From contig JBLDXI010000032.1 of assembly GCA_047495785.1 (NCBI GenBank), positions 1,984,001-2,048,000 on the forward strand: a stretch of 64,000 nucleotides of DNA. The letters are read 5' to 3'. This document shows positions 1 to 64,000 of the stretch, one piece after another. A program made the translations under genes and the position numbers. Position 1 is the stretch's first letter. Each line of letters starts with the position of its first letter. Source of the DNA: Lepidodermella squamata (lineage: Eukaryota; Animalia; Gastrotricha). The notes beneath the pieces were generated by a model that saw nothing but the letters and a program-made list of their open reading frames with translations, did not search any database and was not told the DNA's origin.

Positions 1-2
1 TT

Positions 3-794
3 TCAAGCCAAGAAACCTTCACGGATGTTTACCGTGAAATTCGTGAGCTTGAACAGCGGCGATTTCTGCGTCAAATCGCCTCGTTTTCCGAACAAACAAC
101 GTGCCCTCGGCTAGTTGTAATTGATGTCGACGAAAACAGCCCGCCTAATACCGAAAGTGATTCGACATCCGAGTCTAAAATTTTACGTTTCAGTAAACTT
201 TCGTGGTGTTTGAAGTTTCTGTGTGAAAACGAGGATGGTTGGCATTATACCGATAATTCGTTGCCTATCGACTCTGATAAGGTGGATGATTTGATTTCGA
301 GGAGTGCGCCGTATTTAGGCCGAGTTTTTTCGCTAATGAAACACTCCGATAACCCTCCGCGGCTCATGTCAGCCAAAGACCCGGCATTGAGTGAGGTATA
401 CGAAACCGCCCTGCAAGAAATCGAGAAAATGATCAAGTTCGAGGAAAGTTTTGAGGCAGATTATCATTACTTAGTTCAATTCGCTATTGAACTCGATAGT
501 GAAACTTCTTTTGGCGGCTTGCGGCTTTGTCAGTTAGCTGTTGGAAAAGAACTTTGGCTTTGCAGCGAGCATTCAGAAGCGATTAAATCGAAGCTGAAAG
601 GAGTTTCGAGTGATTTCAAGGGCCGGGATAAGAAAATGGACGCGATGACCGGCATCGGCATAGGCGACAACTTCACTGTGAAACATCAGCCGATCAAAGT
701 AGATGCGCCCGGTAGACCGTTTTCTTCAATGTCGACCAGTGGCAGAGCGCATTCAGCTAAAGCAAAAACTAGTCGAGCATGCAGTCTACAATAG
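3..794 (+). CDS. 3' end of a ROCO (LRR-Roc-COR, MFHAS1-like) type protein with C-terminal CaaX; 5' part lies outside the window
   Basis: The frame is open from position 3 (…TTCPRLVVID…WCLKFLCENEDGWH…FGGLRLCQLAVGKELWLCSEH…). CPRL, LCE..GWH and GL.....G..WLC..H resemble the post-COR tail of ROCO proteins. Ends RACSLQ* (CaaX). Roc/COR itself is not in the window. Confidence 0.55.
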   Translation, partial: SSQETFTDVYREIRELEQRRFLRQIASFSEQTTCPRLVVIDVDENSPPNTESDSTSESKILRFSKLSWCLKFLCENEDGWHYTDNSLPIDSDKVDDLISRSAPYLGRVFSLMKHSDNPPRLMSAKDPALSEVYETALQEIEKMIKFEESFEADYHYLVQFAIELDSETSFGGLRLCQLAVGKELWLCSEHSEAIKSKLKGVSSDFKGRDKKMDAMTGIGIGDNFTVKHQPIKVDAPGRPFSSMSTSGRAHSAKAKTSRACSLQ

Positions 795-1287
795 CCTCTA
801 TGCACACACTCGTGTTTTATTTCGAAAACATATTGTAGATAGATCTTAACTGCTTGAGAACTAAAAATAGCTATTTTATTATAATTAATTATGATTTGAT
901 GAGAGGTGCATGTAAGATACTGTGCTACTTGTTATTGTACAAGTGGTAGTGCAAAATTTGGCACGAGTCCTTAACTACAGATAACACGATGTCATTTAAA
1001 GATTTGCTAAAATTGTGCTGTGATATTTTTGTTGAAATTTGATGCTGTGATATCTGAATACAAATAAATGATGATTACTTTTCGAGTAGTTCTTATAAGA
1101 AAGCAATGTGATTCATCGTTAACTCGTTTTACTAATATTTTCTGTTTTTTATTTATTTTCGTTGTTTCTGTTATAGGTTTTGTAAATTTGATCTCCGCTG
1201 TGAACATTTTTATATTTTGTTATATAGATTTTATTTTATTTCCATTTTTCTGTTCTCTAGTTTTTTAATTAAAAGCGTAACTCTCGG

Positions 1288-4200
1288 ATGGGTTGCGGCT
1301 CTAGTAGTCAGTTGGTGGTGACAAGCGCAGCACCAGGTGTCGCTGTCCGCCAGCTGCGAAGCGTTGAAGACCTAACTTTCACTGATATTGAAACAGCCTG
1401 GGTCGTCGCTAATCAAACCGCGTCGAATAAGCCGATAAGCCCGCCTGTGATTAAACGAGCCGGTTGGCGTACAATCCGCATATTCGTGTCTTCCACATTC
1501 AAAGATTTCGACTCGGAACGCGAGATTCTTGTCAAGAAGGTCTTCCCTGATTTGAGGGTTTGGTGCCAATCGAGACGCCTTCATCTTATCGAATGTGATT
1601 TGCGCTGGGTTTGCAATTTCATATTTTCTTGAATTTTCGAATTTTGTAAAAAATTTGTAGGGAGTTCCCATCGATGCAACTACCGAAACTACCCTTCGAA
1701 CTTGTTTGGGAGAAATCGATCGTTGTTACTCGGAAAACGTCATGCCTTTTTTCGTGAATATGACCTCAGAAAGGATAGGCTGGGTCCCACTAGGTATATA
1801 TTTTTCTACAGTAAAATTGCATGATTAATGTTTCCATTTAAAGGAGAGGACATTCCCGAAGCAGTAAAGTCAGAATATAAATGGGTCGATGGTCTTTCAG
1901 TTACCGAAATGGAAATAATGCATGGTGCTTATAGACCAGACAATCCAAATGGTATGCGAATTTTTGTTTTAAAAAATCCATTTTAACGTTTTTAATAATA
2001 GCTTTATTTATGATGCGAAATCCGTCGTATTTGGAGACCGTACCTGAAAACTTGCGTAGCCATTTCGTCGACGAAAACAAAAATATAGCGCCGTATAAAC
2101 TGCAGATGCTGAAACAGATGATTTCTCAAAAATTTATGTCTTCCTCGCAACTCGAGTATTACGACTGTAAATACGACGGTCTAGACTCGTTTGGCCGGCC
2201 GCGGCTGAAAATTGAGCCGAAATTCTCTGAAATCGTGGCGAAATTCTTTCAAGAACGTATTGCCGCTCAATATCCACTTGCCGAGGATAAAAATGCGAAC
2301 CCGTTCGAGGAAGTGAGACAGCAGCATGAAGCGTTCATGAAAATGATCTCCGAGCGGGTGGTTGGTCGAGACGGCTTGGTTGAAGATGTAAGATCTGATT
2401 TTGAGAACTTTTTCAAAATATAACTCTCTCATTTTTAAAGCTGATGAATACATATATTTTGCCAAGCAATACTGCTCCTGCTTTAATCTTCGGCGGCCCT
2501 GGTCTAGGGAAAACTTCGATTATGTCCGCTTTGGCAGATCGATGCCTTACAATGGCTGCCTCGAATCGTCTACCAAAGTATGAATTCATTATTTATTGCC
2601 AAATTTTTGAACCCCCAAAAACACCTTAAATTCGAAATGAGATGCACGACGGGAGATCGAAAAAGCGGGTTTTTAATCAGACTTCCACCTATTCAGGGTA
2701 TCTCCTTCAGGTTTTATAATTGTTATGGAAAATAGCGTAACGACAGGCAGGCAGGCAGGAATTACACATTGCTGTCACATTTCCTTCGAAAAATTGGTCC
2801 GATAATTTTATCGGCAAGAATGCCTGCCCAGACCATAACTTTTGGAGCACTTAGCTGCCGTTGATGACGAACGAATTCAGGTCTTGAGCCTCCGGGAGCC
2901 CAATAGCGAAAATTCTCTTTGTTCACAATGCCGCTGAGGCTGAAATGCTGAAATGCATATTGACCTTAAATGACCTTTCGAACGCTGTGATTGCTTTCCG
3001 CAAAATATTAGTCTGACGCGATCGCGTTATTTCATCGAAAGGTGTAGTTCAGCGTCTTCATCTTCCAGGGTGCAGAAATTCGATAAATGACGATAAATGA
3101 CTTTAAAAACGTCAACAAGCTACTCCACACTGTTGAGATTTAGATCTTCGTGGCTAATATCCAGAATTCCTTCAATACAAGTATTGATTTCTCTCTCCTT
3201 GGACGGTCGTATCACTTCGGAATAACTGGAAGGGCATTGCAAAAGTTACTTACTCGCTTTCACCGACATTGTGCTCGTGATATGAATGTATTCGGTCAAA
3301 TTACGGAGGATGCCGACGGAAATCGCCAAATTATGATGGACGTAACTCAGAAAACTAGCGTTGTTATACAAGCGGTATTGTATATTACGCAAGCATATAA
3401 TTCAGAATTTAACAACCGACCACTGAACGTTCGGTGCCATGAAGTCAGCATGGACAATCGAATGACAGGTAATCTTCGTAATAAAATAGCTATAGCTATC
3501 GTCGTCATCTACGTGTTCACGGAACCAAACAGCATACTCGAGCATTGAGCGTTTTTATTGATGAATCGTGTAAACCGTTTCTAATTGCGCTGATAGCCTT
3601 CAAAATCTTTCAGCATGATGACTATAACCTGAGAATGGATTTATGAAAGACTCATCAACATACGGGCGCCGTCGTTCACAAATTCGAAAAACTGAGAAAT
3701 TTTCAACACAATGGTTGCCCCCTTGAAAATTACGATTTCGCAATAAAAAACACAACCCAGTAGGTAATCGATGACGCTCTGCACACTGGTTACCGATTTT
3801 TCTCTCAATTAGCTAACCGTAACCGGCAATTAGCGAAAAATGAAAATATTTGAATCGTAGTGTTTATATACTCATTTCTAGGGTAAAAAAAATCGCTGAT
3901 TCCGAAAATCATATTTTCAACTAAAAATTCGGCAATTTAATTTTTTTCATGTCATTTAGGCCCGATTTCCGACGAGTTAGACATGTAATAAAAATCTGGA
4001 AAATTCACCAAAATGTGCGGCTCAAAACTGTTACTATATAGACCTGTTTTCAGCGTTCTAGAATGATTTTTAAGGATGGTGACCATTGTCTCAAATGACA
4101 AAAATTTTGTGAAAAACATTTGTGAACGACGGCGCACGTATGAAACAGTGCTATATGTTCGCGTCATCCGTAATCGTGTAACAACGAGGAGACCTTTTCC

Positions 4201-7200
4201 AATGTCACACCCGCCGACCTTGAAGATAGCCTCTATTACATAGCCCATTTATCCCATTTATTTAGCAAGCATATTGCCGGAGGGCGACGTGGTAATAACC
4301 GATTACCACGTCGCCCTCCGGCAATATGCTTGCTAAATACTCTGCTCGCACCTGTTCGGCGCCAGCGATGTTCCCGTCGCTTATGCCCTGCTGGTACAGC
4401 TCGATGTTTGAAACAATTTGAAGCAGTTTGAAGCTAGCTACAACTAGAAAGAAAGAAAGAAGTGAATGGCAGAGGTCAAAATTTGGTCGAGAAACCAGGG
4501 AATATACACCAAAGGAAAGAAGCAAATGAGCAAAAACTAGAGCTCCATGTTGCTCAGAAGTTCTCTGCTTAAGCCTTCTCGACAGGGGTTTTCAGAAAAA
4601 AAGAAATTTGATGGCACCCAACCCATGACGTTATTTTTCGATTTATTTGAAATGAATTATTTTTAGACCAACCAAATCCAGTCATTGGACTGTTTTCTAC
4701 CACTTTGTCGGGGCTGTTCCCGGCTCAACTGACCTTCTCAACGCTCTTCGCCGTCTTCTATTCGAGTTAAAAATTGTCACTAAACGGTCAAAGCTGCCGT
4801 CGGGTCTCGAGGAAGCTATGGGCCTAGTTCGATCTTCTCTTACAAAATCAACGACTCGAAATGCGATAATTATTATCGATGCGCTGAACCAATTCGACGA
4901 CACGCATGGTGCTCCAGCCCCTGTTTCTTGGCTGCCAACGCAGCTTTCACCTACAATTAGGCTGGTCATCTCAGCTACCCCTGAAAGTAAGCAGTATAAG
5001 CTCATCCACGATTTGGCGGCCGATTGGAAGTTGGAGCAAATTCGACCCCTGGATCGCATAACCAAATGCGAAATGGTCAGATCTCAGCTTGCTCGATGGA
5101 ACAAGTGCGTTTCTTCTCAAAATCCGAGTTTTTTTAAATTAAGGTGGTATTTTTAGGCAGCTTGATCAAGGTCAAATGGAACTACTCCTGAATAAACGAA
5201 GTTCAGACAACCCATTATGGCTGTCACTAGCCTGTGAGGAATTACGGGTTTTCGGTCAATTTCGCGAACTTACCAATAAAATAAGAAAATTACCTGATGG
5301 CCTACTCGAGTTGGAAGAGGAAATCCTGGCTAGATTCGAATCCGAGACGGAAGGTCACCTTCTTGTTGCTACTTTATGCTTCCTCGAAGCTTCAGTTCGA
5401 GGCCTACTCGAGTCGGAATTACTCGAATTACTAGCTCTAGTCAACGGTCTTCCGGATGAGCTGGTCAATCTCCTCGAAGCAAAATCTGCCTTAAAAACTG
5501 CTCACCCTGTTCAGAAACCGGCTACGGATCGAAAATCAACTCCTCCCAGAACGACGGGTAGAATCGCCCCGAAACCCGCCCCAGTCAAATCTTCACCAAC
5601 TAAAAAAGTTGATCCGAAGCCAATTATTAAGCTGGCTCGATATGTTGAGGGGGACTCGCCTTCTCAGGGCCGTTTAACAGCGAAGCAATGGGCTGATTTA
5701 TACCGCGTTTTGCGGCCTTTCATCCGGCCATTTGGGTCTTCAGGCGAAGGCCGGCTCGATTTCTACCACCGATCGTTGAGTAAAGCAGTAAGGCGGCGGT
5801 ATTTTTCCCTCGTTAAGGAGACTTCAGTCGGCGAAACTGTGGTAAAGCAGGACGTGATTGTAGCCTGGTTTCACCGAATTTTAGCTCGGTATTTCAAATC
5901 GAGCTGTCTCGACATTGAACGGCGCATCGATGAGTACCCGAAACATGCGTATTACGCCAACGATCTGCAGGGAATGCTGAGTTTTCTGTCAGAATGGCCG
6001 GTTTTCGACGCAATGTATGACCCGGAATTTTCGCGTCAACTCAGCCAATCGTGGGCGTATGTCTATGACCTTAATTCAAGTGGGACCGCTCGAAAACCGC
6101 CGAAGCGCATCGCCTCGGGTAGTTTGGGACCAGCGACTGATGCTAGCACTATCGGAAGTGAGGTCTACGCGAAAATGGAGGAGGTATACCTAGGGCTGAT
6201 TGATGACTACAAAGAACCGATCGACCCGAACTCAGATCTGGGCCGAAATCAAATCGACCGTATCGAGAAAGTTGCGAGGGTTTTGATGCAGAATGGTCGG
6301 TATGAAGCAGCTATTCGTTTAGCTGATCGATTGATTGCGTTGAGCGCGCCACATTCTAGCCAGGTGCAGGTACCGGTTAACTTGGACGGGGATCTAAGTC
6401 CGCCGCCCTCTGTGCCAGAAAATGTTGAGGTTAAGCTTGAAACGACTGGTTCTTCTGAAGCTATGCTGTGGCATGCTGGGTTTATCTACCTTAAAGCTCA
6501 AATCTATGACGAGGAGATGCGGTCTCAGGACTACATGTACCAAAGCCATTTGCCGAAATTGACCGCTTTAGTCGAATGTTTCGAGAAGGCTATTACGATT
6601 TTCGACCAGTTGGCGCCTAGTGACGAGCGGCTTGGGAAATGTTTGAACCGGGTTGGGTTTCATTATTCCGGAATTGCGATGAGAAACGGCACTGAAAAGC
6701 TGAAGAAAGAAGAGGCGAAAACTATGGCGATAAAACGCGTTGAAGACGCGATTGATTTTTACACGCGCATGGGCGATCAGCCGGTGAATTTGGCTGACTG
6801 CTACATAACTCGAGGTGTTTGCGAGGGCACGGCGACTCAGAACCAAATTGATTACTACATGCGTGGGCTGAATCTGGCTATCGAGCATGTTGGGTTGTTC
6901 CACCCGATTTTGGATCGGGCTTATTTGAATGTTGGCATCTACTATGAAGACAACAAGAAAACTCAGGAAGCATACGCTTATTTTCGAAAGTGGTGAGTTC
7001 AACTATAATTTATTATGATACATCAGATTCTCGAGCTTATTTCTTAAAATATAATTATGTCCCATAAGTAACGCAAACAAAGAAAATACACGGAACCATC
7101 GGGGTTTTCCGGGTTTTCTCCGTTCAATTTTTTATTTTCTTTGGTTAAGTCGCGGGGTCAAGAGGGGTCAAGATGAAATATATACCTAACGGCCTTGAAA

Positions 7201-10200
7201 ATTCAAAATGTCTTGCACTTTTCTGACTGGCCACAACTTGGTCAGTGTAAATCCAGGTTTCAGACATTTAACAGTCGATGAGAGAATCATCTCTATTAGC
7301 ACGCACAAATGGCCGTATCTCATCAGGTTTGCGCTAGCATAATGCGGTCCTATTTCAGAGTAAAATAGCTGGAGCGACACTTGAACTGCAAGTGGGAGAT
7401 GACAGGTGAGGTATATTGAAAAAGCGGCGATTGACTGCTTTGCGATAAACACCTCCTTTTCATACCATTGATCTTCTATTTTCGAGCTTGTCACAGTTTG
7501 CTTATTCCCCCAAGCTTTTCTAGCCGTTCGAATTGTCTTGAAAATTTTCCTATTAATTTTGAAACAATTGCGTTTAGAATATCAGGTGCACCTGAACTTA
7601 ACTCACCAATAATTGTAAACCATCACAGCGGAAGCAAATGTCGTCGTAAGAAAGTAGAATACAACCAGTATAATCAACGTATCAACAGCTCCAATAAATG
7701 AGTATTCGAATGAGCCGCAAATCGGAACGGGGCTGTTGGGGTTTAGCTCTTTTATCAAAAAGTACTTCAAATCCATGGTATGATACGGCGCGAACGCTAT
7801 GATTGTCGCAAAGCCCGCGCTGAACATAAACAGCCCAGCCGTTATCAGAAGTAACTTGATTTGTGATAAAATAAATTCATTTTGTACGTGAGCTTATTTT
7901 CCGCCTTACCTTTCTACTGTTCGATTGGGGGAGTGCTAGAGAAGAAATTCGAAGTCCCATCTCGTAGCTAATCAGTGGATTCAACCAAAGTCCGAAGAAC
8001 CCGAACGTTGCACTATTCCAAAGAGCAAGCCAGCAGGAAATGGCTCCAGCTTCCCAATATCCTGTTGGTAGCGTGATGACATTAGCAACTGCCCAATTGA
8101 CAGCAAATGCAATATTTCTGAATGCTACCATTGAGTTCAGCATTACTATATCGCGTTTTACTTGTCGTCGGTGATACACAATGACATTGGCGATACTTGC
8201 CGTTGTGCCTAGAATTGTTGTGGCTATGATGAGGGCGACGTAGGGTAGACGGTCTTCGAACGTAGTCTTGCCAACATTGCTAATAAACCATCCGACGAAG
8301 TATGGTCTCGAGCTGTTGAAACCGCGGTCGCTCAGTTCTGCGCTTATCCAAGACCCGCCATTGTCGAGACTTGCTGTAGTCATGATCAAGAATTAGTCGT
8401 CTGAGTTGTTGCTTCAAATGATTATGATTCTGCAGAATATCAACTCTCTTTGTGCATTTATTGCCATAGTTGTTCCGCTCACACGTCTTTTTTGCATTGG
8501 GGACATTGTAGAAGTGAAAAGTAATGTGTTATCTCATGACGCAACACCGTAGGTTAACGAATGATGGGGGAAATCCGGCTTTATTGCCAGTGTCTAATGA
8601 TTTCGCATAAGAGCGCTGATTGCATTTCTAGCGTGGGGTGTTCTATTTAATCGGACAGTTCCTTCATTTTCCGACAGCGGCGGAGGCGCATTTTTGACGA
8701 ATTATTAGAACGAACAGAGGAATTTTACGGAATCACCTTAATGGAATCGATAACTCCGATCTTCACTTTCACTTGGCAGACCGAGAAGTCTCCACTACGC
8801 CAGATTCCTTGTGAGCACGTTTGAATGACGATCTTAAGCTCAAACCATTCCAATGATCCCAGCATCCGGAATGGATCACGAACAATATTTGAAAGACGGT
8901 TTTAAAACTTTACAGTTTCACTTGACAATTTCAGTTGCAAACGATACACGGGAACCAACCAGAAATGTGACTTGGAATGACCGACATGAAATGAGTCAAA
9001 GTTCAAACTTATGTCCAAGCCCAGGAACCTGAAAACCTTGAGTTGGGTTATCGCAGAGATCGATTTCATTTTTCTCATGTTCGTCCTGATCCTCTTCGAC
9101 AATCGGAAAACTATTCTCATCAGCTTTGATCTTCGCATCAAGCAGCTCTATGAATCTTCAATAATTATTATTGATATTATAATTAATGAACAATCAAACA
9201 GTCCGAGGAGACTGATTTGTTACATTGAATGCAAGTAGCATAATCATCTGGTAGCAAATCATGGGTAGGAACGCAGGCAACACATTGCTGATCAGAAACA
9301 ATTTTCGAATGCGGACGGGCATTACGCTCGTGACGAATTTGTTCCCATTCCACCGCTAAAGACTTACGCTCTTTATTCAATTGTTTGCGAAGCTCAGTTG
9401 CAGAGCCAGTCGAGTTGAGGTTCAGCATTTCGCATTCAAATCTTGTGGGGCTGAACAGCGGGCAATCGCGTTAGACGTAGGAACAACATATTGGATCGTC
9501 GCGTAATTGCTGCTTTCAAGCCTAGTTGCCCGAATATTTCGGACAACAATTCATTGAGGTGGCCGAGGAGCGAAGGGCTGGCTGGCTGGCTGGCTGAAGT
9601 CGCCGTCAAACCCGGCTTATTCGTTCACAAGGAGTTTTGAACACTGCAATTTCCGATGTTGACAACCTGCCCTTCGTTTTCGACGAGACGTTTTTGCGAG
9701 CCGAAAATAACAACGCTAATCTTTCTTTTGTCAAAACTTCGCGAAAAAACGATTTGCTGAGTTTATTGTCAGTCCTAGAAAAATCGGATTATATATCGTA
9801 GAAAGAAAATAACTCAAAATAGCATTAGCTTAAGTGTAAGCCAGATAGATGCTGGTCGTAGATCCGAAAGGCACTACATTTATCCACCTTTAATAAAAAC
9901 CTTCAAAGCAGCGGCAATAAGATTTGGGAAACCGACAGGGTTCTACTTGTATGCTTCAATAACGGCGAAGACAACCTCCGTCAGGACTTGGACTTGCAAG
10001 ATTTTCTGCGACAAACGTGGCATACCTTCTGGGAATTTTCGCCTGGTGAGCTTTTCACCCACATTGAAAATCTTGAAGCCCAGGATTTGTATTTCAACTT
10101 TTACGGTGTCAGCCGAATTTGCAGGCAGGTTTGAAGAGCGGTAGCTATTCTCGTAGGTAGCAGGATATTGACCTCCTTCGTCGCTCGAATCTTCGATTCC

Positions 10201-12704
10201 AACTATCTTGATTTTAGTCACATGATGACAGGAAGGATAATATTAAAATTGAGAGATAGATAAGTGATCACTTTTATCGAGCAGGTTAGATTTGACGTTA
10301 AACTTTTACGAGGCGCAATTGCAGCAACCATGTCCAACAGGTTTTCACCTTGTGTCGGGGAGTTAGTAAGATCTGCTATCGAATTTTCATCTAAATGTGA
10401 GACATACCCATGCCGATTCGTTGACAAAGAGTTGTTTACCATTGCGGAAGTTTTGAAAAATGCAATTTTCGATGTTGACAACCTGCCCTTCGTTTTCGAC
10501 GAGACCGTTTTGTGAACCAAAAATAGCAATGCTAATCTTTCCCGGTCTGTAGCATTTCGCTTCGAAATTTTCGCTTTCAACTCATCTTCCGTCGTTGATT
10601 GGGAAATTTGCTGACGCCGCTCACGGTCAGCGGCATCGCGCCTCAATCGGCTTTCTTGATATTTCCTTCTAGTTCTGTTGGAACTTGAACAAGACGTCGA
10701 CGTCGCCCTTTTGCTTCGCTAACACGATTTTACCGTCAGCAAGCGACTTGAAGCGGAACGGACAGCTGAGTGGAACAACATTACGCATCGATCCAAGACT
10801 GGGCGAGATCATGAAATCAGCGGCAATGGCGTTTTCGACCGCGTGCAAAAGACCCATGGCCTCGGCGACTTGGGATTCTGCAGCAGCGACACGGGCTTCG
10901 GCAGCTGCAGCTGGCGCATTCGCAACCTCCGCACGGGCCTCGGCCGCGCGGGCGTAACGCACGGCTTCATGGGTCGACGCCTCTTGACGAGCACGCTGCC
11001 CGATGAAAGAGCCGCATGGCATCAGTGGCGCGAAGTTCAGCGGCCTCGGCATCACAGACACGAGCCTGCTACTTAGGAGTTGGCCCAATCGTAGAATATC
11101 CTAGGTAAAACAATGTTAGCCAAATGAAATTTGTGATATCAAATCAAAACCTGGTACTTTGGGATGCTCAGGCTCCTGAAAATCGACACCCGCACATTCT
11201 GCAAAAATGAATAATCGTAATAATTACAATTTCAGCTTTCAGCTTTTACCAATGTTTCCATCTGGTGAGTCGGCAGCAGCAAAAGATTCCCCAGCAGCTT
11301 TCAAATGAGCAAACGCGCGGCGGAACGGCGTTGCAACAGTTTCGAGCAGCGGTGATACCGCGCCGCGAACCGTTTCTTGAGTTGAAAAAAATATTACAAG
11401 AATCTAGCAACTAAAACAAACAAACCATCATGAAATTTAGGTGTTCGAAAACTCGATCATATTTCGAACACTGGGAAAGGCGTAAAAGAAACATCAAAAT
11501 TTTATTATTATGAAAAAGAGAAACGTTACTTAATTACATCACAGACTCGAATTCCTCTCTCAGTTGAGTGACAGTTTTCGGGTTCGGAGGCTCTACAGCA
11601 CGACGAATTTCATAGGGCATTTTCGACATTTTCGAATTTGGGTAGTCGGCCAAGAACTTGAGGGTGATTGTCGGTCAAATTCGCCTTGACCGCCTCGTAG
11701 ATGTCACGGGGTGAAAGCACGACTTCTACTTTGACGTGACGTTTGATTTCGGCCATGAAATAGTCCTTTACACCAGTCAACCGATCAGGGCCTTCCTTGT
11801 GGCACGGATTGCATGAATTCAGCGATTTGGAAACTTCGTCGAAAGATGCGATTGAGTGCATTGCGCAATGTTGCAGCGCCATGACTTCGTGAGCTTCAAA
11901 TAGCGGTATTTGTGGCCGTCAACGTACCACCGGCAGACGTTCCCCTTCGTGTTTGTGAACTCCGAGTACTTCAAACTACAGTGAAACCCCGATTTGGCGT
12001 CATCTACGGGCCGGCCGAAAAATCGGGCGGGAAATCCGAAAAGACGGATAATCCGGGTCAATTTACATGCAATGCTATGCTGCGGGGAAAAATGAAGATT
12101 TTTCATCCCCTTATCTTTTGCATACCCGGATTTCCCGTAGACGGAAAATAAAAGGACGCCAAATCGGGGTTTCACTGTAATGGGATATTGTTATCATTTT
12201 TATCGAAAAAATGGATATAAAAAATGCTACCTGATCGTCGCCGGTTGTTGTAAAGGTTCCGGCTGAGGTTCAAGTTCTGGAGGCTCTTCTTCCGAACTTC
12301 ACCCATAAAAATTTGCTAAGTCGACCTAATATTAATTTTACGAATTTTGATGGATTTAATGATCGAGAGACTTGCTGAATAAAATTCAAATTCAAATATT
12401 TTCCGATCTGAGGGGCTGGTCATTTTGACTAACTTTGAAATACTGAAATTTTCGCTGAAATTTTCATTATTTTATTTCTTGTTCTTATTTTAGGTATCAA
12501 CTGCTGGTAGCTGTTTACGGGCCTTCTCATCCGCGCACGTTGCGAGCTATCCGCATCCTCAACGAGGGTATCTATCAACGTCTCGCGGCTACCAACGGCC
12601 ACAGCGTCCCAACTATTGGCCTGCAGATCGTACCGGACGATGCTGATGATGAGGATGACGAAGGCGCAAACAATGCAGCTCCTCAATTGCCTATCGATGA
12701 TTAA
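1288..12704 (+). CDS. DUF4062-NACHT-TPR STAND NTPase (TEP1/NPHP3/TTC41-like), N-myristoylation motif, about 8 exons
   Basis: Starts MGCGSS. DUF4062 motifs RTIRIFVSSTFKDF..ERE..DLRW|GV and SVTEMEI; Walker A GGPGLGKT; Walker B IIIIDALNQ; NPLWL; LDFYHRSL; TPR-like tail. GT-AG introns include 1609-1660, 1794-1843, 1952-2001, ~2578-4667 and 6993-12493. The last exon 12494-12704 (W|YQLLVAVYGPSHPRTLRAIRILNE…PIDD*) joins in phase. Confidence 0.9.
2785..2960 (-). mobile_element. Tc1/mariner transposase remnant in NACHT-gene intron
   Basis: Minus-strand translation FSLSGIVNKENFRYWA…HQRQLSAPKVMVWAGILADKIIGPIF matches the typical DD(x)D transposase segment (G.VNKQN.RYW…KV.VW.G+…IIGP.F). Flanking sequence is decayed. 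Confidence 0.75.
4259..4339. repeat. Perfect 38-bp inverted repeat with 5-nt loop
   Basis: Arm TATTTAGCAAGCATATTGCCGGAGGGCGACGTGGTAAT (4259-4296), loop AACCG, exact reverse complement at 4302-4339. Confidence 0.95.
7058..7155 (-). mobile_element. Internally deleted fragment of MITE family A
   Basis: TGTCCCATAAGTAACGCAA…AATACAC and CCATCGGGGTTTTCCGGG…TCGCGG are reverse complements of two separated parts of the element at 20106-20477. Confidence 0.7.
7186..8383 (-). CDS. Divergent rhodopsin-family 7TM receptor nested antisense in the NACHT-gene intron, 3 exons
   Basis: Exons 8383-7910, 7854-7607 and 7549-7186 join in phase. Seven hydrophobic segments; W..G..C ECL1 motif (GYWEAGAISC); ECL2 Cys; YNYWKIFKTIR at end of TM5; KEVFIAK…FSIYLTCHLP in TM6. 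DRY and NPxxY are degenerate. Confidence 0.8.
8900..11430 (-). pseudogene. Decayed coding-like region of unknown family with an internal ~80-bp duplication
   Basis: A series of minus-strand ORF pieces (Ala-rich/coiled-coil 10669-11088, 10218-10646, 9943-10221, 9183-9428) broken by stops. 9646-9725 is near-identical to 10461-10541. Lies next to a MULE remnant. Confidence 0.4.
11545..12195 (-). mobile_element. Mutator-like (MULE) transposase N-terminal remnant with FLYWCH-like zinc finger, interrupted by a MITE
   Basis: Removing the MITE gives YPISLKYSEFTNTKGNVCRWYVDGHKYRYLKLTKSWRC..C..H, then SPRDIYEAV…LPKFENVENAL*NRRAVEPPNPKT. Contains a frameshift and a stop. Confidence 0.65.
11979..12177. 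mobile_element. pogo/Tigger-like MITE (199 bp)
   Basis: 23-bp terminal inverted repeats CAGTGAAACCCCGATTTGGCGTC…GACGCCAAATCGGGGTTTCACTG, flanked by TA on both sides. Confidence 0.92.
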
Positions 12705-12983
12705 AATTGACCAGAAAATTGTTGATTGTCATTCTTGTTAGTTGATATTTTTCACCTTATTACAACCTATGATTGTTCTTCAAATTTCAAAAAATGTAAA
12801 ATCGAAGACCCGGTGTGGCTTATGAAACGCGCTTTCTGCTATAATTACAAAATAGTTAACGAATTTTTAAATAAATATTTGCTTATAATGCACGACTGAA
12901 GTGTTTTTTCTAAACTTCCGCGCTATTTTTCGGCAAAATAGAAGCCAATTTTTTATTTAATTTTCCTAGTTTATTATTGACAA

Positions 12984-15070
12984 ATGGCCTCAGGAGAGCT
13001 GACTGAGTTCGATGACTGTGCTTGTTTAAGCGTGACTATTAATTTTTCAAACGCCAATGTCGTAAATGGCACGATTCACCCTGGCATTGTACGGGCGAAA
13101 ATTTTCTTCGTTCGAGAAGAGCCGGCTCGAATGATGGCAATTTTGAAGCAATTACAAGCCGGTAGACCCGAGTCACTAGCTGGCCAGAGAAACGTTTTAT
13201 TCCAACAAAATGTCGATATTGAAACATGCGACGCTGGTTCGTTGTTGAATTTGGACGGTTTTTTCGATCGGCAAAACAATGGAAATCTCCGCCTTTCAAG
13301 TTATGTCGATATAAACCTTCGAATTTGTTTGAAAATTCGGATGATTCTAATTAAAGATCAGCTTAATTTTGGTAAAGTTTGCGAAGTATCCGCTGGCCGG
13401 AAATCGGATGCAAATGACGGCTTTAATCATGATAATATTCAAAAATGGCACCCAATGTGGGTGAAAAATGTCAATAATTCTTGCTTGGAAACCCGGGAAA
13501 GCGACATTTTCGCCCCGGTCGATAATCCCCCGTGTGATGTTGTTCGTTTTCGTTTCGAATTCGGCGAAGAAATTATGTGGAATAATTTTGTGGAAATCTC
13601 ATCTGTACAACTGCGCGTGTTCAACTCTTCGAAACAGATCGAACGCAGACAAATTCGAAAATCGGCAATTTCTCCAACAAATTCTGTCCCGATTTCGCTC
13701 AACCCTGCTGTTCTGCCACCGGAAATATGGTTAAATATTCTATCATACACGCCTTGTCTCATTCAGGTACGAAATAGCTCTTGAGAAAATTTATTTTGAT
13801 TAAGGAGGAATTTTCAAAGTCTTTGATAGCTCTTCTTGGAGTGAATTCTGCGTGGAGGAGTTATTTCAAACACCCTGTATTTTGGTCTTCAATCGACTTG
13901 AAGCCTCTCGCCACGAAATTACGTTATGCTTCGAGTGAATTTACGGCTTTCATCCGTGACCGATGTCATTCGGCGAATCATCTGCGAATTTCGAGTATTC
14001 CAAGTTTCCCGGCTGATTTTTCGTTATCCAGCCTAATTAATGCAATTAAGCCTGGTTATTTGCTAACATTAATCGCGGATGGATGCGCGGAAATGGACGA
14101 TGAAGCGATGGCTATTTTAGCTGAAAATCAGCCGCATCTTGAGACAATAAGTTTATTCGGCTGTTTCAGCATTTCAAAAGCGGGCTTCAGCAGCTTGAAA
14201 AGCTTTAAAAACCTGCGGAAGATACGAATCGGTGCGAATAAAGTGATTGATGGAGATTTAATCGCTGCTATATCCGGTTTTTGCCAAAAATTGGAGATTG
14301 CTCAATTTTCTTGGCTGAACCACAATGACTTTCTAGACGTTTTTCCTATGTCATCGGGATTGAAAACTTGCCTAGAAAAAATGTCAGGCCTAAGAGGATT
14401 TAAGCTAGGGACCATTTTGGGTATGTATTCTGCTCAAAATCTGACGGAACTGCGCAACGAAGCCTCGGCAATTGCGGCTTTTCTATCGCGAAACCCGAAT
14501 ATTGAAGAATTCTACTATCGAGAATGCTTCGACCTGCAATGCCTGGCGGAGGTTGCTGAAATTTCACTGAGAGAATCGTTTCTCGAACTTTGCCCGAGAC
14601 TTAGGAGGCTCTCCCGCGTCTTGATTGAATCCTGTGAAGCGTTAGAAGAAAATCGGTCAATTTCAATCGACGCCATCGCAAGAAATTTTCGGGTACCAAG
14701 CAAAATCGAACAACTCACATTATGTAACGACCACCCTGATGTTGAGAACGATCAAGTTTGTTTTTGTTTCCGATTTGGTTGCGGCTCATTGAATTTCATT
14801 TTACAGGCGTTGGCTCGAGAAATTTTGAATTCGACACCATTTGTGAAAAGTATGCTGATTGCTACTAATACCGAAGGTGCCGTTGAGGTGGTTGTTGATG
14901 GACGGTGTAAAATTATGGCGTGGTATGATGAAGAAGATGCTGGGCTGCCGAGGCGGCGGCATCGCAACAGCGAAACCGATTCTGACGAAGAGTTTGAAAT
15001 TGATACAACTTACTATGAACTTGTTTATGAAGATGATCCGCAGAATAAAAAGAGCCATTTCGGCTTTTAG
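12984..15070 (+). CDS. F-box/leucine-rich-repeat (FBXL-like) protein
   Basis: F-box LPPEIWLNILSY…LLGVNSAWRSYFKHPVFWSSIDL across a short intron near 13768-13804. Cys-containing LRRs (LIADGCAEMDDEAM, ISLFGCFSISKAGF). Acidic tail. Confidence 0.85.
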
Positions 15071-15318
15071 AACACTCGGGACTCTTTCATTTTGTCTGAT
15101 GTTTTCAGCTTTTGGGTTTGCGTTTGGGGCATGAAAACACAAAACACAGCAGGCTATATTCGATTGCTTGACAAGTTTATATTGAATTTCAGGATTCCTG
15201 TATTTCAGCCATGTAATCAGGCGACATGGGAATGCGTCCTTAACTTAGACTATGCAATAGCTTGACACCCTTCACCCTCATTTGGTTAATGTTTGTTTCA
15301 AATATCGCGGAAAGCGTT

Positions 15319-16467
15319 TTATGCTTGGGTGGCAGCCAGCAGTTTGCGCATAAAAGGGCCAGAGCCAGAGCCGAAATTGGGTCCGGAGCTAGGCTGGGAG
15401 CCATGAGAGTGTCCAGAGCCAGAGCCGAAAGAGGATCCGGAGCTAGGCTGGGAGCCATGAGAGTGTCCAGAGCCAGAGCCGAAAGAGAATCCGGAGCTAG
15501 GCTGGGAGCCATGAGAGTGTCCGGAGCCAGAGCCGAAAGAGGATCCGGAGCTAGGCTGGGAGCCATGGCCCGAGCTGGAGCGAAGAGACGGTCCGGAGCC
15601 AGAGCCGAAAGAGGATCCGGAGCTAGGCTGGGAGCCATGGCCCGAGCTGGAGCGAAGAGACGGTCCGGAGCCAGAGCCGAAAGAGGATCCGGAGCTAGGC
15701 TGGGAGCCATGGCCCGAGCTGGAGCGAAGAGACGGTCCGGAGCCAGAGCCGAAAGAGGATCCGGAGCTAGGCTGGGAGCCGTGGCCGGAGCTGGAGCCAG
15801 AAGAGCGTCCAGAGGCAAAGCCAAAAGAGGATCCGGAGCTAGGCTGGGAGCCGTGGCCGGAGCTGGAGCCATAAGAGCGTCCAAAGCCGAGAGAGGATCC
15901 GGAGCTAGGCTGGGAGCCGTGGCCGGAGCTGGAGCCATAAGAGCGTCCAAAGCCGAGAGAGGATCCGGAGCTAGGCTGGGAGCCGTGGCCGGAGCTGGAG
16001 CCATAAGAGCGTCCAAAGCCGAGAGAGGATCCGGAGCTAGGCTGGGAGCCGTGGCCGGAGCTGGAGCCATAAGAGCGTCCAAAGCCGAGAGAGGATCCGG
16101 AGCTAGGCTGGGAGCCGTGGCCGGAGCTGGAGCCAGAAGAGCGTCCAGAGACAAAGCCGAAAGAGGATCCGGAGCTAGGCTGGGAGCCGTGGCCCGAGCT
16201 GGAGCCAGAAGAGCGTCCAGAGGCAAAGCCGAAAGAGGATCCGGAGCTAGGCTGGGAGCCGTGGCCCGAGCTGGAGCCATAAGAGTGGCCAGAACCGTAT
16301 CCGAAATTTGAACCATGGGATGGGCCTGAGTCGCTGTAAATAAATTATCGTATCGTCATAGCGCGTAAATCCAACAGGTGTGTCAAATTTAAAGAAAATT
16401 GGAAGACTTACCAGCGACTGCTTGCGACGAACGCGACCAATGCCAAGATGCAGCTAGTAGCTTTCAT
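15319..16467 (-). CDS. Secreted Gly/Ser/His-rich tandem-repeat protein (~356 aa)
   Basis: Exon 1 16467-16412 encodes signal peptide MKATSCILALVAFVASSR; intron 16411-16334 (GTAAGT…TACAG); exon 2 16333-15319 reads CDSGPSHGSNFGYGSGHSYGSSSGHGSQPSSGSSFG…GPFMRKLLAATQA*. TATATAAA ~75 nt upstream of the ATG. Confidence 0.85.
15360..16300. repeat. Coding minisatellite, ~14 units of 54-72 nt
   Basis: Recurring core GGATCCGGAGCTAGGCTGGGAGCC. Unit lengths are multiples of 3 and fall in homogeneous blocks. Confidence 0.95.
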
Positions 16468-17103
16468 TTTTTTGTTAAATCGTAATATGCAAGAGAATTG
16501 CGCAATTGAAATTGATTCTGATTTCGAAAATTAGGCTGATTTATATAGGTATCACCCAAAAAAATAAGTTTGTTCAAGTGTCATCACATGATCAAGGATC
16601 CCGAAATGTCGCGATAACATAATATTATCCCAGCTGCATTGTCATATCAAGATTTTATATTATATTATCCACCCCCTTGCGGTGCTCTAGGCTCATCTCA
16701 GCTCCATTAGCTAGTTGGTAAAGTTTACACCTTTTTTACTTCCTAACCCGAGTAATCACGACATGTTTATTTGCTTTGGGGGACGGGTTTCCTCATGTTT
16801 ATAATCACTTAACCGCTCTCAGAAATATTTCTTACCCACTCATTCCTTACCCGAATTACGCTGCCTGAGCAAACTATGCGCAAGCTTGTGTCAAGTTTTG
16901 AATCAAAATATACGTAGGGTTAAGTTGTCTATCAAGGTCGAAAAATTGTCTCTACTACGCCAAATGAATGAAAAAAAATTTATTTACGAAGAATTTTCGG
17001 TCAGTTTTCGGATGTTAAAAAACTAGGCCTAGATCGTTCACAGATATTTTGAATAAATGAGGATCAATAATGTATAATGTCAGGAAACACGGTCTTGGGC
17101 AGG

Positions 17104-17450
17104 TCATTCCAGCGCTGGATGATGGTCGCCATGCGCGTGAAGGGAGCAGTGTCCTTTGTTGAGCTGGTGGTGGTGTAGGTTTTCCCATCTTCTCGATTTG
17201 GTTATGATGGTTTGTTTGTTGATCTTGACTAATTTCGACCGGACTTGAGCAGTTCCTCGACCTGCGACCACAATCTTATTGTAAATGTAGGTCATAACAC
17301 CGACGAATCGGCGTTGCGAAAGGGGCTGATGCTGAACCCCCGTTGCTTTCACCTGGTCGAGCATTTCCAGCAGTTTCGGGTTCGCCGCGAATGTGTACGC
17401 CGAATTCTAAGATTGGCCAGACGTAAGTTTTGAAGGCGTTCGCCATCTGT
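17104..17450 (-). mobile_element. LINE (CR1/L2-like) ORF2 3' remnant
   Basis: ANAFKTYVWPILEFG…LEMLDQV…PLSQRRFVGVMTYIYNKIV resembles the post-RT motif Y+RP.LEY…L..RR….YKI. Frameshifted. Confidence 0.6.
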
Positions 17451-17527
17451 CCTAACGATATAGGAACGGTCGAAGTCGCAGTAGCTGGGTCACGGCTGTT
17501 GTTGCCTGTCCAACTTTCCAAATCTGC

Positions 17528-17656
17528 GGGTCTATTTCATTTGCTCGGGAAATATTTGTTTTTCATTGTGAAATTCCATTTTTACTAATTTAAAATGTAA
17601 TAAAAAGGAATTTCACAATGAAGGAATCAATTTTCCGCGAGAGATGAAATAGACCC
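17528..17656. mobile_element. Small fold-back element (MITE-like)
   Basis: Ends GGGTCTATTTCAT…ATGAAATAGACCC with inner arms TTCATTGTGAAATTCC/GGAATTTCACAATGAA. No clear target-site duplication. Confidence 0.7.
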
Positions 17657-18456
17657 TACGACACATGAAATGTGCCTCTCTACAATTCCCCTCCGAACAC
17701 TATGTTTAAATAAACACGGACTCGAGCGTTTCCGCCTGCAGAAATTCATTATGCGGCGGGTTCAATTAGGGTTCTCTCGGAGATTTAAAGTCTTTTCACA
17801 TGGGCAAAGTTTCCTCTTTATGATGACCCAACAAATGCGGAAAAATATTGTCAAATTAGGTGACTTTTACATATCAAAAATCTAATTAAAGCTCTGGGAA
17901 TAGACATTTTCGAACATTGTTGGTTACCGGCTGAACAGAACACGACACCCGTGATCTTAAAAAAAAGAAAATCGGTTATGCCATATTCCTACAGGCTCTC
18001 CAATGATACCCTTCTCATGCTGGGGTCTCAGTCTTGCTACCTTATTCGACAGAGTCTTCGTTTCTCATCAATATCACCGTTATATCACCGATTCTTTTGC
18101 GAGTAGTTTTTCCTAATCAGACAATAATTTCCCCGCCATTTTTTGTCGTGCAAAACTTGGCTGTGATTCGTTGCATCTTATATATACATCGCCAATTAGC
18201 GGCCGATTGCCAGGCAACGTGCGGCGTTTTTTTCAATCCCCCTGGTCGATATATTTTCCTGAAAAAACTACACATGCGCGCTCGCACATTGACGCGTGGG
18301 TAAAAAAATATTATTTTAATTCATCGCAACCTGTGGCAGCAGTTTTGAGCTGACGAATCCGCTCCTTTCATTCAAATAAAAGTAGTTTAATACCTCGATC
18401 GTAGTATCGTGTAATAAATAGCTCGACATTTGTAGTCGCTTCTCGACCACACAGTA

Positions 18457-18944
18457 ATGGCAGGATATATCCGAATTTTCGTGGCCTATGCCTGGGACGA
18501 TCGAGCTCCTGAAGTTAGAGCCATGGCTAAAATTCTCCAGACAATCGAACGGTTCAAAATTTGGATAGACATCGAGCATTTAGTCGGCAATGAAGTCGCA
18601 GGAGTGGAAGATGTAATTTTTAGCCATTTCGGGTATTTTGTCAGGGTTAGGTTATAAATTATTTTAATGCTTAATAGGGAATCGATAATTCTGATGTGGT
18701 GCTACTTTTCGTCAGCGATATGTACAAGGAAGACAAGCGGTCGAAGAAAGAAATCGCATATGCGCGGCAGAAGGGCAAGCTGATCATTCCGATTCGCATG
18801 AAAAAAGACCTAGCCTTCGACGGTTCGCTTAATTTCATCCCGTCAACCGATTGCCACATTGGTTTTACAAAGGAAAATAATGAGAAGCCGTTTTCTAAAA
18901 TCTCCGAAGATCTGATTTTGCTTATCAAAAAGACGATTTCGTGA
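18457..18944 (+). CDS. Stand-alone TIR-domain protein (TIR_2 type, ~140 aa)
   Basis: Exons 18457-18612 and 18678-18944: IFVAYAWDD…KIWIDIEHL…|GIDNSDVVLLFVSDMY…SKKEIAYARQKGKLIIPIRM. Box-1, W.D and E..YA…IIPI motifs all present. Confidence 0.88.
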
Positions 18945-19321
18945 ATTTAGGTGGTTATTCTCTATACAATTTTTATTGCTCCTTACCTATTGCCTTTATA
19001 GAAATTGTTATGCATTGCGTTGGTTTATTTTTTATAGACAATGAATTAAATTTATGCGATTTTCTCCAACTCCCTAATTATTATAAAATGATCATTTTTA
19101 ATCAATTTTTCGGTGAATAAAATTGAATGAGACGGTGGAAGTCAATAAAATGTTCCCGATTGAACCTCGAATGGCGATGAAATGATTTATGATTATTTTA
19201 TCGGAATTCCCTTCCGATTTTCTATTACAGTACCCATTGCATTCAATCTTTTATTGCGCAATGATGTTACAAGTCACTAAGCTGTGACACTTGACGTCCT
19301 ATCAACAATGCTCATCAAAGA

Positions 19322-19329
19322 TATAAATA
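19322..19329 (+). promoter_or_regulatory. TATA box of the Gly/Gln-rich gene
   Basis: TATAAATA ~90 nt upstream of ATG 19414. AATAAA near 20003 follows the stop. Confidence 0.6.
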
Positions 19330-19413
19330 CGCAGCATCCAAGAGGCTTCAAATCACCAATCAAATCACAACTTTCTACTCACAAATTCACCCGACGCTCG
19401 ATAGTACTAGAAA

Positions 19414-19938
19414 ATGTCCGCCCTGATTTTGACTAGCTTCGTTATTCTCTCGGCTGTTTCCATCTGTCAAAGTGCACCCTTGGTCAGTCGCCAGCTTGGC
19501 GGTTTGGATACCGGCTACGGTCAAGCTGGTGTTGGCAATCTGGGTACGGGCCTGAATTCTGGCTACGGCAATAGCGGCCTCGCCGGGATGAGCAGCTACG
19601 GCGGCGCTCAAAGCGGTATTCCTCAAGGCGCTGGTCTCGCCGGTCAGCAGGGCGGTTATGCAACTTCAAATTTCGGTGCTCAATCTCAAGGCTACGCTGG
19701 AAATCAAGGTTTCAGCGGCTCTCAGGGTTACGGCGCTGGCACCCAGCAAGGGCTACTGGGTCAACAAGGCCTACAAGGTCAACAAGGACTGAGCGGCTAC
19801 GGCCAACAGCAGCAGGGAGCGTATCGAAGTGACATGCAAGGAAGCCAAGGCGGTTTGGGCTACAACCCGTCTGACATTAACCCGGCTCAAATCATGTCGG
19901 AAATCGCCAGTGGCGCACTTCAAAGCGGCCAATATTGA
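19414..19938 (+). CDS. Secreted Gly/Gln/Tyr-rich low-complexity protein
   Basis: Signal peptide MSALILTSFVILSAVSICQS, then GQQG/QGY-type repeats. Single exon with TATA and polyA signals. Confidence 0.85.
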   Translation: MSALILTSFVILSAVSICQSAPLVSRQLGGLDTGYGQAGVGNLGTGLNSGYGNSGLAGMSSYGGAQSGIPQGAGLAGQQGGYATSNFGAQSQGYAGNQGFSGSQGYGAGTQQGLLGQQGLQGQQGLSGYGQQQQGAYRSDMQGSQGGLGYNPSDINPAQIMSEIASGALQSGQY

Positions 19939-20105
19939 TTTAAAAAACGTGCCAATGTTTTAAAGTCTTACTGTAACTCATTAAGGCGGCCTGAAATTGA
20001 TCAATAAAATTTGTTGTAATGGTTTCATATTAATTGACTTTTCAACATATTCCTGTATTGGAGAAAAGCTGCAGAATCTCAACATGCAAATATGCAACTC
20101 ACATA

Positions 20106-20477
20106 CAGCATGTCCCAGAAATTGCGCAACTATTTTTTAATTTAGCAAATTTTGTAAGAATTTTAACTTATTTTTTTAATTAAACCTACTGAGAGAATTC
20201 ATCTTTTATCCGCGATTTAACCTATAAGAAATAAAAAAGTTACCGAAGAAGACCCGGAAAACCCCGATGGTAACTGGTTTGGTAATTTTCGGTATTTTAC
20301 CCGGTTGGACCAAATTCTGAGGATATTTTTAATCCCATACCTGACATACCTGATTACTAACCTCATGGTTTTTCGAATTTTTCTAACATTTTTCTGGCCA
20401 TGATCATCTCCCATTTTAGAGTTTCTGAATCCGTTCCTGTGTATTTTCTTTCCTTGCGTTACTTATGGGACACGCTG
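20106..20477. mobile_element. Tc1/mariner-type MITE family A, copy 1
   Basis: TA-CAGCATGTCCCA…TGGGACACGCTG-TA. The interior is colinear with the copy at 37661-38048. Confidence 0.88.
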
Positions 20478-20868
20478 TATATATGACCATTTTTTTAAAA
20501 TCACTCATAAGATCTGCCAACAACGGGAAATATGTTGCGAAAAATTATGGAATGTTGCTAATTTTATCATAATTTTCTGGATTTTGTCCAAAATTGAGCG
20601 AAGTAGAAGTGAAAATCTAATGGGAAATTTCTCTTTTGAAATGTTAATAGGAAGGCAATTTCCGCTTTTTTCACGTATTTTCGTCGCTCTGGAATCTTTT
20701 ACCAGCTTTCTTTTAAACTTCACCAACTTGAGATTGAACAAGAAAACAATTGGAATCAGTACTTTTTATTATTTTTTTCCACCAGCACATGAAATTCACA
20801 GGACAAAAATATATCGAGCTGCAACGTGTGTTATATTTATATCATCAAAGTAGCTAATACATATATCT

Positions 20869-23800
20869 CTACGTCTGATCGGTAGAGGCAGCAACAACCC
20901 TGGTTACAAGGTAAGAAGTAACAACTAGCTGCTCGTTATTCGCATCACCCAACAACCGATCTTCGAAATCAAACCGCCCAGCCAGCCGTTCGGCCAACTC
21001 GCGGCTCACGTGCACCCGACCAGGCTCGGCGGCCCCGGCCAGCCGACTCGCCGCATTCACCGGTTCGCCCCAAATGTCATAGTGCAATCGCTTCGCATGA
21101 CCGCCGATCACGCCTGAAATGACATCGCCGAGCGCGACGCCGATAAAAATGTCGAATTTCCGAGACGAAGCCGCCACATTGAACCCGTCAACAGTTTCGG
21201 CCAACTCGATACCGAATTCAACCAAGCGTGACAGCCGCTCATCAACATCCCCCACGCCGCTATCTAACCCGGTCGCGCATATCAAGGTGGACCCAACTGT
21301 AGTCACGCGTTCGATGCCAGGCGAAAATTTCGCCTGCTCGAGTTGCTGCTCGAAAATCGTGAAAATTTCACTCATAATTCGAAAATCGTTATCCTTCGAC
21401 GTATCGTTGAACTTCACGCTAGCGAACAGCACCCCGGTATCGACGTGCCGCGTCGCCAGGTGATCGATAGGTGACGTTAAATCGCGGTAATCGAACAATT
21501 TTAGCAAACGACGCGGCACGACTAGGCTCATCAAGCTATCGGTATCAATTTTTGCGGCGTTCAACAATTTTTCAGCCTCCTCCTCGCGACTTTGCGCGTA
21601 CCAAACCAGCCGGGCGATAAGTTCATACTCCCAGGCTAACAACCAAACAAGGGCTGATATTGACAGCAGGGCAACAACAGCTTCGAAAAACAGCAAATTC
21701 GCCGATGAATATAGCGGAATGTTAGGCGAAGATAGCCACAAAAACCCGGGCGTATCGGCGATGATTGAAAACGCCGTGTTGGGGTAATACTTTTCTAAAA
21801 TCGACGGCGGCAACGTACGGCTATCTGGGCCGAGTTTCATTGTTGTAGTCACCTTAGCCATTTTCGCCAGCTGGTCCTCCGCGCCGCCGATTAACGTGTC
21901 AATAATACGGCCTTCACTGTTAAATTCACACCGATTAGCGGCTAGAATTGTGATAGTTATCAGCGGTAGGGCTGTTGCGAATGATGCGCGTATGAAATAC
22001 GGCACATTGGAGTAGAAAACCAAGTGTAGGATGCACAGAATTTCAACAATGAGGTAGATAGTTGCACTATCGCGGGTGCTAACCATTTTGCAGCAGTAAT
22101 TAACGAGAATTGTTATGCCGCATAGCGTTGAAAGGAGGACGCTAGTTGCGAACAGCAGGCTCGGCGTTTTTTCAGCCGCGCTGCCTCGATAACACCCTCG
22201 CATAGGTAGGATTAACAGGAAAAAGGTTGGCAGAAATACGATGCTTACAGCGATGACGGAGAAGGTGAGCGAGACTTTTGATATTGTTCCGTGGATTATA
22301 GCGCAAACTGTTGTGACAACGGCGCATAGGAAGACGGAAATTGCCCATGTTGCGACGTATTGGTAACTGCCACGGCTTTTGAAGAACTGTTCAAGTCCAG
22401 TTACGAGAAGTAAATGACTCCGATAACCAGCCTCCAATTCGTTATCGATGAATTGTAAATTCGCCAGTTTGACAGGAGGTCTAAAAAATAAAATAATCGG
22501 AAAACCAATCGATAAAAATAGATAGAGAAATATATATATAAATTTTTCAAGAAATTTAAATAATTATTTCAAGAAATTTGAAATTTAAAATATCCGCATT
22601 TTTACCGACATTTGCGCATATGTCAACTGCGCAACATTTTTTCTCAAATTGAAAACAATTGGTATATTTTGTAAATTTATTTGGTAATTATTTCGTGATC
22701 CAACGCAGTTCGCGCAAATGTCGTTTGCGCAGTTGTCGTTTTTTCAAATATGACGCGAAATTCTGAAAAAAATTTGAAAATTCGAAACTTGGGCTAGTTT
22801 GATAGAGGACAACCTTGCGAATTCAGATGAATTTATTCCTGATTTTACTTATACCAATATAATTGCTTGAAGAAATCCGCCTCAAAATTTGCCCAGAAGC
22901 AAGATTTCTTCAAAAAGTGCTTTTTTCACAATATTATATGTAGAAAATCAACCGAGCATCGGTCTGGGATAAAATTTAGAGCCACTGATAGCTGATAGCC
23001 CGTCTCCATGCCCTCGCATTCTTCCCCATGGATCTCGTTCCCGCGGCGTTTGACGTCATCCGCGAAGCCAACGCGCCCTTCCTTGTGCCTCTCTACGATT
23101 ATTTCGAACTGAATTACGTCGGCGTTCGAAACGTCCACGGTGTCCGTCAAGCTCCTCGATTTTCAATCCGGCTCTGGAATGTGTTAGGCCGCGTTCGCCA
23201 ACACTTGCCTCGAACAGACAACTCCGTCGAAGGCTGGCATAACGCGCGTTTCAAACGACTTTGGATCACGTGCATCCAACTGTGGCTGCTTTGGTCGAGG
23301 CGTTTCTCTCCGAACAGAATGCTCATATGTCCTAGCACGCTTTGTTTGAAAATCTGCTAAGTCCGCGATGCATGAACTGCTGCCAGCCGCCTTAACCTTT
23401 AACTGCGAGCTTAGTTGATTACATGCAAGTTGCTTCATGTTAACGACGGCACATAACTGTTGGCCGACCTCGGTAATGTTCGCCGAAAAATTCGCCGCAT
23501 GAATTCAGATGATATTAGATGATCCGGAGGCTGCAAAAATTGTTGCGAAGCTACCGCTTATGCCTCCCCTTGACAACGACACGGTAAGCGCTCTCAACCA
23601 GCTAAAATAGTAATTGAGGCGCAGCAGCCATGCAACAGCATCAAGACCAAGCGCCACAGGGCGAACAGCCGCAGGGCGAACTGCCGCTACGACAAGTGAA
23701 TGAAGACCAAGTGCAAAAAGGTCTCGAGGCCGATGCTCGAGACTGAGCCATAAATCATCCTGCTGGTGGCCATTTTGTGCATTTTTCTTTCTTCTTTTTT

Positions 23801-26800
23801 CTTTTCGCCCTTTCTTTTAGCCTTATTCTCTCACTACCTTTACTCAATTCAATCAATCAAATTCAATCATTGGGCAGAGAAAAGCCCTAAAGTGATAAAA
23901 GTGAATAAAGTGAATAAAGTGATTTGGAATACGAAGACTTGTTTCACACCGTAAGCCCGTAATATTTTGGTGGTCACTGTGGCTGGTCGCTTCTCCGATC
24001 ATCAATGGCTCCGAAGAAACCGCCGCCGCCTCCGACCGAGGCCATCGATCCGAGGGTCCTCGCGTCAATGGCACCCCAAGACGCGGATACCTCTTTCAAA
24101 CATTATATAAAATATGCTGAACGATGGGGGAAACTAACCAACAACATTGATAATCTGCCTCGCCTGATTCCCCTCAAGCTTAACAAAGATTCACTTATCA
24201 CGTTAGACAAAATATCATTCCCGAAATCGAAGCCATGGCCCGAATTAAAAGCAGAGCTACTCAAGTAATTCGGTGTCGACATGAAGATGCGGTTGGAATT
24301 GAACCGCCTGGCCCAGTCTACGGATGAGTCTATTGCTGCATTTTCAGCCAGGGTTCGAAAAGCCGTGAATCGAACTTATGTTGAGTCGACGCATAAATTT
24401 AAGCTGCGAGAAGCAGGGTTCTACTTTGCGAATTTTCTTGATCAAGTTGTGAAGGTCGAGCTGAACGCTATGCTTCTACGTAGCGACGAAACAGACATTG
24501 AGGATTTAGAAGAAGAAGCAATGGTGATGCTAACATCTCGTAACCCGACGGGATCGTCTACCTCTAAGATCATGGCAATGGACGATCGGCTGCCAACCGG
24601 TCCTTAAAGGTCCTTAAAAACGTAATCAACTTACGCTTCATATTGATCGTCTGCTCAATGAGAAGTGTCAATCTTGTGTTCCGTTACTCGAAGGTACATT
24701 GTGAAACATTACTTAGCTATAACATTAACGTTCGTTGTTCTCAGGCCATTATTCTGATACCAATAAAGTGATTTGGAATACGAAGACTTGTTTCACACCG
24801 TAAGCCCGTAATAGTATAAGGATGCTGTTTTTGTGCCAGAATATTTTTGATATTTTTACCGGTGATAACGAGTGAAAAATTCAGTTTTCGCTTACAGGGT
24901 GGCCAAAAAATTCCGCAGGGCGGGAATTCGCTGCGCATCATTTTAATGAGGAGTTTTAAGAAGTTGAAGAATTTCAAGCATTCTTTTGCCAATGGAACTC
25001 CTCAATTTCTTGAAACTTCTCATTAAAATGATGCGCAGCGAATTCCCGCCCTGCGGAATTTTTTGGCCACCCTGTAGTTTTCACCCAGTTTCCGGCCAGT
25101 TTTTTGTCCGAAAATTTGGAATTACTAGGGTCGAAATCGGCTTTTCTACAATGGAATCATCCGGAAGCCCTCATGCTAAACGAGTATCATTGCCTATGCC
25201 TAAAACCATTCAAATCTGGGATGTTTGCGTCGAAACAAATTAAACTATCATTTTTTGTGATAAAAATATGCAACTTACTTGATGAACACGTCCATCTCGT
25301 GTTTTTCGTCATGCCTGATGGCGTCGGAAAGCTGGTCGATGCTTGTGGTCGTGCAGCACGGCTTCGCATCTTCCGCATCCTCGTCGTCTGTCGTACAATC
25401 CCCCAAATGCGACCCGCCTGAAATAGTCGTCACCGTGATCGTTCGATTTCGCTTCGATTGGTTCAACAAAAAATCCGTTGTATTGTTGTAGCCTGATGGG
25501 CTGCCGTTACTGCCGAGCAACGGCAACGAAACATCCGGCTCGCATTGGCTCAAAGCCGGCATGCGGAGTGGGCTCGACACGAGGCTAATCGACTCACCGC
25601 GGCCGAAACTGGTGGCTGATTTCTGCGTTGTCATAGAAACAACGTCTTCGTCGGTTAATTTTTGGTAGCGGCATTGCTTTTTGCGTTTAATAACGAAATG
25701 AGTCGCGACGATCCCTGTTTCATTGACCACTTCGGTAAGCTCCACCCCGTCGGCCTGTGGGACACTACGTACGTCCTCAACACTGGGACCGAGTTCCGTT
25801 TCGTAATCGGCTTCTATCAGCGCATAGGTGTCGCTAGAAATGTGAATTCTACCGGGTGAACCAGAAAGCTCCTGAAAGTTAAAAATTCAAGAAAAAATTA
25901 AAATTTTCAAATTTTCTAAAAAAACACATTTTCATTTTCGAAATCCAAGATTTTCATATTTGCAGAAATTTTGTTTAATAATTTCCATCAATTTTCAAAT
26001 TTCGATAAAAAGAACTTAATTTTGAAAAAATTGAAAAGCGAATTTAATTTCTGAAATTTCTTAAATCCTAAGAATAATTTGAAATCGCTGAAAATTCATT
26101 AAAAAAATTAAAAAAAATTAAGGTGGAATTATTGAAAATATAAAATATGTTGGAAATAATTTACAATTTTTTCAGCGAGAGCAACATCGCTTGACCAAAC
26201 GTCGAATTTATGGCCTTGCGTTCCCATCATGCCGCACATGACAGAGCCCGTGTGAATGCCGATTCGCACCGAAATTTCACTCTGATTTTTCGGCAACGCT
26301 TTCATGGCCCGGCACAGCCCGAGGCCAGTCTCCACGCAGCAATGCGCATGGTCAGGGCGCGGCTCGGGACAACCAGCGACGGCGAAATAGCTATCGCCAT
26401 GTGTCGATATACGCTCCAGGCCGGTTATCGCGCAAATTTTATCGAAATTTTCAAACAAATTATCGATAGATTGCACAAAATCAGCGGCACTGATGCGTGA
26501 CGATGCGAGGCGGTTGAAGCCGCAAACATCGGCGAATAATATCGAGACGTTGTCGTAGCGTTCAAAGTACAACGGCCGGAATACCGTTGAAATTCGCTGC
26601 GCCCCAGTTCGTTGGTTGACTAGGAATCGATCGACGAATTTAGGCGGTAGCATGGAGGCGATTAGCTGTTCGTCTTGAAGCTTCTCCTCGTCGGCGGCTT
26701 TGCGTCGCGACAAAATCGACTGGCCGACGCGCCAAAACGCCTCGCGTTGTCGCGTCTGGTAAATCACGTGGTACAGGATGAGAATGGCGTGGACACCGAG

Positions 26801-29431
26801 GTAGATCAGGAACTAATTAAAAAAGATCATAAATTAGGTCATAGTAATTAAAATATTTCATTAAGCTTTTTGAATTTTTGAACTTCGAACTTTTTTTGTT
26901 TTGAAAACCCTATTTACGCCATATATTATTTTTCATCTTTTGTTTCTCAAACCGGTGACTGTTTTGCGCGGAGTCACTTTGGCGCAGAGCTGTCCCTTTG
27001 TGCGCCATATTATTCTCGATTTTTTGTTTAATTTCAATTCTCATTTCATGTTTTCTTCTTACGTTGTTGTGGTTAAGGCAACTGTTTTATGATCGACAAG
27101 GATCGGAAATCAATTGATGTGGTAGCGACTGCCTACAAAAACCTCGACGATCCGACTTTGAATCCGGCCATATTGATTTGCTGGTTCCACGTCCTTCAGG
27201 CCTTTTCATAGGTACCTTAGTTCAGAGGAATCTGGCTGTTATGATTCGTCGGATGTGTCAACCTCATCTACGAGAATATCTCATACGCCATAGATATCAG
27301 AAAACATGATGGCGTGGCCTTGGCTTCTATAGATCGTTGAACATGGCGGTGGGCATCACTACATAAACCTCGGCAGCTCGGCGGCAGCTACAGCTGCTCG
27401 AGCTGTTCAGTCCGCTGAATTGTCTAAAGTTGACGCGGAAGGCTCCAAGCCCGCTGACAAAACCACGCCCACTGGCCCTCCAGCTGCCGCTGGAAAACGT
27501 CGGGCGGCATCGCATTCTCAGCCGCAGCACACTACACCCAGGAAACACGTTCCACATAAACACAAATCTTCAACTTCAACGGGCAACGCAGCCGCATCAA
27601 CTCCGAAAGAGCCACAGGCGAAAAAAAGTCACGGGTCAGTTATGGCTAGCAATGACGATGAGAACAGTGCGTTCGATCCGAATGACGCCTCGAACCTCGC
27701 GGTGGAAGAGCAAATCACCGCCGACGGTTTAACCCGCAGTTTTTAATATTTTGCCTTCTAAATCTCTACTAATGCGCTCTTGGATCGTGAAAAAGCTGAA
27801 CAGCAAATCGCCGAACGTGATCAAACGATCGCTCAGCAGTTGGAAAAAATCGTCAAGTTACAAGCTGAAGTTAACAACCTGACTAAAGAAAACGGCATTC
27901 TTCAATCTCGTGTTGAGCAATTAAATAAAAAGTCAAGAATTTGCAAAAATGTATTCGAAATGGAAAGTTCGATGTCGCCGCGTGTAGAGGTTGCTGTTGC
28001 TGGGGGTGGCAATCAGCCTGCGAAATCTCCGCCGAAAACCTCCGAATCTTCCTCGAATAAAACCACGAGAATTCATATCAGACGCCGAATTTAATTTGAT
28101 TTACGATGAGTAAATTAAGCTTAAAGATCAGCCCCCGAAAGGTCGCCGTTTCAGCCATTTCCCTCATATATTGCATTCTCATATTCTCATGTTGCAATAT
28201 GTATCTCTCATATTACATTTACAAAGCCCTTGGGCGTATTACTTTCTCTATGCTTCTGGAGTGATTGTCTTGCCATCTGAGTCTTCTTCAGCGACTGGTT
28301 CCAGTCGAGTACTAGGGTTGCCACGTCTGTGGTGGCCTACAATTTACTGAAATAGGAATAGGCGATGAACCCGAATTTCGGCTCAAAAAGCGAATTAACT
28401 GTCGACGAGGTCGCGTGTTCGAAGGCGCTTAAATCGACACCAACTTTCGATGGCGGCGTTGCCGGCTACGCGTTAAACGAACCGGACAAAAAGACAGAAA
28501 GTGTGTCCTATCAATCATGGTGACCTATGTCCGAACGGGTCTTCAAATCAAAACTTTGCTAATTATCCGATCACTACGATAAAAGCTGATCACTAGTTTT
28601 TATACGACGTTTTTTAGTCTCAAGGCTTCAATTTTCCGAAATTTTCAAATTTCAAAAAAATCTGTGAATAGATCCTCAAATATACGTATGCAATTGTTCT
28701 ATGATTATCTCAGTCTCACTTTTCACGTGTTAACGCCGATTATCAAAATTACTTATGTTTAATAAAAATTAAAAATTAAATTAATTAATCAGAAAATTTA
28801 CCCGGCACGCAACAAAGTACAAATCGTCGAAGGCCCATCGGCTGCAAAGGGCAATTTCAACGAGGAAAGTTAGGCCAATGGAAAAAATAATGCAGGCTGC
28901 GAGGGAAATCGACAGTAAGCCATAAGCCAGTGAAGTGATGATTGTATACAGTGAGAAAATTCCTAAAATAAACACATTTTTATTATTTAAATTATTTGAT
29001 TTAAAATGTATACCTAAAGGCGTGACACTTGAGATAGCCGCGCCAACGGCTGGGTAAAGCACAATGGTGACCGAAAGAAAGACGACGAGCCAAACCGAGC
29101 AGGAGCAAATCGATTGAAAAACGGCGCGTTTATGCCGTTTTTCGAAGTAGAATTTCGCCAGCAGAAACGTGACCATAATTTCGATGATAGCTGCGACGAA
29201 TGGCATGAAGTAGAGCGTGGCAAAGGTGCGCCATGCTGGCGGGTCCTGAACCGAGCCTTTGATGACGGCGTAGATGAGCCACAGCAGGCAAATGCCGACC
29301 AGGAAGTAGATGGAGACGCTGAAGAGCCGCCGGCGGCGGGCGTAGACGGCTCGTTCGAATTCGGCCTCGAGTTGCCGCGAGTCAAAGCAGAGCTGGTACC
29401 AAGGCCGCGTGGCTGCGCGCGGAAACAGCAT
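20869..29431 (-). CDS. ADCY9: Transmembrane adenylyl cyclase, type 9-like (divergent), 5 coding exons
   Basis: Exons 29431-29014, 28962-28802, 26812-26165, 25871-25279 and 22480-20869 join in phase. AC9-like N-terminus (FPRAATRPWYQLCFDSRQLE) and KPPV…FIDNELEAGYR. C1: SILFADVCGF, STHGDSY, RIGIHTG, KFDVWS. C2: GVLFAS, YDIWGEPVNAASR. Two transmembrane clusters. Confidence 0.88.
22985..23720 (+). mobile_element. MULE transposase C-terminal remnant with probable subterminal repeats
   Basis: PLYDYFELNYVG…APRFSIRLWNV…LPRTDNSVEGWHN is the characteristic MULE C-terminal motif (PRTNNxxEGWHN). Frameshifted afterwards; short repeats (CAGGGCGAAC x2, AAGACCAAG x2) at 23640-23715. Confidence 0.8.
23720..24813 (+). 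mobile_element. Internally deleted Ty3/gypsy-like LTR element retaining only gag
   Basis: Identical 52-bp repeats at 23913-23964 and 24762-24813, each containing AATAAA. The first is followed by PBS-like TGGTGGTCACTGTGG. Gag-like ORF 24005-24607 (WPELKAELLK*FG; LAQSTDESIAAFSARVR major homology region) has one premature stop. No pol. Left boundary uncertain. Confidence 0.78.
24895..25074. mobile_element. Tc1/mariner-type MITE family B, copy 1 (180 bp)
   Basis: ~55-bp perfect TIRs starting CAGGGTGGCCAAAAAATTCCGCAGGGCGGGAATTCGC, TA flanks on both sides. Confidence 0.93.
27080..27250 (+). mobile_element. MULE transposase core fragment (D…CxxH)
   Basis: CFMIDKDRKSIDVVATAY…ILICWFHVLQAF carries the second catalytic Asp and the CxFH motif of Mutator transposases. 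Frameshift follows. Not in the ORF track. Confidence 0.75.
27330..28094 (+). pseudogene. Coding-like fragments (Ser/Lys/Ala-rich plus coiled coil) of unknown origin inside a cyclase intron
   Basis: ORFs 27420-27746 and 27780-28094 with heptad pattern (EQQIAERDQTIAQQLEKIVKLQAEVNNL). No clear start or complete gene model. Confidence 0.35.
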
Positions 29432-31234
29432 CGCTCATCAACTCGCAATCAACTCTTTAATGTCTAGAAAAATGTATTAACTCAATAATTATTTTGTTAT
29501 CGCAGTAATAAAAGACCAATTAGGGTTCTTCTATAAAATCATTAAAATCGCCCCTCGTGGTCTACAGAAATCAATAAAAAAATCAAGATTTCTCATTGAA
29601 GCTGAGTTATGAAAAAATAATTTAGAGTAATTGCCAAGATTTTTTATGATTGATTATAATTTTTTTAGCGTCGAAATTAAGGTCGCTGCCAGTATATTTT
29701 GCGTATAAGCAAATCATATTTCTTAACTTTTCTTTATAAATGAAAATGAAGTAGATATTAATTAAGCAGTTGTTCAAATAAATAAATATACGGCTGGGTC
29801 ACTTAATACCCTAGACACATCAAGCAATGTACATCACGTGTCGCAAATTGACAGAAATGGAAAGGAGGTGTCTCGCGTCCCAACTCTAAGTTTAATCCGA
29901 CTCGATCCCAAGTCGCCAAAATGATTTATGAAAAATCGATGAACTGAAGCTGTGATTATAACAAACCTCATTTGATTAATAGCTAAAGGTATCAATGATT
30001 AAAAATTTCCCAATAACTAGGCCAGTACACGTGATCCTATTCATGATGAAGTATTGTATTATTATCATCTCCACCCATGCCGGTTATTAAAGCAGATTTT
30101 TTCTACCAAATATACGAAGTGTTTTTTTTATACAAAACTATTCAGTATAATGCTATATAGGTAATAAAGGTAAAAGTACGTACGCCTCATTTATACTGTA
30201 AAAGTACTTGTGCCTCGAAAATACCTGCCCCTCATGCGATAGTGATAATTTATCTCTGCCTCTGCGTGCTAATACACCAAAGCAATATGTTTGTACGACA
30301 AAGAATAAAAAATGGGTGTTTTTTACGATAAAAAATAATTGCCGGGGTTTACATGTGGAATAAAATCACGAGATAAAGGCATCAGGCCAGGGGAAGCATC
30401 CTCGCCTGATATTTACCAGACGATCAGCCGGCAAAAAAAGAAATATAAACAATGAGAAAAAACAACATGAAAAAAATCAAAATACACGCTAATTACTTGT
30501 AGGAAATAATTTTATATCTCCGAGTAATTTTGAACCGATGTGCGTGACTTTTTTTTACCTCATTTCATGTGCACTGGAATTGGATCGTTAAGACGTCTTC
30601 GCAAAAATTCTTACCCAAAAGCGATTTATGACACACTGAATTTGAGGCCGTGCCGGTGCGATTTTTATTACGGGAAAAGCCTGATGCGTTGACCTAATAG
30701 ACAAAAGAATGCCTGATTACAGGCTGCTAACCCAGACTGGGTAGTAGCCCGCATGTTGATCAATTTATTATATCAGTCACGTGTTATACTTTTGCACTTA
30801 TGGAAAAAAGCCCTTAATTGGCTCATATGGCATCGATTTTTTATTCTTCGTAATTGAATTGATAAAAAGGTTACGAACGAGTATAATGAATGAAAACTAC
30901 TACTAACAAAAATGCTGTAAAAAAATAGAAAAAATGAAAATCTTTCGGAAAGCAAGAAGAAGGGTGTGATCGAAAAAATAAAATGTTGAACGGAACATTG
31001 CTTGCCATATTTATTGGTGAGCCATTTCGAAAAGAAGGGTAAATAGCGTTGGAAAAAGGGGGGTGTCAAATCACACATCTCACGTCGAGCAAGAGTTAGT
31101 GGGTCATACGATTTTTTATGGAAGAGCGTAAGCGTGCGATTAAATAAATCGAGAAAACACTCATTTGGCAAGAAAACATGCAATAAAATAAGTTGTTTTA
31201 GCTGATCAGGTCAATCTCACCAACGTGCAAAACA

Positions 31235-33386
31235 ATGCCTAATAAATCCGACACGAAATCGAATGTGCAAACGTATTCCATCGCTACTTCAACTATGCCT
31301 CGCCGCAAGAGTAAGTGCCTGATTAAACACCGACACCAATTATTCATCAGATTTACGCACCCAAGGTGAAGACAATTACTTTTCCTATGACATTTGCGTC
31401 ATAGTAACACTGCTCATGTTGGTCGTGGCTGGGATGCTGTTCGTTAAAATATCGTCATTACATCGAACGTCAGAAATCGCCTACACAACGTCATCTGATT
31501 CCTGCGCAAATTACTGTACATCATCCGAGCTGTGCCTTCAGCGAATGGCATTTCTCGTCGAATGGATGAACAAATCGGCTGATCCGTGCCAGAATTTTTA
31601 CGAATACGCCTGCGGCAACTTTCAACCGCAGAAGCTGTCGTTAATTGGACAGCCGAGTAACCTGCTCGAAGTTGCAAGTCATTGGGCTCAAAGCCGGATC
31701 CTTTTCAAACTGATTGGTAGGCAATTTTTGGGTCAAACAATTATTTTCACTACTATGGAATTTGCGGTTCCATTTTTACGTTTTGAAACCAAATTTTTCC
31801 CGATTTTGTGCAATTTTCCATATTTTATGTTATTTAGCTACCTGGTATCATCAACTTGGACGGATAAATTTCCAATGTTGGTTATCCGAAATATTTTTTT
31901 TAAATTGATAGATTATAGGGGAAACGTGAAACATGGAAACCCATAAGTATATTGGAAAAATCTAGTACTGGAACCTAAAATTTATTGCTTGAACCTTGAA
32001 ATTGGGGGCCGACATGGCACCCCTTGATTTTTATAAAATAAGTTAATCATTTTTATTATTTTTTTATTTTTTTTTCCCGCAGAAAATGATTGGATGTTCG
32101 ATTCACCGACTGATCGCAAAATTAAGGACTACTACGACATTTGCTTGAAGGGAAGCATTCCAGAAAAGCTCCCAGCAGATCTGGTCAAATATTTCGAAAA
32201 CGAAAAGAGCCTTCAAATCACCACAATAGCTGATCCAGCTTCACTTCAAGCCATATTTGAATCCTCCTTAAAGTACACGCTGAGCAGCTTTATCGACATT
32301 TCGCTCGAATATCCGCATGAAAATCGTATCGTTCTTCGCATACCTCGAAATATTTTGGAGTATTTCGATCTGCAATTTAATTTTTCTGGCGAGGATCGCC
32401 TGGTGATATCGAACCTGGAAGAGCTCTCGAAATTATGCCCAGTTTTCAATTGGGATTCCATCAATTTCGCTCTTAATCAAACCATTAGTATTGCTGATTT
32501 CGCTCGATTCACTTTGTACGCTGAATACGATTTCGATCGATATTTAAAGGAAATTTGCCGCAATTTCGAGGGTCTGATTCGGGAAAATTCTGGCGAAAAA
32601 TTGCGAAAATTCTTCGAAGGAAAAATAATTTCCCATTTCATGCCGCCAAAATCGCCGAGAAAGCCGATGGATTGCCTGCAGGAGGTGGCCGAATTTATGC
32701 CAAAAGCTACAGCGGCGAGGTACTGGCGAGATTTCTCGACGAAATACTCATCAAGGGGCGAAAATTACCTGCTTGAAATCGTGAGAAATTTTCTGCGAAA
32801 GATCGACAATTTCGATTCATTAACTATCGATGTATGGCCGGCTGTTGCTCCGATTCACAATCCTGATTTACTCGAGGAATCAATCCAGCCTAACAAACAA
32901 TCTTACGTTGAGACGTATTACAAAGCACGATTAGATAAGCTGCAAACTGAGTTTATCGATGCGTTGGAGGGCATAACTCGATGGCATTTCAACCCTTTCG
33001 ATGCCGGTTTTCGCCACTTTTCGACCGTTGAGCCAACTGTGTTTGTACTTCGCCCGGCCTTACTTCATCCTATTTACGACCAATCGTACCCGCCGGCTCT
33101 TAAATTCGGCTCTGTTCTGCCGAGTTTACTTCGAGAGGTCGTTAAAGTTGCAATGGCCGATGTTCGAAAAATGTCACTAACAGAAGTTGAAAGTCTCAGC
33201 ATGGCGTATTCGTACGAAATTTTTCGATCGCAAATCGAAGCCTGTGACGATCGAGTTGGACAATTCACGCAAGATCAACTGTTCTTCCTAGCCGCTGCTC
33301 AAATGCAATGCTCAACCAACAACAAGCCTGGCGAAAAACTATTTTCTGGAAATAATGAATTTTTGAATGCTTTTAAATGTGTTTGA
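31235..33386 (+). CDS. Neprilysin/ECE (peptidase M13) homolog, type II membrane, non-catalytic and shortened
   Basis: Exons ~31235-31310, 31351-31716, 32083-33386. TM anchor; MNKSADPCQNFYEYACGNF; KIKDYYDIC; CPVFNW; QFTQDQLFFLAAAQMQC; FLNAFKC. The HExxH position reads REVVK. Confidence 0.88.
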
Positions 33387-34063
33387 ATTGAATGAAATTT
33401 ATCGATAAATCGAAGGCGGTCTATTTATTTGAATCGATATATACTTAGTCGCCAGCGTTAATCATTGATGAATTTATCCGCATTAAATAATTGATGGTAG
33501 GTATTCTGAGTTTGTCACTACAGCAGCAGAAAACGGCTAAAAGCAGCGCTCGATATAGCTATCAACTAAATAGTCACGCAAACATGTAGTTTTATACGAC
33601 ATCACCTGTTTCTTTTTGCGAGCTTTTGTTGTCCACTCACACAAACGGTTAGGTACGGTAAACCTTGAATATTTTTCCACTCACAGCATCTCGCATATAG
33701 TCGCAGTGTAGAGATAACATATATGCCATGTGTGCCAACTAACCATACACATACCAGCTGCTTTTTACTATATTACAACATTCACGAGCAGAGCACGAGT
33801 GAGCAAGAATTTTTCCAATATTATTATCGTATTGCGCAGACATTTTCTGTTGAAAAACGGAAAGCGCACTCATCATTTTTTGTTGATTTTTTTCTTTTTT
33901 TTGGCGTAGTTGTTCAATTAATTCTCTGCGTGTCATTGTTAGATGCACCTCATCGCACGTGTAGTTTTTATTGCTCTCATTTTTTAGGATTTTTTGTTAT
34001 TTTATTTAAAATTAAATTCATAAATTAACTCATGCGTTTTCACGGTTGATTCCAGTCGATTGA

Positions 34064-36243
34064 ATGGCGGCGTCAAAGACTAAATTTACAGGCGGAATTT
34101 TCACCGCAAAATCTGTCCGATCAGCGTTCGACGACGGTGATGAAGACATCCACTACGTCGCGGATGAATCGAAGCGAGCTTTGTTAGATGAAGCTCTGGA
34201 GAAGGACGAACGATGCGACTCGGGGCTGAGCCCTGGCAGCAATACCTCAATGGTCGATTCGGCTGAGGACCATCCGCCTACCGGCTACTTTCGAACATTT
34301 GTCAACTTTATCAAAGCGAATGTTGGAACGGGAATTCTGGCCATGCCCGATGCGATTAAAAATGCCGGATTAATTGTAAATTTTGCAATTTTTCATTAGA
34401 TGAATTGCGCTGAACTTTTCAGGGAAAATCATTTTAGGAGATAAATTATTTAAAATAATGCAATTAAAATGGTTTGAAATCTTCCGGACTAAATTTGATT
34501 CCGAATTTTCAGCTTCTAGAACTGAATTTTTCCAATTTTTGGCGATTTCGGAATTATTATTTTTTGATCGATAATGATCAACCCTACATGACCTTGGGAT
34601 TTTTTATATTTTTTATCTGAACTACCTGCTACCCTCAGGTGCGTATGAACTTTTTTGGGCTCCTATACCGAGTCCTATAATGCTGATATAGGAAAAATCA
34701 CTGGTTTGTAAAATCGATACTTAAAATCGATATCGGCTCTGATGAATTGACCAGCGATTTCCCGTGGGGACACGATATAAGAGAAATTTTTAAAGGATAA
34801 ATAAAAAATTTGAAAGTCATTTTCTGGCGAAGTTTTAATTGAACGATTATGCGAAATGACCTTTAAAATTGACCTCAAATTCAATTGAAACGCTCATAGC
34901 GCAAAATACGCATAATATTGAGATTATAGTCACTTAGGTATGATAAACACTTTTTTGAACTTCACTTGTGGAACCAAATTGAAATTGAAAATAATAATAA
35001 TAAACTTAATTTTTACAGTTTGGCAGTGTCTCATTAGTAGCGATCGGGCTTCTTTCAACCTACTGCTGCCACCAATTGCTACGAGCTTATCGACAAGTTT
35101 CAACCGACCAACCCATGTCCTACGCTCAGGTAATAGACCTGGTATTTCGGCGAACTTCAAGCCCTCGCCTCCGTAAACTCGCGAAACCAGCCCGAATTCT
35201 CGTCGATGTCGTGCTAGTCGTTACCCAGATCGGCTATTGCAGCGTTTACATTTTATTCTGCTCACGGCTAATCAAAGAGGTCGCCGATAGCTTCACGCCT
35301 GAAGCCGACCAGCAGAAAAGCATTTTATTCTTCGAGACATTAGTCACGTGTTTCCTCATCCCTTACTGCTTCATTACAACACTGAAAGTTCTTTCGATTT
35401 TCACGACCCTAGCGAATGCGCTGACAATCGGCTGTCTAGTCGTCGTTATGCAATACGTCTTCCGAAATTTGAAACCATTCGCAGAGGTCAATTTATTCCC
35501 GACCAGCTTCGAAACAGTCCCGCTATTTTTCGGAACAGCAATCTACACTTTCGAATCAATCGCCCTGATTTTACCCATCGAAAATCGCATGGAAGATCGG
35601 AAAAGGTTCCATGGCTGGAATGGATTGCTATCTATATCGATGGTCTTCATCATTTCGCTGTACGTTGTTGTCGGTTTTTTCGGCTTTCTGGCCTTCGGAA
35701 AGGATGCTCAGATGATTTTGTCGAACATGCCGCGTGGGGTCTGGCTGTATCAGTTAGTCAAACTACTCTACGTTCTATGCGTGGCAATTTCTTACAATCT
35801 CCAACTATACGTTCCGGTTCAAATTATGATGCCGTCTTTGAAGAGGAAAATCAACCGAAATTGGTTCACAAAATACGGTGAATACTTACTTAGGACTGGT
35901 CTCGTTCTTTTAACCTGTAAGTTTTTCGAAAAAAATTAAATATTCCAACCTTAATTTTCTGATTATTTCAGATGGCTTGGCTTTGAATATTCCATGTCTT
36001 GAGCATATGATTTCATTATTCGGAGCATTTGCTTCTTCGTGGCTCGCTCTGATTCTTCCGCCTGTGGTCGAAGTCGTTTCTTGCTATCATCCTGGTCAGC
36101 AAAAACGGCTAAATTGTTGGTTGTATTTGAAAAATTCGGCGATTATTTTGTTCGGACTGCTTGGATGCGTCATCGGAACAATCATGTCCCTCAAGTCAAT
36201 TTCTGATGCTCTACAACAACCCGGCGGTTGCTCGAGGTCTTGA
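34064..36243 (+). CDS. SLC36 proton-coupled amino acid transporter (PAT family)
   Basis: NFIKANVGTGILAMPDAIKNAGL; TQIGYCSVYILF; PLFFGTAIYTFESIALILPIENRM; SYNLQLYVPVQI; ISLFGAFASSWLALILPP. Three exons. Confidence 0.93.
34580..34760. repeat. Dispersed intronic repeat family (related copies at ~48130-48285 and, reversed, ~44235-44300)
   Basis: Shared core GGAAAAATCACTGGTTTGTAAAATCGATACTTAAAATCGAT versus GGAAAAATAACTGATTTGTAGAATCGATACTTGGAATCGAT. Confidence 0.6.
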
Positions 36244-36899
36244 TCATGGGATGAAGACGTGGATCTTATTAATTATTACCTGTGTGCATGATATTGTAAC
36301 AATAATTACTGTAAAAAAAATTGTGGAATTTTTGGGGAGGTTTCTTTGTGCATTATTACCACCTCTATTATTATTCAAAACAGTTGACCTGTGATCTTTT
36401 GCGCTAAACATCAGTTATATAATGAAACAAGAAAATAAAATGGAAATATTTCATTCTTCATTCTGGTGGACTCAGTCAAATAGCTTCATATGATCTAAGA
36501 AAGATGAAAACGAATCCGTTTCTGTAGAAAATCGAGGCGTAAGTTCTCAAGATACCAAGCTAGTTTCAAACAGAGAAGAGGACGCAAAGCTATATACTGA
36601 ATTTTCCCCAAGTTTCCCAATATTATAGTTTGCGCGCTTGCGAAATTAGACACTGAAAATCGACAGAATGCCAATGGTAACAGATAGGAATTTGAGCCTC
36701 GTGTCCGTTTAGGTACTTGTTTTTTTCAAAAATTGGGAATTTTTTACACTTAATAAAAAGTTTAAAATTTTCGTGTATTTCAAATTCAATAAAACCTGCC
36801 CCGAAAAATTCAAACTCGTAAATTTCAAACCTTTTATCATTTATTTTTGAATGAAGTTGAAATAAACTTTATAGCAGATTAAAATTTAAAAAAATCGTT

Positions 36900-38908
36900 T
36901 TAAGAGTTCTTTTTTGCTGTATATTTCGCTGCTTCGTCTGCGATTTCTCTCAGGTGTTTCAACAATTTGACATTTCCCTCGAAGAATCCAAGCTTTTTAT
37001 ACTCAAGATTGTGTTTTCTACAAAAATCAACCACGTAATCGGTTGCTTTCCGCAGGTTATGGCGAGGCAGGCGTGGGAAAAAGTGATGCGCAACTTGAAA
37101 TTGCAGCCCACCGTGGACAAAGTCGATGATTTCTGGGCAGTAGAAATCCATGGTTGTCCGAACTTGATAGGCGGCGAATTCTTCATCCACCGCCATAGAA
37201 TCAGTCGACAAGTGATTATGCGAAACATACAGCTGAAGTAGTAGAACTATCAGCGCCAAATTCGGCATGAAAAAGTAGAAAACTCGCAGCGAATTATCAG
37301 GTATCAAGTAATAAATCATTGCGAAAAAATAAGCCCAATATATCATAATTGCAGCCAATTCGGTTCGCCACAGCTTCGGTTTTCGTTGCAAGTAGACGAA
37401 ACTGTCCTTGTACATGACAAAACGAGCGAGGGCCATGAGCGGAAGGTAGACCCAATGCTGGATTTGAACCATTTGCTGCGCGAAAGCATCGAAATGTAGA
37501 ATTCGTTGGTGATAGGTCGAGTAGATCGAATCGAAAAATCGCGTCGCGATAGCAACAAACGGCAACATCTTGAAATTAAATTAAAAAATCTGAATTATTC
37601 ACATTTTTATATAAAAAAATAAAATATTAATAAAAATAATAAGAAATATAATCATATCTACAGCGTGTCCCAAAAGTGGCGCATTTATTTTTCAATTTGG
37701 TAACATTTTGTAGGAAATTCAACTAATTATATTAAATTAATCCTACCGATAGCATATTCCATCTTTTATCCGCGATTTACCAGAAGAAATAAAAAATTTA
37801 CCGGAGAAATCCCGAAAACCCCGATGTTAACTGGCTCGGTAATTCTCGGTATTTTACCTGGTTGGAGCAATTTTCTCGCGACCTTTTTAATCCCATTAAC
37901 AAGGGATATGCTTGATATCTATTCTCGTGAATTTTTTGAATTTTTCTGAGAATTTGCTGGCCATGAGATGTGACTTCGTGTCTCATTTCGAGTTTTTGAA
38001 CCCTTTTCCGTGTATTTTCCTCGCTTGAGTTACTTATGGGACACGCTGTAGTATAAAATAATAAAATTATGATTTTTTTTAAATTTAATATTCAATTTTA
38101 GAAATTATATAAATATAGATAACTGCAATTAATTAAGGTTGTAATATTTTTTATATAAAACATAAATAAATTACCTCTGCGAATTCAAATTCGCATACCA
38201 TACCTGAATATGGGGATCATGTTCTGGATCATTCGGTACTAAATGATGAACAAAATGCGACGTTTTCCACCACCCTATCGATAAGCCGGTACAGGCATTA
38301 GACACGAAAATCCCAACATAGCTATCAGTCAGCCGTTTTTGCGTTATCGCGTTATGCCCAGTGTCATGCATTAAAACGGCACATTGTTGCCAGAATGAGG
38401 CCAGAAATAGCCCAGAAATAGCGCAACCCAATAGCGTGTGGCCGAAATTCCATAGAATAAAAAAGGCGATGGCAAATAGGGCGAAAATTGACGGGTAAGC
38501 TTTGGCGTAGTACCATTTACTTGTCTCGAAAAGGCCAAGTTTCGACAGTTCCCCGTGTAAATCGCGAAAAGCTAGCGATAACGGTCGATTAACAAATCTC
38601 GCCGTTTTTGGGTCATCAAGGTCAACGTTTGCAACATGAAAGCAATTAAGGTATTTGTGCAGTACTTCAGCCGAGTGATTCGTCAGCATTTGATCGGTCG
38701 CATCTCGGCCTAGCATGTGCTGGATGACAAGTTCGCCGCCTGGGTGTGACGCAGCCCATCGTGTGACGTCGAGAATTTGCGAATCGTAGATAAGCATCCA
38801 GCGACCTGAGGCGACTTGCCGGTGAACTTCGTCGATGGTGAGCTTGGGTTTTGATAGGCCATCGTCTGCTATTGGGCTGACAGCTCCGTCGGTAATATTC
38901 GCAGGCAT
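36900..38908 (-). CDS. Cytochrome b5-fused front-end desaturase, sphingolipid delta-8 (SLD)-like
   Basis: HPGG b5 motif; His boxes HDTGH, HFVHH and QVAHHFFP; WWKTSH…NDPEHDPHIQ|MLPF; RTTMD…HGGLQFQ…PRLPRHNLR. One intron, 38203-37569. Confidence 0.92.
37661..38048. mobile_element. MITE family A, copy 2, in the desaturase intron
   Basis: TA-CAGCGTGTCCCA…TGGGACACGCTG-TA; interior homologous to 20106-20477. Confidence 0.9.
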
Positions 38909-40918
38909 AACTAGTATACCGCAACCCGGTATATAATTAAGAAGATCTACGGCCACATGAAAATTGATTCATGACTTTAGATTTTTTCAGCATAATTCTA
39001 CATAATTTTTCCAATATTATTTTTCAAAAATCATCAACATGGTAACTGGTTACTTCAGACGGGTTACCTAAAATTACCGACTTGGTAGAATTTTTTCAAA
39101 TTATAAATTTTAGATTTTAGCCATGCTGGTTGTCTGGTGAAGGTCAATAATAGCCATTAACGCATTGATAGTAAGTTTTGCTGGCTCCTCATTTTCAAAA
39201 TATTCTGAAGGGTAACTACAACCCCAGGGTGTCTAAAAGGCACGTATCCAACCGTGGGAAATAATCGCATACATTTGAAGACCATGGATATAAATCAGTG
39301 TCTCATAGGCTTGGCGAAGAGCCGTGACCTGGTTTGTGGGACTGTCACCAAAATGAACCAAAGTGACATCGAGTATCATATGGGACCAAACTAAATTATG
39401 CATTTCTAGATAATTCTCATCTCGCTAATAACCTTTTTCTTTGAGAGCGGCTTCCAAGCCATCACCATTTTAGTGGTAATTGCTCAGGGGTGACATTAGG
39501 TAATAGGTCACGTGACCAACTTGACACTGGATTTTCTCTGTACCGGTAAATGATAACATTATGGGGTTTTCAAATTTCTTAATCCCCGATTTTTTCTTTA
39601 TTGAAATTTCGCGTATTAATGAGGAAAGAAAAATTAAAAAAATCTCAAAAACATTCTGGTACATTGTTCGAATTGCCAGGCTTGCCAGGTTTTAAAAATC
39701 TCAAATATTTCGTATCAAGCCGATGAAAACGAAGATTTGCACCGAAGATCTGAACTTCATGCAATAAGTGGATAAAAGGCTTGGCGGTTTCAATAGGTAC
39801 GTTTGTCCAGTGTCCACAAATGGGACCATGAGGTCCCACTACTGTGCTAATATCCTCAGATGAGGACGCCTACCTAACCGCATTGCATAGTTATTTTTTA
39901 CTCAATTTTTTGCAAACAAAGCCATTCATTATCAGGCAAGTGGAAAAATGCAACGGCACGCATTAAGGCTTATGCAGTCAAAATCTGCGTCTTTCAGCCA
40001 GATTTTTTGCAAGATCGTGGTTTCTCGAACCTACGGCTAAAACTCTTGCAAAAGAAGTTTACATGGCGTGAGTAAACAGAGAAACCATTAATGGACCCTT
40101 CTGAGAAGCGAAGGAAAACCATAAAAGTTCTCGGCTTTCTTGTTTGGGACATGCTAAGAACAAGACCGAATAATTGGGTCAAGGCTCAAGAACATTCGCA
40201 AACGGTAAATAAGATACTCCTAAGAAAGATTGGGACACAATGCCATAGAACAGTATGTGGCATAGAAGGAGGCTTTTTTAGCTTCATAAGGATCATAATA
40301 AATTATTGACTTTCGAAGTATTTATATATTTAAAAGATTATTTTCTGAAATTGGTCCCAATTTAATGTATGAAGTGAACCCCCTCACGAAAAAGTTGCTA
40401 TAAGGCTATGGTGACGCCTAATTATTGTCACCTAGTGTGACATGCAGCAAGCTAATTAGGCGATTGGCATTGTTCAATGCATAAATTATAAAGGTATGCT
40501 ATTATTTGCGCATTATTCATAAGAATCATTACCATAAATCGCGTCAAGAAAAGCTCGGCAAATGAGATTTCGTTATCGCTCTGGACTGGTCACCAGCCTG
40601 CAATAATTTTAGTACAACGGCAGTATTCGAAATTTCCGCGTAAAAATAGCGCCCGCTCGATAAGGCGAAAAAACCGTGCCCTTGCACCCCCTCTTCTCAA
40701 ATAATCTTATCAGCAATAGAAAGCGTGGCAGCTGGAAGAATTTTCTAGAAAATAATTCTGTTAGATGTTCCGCAAATTTATTTGATTTCTCAATACAAAA
40801 TTTGAGGCAGAGATTCGAATAACAAAACTTGGAAACAATCACGTGTGATATAAAATGCCAGCAGATGTGATTGTCAATTTATAAAATTTGAGCATAGTTT
40901 AAGGCAGCATTCCTATAG

Positions 40919-41568
40919 TCAGAAGTAATCGGCACAGTTGCAGTTGGACGGGAACAAGCAGTTACAGGTGTTGATGGGTGAAACGCAGCCGAGTTTACAC
41001 GACTGGTGGTTGTAGCAGAGACGGGCGCAGGGCGAGCCGCCGAGTTGGTTGCCAACAATCGCACCCCCAGCACCGCCGAGGCCATTGAGCAGGCCGTTGG
41101 TTCCCAGAGCAGCGCCGATGCCGTTGAGGCCGCCCATACCGCCCAAACCACCCATCATACCGTAACCGCCGAGACCGCCAAGACCACCGAATCCGCCAAT
41201 GCCGCCCATGCCGCCGAGGCCACCGAAGCTGTTGCCAATCATTCCCAAGCCATTGCCAGGTTGAGCGCCGATCAAAGAGCTCTGCATCAATCCAATGCCA
41301 TTAGCTGCTCCTAGGGTGTTGCCGAGAGCTGCCTGGGCGAGTAGCGGGTTGATTTGACGGCGCTCTGAAATTTCAGGAAAATTATTAAAATTTCAAAATA
41401 AATTCAAAACTTACTCCTCATCAAAAACTTTTGCTCAATAAATTTTTCATCGGTTTTTTCGCGGCTATCATCACGAATTTCGCCGTTCGATGGTAACCGG
41501 GCTGAGTCGCTGAGTCCAAGCAGAACAACAGCGGTGAGTAAAAGCGTCAACAAGTTATTCGATGCCAT
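40919..41568 (-). CDS. Secreted prepro-protein: Gly-rich (GGL/GGM/GGF) region plus C-terminal 8-Cys domain
   Basis: Exon 1 41568-41415 (signal MASNNLLTLLLTAVVLLGLSDS plus acidic pro-piece); intron 41414-41365; junction reads MRKRR-QINP. Ends CARLCYNHQSCKLGCVSPINTCNCLFPSNCNCADYF*. Confidence 0.85.
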
Positions 41569-42410
41569 TTTTAGTACTAAAGGTTATGTAGTTAAATGTG
41601 TTTTGTAAATTGTGTGAAATTAAAATGTGAGCTGAAACTGAAATTTTCTTCCCCTCAGCTCATGTATAGGCACGTGCTGCCCAGTCTTGAATCGCGTGCT
41701 TCTATGTTAATTAGCTGGCAGATTGCTTGTTGTTTACTTCGAATTTCCCGCTTTTTCCTTTCCAGGTTCAAGACAGAATTTTTTTAATTAAATTTTATTG
41801 TCATCAGTAATTAAAAGAATAATAATATCTCAATCATTTTTATAATGATATTAAATATTATTTTATGCAAGGCACATTCATCATTTTCCACCACCATCAG
41901 AATAATCAAAATATAATCAACTTTGTGCTTCGATATTGGAAAAGAAAATAAAAAAATTCGCTTTCACATATTTCAAAAATTTGCCAAATTTGGCAAAGTT
42001 CAATATGCAAGCAAATTACTATAATAACAACTTGGTATAGAATATCACAATAAAGGTACAGTATATAATATCATTAATATCACAGCAGGATATTATGTTA
42101 AATGAGGGTGCGTATACACGTTTGATTCGCCGCTCTCCGAAAAAGTTGAGTTATAATTCAATTTTATTAATTATTTTTTATTTCAGCTATAAAAAGTGCG
42201 TATTGTTTGTTCGACACGAAGTGAGCTATATGGAATAATTGCAATATTTAAAGACACTATATCAAGTTATTATATTATTAGAAAAAGTAGAAACTAAAAA
42301 ATTTGAAATTTTTGTGATGAGAAAATTGCTCTCTCGCCACGCATTTTGCAGCTACAAGTTTGATTTTGCCGTCATTTTTTTGATAAGGCATTGTCATATA
42401 ATAACAGTCT

Positions 42411-45400
42411 TTAGCAACGATGAGCCATATAAAAAGCAACCACGCTGGTAAGGACGATAGCCAGGGTAGAGCTGTGCGCTGGCCCTGTCGCGCTGTTTCG
42501 GCACCACGCCGACCACGTCTGCCACAGTTGCTGCGTTGGGGGCGCGTAGATAATAGGCACGGGCGGCGGCGGGATCCAGGCTGTCCACGTGACCGGGGGC
42601 GCAACCGGCTGCGGGACTGGTATAGGCCGAGGTTGCGTTGGTACGACGATGGGTTGAGCGGCGATCGGGGCGACCCAGGCTGTCCAGACAACAGGCGGCT
42701 GCCAGGCGGTCCAAACCACCGGCGGCAGGTACGTTGACCAGACAACGGGCGGCAGGTAGGTCGACCAGACAACCGGTGGAAGGACGGTGGTCCAGACGGG
42801 TGGTGGCTGCCAGGCGGTCCAGACCGGTGGTGGTTGCCAGGCAGTCCAAACCGGCGGGGGTTGCCAGGCCTGCCAGACAGGTGGTGGCTGCCACGCCTGC
42901 CAGACAACAACCGGCTGGATGGTTGTCCAAACAACTGGCGGCTGCCACGTGGTCCAGACAACAGGTGGTTGCCAGGCCGTCCAAACAACAGGGGGCTGCC
43001 ATGCGACCCAGGTGGGAGGGGGTTGCCAGGCCACCCATTGAACGGGAGGTTGCCAGTTGGTCCAGGCGACCTGAGGCTGCCAAGCGGTCCACATAACTGG
43101 AGGTTGCCAGGCGGTCCACATGACGGGTGGGTTCCAGGGTGTCCACATCGTGCGAACTGGAGCCGGTTCGACCCAGCCGTTCCAGACAGGTGAGGGTGGC
43201 ATGATTTGGCGAACTTGAAGCCCGCCATCGCATGGCTGGCCAGCGGCTGGCGGCGGTTGTTGGAACGTACGGCAGATACCGCGAGCTTCATCGTCAGGCG
43301 CGAAATCAGCCGGGCATCGCATGCAGAACGTACCCTGTTGGCAAACCATAGCAACGCCGTAGCGGTTGAAATCGGTAAATCGGGTCGTAAAAGCGATCGG
43401 GTCGATATGGCATTCCGAGCCCTTCGGAACGATGGTGAAGTTGCGAAGGCAGTACTTCGTGACACTCTGCGTCATTTCGTAAGACCCAGCGTCGTATTTG
43501 AGCGATGCAATGTCGACAGGTTGGAACCCGGCGCCACATGTGCAGACACCCTGGTAGCAAACCGCCGCGTTACCGACAGTTGCCGGGTAGTAAGAACCGC
43601 TTTGGCATTGTTGCGTCGCGTTGCAAGCGTCGCCGAAATTGCGAGCTCGGCACCTGTTACCGTCCCAGAACGTGAAGCTCGACATGCCAGTGATGAGACC
43701 GCCCAGGCTGACGCCGACGCCTGACCCGGCGCAGTCGCAGCGCCGATTGCGGCAGACCAGGCCGCGGTTGCTGTCGCACCTCGCGATCGGGATTCGATTA
43801 TCAGCATCGTCGCATTGGTCCATGTAGTTGAGCGTTGTGTATAGGATGCCGGCGAGGTCGTCGTTGTGGCGGCACGTGCCGTCGAAGTCTTCAATGAGAG
43901 GCAGTTTACACTTGAGCACGCCCCATGCGTAGCCGGCGTAGCCACCCTGACCGACGCCCTGCTCGACGCACTCTTGCGTCTCGTCCCATTCTTCGTTGTT
44001 GATGTACCACGGATGCAGGCCGTTGTTGTCGGTTATGCATCGATCGCCAAGTTGAAGCTTTCGATCTAGAAAAAAATCATTCACAAATTATAATAAATAT
44101 CATAAAAATTTGAAAATTAGGGTTCCAGCTCAAATTTTATGAGGTTCCAGCACCACTTAATTTTTCGACTATCACGCCTATCTAACAGGTCCTACTATTA
44201 CGAGTATTTGGGATATTTCCGATTAATTTATGAGATTTATTTCCGCCAGCAGGATCGATATCGATTTTACGTATCGATTTTACAAATAAGTGATTTTTCC
44301 GATTCGCAGTCTTTGTGGCCAGTATTTAAATTATTTTGCATATCGGAATGTGACTGGTACCAAAATGAACAATTCGTGAGTTTTCTTACCAATATCGATC
44401 AAAAAAGGAAGAAATCGAAATTCCAATAAAATCGGCAGAACTTTGAGACGGAACCTTAATTTGATTAATTTTTGTATTATTTAGTTTTAAATTTTTATTT
44501 TTATTCAAATTTTGAATTTTCAAGTTAAAAAAAAAGTAAATTGCTGGCTCTCAGTTTTTATGAACTTATTCATCCCAAATTAACGTTCCTTTTAAATTCC
44601 TGATAGTTGATCTTATCATTTGCTGTCCTCATTTCGAGTCATGTACCGAATTTAATGCCTTGTAAACACTTTCTCTGCCCATTTCAGTATATTACGGGTA
44701 AAAAAGTATGCTAACTATCGTACCGGATGCTACTTGCTAGGTCTAGTGTGCCCTCGTAACACCGTATTGAATTAATTAGCGAAAAGCGTCCTTAGCAACC
44801 GAGAGGTTTTTACGCGGTTGCTAAGGACTCTTGACAATGTGGGACCGTCAATCAAGTGGCTGTGAACTTACAAGGTGCACATCGACTGAACCGGTCCATG
44901 TAGAGTCCAGCACCAGCACAACCGCACATGCCGTTGTCGCAGGGTGGATCAACGACGCCCTGCCAGCGGTTGCATGTCATACCGATACCAATCGCACTGG
45001 GCTGGCAATCTCCGTCTCCATTACACGCCAACTCGCGGCAGGTACCAATCGACGCAACTGCGTTGTTAGCCGTATTCCGCTCGCGGAAGCATTGATGGCA
45101 GAAAGCGCGTCGGTGGCACACCCGGGTTGTGTTGTACTGCGCCCATTGGTCGGGGAACATGGTGCAGGTCTGGCCGGTTGGCACCCAGTGAACGGCGCCC
45201 TGGACGACACAGATGCGGCGCGAGTAGGTCGTTTTCGATGTCTCGTTCCAGTACAAGTTATCGACCGGGTCGTAGCCGGCAACGCAGCGGCATCGGCCCA
45301 ACCGGCATTCGAAACCAGTGTTCGAGATAAGCCCAGAGTTGCACTCTTCAGTCTCGGTACAAGTGTCGCCATAAATTCCTGAGAAATTGAAAAATTTAGA

Positions 45401-46421
45401 TTTCAAGCTTCAAATTTAAATTTTAAATTATATTTTTAGAGGTTATTAATTAATTTTGAAAATTTCAAAAATATTTCAAAATTAAATGAACTAATTTTTA
45501 AAATTTTGAAATTTTGAAAAAATTCGAAAAATGGAAGAAAAAATTCTGATTATTCAATGTTCTAGATTAGGCCTGATTTATAGGGAAACTAACTTGGTCT
45601 GCAATAGCCGAGTCCTTCATCGAAGACGTTCTTCTTATCGCAGCACAAGCATTGGTTGTAGCCGTTGTTAGGCCCGCGTTGTTGGCAACACAGCCCACGC
45701 GCCGCATCGCAAATCCGCCGACTAGAATCGCAAGTGTCCCGATAGTTGACGACAGTAACAGCCGGTGCGGTGATCAGTGGGATGGTCTGCACGGGTTGAA
45801 CCCAAATTGTCCTCGGTTGCGTGTAGAACAACGTCGGCCACGTCGGGTAAGTTTGCACAGGCATTTGACAGTAGTTATTTTGCAACTGGTTTGAAAAATT
45901 TGTTAAAAGTGGGAAATCGGGAAAATAAAATAAAATTACAATGTAAGGAAGCTGGCAAACGATTCGCTGGCCATCACAGCGGAACATAACCGGGTCGTAG
46001 CGTTCGTTAGGCTGGTTGAAGCACCGGTCGCCCAAGTTCAGGTTGACATCTATCGCAGCGTCGAATTCACTCAACCGTGAAATTTACGGATTTTTTCAAC
46101 TTACAAGGTACGCATGAACCGTTGCTGACCATAACCGTGCCTTCGATGCACTCGCAGAAGCCGTAGTGCGGGCAGGGTGGCCAGATGGCTGGGTAATTTG
46201 GCGGGAAGTCGTACATGTTACACCGCGTATTGATGCCGTTGCAATCAGCGTTGCGGAAACACTCGCGGTTGCCGAAGCCCGTCGGCCGGTTCACCATCAC
46301 CTGAGCCGACGTGCCTACAACGGCGACTGCTAATATCACAGTCGCTAGCTATAAATTGAGGAGAAAAAAAATGAAATTTCAGATACAATTTAAAAATTAA
46401 AAGACCCACCTTAATAATCAT
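42411..46421 (-). CDS. Secreted or GPI-type Cys-rich (EB/EGF-like modules) protein with WTAWQPPVV nonapeptide repeats
   Basis: Micro-exon MIIK (46421-46410) then signal LATVILAVAVVGTSA. Several exons with LGDRC/YGDTC/FGDAC…C.C Cys modules. Last exon has ~19 Trp/Pro/Val repeats and a hydrophobic C-terminus (STLAIVLTSVVAFYM). Confidence 0.82.
42570..43175 (-). repeat. 27-nt coding tandem repeat (W-T-A-W-Q-P-P-V/P-V)
   Basis: Periodic TGCCAGGC…CCA units on the plus strand; third codon positions vary while the peptide is conserved. Confidence 0.9.
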
Positions 46422-47409
46422 TGATTGGTTCCAATTGAGTGATTCGCCCTTGTGTATGGGTTGGTTAGTTTAACAAGAAGAGTTAGGGTTGGTGTTTATG
46501 GTTGAGGTGAGATGAAAGTGTACCTGGCGAAACAAGTTGAGCGGCCGGTTTGAAATAATAAATAAATCGAAAAGAACTTGATTTTCGGCTCTTTTATTAG
46601 GCGCGCGTGCGCGGTCACAATTTTTTCTTCTCTATTTCGCGTCCGTGCGAGAACGAGAGCGAGAACGAGCGCGGAAGGGGCTACTATAAGATGACGGGCC
46701 ATCGGCCGCCATGGCAGCCGTTGTGTTTGTTTACAGATACGCCGCGCAACGCGGAAGCAACGCCGCCAAGGCGACGGATCGTTGCCGCGGTCACGCACCT
46801 GCGCGTTGCGAAGCGTGACCGCTTATGCGCGCGCATATATATTTCGAAATTATAATATACATCAGCCGCAAATCGCCTAGCACCGGGTGCGATGGCGCCG
46901 GAAAGCGAACGCTAACCACACAATAAAAAGCGGCGATTTATTTAAGACCCATCCCTCGGGCAATGCGATTGGCGATTTCTTAAGGGACTGTCCAAAAAAA
47001 GAACTGGTAAATATAAATAATATAGGTAGTACTAGTTAATTTCAATGCTGGCCGAACTGTTTCCGCTTCGCTTTTCCGCTCGGCCTCACTCACCTGGACA
47101 ACGCTCGTTAGGTACCCATGGCGCTGGTAAATAATACGCATTACTCATATAGCAGCGCTTTGACAGCAGGTGTAAACTTTGAAATTAAATCTTCGAGAAA
47201 AATGGCCATGCGCATAATAAACGTCAATTTTTTATCAAAGTGTCAAAACTTGCACCAGAAGCTGAAAATGCCCTTGAAATTAATAAATCCGAAAATTATG
47301 CTAAAAACGCCCTGGTGTAGTTACAATTTTATTCGAAAAAGCTTATCAGGAGTAAATACGGGGATAAAAGCAGTGAAAGAAAAACGTCCGATCTGCAGCC
47401 TATTTCCGA

Positions 47410-48037
47410 TCAATTATTGCCGAAACCCGTCCAAATTGGCAGGTCCTCAAGATTAGCCGGATAACTCGGCCACGTCGCCCATTCCATTTCGTGTAACATA
47501 GGTAAAACGCCTTCAATGTAAACGTGGGAATTCGGTCCGAAACAAGCTTTGAATTCAATCAGATTTATGTCGAGCTTGTACATGAATTCGGGTAGATAAA
47601 ATTTGCGCGAATATGACCGCGATATGCCAAATTTCGGCTCGTCGATGGTGTGGCTAGCTTCGACGCTAATTGCCCGTTCAGCCGTAATTACGGTCACTGA
47701 AACCTCGTCAGCTCTGAATCCTGTAAACACACGGATAATTTACAAAATAAAATCGTAATTTTTTAAATTTACCTCGAAAATCAAAGGCCAGCCACATTCC
47801 ACGATCACCATTCCGGAACCTTCGAATCGGATTTTTCAGCGTGAAACACTCTTCATCGGAACTCGGACGGCAATGCAGCGAACACATGGCTGAATTACTG
47901 AGATTCATAGAGGATGGACAGCATGTCGACCTGGGTGAGCTGGGTTTTTCGGGTACCAGGCTAGTTAGAGGACCGTATCGAATTTCCTCATCGACCGGTT
48001 CCACGATTTGAAATTCATCAGTAATATCTTCGGACAT
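47410..48037 (-). CDS. Small heat-shock / alpha-crystallin domain protein, paralog 1
   Basis: FTLKNPIRR…WLAFDFRG|FRADEVSVTV…SVEASH…SRSYSRKFYLPE…GPNSHVYIEG; one short intron. Confidence 0.85.
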
Positions 48038-48854
48038 TACTATAAAAATGAAAAATTTATCATTTTAATAATGAGATTCCAGCAATAAATTTTCCAAATT
48101 TCGAAAGTGTCATTTCTTGATCCCTAATACTGAACCTTACAACCCTGGGATTTTTTTTATATTACTATTTTAGGTATGTAGAATAACTTGCCCTCCTTGG
48201 CCTCCTAGTCAATAAATACCGGAAAAATAACTGATTTGTAGAATCGATACTTGGAATCGATTTCGGCTTTGAATTGATCGGCGAAAACGCAAAATAAGCC
48301 AAGAAAGGACGTAGGTATAGGAAATTTGATTAAACGGAGAAGTAGAAAATCTATTTCGGTGAAATTGAGTTGTGGAGCCTCAATTTTGTGACATGTCCTT
48401 GATTATTAGAAATTAGGATTATTAGGATAGGAAAAAGTTTCAAAAGGCTCCACGAAAGTATCTTAAATGAAAGAAATTGAGAAAAAATTATTTTGGAAAA
48501 CATGATTCCCCCCTTCCCTCCCGTCTTCTGGTTTGAAGGAAAGGATTATTTCAAAAGGAAAATTCTTTAGCTGCTTGAGAACTGCTCGCCGGAATAGAAT
48601 TATCACGCACTGGAGCTCTCAATTAATTTTCCAAAATTCAAAATTTTACATCGATCTATTAAAATTCAAAAATAATTTCAACTTGAACTATAAAACAAGC
48701 ATCGTGTTCCTGAAATTGCAACTTTATTGCCTTGATTCCTATTCTGAAATACCGGTGCGACATGCGAAAACAAAAAGTTACACAAGTAACACGGCGCAAT
48801 AAATGATGATCACATTTTAAGGCATCAAGGTCTCTTAGTTTGTAGGAAAATAAT

Positions 48855-49904
48855 TTAGCAGGTCTTGGTGGTGACGGGCTTGGCGCTGTTCCAGGTGTTG
48901 GTCCAGCCGTTGCACGAGGCGTTGTTGGCCCAGGTGTTGTTAGCCCAGGTGTTGTTCCAGTTGTTCCAGTTGTTACCGGCAGCCCAGGTGTTGTTGCCGC
49001 CGAAAGCACCAGAGTTCTTCGAGGTGATGGCAGCCCAGGTCGGGTTCGACCAGTGCGAGACGGTCCAGGGGTAAGCGGGCCAGGACGACCACTCGACTTC
49101 GGCCGTCTTCGGGATGCAACCCTCGACGTAGAAGAAGCAGTCAGGGCCGAAGAAGGACTTGAACTCGATCTTGGTGATGTCGACCTTGCTCAGGCACTCG
49201 GGCAGAACGAACTTGCGGGAGAACTTACGGGTGACCTGGTGCTCCTTCGAGTCCTTGATCTCGTGGGCAGCCTCGATGACAACGGCGCGCTCGGCCTTGT
49301 TGACGGTGACGCAGACTTCCTCAGGCTTGTAGCCTATTTAGAACAAATTGAGATTATAATTTCGAAAAAATTCGATTCAATTACCGCGGAGGTCGAAGCA
49401 GAGCCAGAGGCCGCGGGAGCCATCGGGGAGGGCGCGGATCGGGTTCTTCAGGGTGAAGTACTCGCACTCGCTGCTGGGGCGGAAAGCGGCCGAGCAGAGG
49501 GTGTTGTTCGAGAAGGCGTTCGAGCCGTCGAAGGCGCCGCTCCACGAGTTAGTGAAGCCACCGAAAGCGTTGTCGAAGGTGTTGTTCCAGCCGTTGTTGT
49601 TCCAGTTGTTGAAGCCACCGAAGGTGTTGCCCAGACCGCTGAAGGTGTTGTTCCAGCCGTTGAAGCCACCGAAAGCCTGGTTGTTCCAGGTGTTGTTGTT
49701 CAGACCGTTGAATCCTCCGAAGGTGTTGTTAAGGCCGTTGAAGCCACCGAAGGTGTTGCTAGCGTTGTTCCAGTTGTTCCAGGCACCAGCCGTCGGGGCG
49801 GCGAAGAAGTCCTTGCCGAAGACGGACGAGTACTTGGAGGGGCAGGCGCCGGCGAAAGCGGCGTTCTCGAAACCAGTAGCAGGGTAAGCGTTGAAAGCGG
49901 CCAT
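48855..49904 (-). CDS. Small heat-shock / alpha-crystallin domain protein, paralog 2, with Asn/Gly/Phe/Trp-rich arms
   Basis: Exons 49904-49385 and 49333-48855. Core FDLRG|YKPEEVCVTV…IEAAHE…TRKFSRKFVLPE. N-arm NNTFGGFNGL repeats; C-arm NNTWA/NNWNNW. Strong C-ending codon bias. Confidence 0.9.
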
Positions 49905-50362
49905 TGCTTATGATTTGATACGAACGTAAAAAGTCAAATGAAATAGAAAGCGATTTAAAATGCTTGAAAGAAGCTTGATGATATTAAACTACCTCAAACG
50001 GGCACTTTTTAAAGCCGCGCTGCGCCGTGAACACCTTGTTACGCAACATCAGCGCCTCTCAGGTCGCGTGGGTTAATTGAGCACGCGCTTTCGGCGCGAA
50101 TGCAAAAAATGCACGCGATTTAAAGCGAATAAACTTGATTGAAATCATGCATGTTATTGAGGGATAAAATGAATGAAACATCGTGCTAAAAATAACAGAT
50201 GCCCTCAGTTAGCAGACATTCAGCGCGTGGACAGATAAGAAAAACAAAAAAGACGGGAGACAATATGTTTTGATTGAAAAATCTAGCTATAAACAATTAT
50301 TATATTTCGGGAAAGAACTGATTACGTCCTGATTATTCGAGATTCGAAACATTTTACAACAG

Positions 50363-53300
50363 CTCTTTTGAATGGCTATGGGAATAAAACTACTTTATTT
50401 ATTTTTGCTAATATTGTTCCATATTGAGCAAATTTTATCTCGTGGAAAAGCGATTCAACAAAAGGTTAGGAAGAATGGGGTTAATTTGGCAATTTTTTCA
50501 ATTTTTCAACCGCACTATATTAGAATGAAGACGAAGTGATATTGCGCGACACGTCCGAAGCCCAGCGGTGGCCAAATCCTATAAAATACTCAATCGACTC
50601 TTGTATGATGAATACTATTGTTTCAATCATTCAATAACAATCATTCAATAATCAGCTCTCAACGCTACCGAAAAGCTAACCGTTCAAGATGCCATAAAAT
50701 ATTGGACCACCGACACCTGCATAGTTTTCACCGAGCTGAGGTTGGTTCCTCCAGACGAAAATGGCATAATATTTGAGAAAATATCCGGCTCAAGGTGAGA
50801 TTTTTCCCCTTCCAGGAGCGTATGTGTGATTTTATTTCCTTTTATAAGTGATTGCTATTCCCCGGTCGGCAAAACTGGTTCTAGCCCGCAAAAAATTACC
50901 TTGACAGCTGCATGCATAGACGTTTGTTATTCTGCTGAACTCAGCCCTGTTTAAGTTTCCAATAATTATTCAGCATCCAGGAAAAATAGCGCATGAGATC
51001 GGACACGCTCTTGGATTGGTAAATATTAAAAATTAACATCCCTTGTTTCATGATTATTACTTGGCATCATTTGCAGCAAGATGAAAATAATCGACCTGAT
51101 CGAGATGATTACATTACCATTGATTTCAACCTCCTGCCCAGGTAATTAATAATTTCCGTAAAAAATCGAATAATGACACCCTGTTTTCACCAGCTCGAAG
51201 GTCAGTCAATTCAACAAAGTCATGGATATGGATGTTTGGGAATTGCCGTACGACTTTTCTTCGATAATGCACGCTGAACCTCGCCAACTCGATCGGTCCG
51301 GCGGGCGAAGTCTGATTGTGAAGCCTAAAGACATGACTTTCTTGTTTACAATGGGACAGCGGCGAAAAATTTCACTCAGCGACGGTCAGCGTGCAACTAA
51401 TCAATTTTCGCAATGTGGATGTAAGTGAAATTCTTTCGTCGCGGATCAATCTGATTCCGAATCAGTCTGATAGGCTCAGACGGAAACCTGCCTAATGTTT
51501 TTGAAGCGAATTTCGAAGACTCGATCATTTAGCAGTCGATTTCACACAATTTAATCACGTGTCCTTATTTCAGACAAATTGATTAAATATTGAAAATTAG
51601 GGCATAAGCATGAAATAAGTCTTTGACTTTATGATCAACTTGTTATGAAAAATTTCCTTGAACTTCATTTACCCACGTTTTTATATGAAGCATGAACAAT
51701 GAGGGGGCAGAATTGACGAAGGAAGGTCATACAATTTGTAGCGAAATTATTTCTAATTTCCAATACTCTTCCCATCAATTATTTTTTTGCAATAAAAATA
51801 GGGGAGGGCGACTGCAGCTACGTTTATTGCAATGGCGGTTACAACAATCCCGACTGCTCAGGCTGCGTTTGCCGCCCAGGAATCGACGGGACTCCCATTT
51901 ACGACGATTCAGGCTATGGTAATGGGTGTTTACCTTCACTTCTGCCTTTCGACACGGCCAAGTGTGGCCCAACCCAGCAGTTCAAAGTTGCGGCTTGTTC
52001 CCGCGGCTGGATCGAATTCCCCAAAATCCCATCCTCGTGCCTGTACAACGTTACTACAGTAAAAAAAGTTTTTTCTGCAAAAATAATATTATAAAAAATA
52101 TTGAAATTATCAGACTAAGAAAGGCGCTGGTTTGGCTTTTGGCTTCGATGCCAGGCCGTTCCGTAACACCGAAAATTGCACCAATAGTAAGCATCAAATC
52201 GATACTAATTTTACGACTTTTGACTTCTCTGATTCGCAGCGAATGAACTTTGCGACGACAATAACGTTGTAGAAATAATTGACACGCGTTCAGCATTTGA
52301 ACCAGCGCACAGGTAATTATATCGATTTTGAGTTTTTTAAGGTGGAATTTCAAAAATTATTGTTTCTCAGATTCTGCACATGCAGTGTTGCAAGTGGCCG
52401 TGCTTATGTTACGACATCCGATTCAGTCTTAGTCTACTACAAGCAAAGCGTTGCTACAACCGATCGAACGCGGCTTTTCTTCTACACGCCATGTGAAGGC
52501 TACAACGCTTTCGCGGTAACTGATGAGTGCAAAATCAGTAATAGCGGCTACGACTACATTGGCACAACTGATAACACGTGGAGCAACAAGAAATGCATGG
52601 CGTGGACCAGCCAGACAAAATACGGCCCGTATGACTTACCGTTGGGTAACGTTGCGGCCGGAGGTAGAGCGGCCTGCCGAAACCCGGCGTCGGCGAACGA
52701 CCCGTTCTGTTACGTTGCACCTGGCGTCACGGAAGATTGCTTGACGACAGATCGCTGTGGTAAGTCTTGATATGAGGGGAAACTAATTTTTTGTGTTCCC
52801 AATGATCCGACGAACCAGAAGTACCGAACCAGTTACCATCAGGGGTTTCAGGCTTTGCGCTCTGGTAAATTTCGATTTTCTTGGTAAAAATCCGAGATCA
52901 ATATGGTGGAAAAGTATCCTGTTTTTACGTTCAATTTAAAATTTTCTTGAAAATTTTACAAAATTGCAATGTAAAACTGGTTGTGGAACTGTTGGGACAC
53001 GCTGTGGGGCGTTCCGTAATCTTGTCTAGACGCGCCTTATTGAGAGGATATATTGAATACCAATATCACGGCGAGATTCAATTCATACACGGTGGCCGAA
53101 AAATTCCGCAGAGCGGGAATTCGCTGCGCATCATTTTAATGAGTTTCAAGAAATTGAGCAGTTCCATTGGCAAAACAATGCTTGAAATTCTTCAACTTCT
53201 TAAAACGCCTCATTAAATTGATGCGCAGCGAATTCCCGCTCTGCGGAATTTTTTTGGCCACCCTTTTTGGCCACGCTCGTAAGCTGTATCTTACGAGCGC

Positions 53301-56300
53301 ATGGGCCCTTTAAACAGAACATAAATGAAGTAGAAATTATGCGATATTTACACTATTTGGTACGGCAACAAAACTGCAAATTCGCAGAACAGCGAATGCG
53401 ACGAAACAGTAAAAACTTGCTATGTAAAAGAGGCATCGAGTTTCTGCGGTTATGTCGCAAGTTGAGAAATTTGCTGTTTTGTCGCGTATGCTGTTTTGGG
53501 TATTTGCTGTTATGACGGTCTGCTCACTATTTCTGTCACAGAGCCGTATGTACGATGTGCATTTGCTTCTGATCTGAAATTTTCGTCATGTCGCACACTG
53601 GCTGAGGGCTGCCGAGCTGGTGAAGTTACGGTAAGCTTCGCCTAAAAACTTGAATAAAACCATAACATCAAATTGTCTCTTTTCTAGCTTGATCGACTCA
53701 ACGGAAAGAAGCTAATCCTAATTGATCATTGGCAATGCAGATACGGGGTTGGTTTTTAATCGTAAAAAAACTGTTTTTAATTCTTTTTTAATGAAGGGAG
53801 CGCGATGCTGTTGGTCAGCTGATACGGGGTACTACGTTAGCAGAAGGGAGGGATGCGCGGCTAATGCGTTAGACGTAAAAGCGTCTTTTATTAACTAAAA
53901 TTGAAAGCATAGCCTAACCTTTTCCCCGCAGTTTGCCGCCTCTTCGAAGCCTTATCCTGTGACCTATAGAGAAAATCATAATATTGTACTAAAGTATTGC
54001 TCGGACAAGGTGAATTTCTGAATTTTTTCAAATCACGCAACAAGTTTTCAAACTTTATTTTATAGGTCAACTTGAAGCGTTGTATCAATTCTGATGGCAC
54101 GATAGCGACCTGCGTTTTAAACAGTGAATCTTGCCCATCGAAAACGGTATGAAGCTATTTAGATTTCAACGTCATTTTTTCATGTCCTGCCGCAGACTGT
54201 CGGTGGAACGTTTTCGTCTGCTTCCAATTGTTTCCTTCCGGTAAGAAATATTGAAGAATTTCGTGAACATTTATTGACGTTGAGATGGTGGTTAGTCTGG
54301 GTTCAGAAACTGCTATAAAAGCGGCACCGAATATCGCTGCATTTCGATGTCAAGTCAATGTGGCGCGGGTGAAACTGATGTAAGGCTTTGAACCGATAGC
54401 TGCCTGCTCATATTTGTTAATGAACAACAGCGCGGTGTGTTCAACTCTTCGGCAAATTCGGCTGACAATTACCGCAGCTGCGTTCAATTCGGCTTCGTTC
54501 AATGTACCGATCCTTCGACATTTGATGTTACCTGTAATAACCCTGCCGTCGGTAAGAGCAGCATTAACGGTGATTTCAATGGGTTTGAAGCACGATTTTC
54601 CCAGGATGCAAGGAGCCGCTAGTCATGTCCCGGCGTGGTATCTTCTCGACTAGCAACGAGTGTTTCGAGTTGGAGGCAGCATTCATCCAGGTGGCTCCGA
54701 ACCACACTGGCGATCTATACGACTACAACGATGCCGTAACTCAGTGCGCTATTGCCGGAGGCATTGTTGCTTCTGTGCAAACGTCGTTCGCGTTGAAGAG
54801 AGCCAGGGCTCAGATGCCGTACCCGACTGGCGGGGTGGTGAGTGCTCAGCATGCTCCGAATACGACAACCTATCGCGATTTCTTGTGGTCCGATGGCACG
54901 CCGCTTCTCAATTCCATCGATGGCGAGTGGATTTGGGCGATGGGCGAGCCAAGCGCGAATTGTGATTTTCATTTCATGGCTTTTCCTATTGTATACGCTT
55001 GATCCTTTTCAGATAAGGCTCCTTGTACTACATTTTTGTGGGCGTTTTCTAACGAAGGACCAGTGCGACCCCTCATGTACGATATGCCTTGCGGCAGAAC
55101 AATATTCCTGATCCATACTCTGTGCGAGGTTGAGCAGCACATAGTTTGCCCTTCTTTTAAGGTTTCTTGTCTAGAATGCATTACCTTTATTCTTTTTCAG
55201 GGTTATCGTTATTGCTATACCTATGGTCTCAATCGTTTCCGATGCATCAGGAGGCATGTACGCTGTGATCCTGGAGAACTTGACGTTAGCTTTTCCTGGA
55301 ATTTCAGCTCCAACTTCAATATTGAATTTTTCAGTACGGGCTGTTCGTCTCTTCGCCAGATCCTCTTGTAAACAAACAGACTTGCGAGAACTTCGGTTAC
55401 GTGCAGTGCACTGATCCTAACGACAACGATGCTGTATCATGCTCACCACTAACCGTCGGTATGTGACTCTATTGTCAAACGATTCTGATCCCAACTCCCA
55501 AAACTAAGGTTGTGCATCTCCGAAGTACCGATCTTTCGAGAGGATATTCCCCGATGAGACTTCGTGCTTGCAAACTAGGAAGATGTTCCTGATCGCCTAC
55601 CCATCCCCCCTGAAGGGAAACTTTGAACATGTGGAAGATGCGGAGAAGATTTGCGCTAATCAAGGGACCGTAATAGCATCCGTCACTACGTACAAGCAGT
55701 ACACAGATATATCGCCAATTTATACCGGTTTAAGTGAAGCTTGGGTGAGTGCCCGCCATGTTTCGGGCACCGATTACATTTGGTACGACGGTAAAATGGT
55801 CGAAAACATTCTACCTAACGGCGAGCAACTTTGGGGTTCTGGACAGCCGGATGGTATTTTGATTTTTCTATGAAAATTGCGCCACAGCCGTGAATTTTCT
55901 AGATGGCCGTGGTTGCACAAAGTTAACGGGTCCAGGTCAGAGGCTTGATGACGAAGAGTGCGCTCATTTGAGAGTTCAGCCCGCTCTCTGCGAGAAGTAC
56001 ATTAAACCGGCGGCTAACTATCGATTCTGTTACGCTTATGGCCTAACGTTCCATTGTGTTGAAGAATCGTCCTCTTGCGACCGTGGAGAAGCCGACGTGA
56101 GGATTTTCACCCATTTGTTTGCTACTAATTTACTATTGCTCTTAGTTTGGCGTGATTAATGGTACTGGCAATTCCGCTGAAAACTGGCGCCAGTGCCAGG
56201 CATTCGGCTGGATTCAGTGCACTGATCCTAGCGATTCCAGTGTCTCTTGTGTTTTACGCCCGACCGGTAATTCACAATAACAAAAACCATTTTTGTGCTT

Positions 56301-56877
56301 GATCGATTTTTATTTAGGCTGTGCGTCTCCGTTGATTCAGTCCTTTGACAGAATTTTCGACTCTCAAGATCATTGTCAACGTACGACCAAGTTCTATGCT
56401 GTGAAGACGCCTTACCACAGCGGGCCATTTTACAACTTCGACGATGCTAACAAGCACTGCGACAGTGTGGCGAATGGTTACAGTGGCACCGTCGCTTCTG
56501 CCATCACGTCCGTCGAGCAAACTCGCTTGAGAAATTTCATGTCAGCAAACAACGTGACGAGAACATATGTCAGCGCTCGCAAGGGTAATGGAGGCGCCTA
56601 CTGGTGGTACTTGGGTAGCCGCATTTACCCGTTTTCTGACGGAATAATTCAGTGGGGTGAAAATCAGCCCGACGGAGCTGATGGTAGTTCCAATATATAA
56701 AACTAATTGGCTGATGACTAATTGTTTGAACTTTCATCGATAGGTGGTGATGAATGTACGTCCTATGTTTACAGCACTTACGCTGGGCAGACGACGACTT
56801 ACTATCTCAACGACATTAGCTGCAATGATGCTTCGATGACGCAAGCTGTATGCGAGGCCTACAAACTCAATGCTTGA
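50363..56877 (+). CDS. Astacin-like mosaic protein 1: astacin-EGF-CUB-like-Kringle-(Cys module + C-type lectin)x3; start codon not located
   Basis: Many short exons: RWPNPIKYSID; WTTDTCIVF; DCYSPVG; HEIGHALGL|QDENNRPDRDDYI; PYDFSSIMHA; MGQRRKISLSD; CNGGYNNPDCSGCVC; Kringle (SGYDYIGT…CMAW…CRNP…PFCY); three CTLDs. Stop at 56875-56877. Confidence 0.85.
53088..53264. mobile_element. MITE family B, copy 2 (opposite orientation)
   Basis: Same long TIRs and reverse-complement interior as 24895-25074; right end damaged. Confidence 0.88.
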
Positions 56878-58005
56878 ATAATTCTATATATTGATGGCTC
56901 AGAATCAGAAGAGCTTCGCCGCTCACTTCAAAAACATGAAATTACCCAAAATTTGTCAATCGACAACATATTAATGCATAGTCATATGAATGCGAGAAGT
57001 TTATATTTGAAATAATGTCGCATGTAGCTGGCATTGAGCCAGTTGTCTGTCTGATGTTAATGTCTTATTTAAAGTCATCATTAAAAACCGAAAATATATT
57101 TTGGAAAACGCATGGAACTCCATAGTAATAAAATGCTCACGACTTCATTAGAAAATGGCTTTATAATTTGGTGCATATGCAAATGAGGTCACTGATATCT
57201 AATAGTCGAGTATGATCCGAGGAACAGCAGCGATCCACTCATTTGATCGCTTTTTGGGACATTCTAGGGTGAAGAATCTCGTTAGCAATCAACAACCTCT
57301 GCCGCACAAACATATCATCAGCCTGAAACATAACGTCGTCTCGATTCGGCCCAGTTTCAAACATTTTTCGCAATAACTGCTTCCTGGATTTATGGGAACT
57401 TCAAGACTGTTTTGCTTGCAATACGATATCAGTTGCAACATCGTTAACAGCACACACTGGTTATATCGACAATTTTGAATTTGCGTAAGGGTCAGATAGA
57501 TTAGAGACAGACCTGGCGCCTATCAAATGTCCCATTTTATTTCCGGTTTACACAAATGAGTGCTGATCGCTTTTATGTGGTCATTCATTCATAAATGCAT
57601 GCCCCAAATCGAATGAACAACCAATTTGAAATTTGATTGAACATTAATTTTCACGTTAAAATGCCCACGATTCAACACATTCAACACACATTCGGGTAAA
57701 AATTCCAACCATCCCGTCCCGATTTGGAGCAATACCTATACCCACCGTCTGAGGACATGCTGTTTAGAAATAGCTCTAACCTCGAGATTCCGTACAAAAC
57801 ATGATGGTTATAACCTTGTTTCCGCCATCGTTTGCTTGTATCCGGACTCATTGTTCGATATAAAAAATATATCGGCGAAACACGTGCCAATCGACTTTTA
57901 TGGCTGCCAGACTACTAAATATTCACGCGATTAACAAAAAGGTCATGTCTGGTTTTCAAATTTTCAAAGAAAAGAGAAGTCATTTATTTGACTGGTGACA
58001 AAAAG

Positions 58006-61000
58006 ATGAGGTTTTTCGTTGCTGCTTTGATAAATGCGGCCGTTGTCATCCAACTTGGCTTGTGCGAAATAAGGCCCTGGCCTAACCCGATCAAATACTC
58101 CCTGCCGAGCAGTTAGTCATTCTCTATTACTTATTACACAGTCTATATTTTCATGTTTATTCCCGCGATGAAGATGCCCTCGATAGTGAAAAGGAGTCGA
58201 TTCGGGCTGCCACCCGATTTTGGAGCTCAGACACGTGCATTCAGTTCTCAGAGATGGAAACGCTACCCTCTGATCAAAACGGGATCGCTTTCCAAAAGTC
58301 CACTTCCTCGGGGCAAGTTGAAATAAATAATTTCTCATTTAGGATTGAACTTGAATATTAATTTCAGGGAATGCCAGTCTGTTGTAGGAATGACAAGCAC
58401 GGCGGCTCCACAGACAATCACCCTAACTTCTTCGTGTTTAAATGTAGCTTGGTTTTATTTCTCAATTTTGTAAGACTCGATGTCTTTTTGTAGGATCCAG
58501 GCAAGATTGCTCACGAAATCGGTCACGCGCTCGGATTTGTGAGTGAAAATAGGCGGAAAAATTGCAATTTTGTACACCCTCTTTTTGTTTCAGGTAGATG
58601 AAAACAACCGCCCCGACCGCGATACATACATTACAATCGATTTCTCGAATTTGCCATCGTAGTTTTTTATTTTTCTTCTAAAATTTCCTTAATTTTTTTT
58701 ATTTATTTCAGTAGCGCTGCGAGCAAATTTAGTATTAATAACGAGACGGATACTTTCCAGACTCCGTACGACTATGGCTCAATTATGCACGCGTCTCCTC
58801 GTCAGATCGATCGGAAAGGGCAACTGAGTCTGATCGTGACCCCGCGCGATATGACCTATCTCTTTATGATGGGTCAACGGCAGAGAATTTCGCTGAGCGA
58901 CGGAAACAGGGCAGCAATGCACTACTCAACATGCGGCTGTAAGCAAAATCCTAGAGTCTTTGATAAGAATCTCAAAAAATATTTGCCAAAACTAACACCC
59001 CTTGGAATTTCACCAATTTTAGGAATTTTTTCTGTTCATTCCCAATCGGAGAAGCTTCCATGAATATCCCACGTAAAATAAGGCCGATTTTTACTTTGAA
59101 TTTTTTTTATAGCTAATAAAAAACTAGGCTAGGTCAAACGTATTTCGGGAAAAGAGCGAATTTGTGTATCAATTCATAAATTTCGCAGAATTTATTAAAA
59201 CCCGTGGAAATTATGAAATTATCTTCCAGCTGATGGAGACTGTTTTTACCTACAATCCTGCAATCGCGGGTACTTCAACGCTAATTGCTCGGGTTGCACG
59301 TGTCGACCTGGTTTCGACCCAGCCGACTCCTGCACTTCGCCCTTGCCGCTGGACGCTAGCTGTGGGACAACTCAGGAGTTCAAATTAGCCGCGTGTTCAC
59401 GAGGCTCGATTGACTTCCCAACTACACCCTCATCTTGTACCTACAAAGTCGCATCGGTTAGCTGTTTTTTAGCTGAAAAACCTTAAAAAATTGTACTTTC
59501 AATTCTAAAAGACAAACAATGCCGGTCTGATATTTGGCTTCGATTCAAGACCTTTCCGAGGTTTGGAGAACTGCAAAAATACTGCTGGTAAATTAATCGC
59601 CACCTTAATAAACATTTTGACCTAATTTCATGTCCCTTTTATAGAGCTTTGTAATAGCGACAATTATGTTGAGCTGATTCAAGGCGATGTTCAGTTCGGC
59701 AGCAGCCGAAAGTGGAATTTTGAATCAATTATTTTGTAAAAATTAGAAATTTATTTTTTAAGGTTTTGCGCTTGTAGTGTGACAAGTGGCCGAGTTCTTT
59801 CGACCAAATCGAATGAAGTCTACGTTTACTACAAACAATCAGCTGCTTCCTCAAACCGGACTCGCCTGTTCTTCTACACGGCCTGTGAGGGTCTCACGGC
59901 TCCGCAGGTGACTCAAGAGTGTAAAATCAGCAACAGTGGTTATGACTATCGAGGACTGGCTAAGAAGACGATATACGGCAAAAATTGCATGTCTTGGTCG
60001 ACGCAGAAATCTTACGGGCCATACGATTTCCCGCTGGCTAACATTCAGACTGTTGCTTGTAGAAATCCATCATCGGCACCTGATCCTTTCTGCTTTATTG
60101 ACGAAAAAAATACTCAGCCATGCCAAAACACCTTCACATGCGGTAATTAGCATTAAAAAAATTAATTTATTTTAATTTAAATTTAATTTGAAAAATTACG
60201 ATTTTTAATTATTTTATTTAAAATGGATCAGAGCCATATGTCAGGTGTCTAAAATCTCCTTCGAAATTATTCTCGGCATGTCGATCGTTGGGACAGGGCT
60301 GCAAGAGCGGAGAAACTCGGGTAAAATCTCGGCTAAATCTCGGCAAAATTTCCAGCTAATTTGCACTGATTTTCATCGGCGCAGCTCGAGTTATTTGCAA
60401 CGATTAAGCCTCTGGTCTTCATCGACCATGTCGCATGTCGAAACGGTGTAAGTAATTCCAAAGATTTTCGCTTCAATAAATCGTGGGTTATGTTATAGGA
60501 CGCAAGGTGCTGCTTTTCTCCTGCTGATCAATCCTATAAAATTGGCCCCGTTAGAGCCAAATGTCAATCAACTGATTATGATGTGAGTGACCTATTTCTT
60601 TTATCGATGAAATTTTGATGATTTGTTTCGATTTAGATGGGAGTTTTCGCTAAACCGTACCCGGCCGAGTACGAAATTAATCATAATTACGCTCTCGGGA
60701 CCTGCGCGAATAATGTAGGTCAATTCGAAAATTCGAAATTACTATCGATAACTCTCTGCTCAGGTCAATTTGAAACGGTGTGTAAACAAGCAAGGAAATC
60801 CGAAAAGCTGCGTTAAACAATCGGAACAATGCCCACCTGAAACGGTTAGATATTATATTACCTAGTGATTCGGCTTTTATGCATTCCTTTTTATCAGACC
60901 ATGGTAGCTGGTCAATTTTCGTCATATGCCAACTGCATGCTCGGGGTATGAAATTAATGTCACCAAAGTCGAATTTGCTACTAATATTAATTATTTTTAA

Positions 61001-64000
61001 AATTTATAAAATTATTAAAATTATGAGGGATATTTTAATTATTTTAATGCTGCTCTGAATTGTTGTAGGACGCGTTCAAATTTTGCTATTCGGCCTACGA
61101 AAATTTCCGCTGTGTCGATTCGAATAGCCAATGCGCTGCCGGAGAGACTAGCGTAAGCTGAATCCTTATTTATTTCATCACTCTCGAAATCATTGAAAAT
61201 GCGTTAGTATGGAGTGTTCAACTCGTCAGCGAATTTCTTGCAAAACCTTCAAAACTGTAAAAATTTCGGCTATATTCAATGCACAAATCCTAATACCGAT
61301 GAAATCACCTGCGCAAAACGGGCTGACGGTAATTTAACATTTTGAGATTCTATTGAAGCTGGAAATAAATATATAGGCTGCCCTAGCCCTACTGTCAAAT
61401 CGTTCGCTTACATTTTCCCCGACTCGATTTCATGCCTTGAGAAGGAGTAGGTGTTCACGCAAATCACTCCCATCGACCACGAGGGCAATTTTTACGACAC
61501 TAGCGATGACGCTGCCCGGCAGTGTGAACTCTTCGGCGGCAAACTCGCATCCGTTACCTCGGCCCTGCAGCAAGAGTACGCCAGGGCTGTCATGCCCTAC
61601 CCAACTGGAGGAATTGTAAGCGCGCGTCACGTGACTGGGACTCAGCGTGATTTCGTTTGGGGCGACGGTACCAAACTGGAACCGTTCGAAAATGGGGTCA
61701 AGCAATGGAGCAATGGCAACCCGAGTGGCGAAATCGATGGCAACGGTGTTAGTAAGTCCCAGATGTCTTATTATTTTCAAGTATAACCTTGATTCCTGTG
61801 TATAGGCGATGAGTCTTGTACGGTTTATTTATGGGCATCAGTCACGCCTGCAGCTGCGTTCCTAACCGATGATATGTGTTCGGACACTGGCAACGCCCAT
61901 GCATTGTGTGAGACGTTCGAAAACAGGGTACAATATCGATCAAGAAAAATCAATTTTTTTTAATTTTCGAATTATTAAGGGCTTCCGTTTCTGCTATAAA
62001 TATGGCCTCGACTTCAGATGCATCACACGTCTAAGGGCATGCGGCTCGGACGAGACTGATGTAATATTGTGAAAAAAATTTTAAAAATATTCGGCATGCC
62101 CTTATTGTTTCAGTTCGGTATTTTCAAGTCTTCATCGAATTTTTCGCAAAATTTGGCTGATTGCCAAAATTTCGGTTGGGTCCAATGCACTGATCTGTCA
62201 GCTAGCAATGCTATTTCCTGTTCTCCCAGGATAACAGGTTCGATATTAGGAATGAAAAGTCCACCTTGAACTGTCGATTTTTTTCAGGTTGCCAATCGCC
62301 GAAAATTATGTCTTTTTCAAGAATATTCAAGGACGAAGCCAGCTGTTTGAGCGAGATCAAGTTGTTTTTCAGGACTAAATCGATTGCGCACGTCAACGGG
62401 TTCAACGGCGCTAAGGAGGCTGAGAAAGAATGCGCCACGCAAGGAGCTGTTTTAGCGTCTATCACGACGTCGAACCAGCTGGTAGATGCCAGGCTCGCCT
62501 TTCTTACCGGACAGCTAATTTGGGTTAGCGCAAAGCGCGATAATGGCAATAACTACGTCTGGTTAGATGGCACTGCCGTCCAGAGTCCGTTGCCGGGTGG
62601 GCTGGACTTGTTGACGTCGCCGCCTCGTAATAATCATTTTTTATATTATTTCCAATTTTTAATTAAAAAAAAATGTGTTATTTTATAGCAGAGCAAAAAT
62701 TCAAAGCTTGGTTTTCAATTTTCTATTTTTTTTAGCATTGCTGCGCTAACTTGTTCTTGCTCCCTTTTTTGCGCGATTGTCGCGTTAAAATTTGCTCTTC
62801 TGTCGTTTTGCTCCCAAGCCCTTGTGCAAATCGCAAATACCAAAGAACGATTCCTTAGGTATATAATTCCTATATAATTCCTATAATTCCTTTCATTTCA
62901 CTAAAATTAAGACTCTTGAGGCTCTAAATATTTATTCTTTAATTCGAAAATTTGAAAATTAATTGAAATTAATTGAACTTTGAAAAAAAATTAATTTGAA
63001 AATTAAATCAGCCTTCAGTTTTTAATTTTTAATTGAATTTTATTCATGGGTTGTAGAACTGGACTGTACAATAATGGCAGGATCACCTGCAGTACTGGAT
63101 GACCTGAGTTGTTCGGCCGATAATCTTGGTTACGCAATTTGCGAGAAGTACGTCAAGAATACAAACGGCTTCCGTTTCTGCTACCAGTACGGCTTCAAGT
63201 TTCGTTGTATCGAGGCCGAGAACCAATGCGAATCGAATGAGCAAGACGTAAATATGAAAACCTGTTCATCTTGCCCTAAATTCAAGTTTCTATATTAATC
63301 CAACAGTTCGGAGAATTCACCGCTGATGATCGTATGACGAATCTGCAAAATTGCCAGAATTTCGGCTGGATGCAATGCACTGATCCAAATAATAACGATG
63401 CAGTTTCTTGCCCGTTGCGAAGCAATTGTAAGTCTTTAATAGGTCTAAACCTTAGCACCACCCAAAACTTGAGGTTCCAGCACTTCAGTTTAAATCACTA
63501 ATTTTCCTGGTTTTTTTCGAATTTTTCGAATTTTCGTGTTCGATAACCATTCATAAATTATTTTTGTTTCAAGTCTTCGCAGAATGCCAAGCCCCTAAAT
63601 TTCTCTCCTTCGCAAGACTGTTTGGTACTGAGGATTCGTGCCTGAATACTGTCAAAAAGATCAACGGCTATGCCCCCTTATACGGCGGTTACTTCTCCGG
63701 CTTCGACGATGCCACAAAAATGTGCGCAGACAATGGCAGAGCCCTCGCATCGTTGTCAACGTCCTCACAATTGCAACAAGCTAAAACTTACCTTATTTCC
63801 AAGAGCGTACCTCACGGCATAGTTTCAGCTCGTCGCGGGTCTGATGGCAACTTCGCGTGGGCTGACGGCTCGGATTTTCCTGGATCTTACCCTAGCAATC
63901 AGCTTCTATGGGGTTATGGCCAGCCTGACAGTAAGGAATTGTTTACCTCACCTTAAAATCGGAATTAATTTGTCAATTTTCTTTCCTAATAGACGAAGGA
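58006..64000 (+). CDS. Astacin-like mosaic protein 2 (tandem paralog; runs off the window end)
   Basis: MRFFVAALINAAVVIQLGLCEIRPWPNPIKYSL; WSSDTCIQF; ECQSVVG; HEIGHALGF|VDENNRPDRDTYI; PYDYGSIMHA; EGF, CUB-like, Kringle (SGYDYRG…CRNP…PFCF); at least three Cys-module+CTLD units. Intron positions mirror paralog 1. Confidence 0.88.

What the first reader, a model, noticed from the sequence alone, without database searches (positions are those of the whole stretch)
50992..58800. Astacin pair with Asp as third zinc ligand and no Tyr switch
Seen in both paralogs: HEIGHALG(L/F)(Q/V)DENNRPDRD (Asp codons 51080-51082 and 58597-58599) in place of HExxHxxGxxHE, and Met-turn SIMHA in place of SxMHY. The catalytic Glu, first two His, family Glu and RxDRD are intact. 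Known: the metzincin consensus allows Asp here (for example bacterial snapalysin), but astacins use His plus a Tyr switch. Two well-diverged paralogs share both changes, which suggests a maintained, re-engineered metal site rather than decay. Inference: an undescribed astacin subfamily, either active with altered chemistry or a binding-only pseudo-enzyme.
Basis: partly seen in the sequence, partly recalled or inferred. Interest (0 to 1): 0.8.

Follow-up and report, generated by a model that had tools for sequence, protein, structure and literature searches.

The report
Astacin pair with His-His-Asp metal site
Two neighbouring, expressed animal genes encode secreted astacin-type zinc-protease domains in which two of the family's four protein metal ligands are replaced (His to Asp, Tyr to Ala); selection has kept this unusual site, but whether it still cuts protein or only binds is untested.

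Summary
Two tandem genes on the + strand (A from 50372, B from 58006) encode astacin domains reading HEIGHALG(L/F)(Q/V)DENNRPDRD and SIMHA. Asp sits in the third-His column and Ala in the zinc-Tyr column of an alignment with 29 canonical astacin domains.

- **Splicing:** spliced contigs of a 2015 run carry the 51018|51077 junction, so gene A's mRNA encodes Asp. Gene B's junction is inferred by homology only.
- **Selection:** the paralogues are old (56% identity, synonymous sites saturated, pN 0.29). The metal-site block is their best-conserved 30 residues (27/30), mostly through different codons.
- **Architecture:** both proteins continue as EGF-like, CUB-like, kringle, then Cys-rich and lectin-like modules. 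Neither has the astacin propeptide Asp-switch motif, and B has no propeptide.
- **Relatives:** a search of 1.84 billion protein representatives found no close relative. The only other Asp-plus-no-Tyr astacins I found are two myxobacterial homologues that look dead.
- **Earlier notes:** this scan already flagged the same motif on other DNA of this genome (s1-393978, unchecked).

Verdict: a new variant of a known kind. I favour a non-proteolytic or feebly active binding module (about 0.5) over an active His2-Asp protease (about 0.38).

The parts
50372..50464 (+). Gene A exon 1: start codon and signal peptide (MAMGIKLLYLFLLILF...)
   Evidence: hydrophobic N-terminus
50524..50602 (+). Gene A exon 2: short linker NEDEVILRDTSEAQ with no FxGD Asp-switch motif, then RWPNPIKY, the start of the astacin domain
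   Evidence: an X1 loose end at 50656 carries the last 14 bases of this exon, confirming junction 50602|50656
50656..50794 (+). Gene A exon 3: astacin N-terminal subdomain (…DTCIVF…)
   Evidence: Pfam PF01400 partial hit; X1 contig at 50678-50766
50849..50921 (+). Gene A exon 4: edge strand DCYSPVG and the second Cys pair
50974..51018 (+). Gene A exon 5: HPGKIAHEIGHALGL (His92, Glu93 and His96 equivalents)
51019..51076 (+). Gene A phase-0 intron inside the zinc motif (GT..AG, 58 nt)
   Evidence: X1 spliced joint 51017>51076 with cut +1, absent from the DNA run X2
51077..51141 (+). Gene A exon 6: Q-D-E-NNRPDRD. Asp codon GAT at 51080-51082 replaces the third zinc His; the family Glu follows
51194..51420 (+). 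Gene A exon 7: Met-turn SIMHA (51261-51275; Ala codon GCT at 51273-51275 replaces the zinc Tyr) and the C-terminal helix
   Evidence: Pfam PF01400 at 31.2 bits, cutoff 22.5; X1 contig at 51327-51415
51802..52312 (+). Gene A exons 8-10 (51802-52058, 52114-52186, 52240-52312): EGF-like module and CUB-like region
   Evidence: X1 loose end 52058 to 52114 and joint 52312|52371; the EGF-like motif is collinear with nematode-type astacin tails
52371..52759 (+). Gene A exon 11: end of the CUB-like region plus the kringle domain; ends at a conserved phase-1 donor
   Evidence: Pfam PF00051 at 37.4 bits, cutoff 34.3
53542..53630 (+). Gene A next exon (EPYVRC…C…GC…GE): first Cys-rich module. The gene probably continues to about 56.9 kb through Cys-rich and lectin-like exons
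   Evidence: Same acceptor, phase and length as in gene B; X1 coverage downstream
58006..58111 (+). Gene B exon 1: signal peptide MRFFVAALINAAVVIQLGLC followed directly by EIRPWPNPIKY, so there is no propeptide
58174..58443 (+). Gene B exons 2-3 (58174-58312, 58368-58443): astacin N-terminal subdomain; the intron between them is GC-AG
   Evidence: Pfam PF01400 partial hit
58494..58538 (+). Gene B exon 4: DPGKIAHEIGHALGF
58594..58658 (+). Gene B exon 5: V-D-E-NNRPDRD. Asp codon GAT at 58597-58599 replaces the third zinc His
   Evidence: Junction inferred by homology, not seen in reads
58712..58938 (+). Gene B exon 6: Met-turn SIMHA (58779-58793; Ala codon GCG at 58791-58793)
   Evidence: Pfam PF01400 at 35.8 bits
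59230..60142 (+). Gene B exons 7-10 (59230-59456, 59512-59587, 59645-59711, 59763-60142): EGF-like, CUB-like and kringle
   Evidence: Pfam PF00051 at 39.8 bits
60232..60320 (+). Gene B next exon (EPYVRC… Cys-rich module). The gene probably runs on to the end of the window through Cys-rich and C-type-lectin-like exons
   Evidence: weak Pfam PF00059 hits at 61451-61783 and 62206-62685

Best explanation
**Shown.** A and B are real, intact, anciently duplicated genes, and A is transcribed. They encode secreted mosaic proteins: signal peptide, astacin domain, EGF-like, CUB-like, kringle, then Cys-rich and lectin-like modules. In the astacin domain, two of the four protein ligands of the catalytic zinc are replaced: the third His by Asp and the Met-turn Tyr by Ala. 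Every other hallmark is kept, and the metal-site block is the most strongly conserved part of the protein.

**Inferred.**
- The domain still folds and probably still holds a metal through His-His-Asp. One anionic ligand (Asp) would stand in for neutral His plus the Tyr oxygen.
- Three features argue against ordinary astacin activity: the transition-state-stabilising Tyr is gone, there is no zymogen propeptide, and the mature N-terminus is too short to plug in as in active astacins.
- It therefore most likely works as a non-proteolytic, or at best very weak, peptide-binding module. It would act together with the lectin-like, kringle and CUB tail in extracellular recognition or matrix binding.
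For: - **Intact genes.** Open reading frames run across 10-11 exons with identical intron positions and phases.
- **Spliced mRNA for A.** X1 contigs carry the motif intron junction and others.
- **Selection.** pS is 0.84 (saturated) against pN 0.29.
- **Conserved site.** The metal-site window is 27/30 identical against 56% overall, and 17 of 28 identical residues use different codons.
- **Column equivalence.** Asp/His and Ala/Tyr align; Glu93, Glu103, RxDRD, Met and four Cys are retained.
- **No propeptide.** B has none, and A has only about 25 residues without an FxGD motif. The family review treats the propeptide with its zinc-blocking Asp as part of the constant core (PMC9848320).
- **Tyr matters.** Replacing Tyr149 even by Phe gives much reduced efficiency (PMC3890501 citing Yiallouros 2000).
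- **Other cases look dead.** P0055 has Glu to Gln, HY to QM and no propeptide. P0054 lacks its N-terminal half.
- **Genome context.** Unchecked scan notes describe many 'dead astacin'-EGF-CUB-kringle-lectin genes in this genome.
Against: - The catalytic Glu is kept in both copies after saturating divergence, and with different codons. Dead astacins usually lose it, as P0055, P0006 and P0016 do.
- His-His-carboxylate plus water is a fully competent catalytic zinc site in other zincins. Asp occupies exactly this motif position in snapalysin-type enzymes (PMC3890501).
- The substrate-binding edge strand (C-x-S-x-VG) is intact.
- Gene A's short acidic linker could act as a mini-propeptide.
- There is no biochemical or structural test. 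I could not fold the spliced protein with the tools.
Confidence: 0.5

Rival explanations
1. Active metalloproteases with a re-engineered, snapalysin-like His-His-Asp zinc site. The Asp carboxylate replaces both the neutral His and the Tyr oxygen. The retained Glu acts as general base, and the EGF, CUB, kringle and lectin-like tail targets the enzyme to substrates.
For: - Glu93, His92, His96, Met and Glu103 are all retained, and the site block is the most conserved region of the protein.
- The two ligand changes are coupled and fixed in both old paralogues.
- Asp is an accepted third ligand in the metzincin motif, and carboxylate ligands are normal in gluzincins (PMC3890501).
- CUB/EGF tails are typical of working astacins (PMC9848320; PMC2824743).
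Against: - No residue replaces the Tyr in transition-state stabilisation.
- There is no zymogen latency device, and B has no propeptide at all.
- B has only about 4 residues before the conserved Trp, against 9 in crayfish astacin (the crayfish figure is from my own knowledge of that sequence).
- The only other Asp/no-Tyr astacins found look inactive.
Confidence: 0.38
2. Decaying pseudogenes: the two substitutions are early steps of degeneration with no maintained function.
For: Ligand loss is the usual route to dead proteases. The bacterial Asp-type copy P0054 is truncated.
Against: - Both genes keep open frames over 10-11 exons and all splice signals.
- dN is far below the saturated dS.
- Gene A is transcribed and correctly spliced.
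- The altered site is the best-conserved block.
Confidence: 0.03
3. Gene-model artefact: the mature mRNA uses another splice site, so the protein has a normal His, or the two halves belong to different transcripts.
For: The motif is split by an intron in both genes. Gene B's junction was not seen in reads.
Against: - The X1 spliced contig joins 51018 to 51077 exactly.
- Gene A's motif intron has no other AG before the acceptor. Gene B's has one, and using it runs into an in-frame stop.
- Position and phase are identical in both genes.
Confidence: 0.02

Closest known systems
Astacin family metallopeptidases (MEROPS M12A, Pfam PF01400), especially astacin-EGF-CUB types such as nematode NAS subgroup III and dpy-31-like proteins
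   Same: - Pfam astacin hits are above the cut-off.
- HExxHxxG helix, family Glu plus xxRPDRD, Met-turn S-I-M-H, four conserved Cys and the RWPN..Y N-terminal motif are all present.
- An EGF-like C-NGGY-NP-C-C-C-PG module and a CUB-like region follow the domain.
   Different: - The third zinc His is Asp and the zinc Tyr is Ala.
- There is no Asp-switch propeptide.
- The tail adds a kringle, Cys-rich modules and lectin-like modules.
- The best database relative scores only 58.7 bits over 75 residues.
Snapalysin-type metzincins (M7) and other HEXXHXXGXXD zincins
   Same: An identical extended motif, with Asp at the third-ligand position and a Met-turn methionine downstream (PMC3890501).
   Different: No sequence kinship beyond the motif. 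The window proteins match only the astacin profile and carry the astacin-specific E-xx-RxDRD and SIMH elements.
Myxobacterial M12-family homologues P0054 (Archangium sp. MAG, locus L005) and P0055 (Logan assembly)
   Same: Astacin domains with GFYDE (Asp for the third His) and no Met-turn Tyr (SIMHV and SIMQM). P0055 has a signal peptide but no propeptide, like gene B.
   Different: - They are bacterial and single-domain.
- P0055 has also lost the catalytic Glu (HQLMH).
- P0054 lacks the N-terminal subdomain.
- They are not close relatives of the window genes, so the change arose independently.
Pseudoproteases in general (for example iRhoms and CspC), and the 'dead astacin' genes noted elsewhere in this genome
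   Same: A conserved protease fold under purifying selection with an altered catalytic apparatus and extra binding domains (for the concept; scan notes, unchecked).
   Different: Here the general-base Glu and two of three motif ligands are intact, so loss of catalysis is not evident from sequence.

Membership tests
Astacin (M12A, PF01400) | Significant match to the astacin catalytic-domain profile | tested here: met
   Exon 7 of A scores 31.2 bits and exon 6 of B scores 35.8 bits, against a cut-off of 22.5. N-terminal exons give weaker partial hits.
Astacin (M12A, PF01400) | Zinc motif HExxHxxGxxH with three His ligands | tested here: not met
   The first two His and the Glu are present. The third position is Asp in both genes, and in gene A's mRNA.
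Astacin (M12A, PF01400) | Family-specific Glu followed by xxRxDRD | tested here: met
   D-E-NN-RPDRD in both genes.
Astacin (M12A, PF01400) | Met-turn SxMHY with the zinc-binding Tyr (tyrosine switch) | tested here: not met
   SIMHA in both genes. Met and His are kept, and Tyr is replaced by Ala.
Astacin (M12A, PF01400) | Two conserved disulfide pairs (four Cys) in the catalytic domain | tested here: met
   All four Cys columns are occupied in the alignment with 29 canonical domains. The bonds themselves are inferred.
Astacin (M12A, PF01400) | Propeptide with a zinc-blocking Asp (FxGD Asp switch) | tested here: not met
   B: the signal peptide abuts EIRPWPNP. A: about 25 residues with no FxGD motif.
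Astacin (M12A, PF01400) | Zinc-dependent endopeptidase activity | not testable with these tools
   Needs recombinant protein.
Snapalysin (M7) / Asp-type metzincins | HExxHxxGxxD motif plus Met-turn | tested here: met
   The motif and Met are present. This is a resemblance in site chemistry only.
Snapalysin (M7) / Asp-type metzincins | Sequence homology to the M7 family | tested here: not met
   The Pfam scan at E up to 1 returned only Astacin for the catalytic exons.
Kringle (PF00051) | Profile match above the gathering score | tested here: met
   37.4 bits (A) and 39.8 bits (B), against a cut-off of 34.3.
C-type lectin domain (PF00059) | Profile match above the gathering score in downstream exons | tested here: inconclusive
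   20.0 and 19.1 bits, against a cut-off of 22.6, on single exons of gene B. Other exons gave no hit.
Non-peptidase homologue (pseudoprotease) of M12A | Loss of a residue indispensable for catalysis | tested here: inconclusive
   The general-base Glu is kept. Two metal ligands are changed, one to a competent ligand (Asp). The Tyr loss lowers activity in astacin but need not abolish it.

The most novel reading that the evidence does not exclude
These are working proteases: the first astacins with a His-His-Asp catalytic zinc site, no tyrosine switch and no zymogen latency. That would be an independent reinvention of the snapalysin or gluzincin-style carboxylate ligand inside the astacin fold, expanded in one poorly sampled animal lineage and coupled to lectin, kringle and CUB targeting modules.
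Probability: 0.35. Interest if true: 0.72.

Novelty: new variant of a known kind. Interest (0 to 1): 0.5.

Why it matters
Astacins are defined by the HExxHxxGxxH motif plus the SIMHY tyrosine, and surveys filter on those motifs, so variants like this are excluded from view. A selectively maintained His-His-Asp site without the Tyr offers one of two things. It could be a natural experiment on how far the metzincin metal centre can be remodelled while staying functional. Or it could be a clean example of an astacin-derived pseudoprotease recruited into a lectin-like recognition protein. The coupled loss of Tyr whenever Asp replaces the third His is seen here and, independently, in myxobacteria. 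That is a testable structural rule. The practical importance is modest until activity or metal binding is measured.

Tried and rejected
- **ESM Atlas look-up of exon 7:** only low-scoring, unrelated bacterial clusters.
- **Rfam scan of the window:** nothing.
- **Metagenome DNA pattern for DENNRPDRD:** three hits, all non-astacin chance matches. Two share a conserved non-coding-looking stretch.
- **Prokaryote genome pattern for HExxHxxGxxDExxRxDRD:** one chance hit (Paraburkholderia, L004) and one real astacin (L005).
- **Taxon assignment:**
  - A 433-aa exon (32085-33383) gave no hit at E up to 1e-10.
  - The SLC36-like exon (35010-35936) matched only unnamed ENA metagenome proteins at 50-66% identity, and named animals at 38% or less.
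  - The organism therefore stays unresolved. Other agents' 'rotifer' and 'nematode' guesses are unverified.
- **dN/dS as a ratio:** abandoned because synonymous sites are saturated. Only pN much lower than pS is reported.
- **CUB assignment:** stays weak. There is no Pfam hit on split exons, only collinear low-score similarity to CUB regions of other astacins.
Full report
**What is there**

The window is eukaryotic DNA with short GT..AG introns of 50-62 nt. Two genes lie head to tail on the + strand.

- Gene A has 11 exons from 50372 to 52759, plus at least one further exon at 53542-53630.
- Gene B has 10 exons from 58006 to 60142, plus at least one further exon at 60232-60320.
- All intron positions and phases correspond between the two genes. 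One B intron is GC-AG.
- A motif scan of all six frames found no other astacin gene in the 64 kb.

**Check of the observation**

The spliced translations read ...PGKIAHEIGHALGL|QDENNRPDRDDYITIDF... in A and ...PGKIAHEIGHALGF|VDENNRPDRDTYITIDF... in B. The Asp codons are at 51080-51082 and 58597-58599, exactly as reported. The Met-turns are PYDFSSIMHAEP and PYDYGSIMHASP.

- Pfam recognises the exons as Astacin PF01400, at 31.2 and 35.8 bits against a cut-off of 22.5.
- In a MAFFT alignment with 29 canonical astacin domains from the hits, Asp occupies the third-His column and Ala the Tyr column.
- The same alignment shows that His92, Glu93, His96, the family Glu, RxDRD, the Met-turn Met and His, the C-x-S-x-VG edge strand and four Cys are all in place.
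- PDB alignments agree. Ala aligns with Tyr of meprin alpha SLMHY, and the Glu after the Asp aligns with the family Glu of Limulus astacin 8A28.

**Splice junction**

Two public runs hold this DNA.

- Run X2 covers the locus continuously and is presumably the DNA source.
- Run X1 (2015) is 99% or more identical for most of its contigs that lie on this stretch. It has zero depth over introns and intergenic DNA.
- X1 carries GT..AG joints at 51018|51077 (the motif intron) and 52312|52371, and loose ends joining 50602|50656 and 52058|52114.
- None of these joints occurs in X2.
- X1 therefore behaves as a transcriptome. Gene A is transcribed and its mRNA encodes Leu-Gln-Asp-Glu.
- The motif-intron joint rests on one contig with 29 bases on its shorter side.

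Its junction is inferred from identical position and phase. The alternative AG in the intron leads into an in-frame stop.

**Maintained or decaying**

- A and B are 56% identical over 467 aligned residues.
- Synonymous sites are saturated (pS 0.84), while pN is 0.29 in every domain. The duplication is therefore old and both copies have been under purifying selection.
- The best-conserved 30-residue window of the whole alignment is the metal-site block, at 27/30.
- In the 31-residue block around it, 17 of the 28 identical residues use different codons. The identity therefore reflects selection on the protein and not recent gene conversion.

**Architecture**

- After the catalytic domain comes an EGF-like module, C-NGGY-NP-C-C-C-PG. 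It is collinear with the module that follows the astacin domain in Parastrongyloides and other astacins.
- A CUB-like region follows. The evidence is weak: low-score collinear similarity only.
- A kringle follows, with Pfam PF00051 above its cut-off in both genes.
- Both kringle exons end at a conserved phase-1 donor and are followed by a homologous 89-nt exon, EPYVRC...C...GC..GE.
- Beyond that lie repeated Cys-rich and C-type-lectin-like exons. Pfam PF00059 scores 19-20 bits there, just under its cut-off.
- The genes are therefore much longer than the flagged span.

At the N-terminus:

- B's signal peptide is followed directly by EIRPWPNP, so it has no propeptide and only about 4 residues before the conserved Trp.
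- A has about 25 residues between the signal peptide and RWPNP, without the FxGD Asp-switch motif.

**Relatives and literature**

- A profile of the SIMHA exon was searched against 1.84 billion representatives. It gave only 53 hits with E below 1e-3.
- The best was a Nippostrongylus astacin at 58.7 bits. The top hits were scattered over nematodes, an insect, a cnidarian, a tardigrade and an oyster, so there is no close relative.
- None of the retrieved animal astacins has Asp at ligand three. Some have Tyr replaced by Phe or His with the third His kept.
- A degenerate DNA pattern for HExxHxxGxxDExxRxDRD over 185,579 prokaryotic genomes found one real case, an Archangium MAG (L005).
  - Its product P0054 reads HELMH..GFYDE with SIMHV, but lacks homology over the N-terminal subdomain.
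  - Its relative P0055, 59% identical, reads HQLMH..GFYDE with SIMQM and has a signal peptide but no propeptide.
  - Eight other myxobacterial relatives are canonical (HE..H..G..HE, SIMHY). The one I read in full (P0057) has a long propeptide.
- So Asp at ligand three came with loss of the Tyr in an independent lineage, and there it looks non-catalytic.
- The 2023 family review defines astacins by HEXXHXXGXXH, EXXRXDRD and SIMHY, and screened its sequence sets for these and for the propeptide Asp. It lists kringle and C-type lectin among the accessory domains seen in astacins (PMC9848320).
- Full-text searches for astacin together with HEXXHXXGXXD, 'third histidine' or pseudoprotease found no description of an Asp-type astacin.
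- PMC3890501 documents Asp as third ligand in HEXXHXXGXXD zincins such as snapalysin. It also reports that Tyr149-to-Phe astacin works with much reduced efficiency.
- Unchecked notes of this scan report the same Asp/no-Tyr motif as an 'expanded subfamily' on another piece of this genome (s1-393978). They also report many 'dead astacin'-EGF-CUB-kringle-lectin genes there. I could not read that DNA.

**How it most likely works**

Shown: these are expressed, selectively maintained secreted mosaic proteins with an astacin fold and a remodelled ligand set.

Inferred: metal binding is probably retained through His-His-Asp, because the whole site block is the most constrained part of the protein.

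- For catalysis: the general-base Glu is retained in both copies, and His2-carboxylate zinc sites are chemically competent.
- Against catalysis: the transition-state Tyr is missing, there is no latency propeptide, B's N-terminus is too short, the only other natural examples look dead, and 'dead' paralogues are reported in this genome.

I put a non-proteolytic or feeble binding module at about 0.5, an active His2-Asp protease at about 0.38, and pseudogene or artefact readings at 0.05 together.

**Novelty**

This is a new variant of a known kind. The genes belong to the astacin family by homology but fail three of its defining sequence features: the third His, the Tyr and the Asp-switch propeptide. 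Interest is moderate (0.5). It would be clearly higher if activity were shown.

The organism is unresolved. A transporter exon finds 50-66% identical proteins only in unnamed ENA metagenome assemblies, and named animals at 38% or less.

Noticed in passing
window 53155-53548: A very high-copy repeat sits inside gene A's 782-nt intron after the kringle exon. Summed contig depth in the DNA run X2 is about 20,000, against about 85 for the flanks. It is also present in the transcript-like run X1.
   Followed up: no
window 58313-58367: Gene B has a GC-AG intron (donor GCAAGT) where gene A has a normal GT-AG intron at the same position and phase.
   Followed up: partly
window 53542-57000 and 60232-64000: Downstream exons of both genes repeat a set of modules: FRFCY.YG..F.C…C…E.DV, NF..NC.NFGW.QCTDP and GC.SP….F.RIF, followed by a C-type-lectin-like exon. 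Pfam does not recognise the Cys-rich modules.
   Followed up: partly
L005:316-930 (-) and P0055: These myxobacterial astacin homologues have Asp for the third His and no Met-turn Tyr. P0055 also has Gln for the catalytic Glu and no propeptide, and P0054 lacks the N-terminal subdomain. NCBI annotates P0054 as 'M12 family metallopeptidase'; P0055 carries no name.
   Followed up: partly
window 47112-47453 (+): An open frame ending ...PINYCRNPSKLAGP looks like part of another kringle, upstream of gene A.
   Followed up: no
window 48660-49910 (-), 15240-16360, 40920-41400 (-), 42280-44090 (-): These are long low-complexity or repeat-rich open frames: Asn/Gly/Trp-rich 'NNWNN..FGGFNG' repeats, Gly/Ser-rich 'GSSSGHGSQPSSGSS' tandem repeats, Gly-rich repeats, and a 55% GC Cys-rich frame. 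They probably encode secreted structural proteins.
   Followed up: no
window 35010-35936 (+): An SLC36-like amino-acid transporter exon. Its nearest relatives (50-66% identity) are only unnamed proteins from ENA metagenome assemblies, and named animals reach 38% at most. The host lineage is poorly represented in public proteomes.
   Followed up: partly
L001:1181-1207 and L003:2901-2927: Two unrelated metagenome contigs share a long identical stretch around the chance DENNRPDRD match. It translates with stops and looks like a conserved non-coding or rRNA-like sequence.
   Followed up: no
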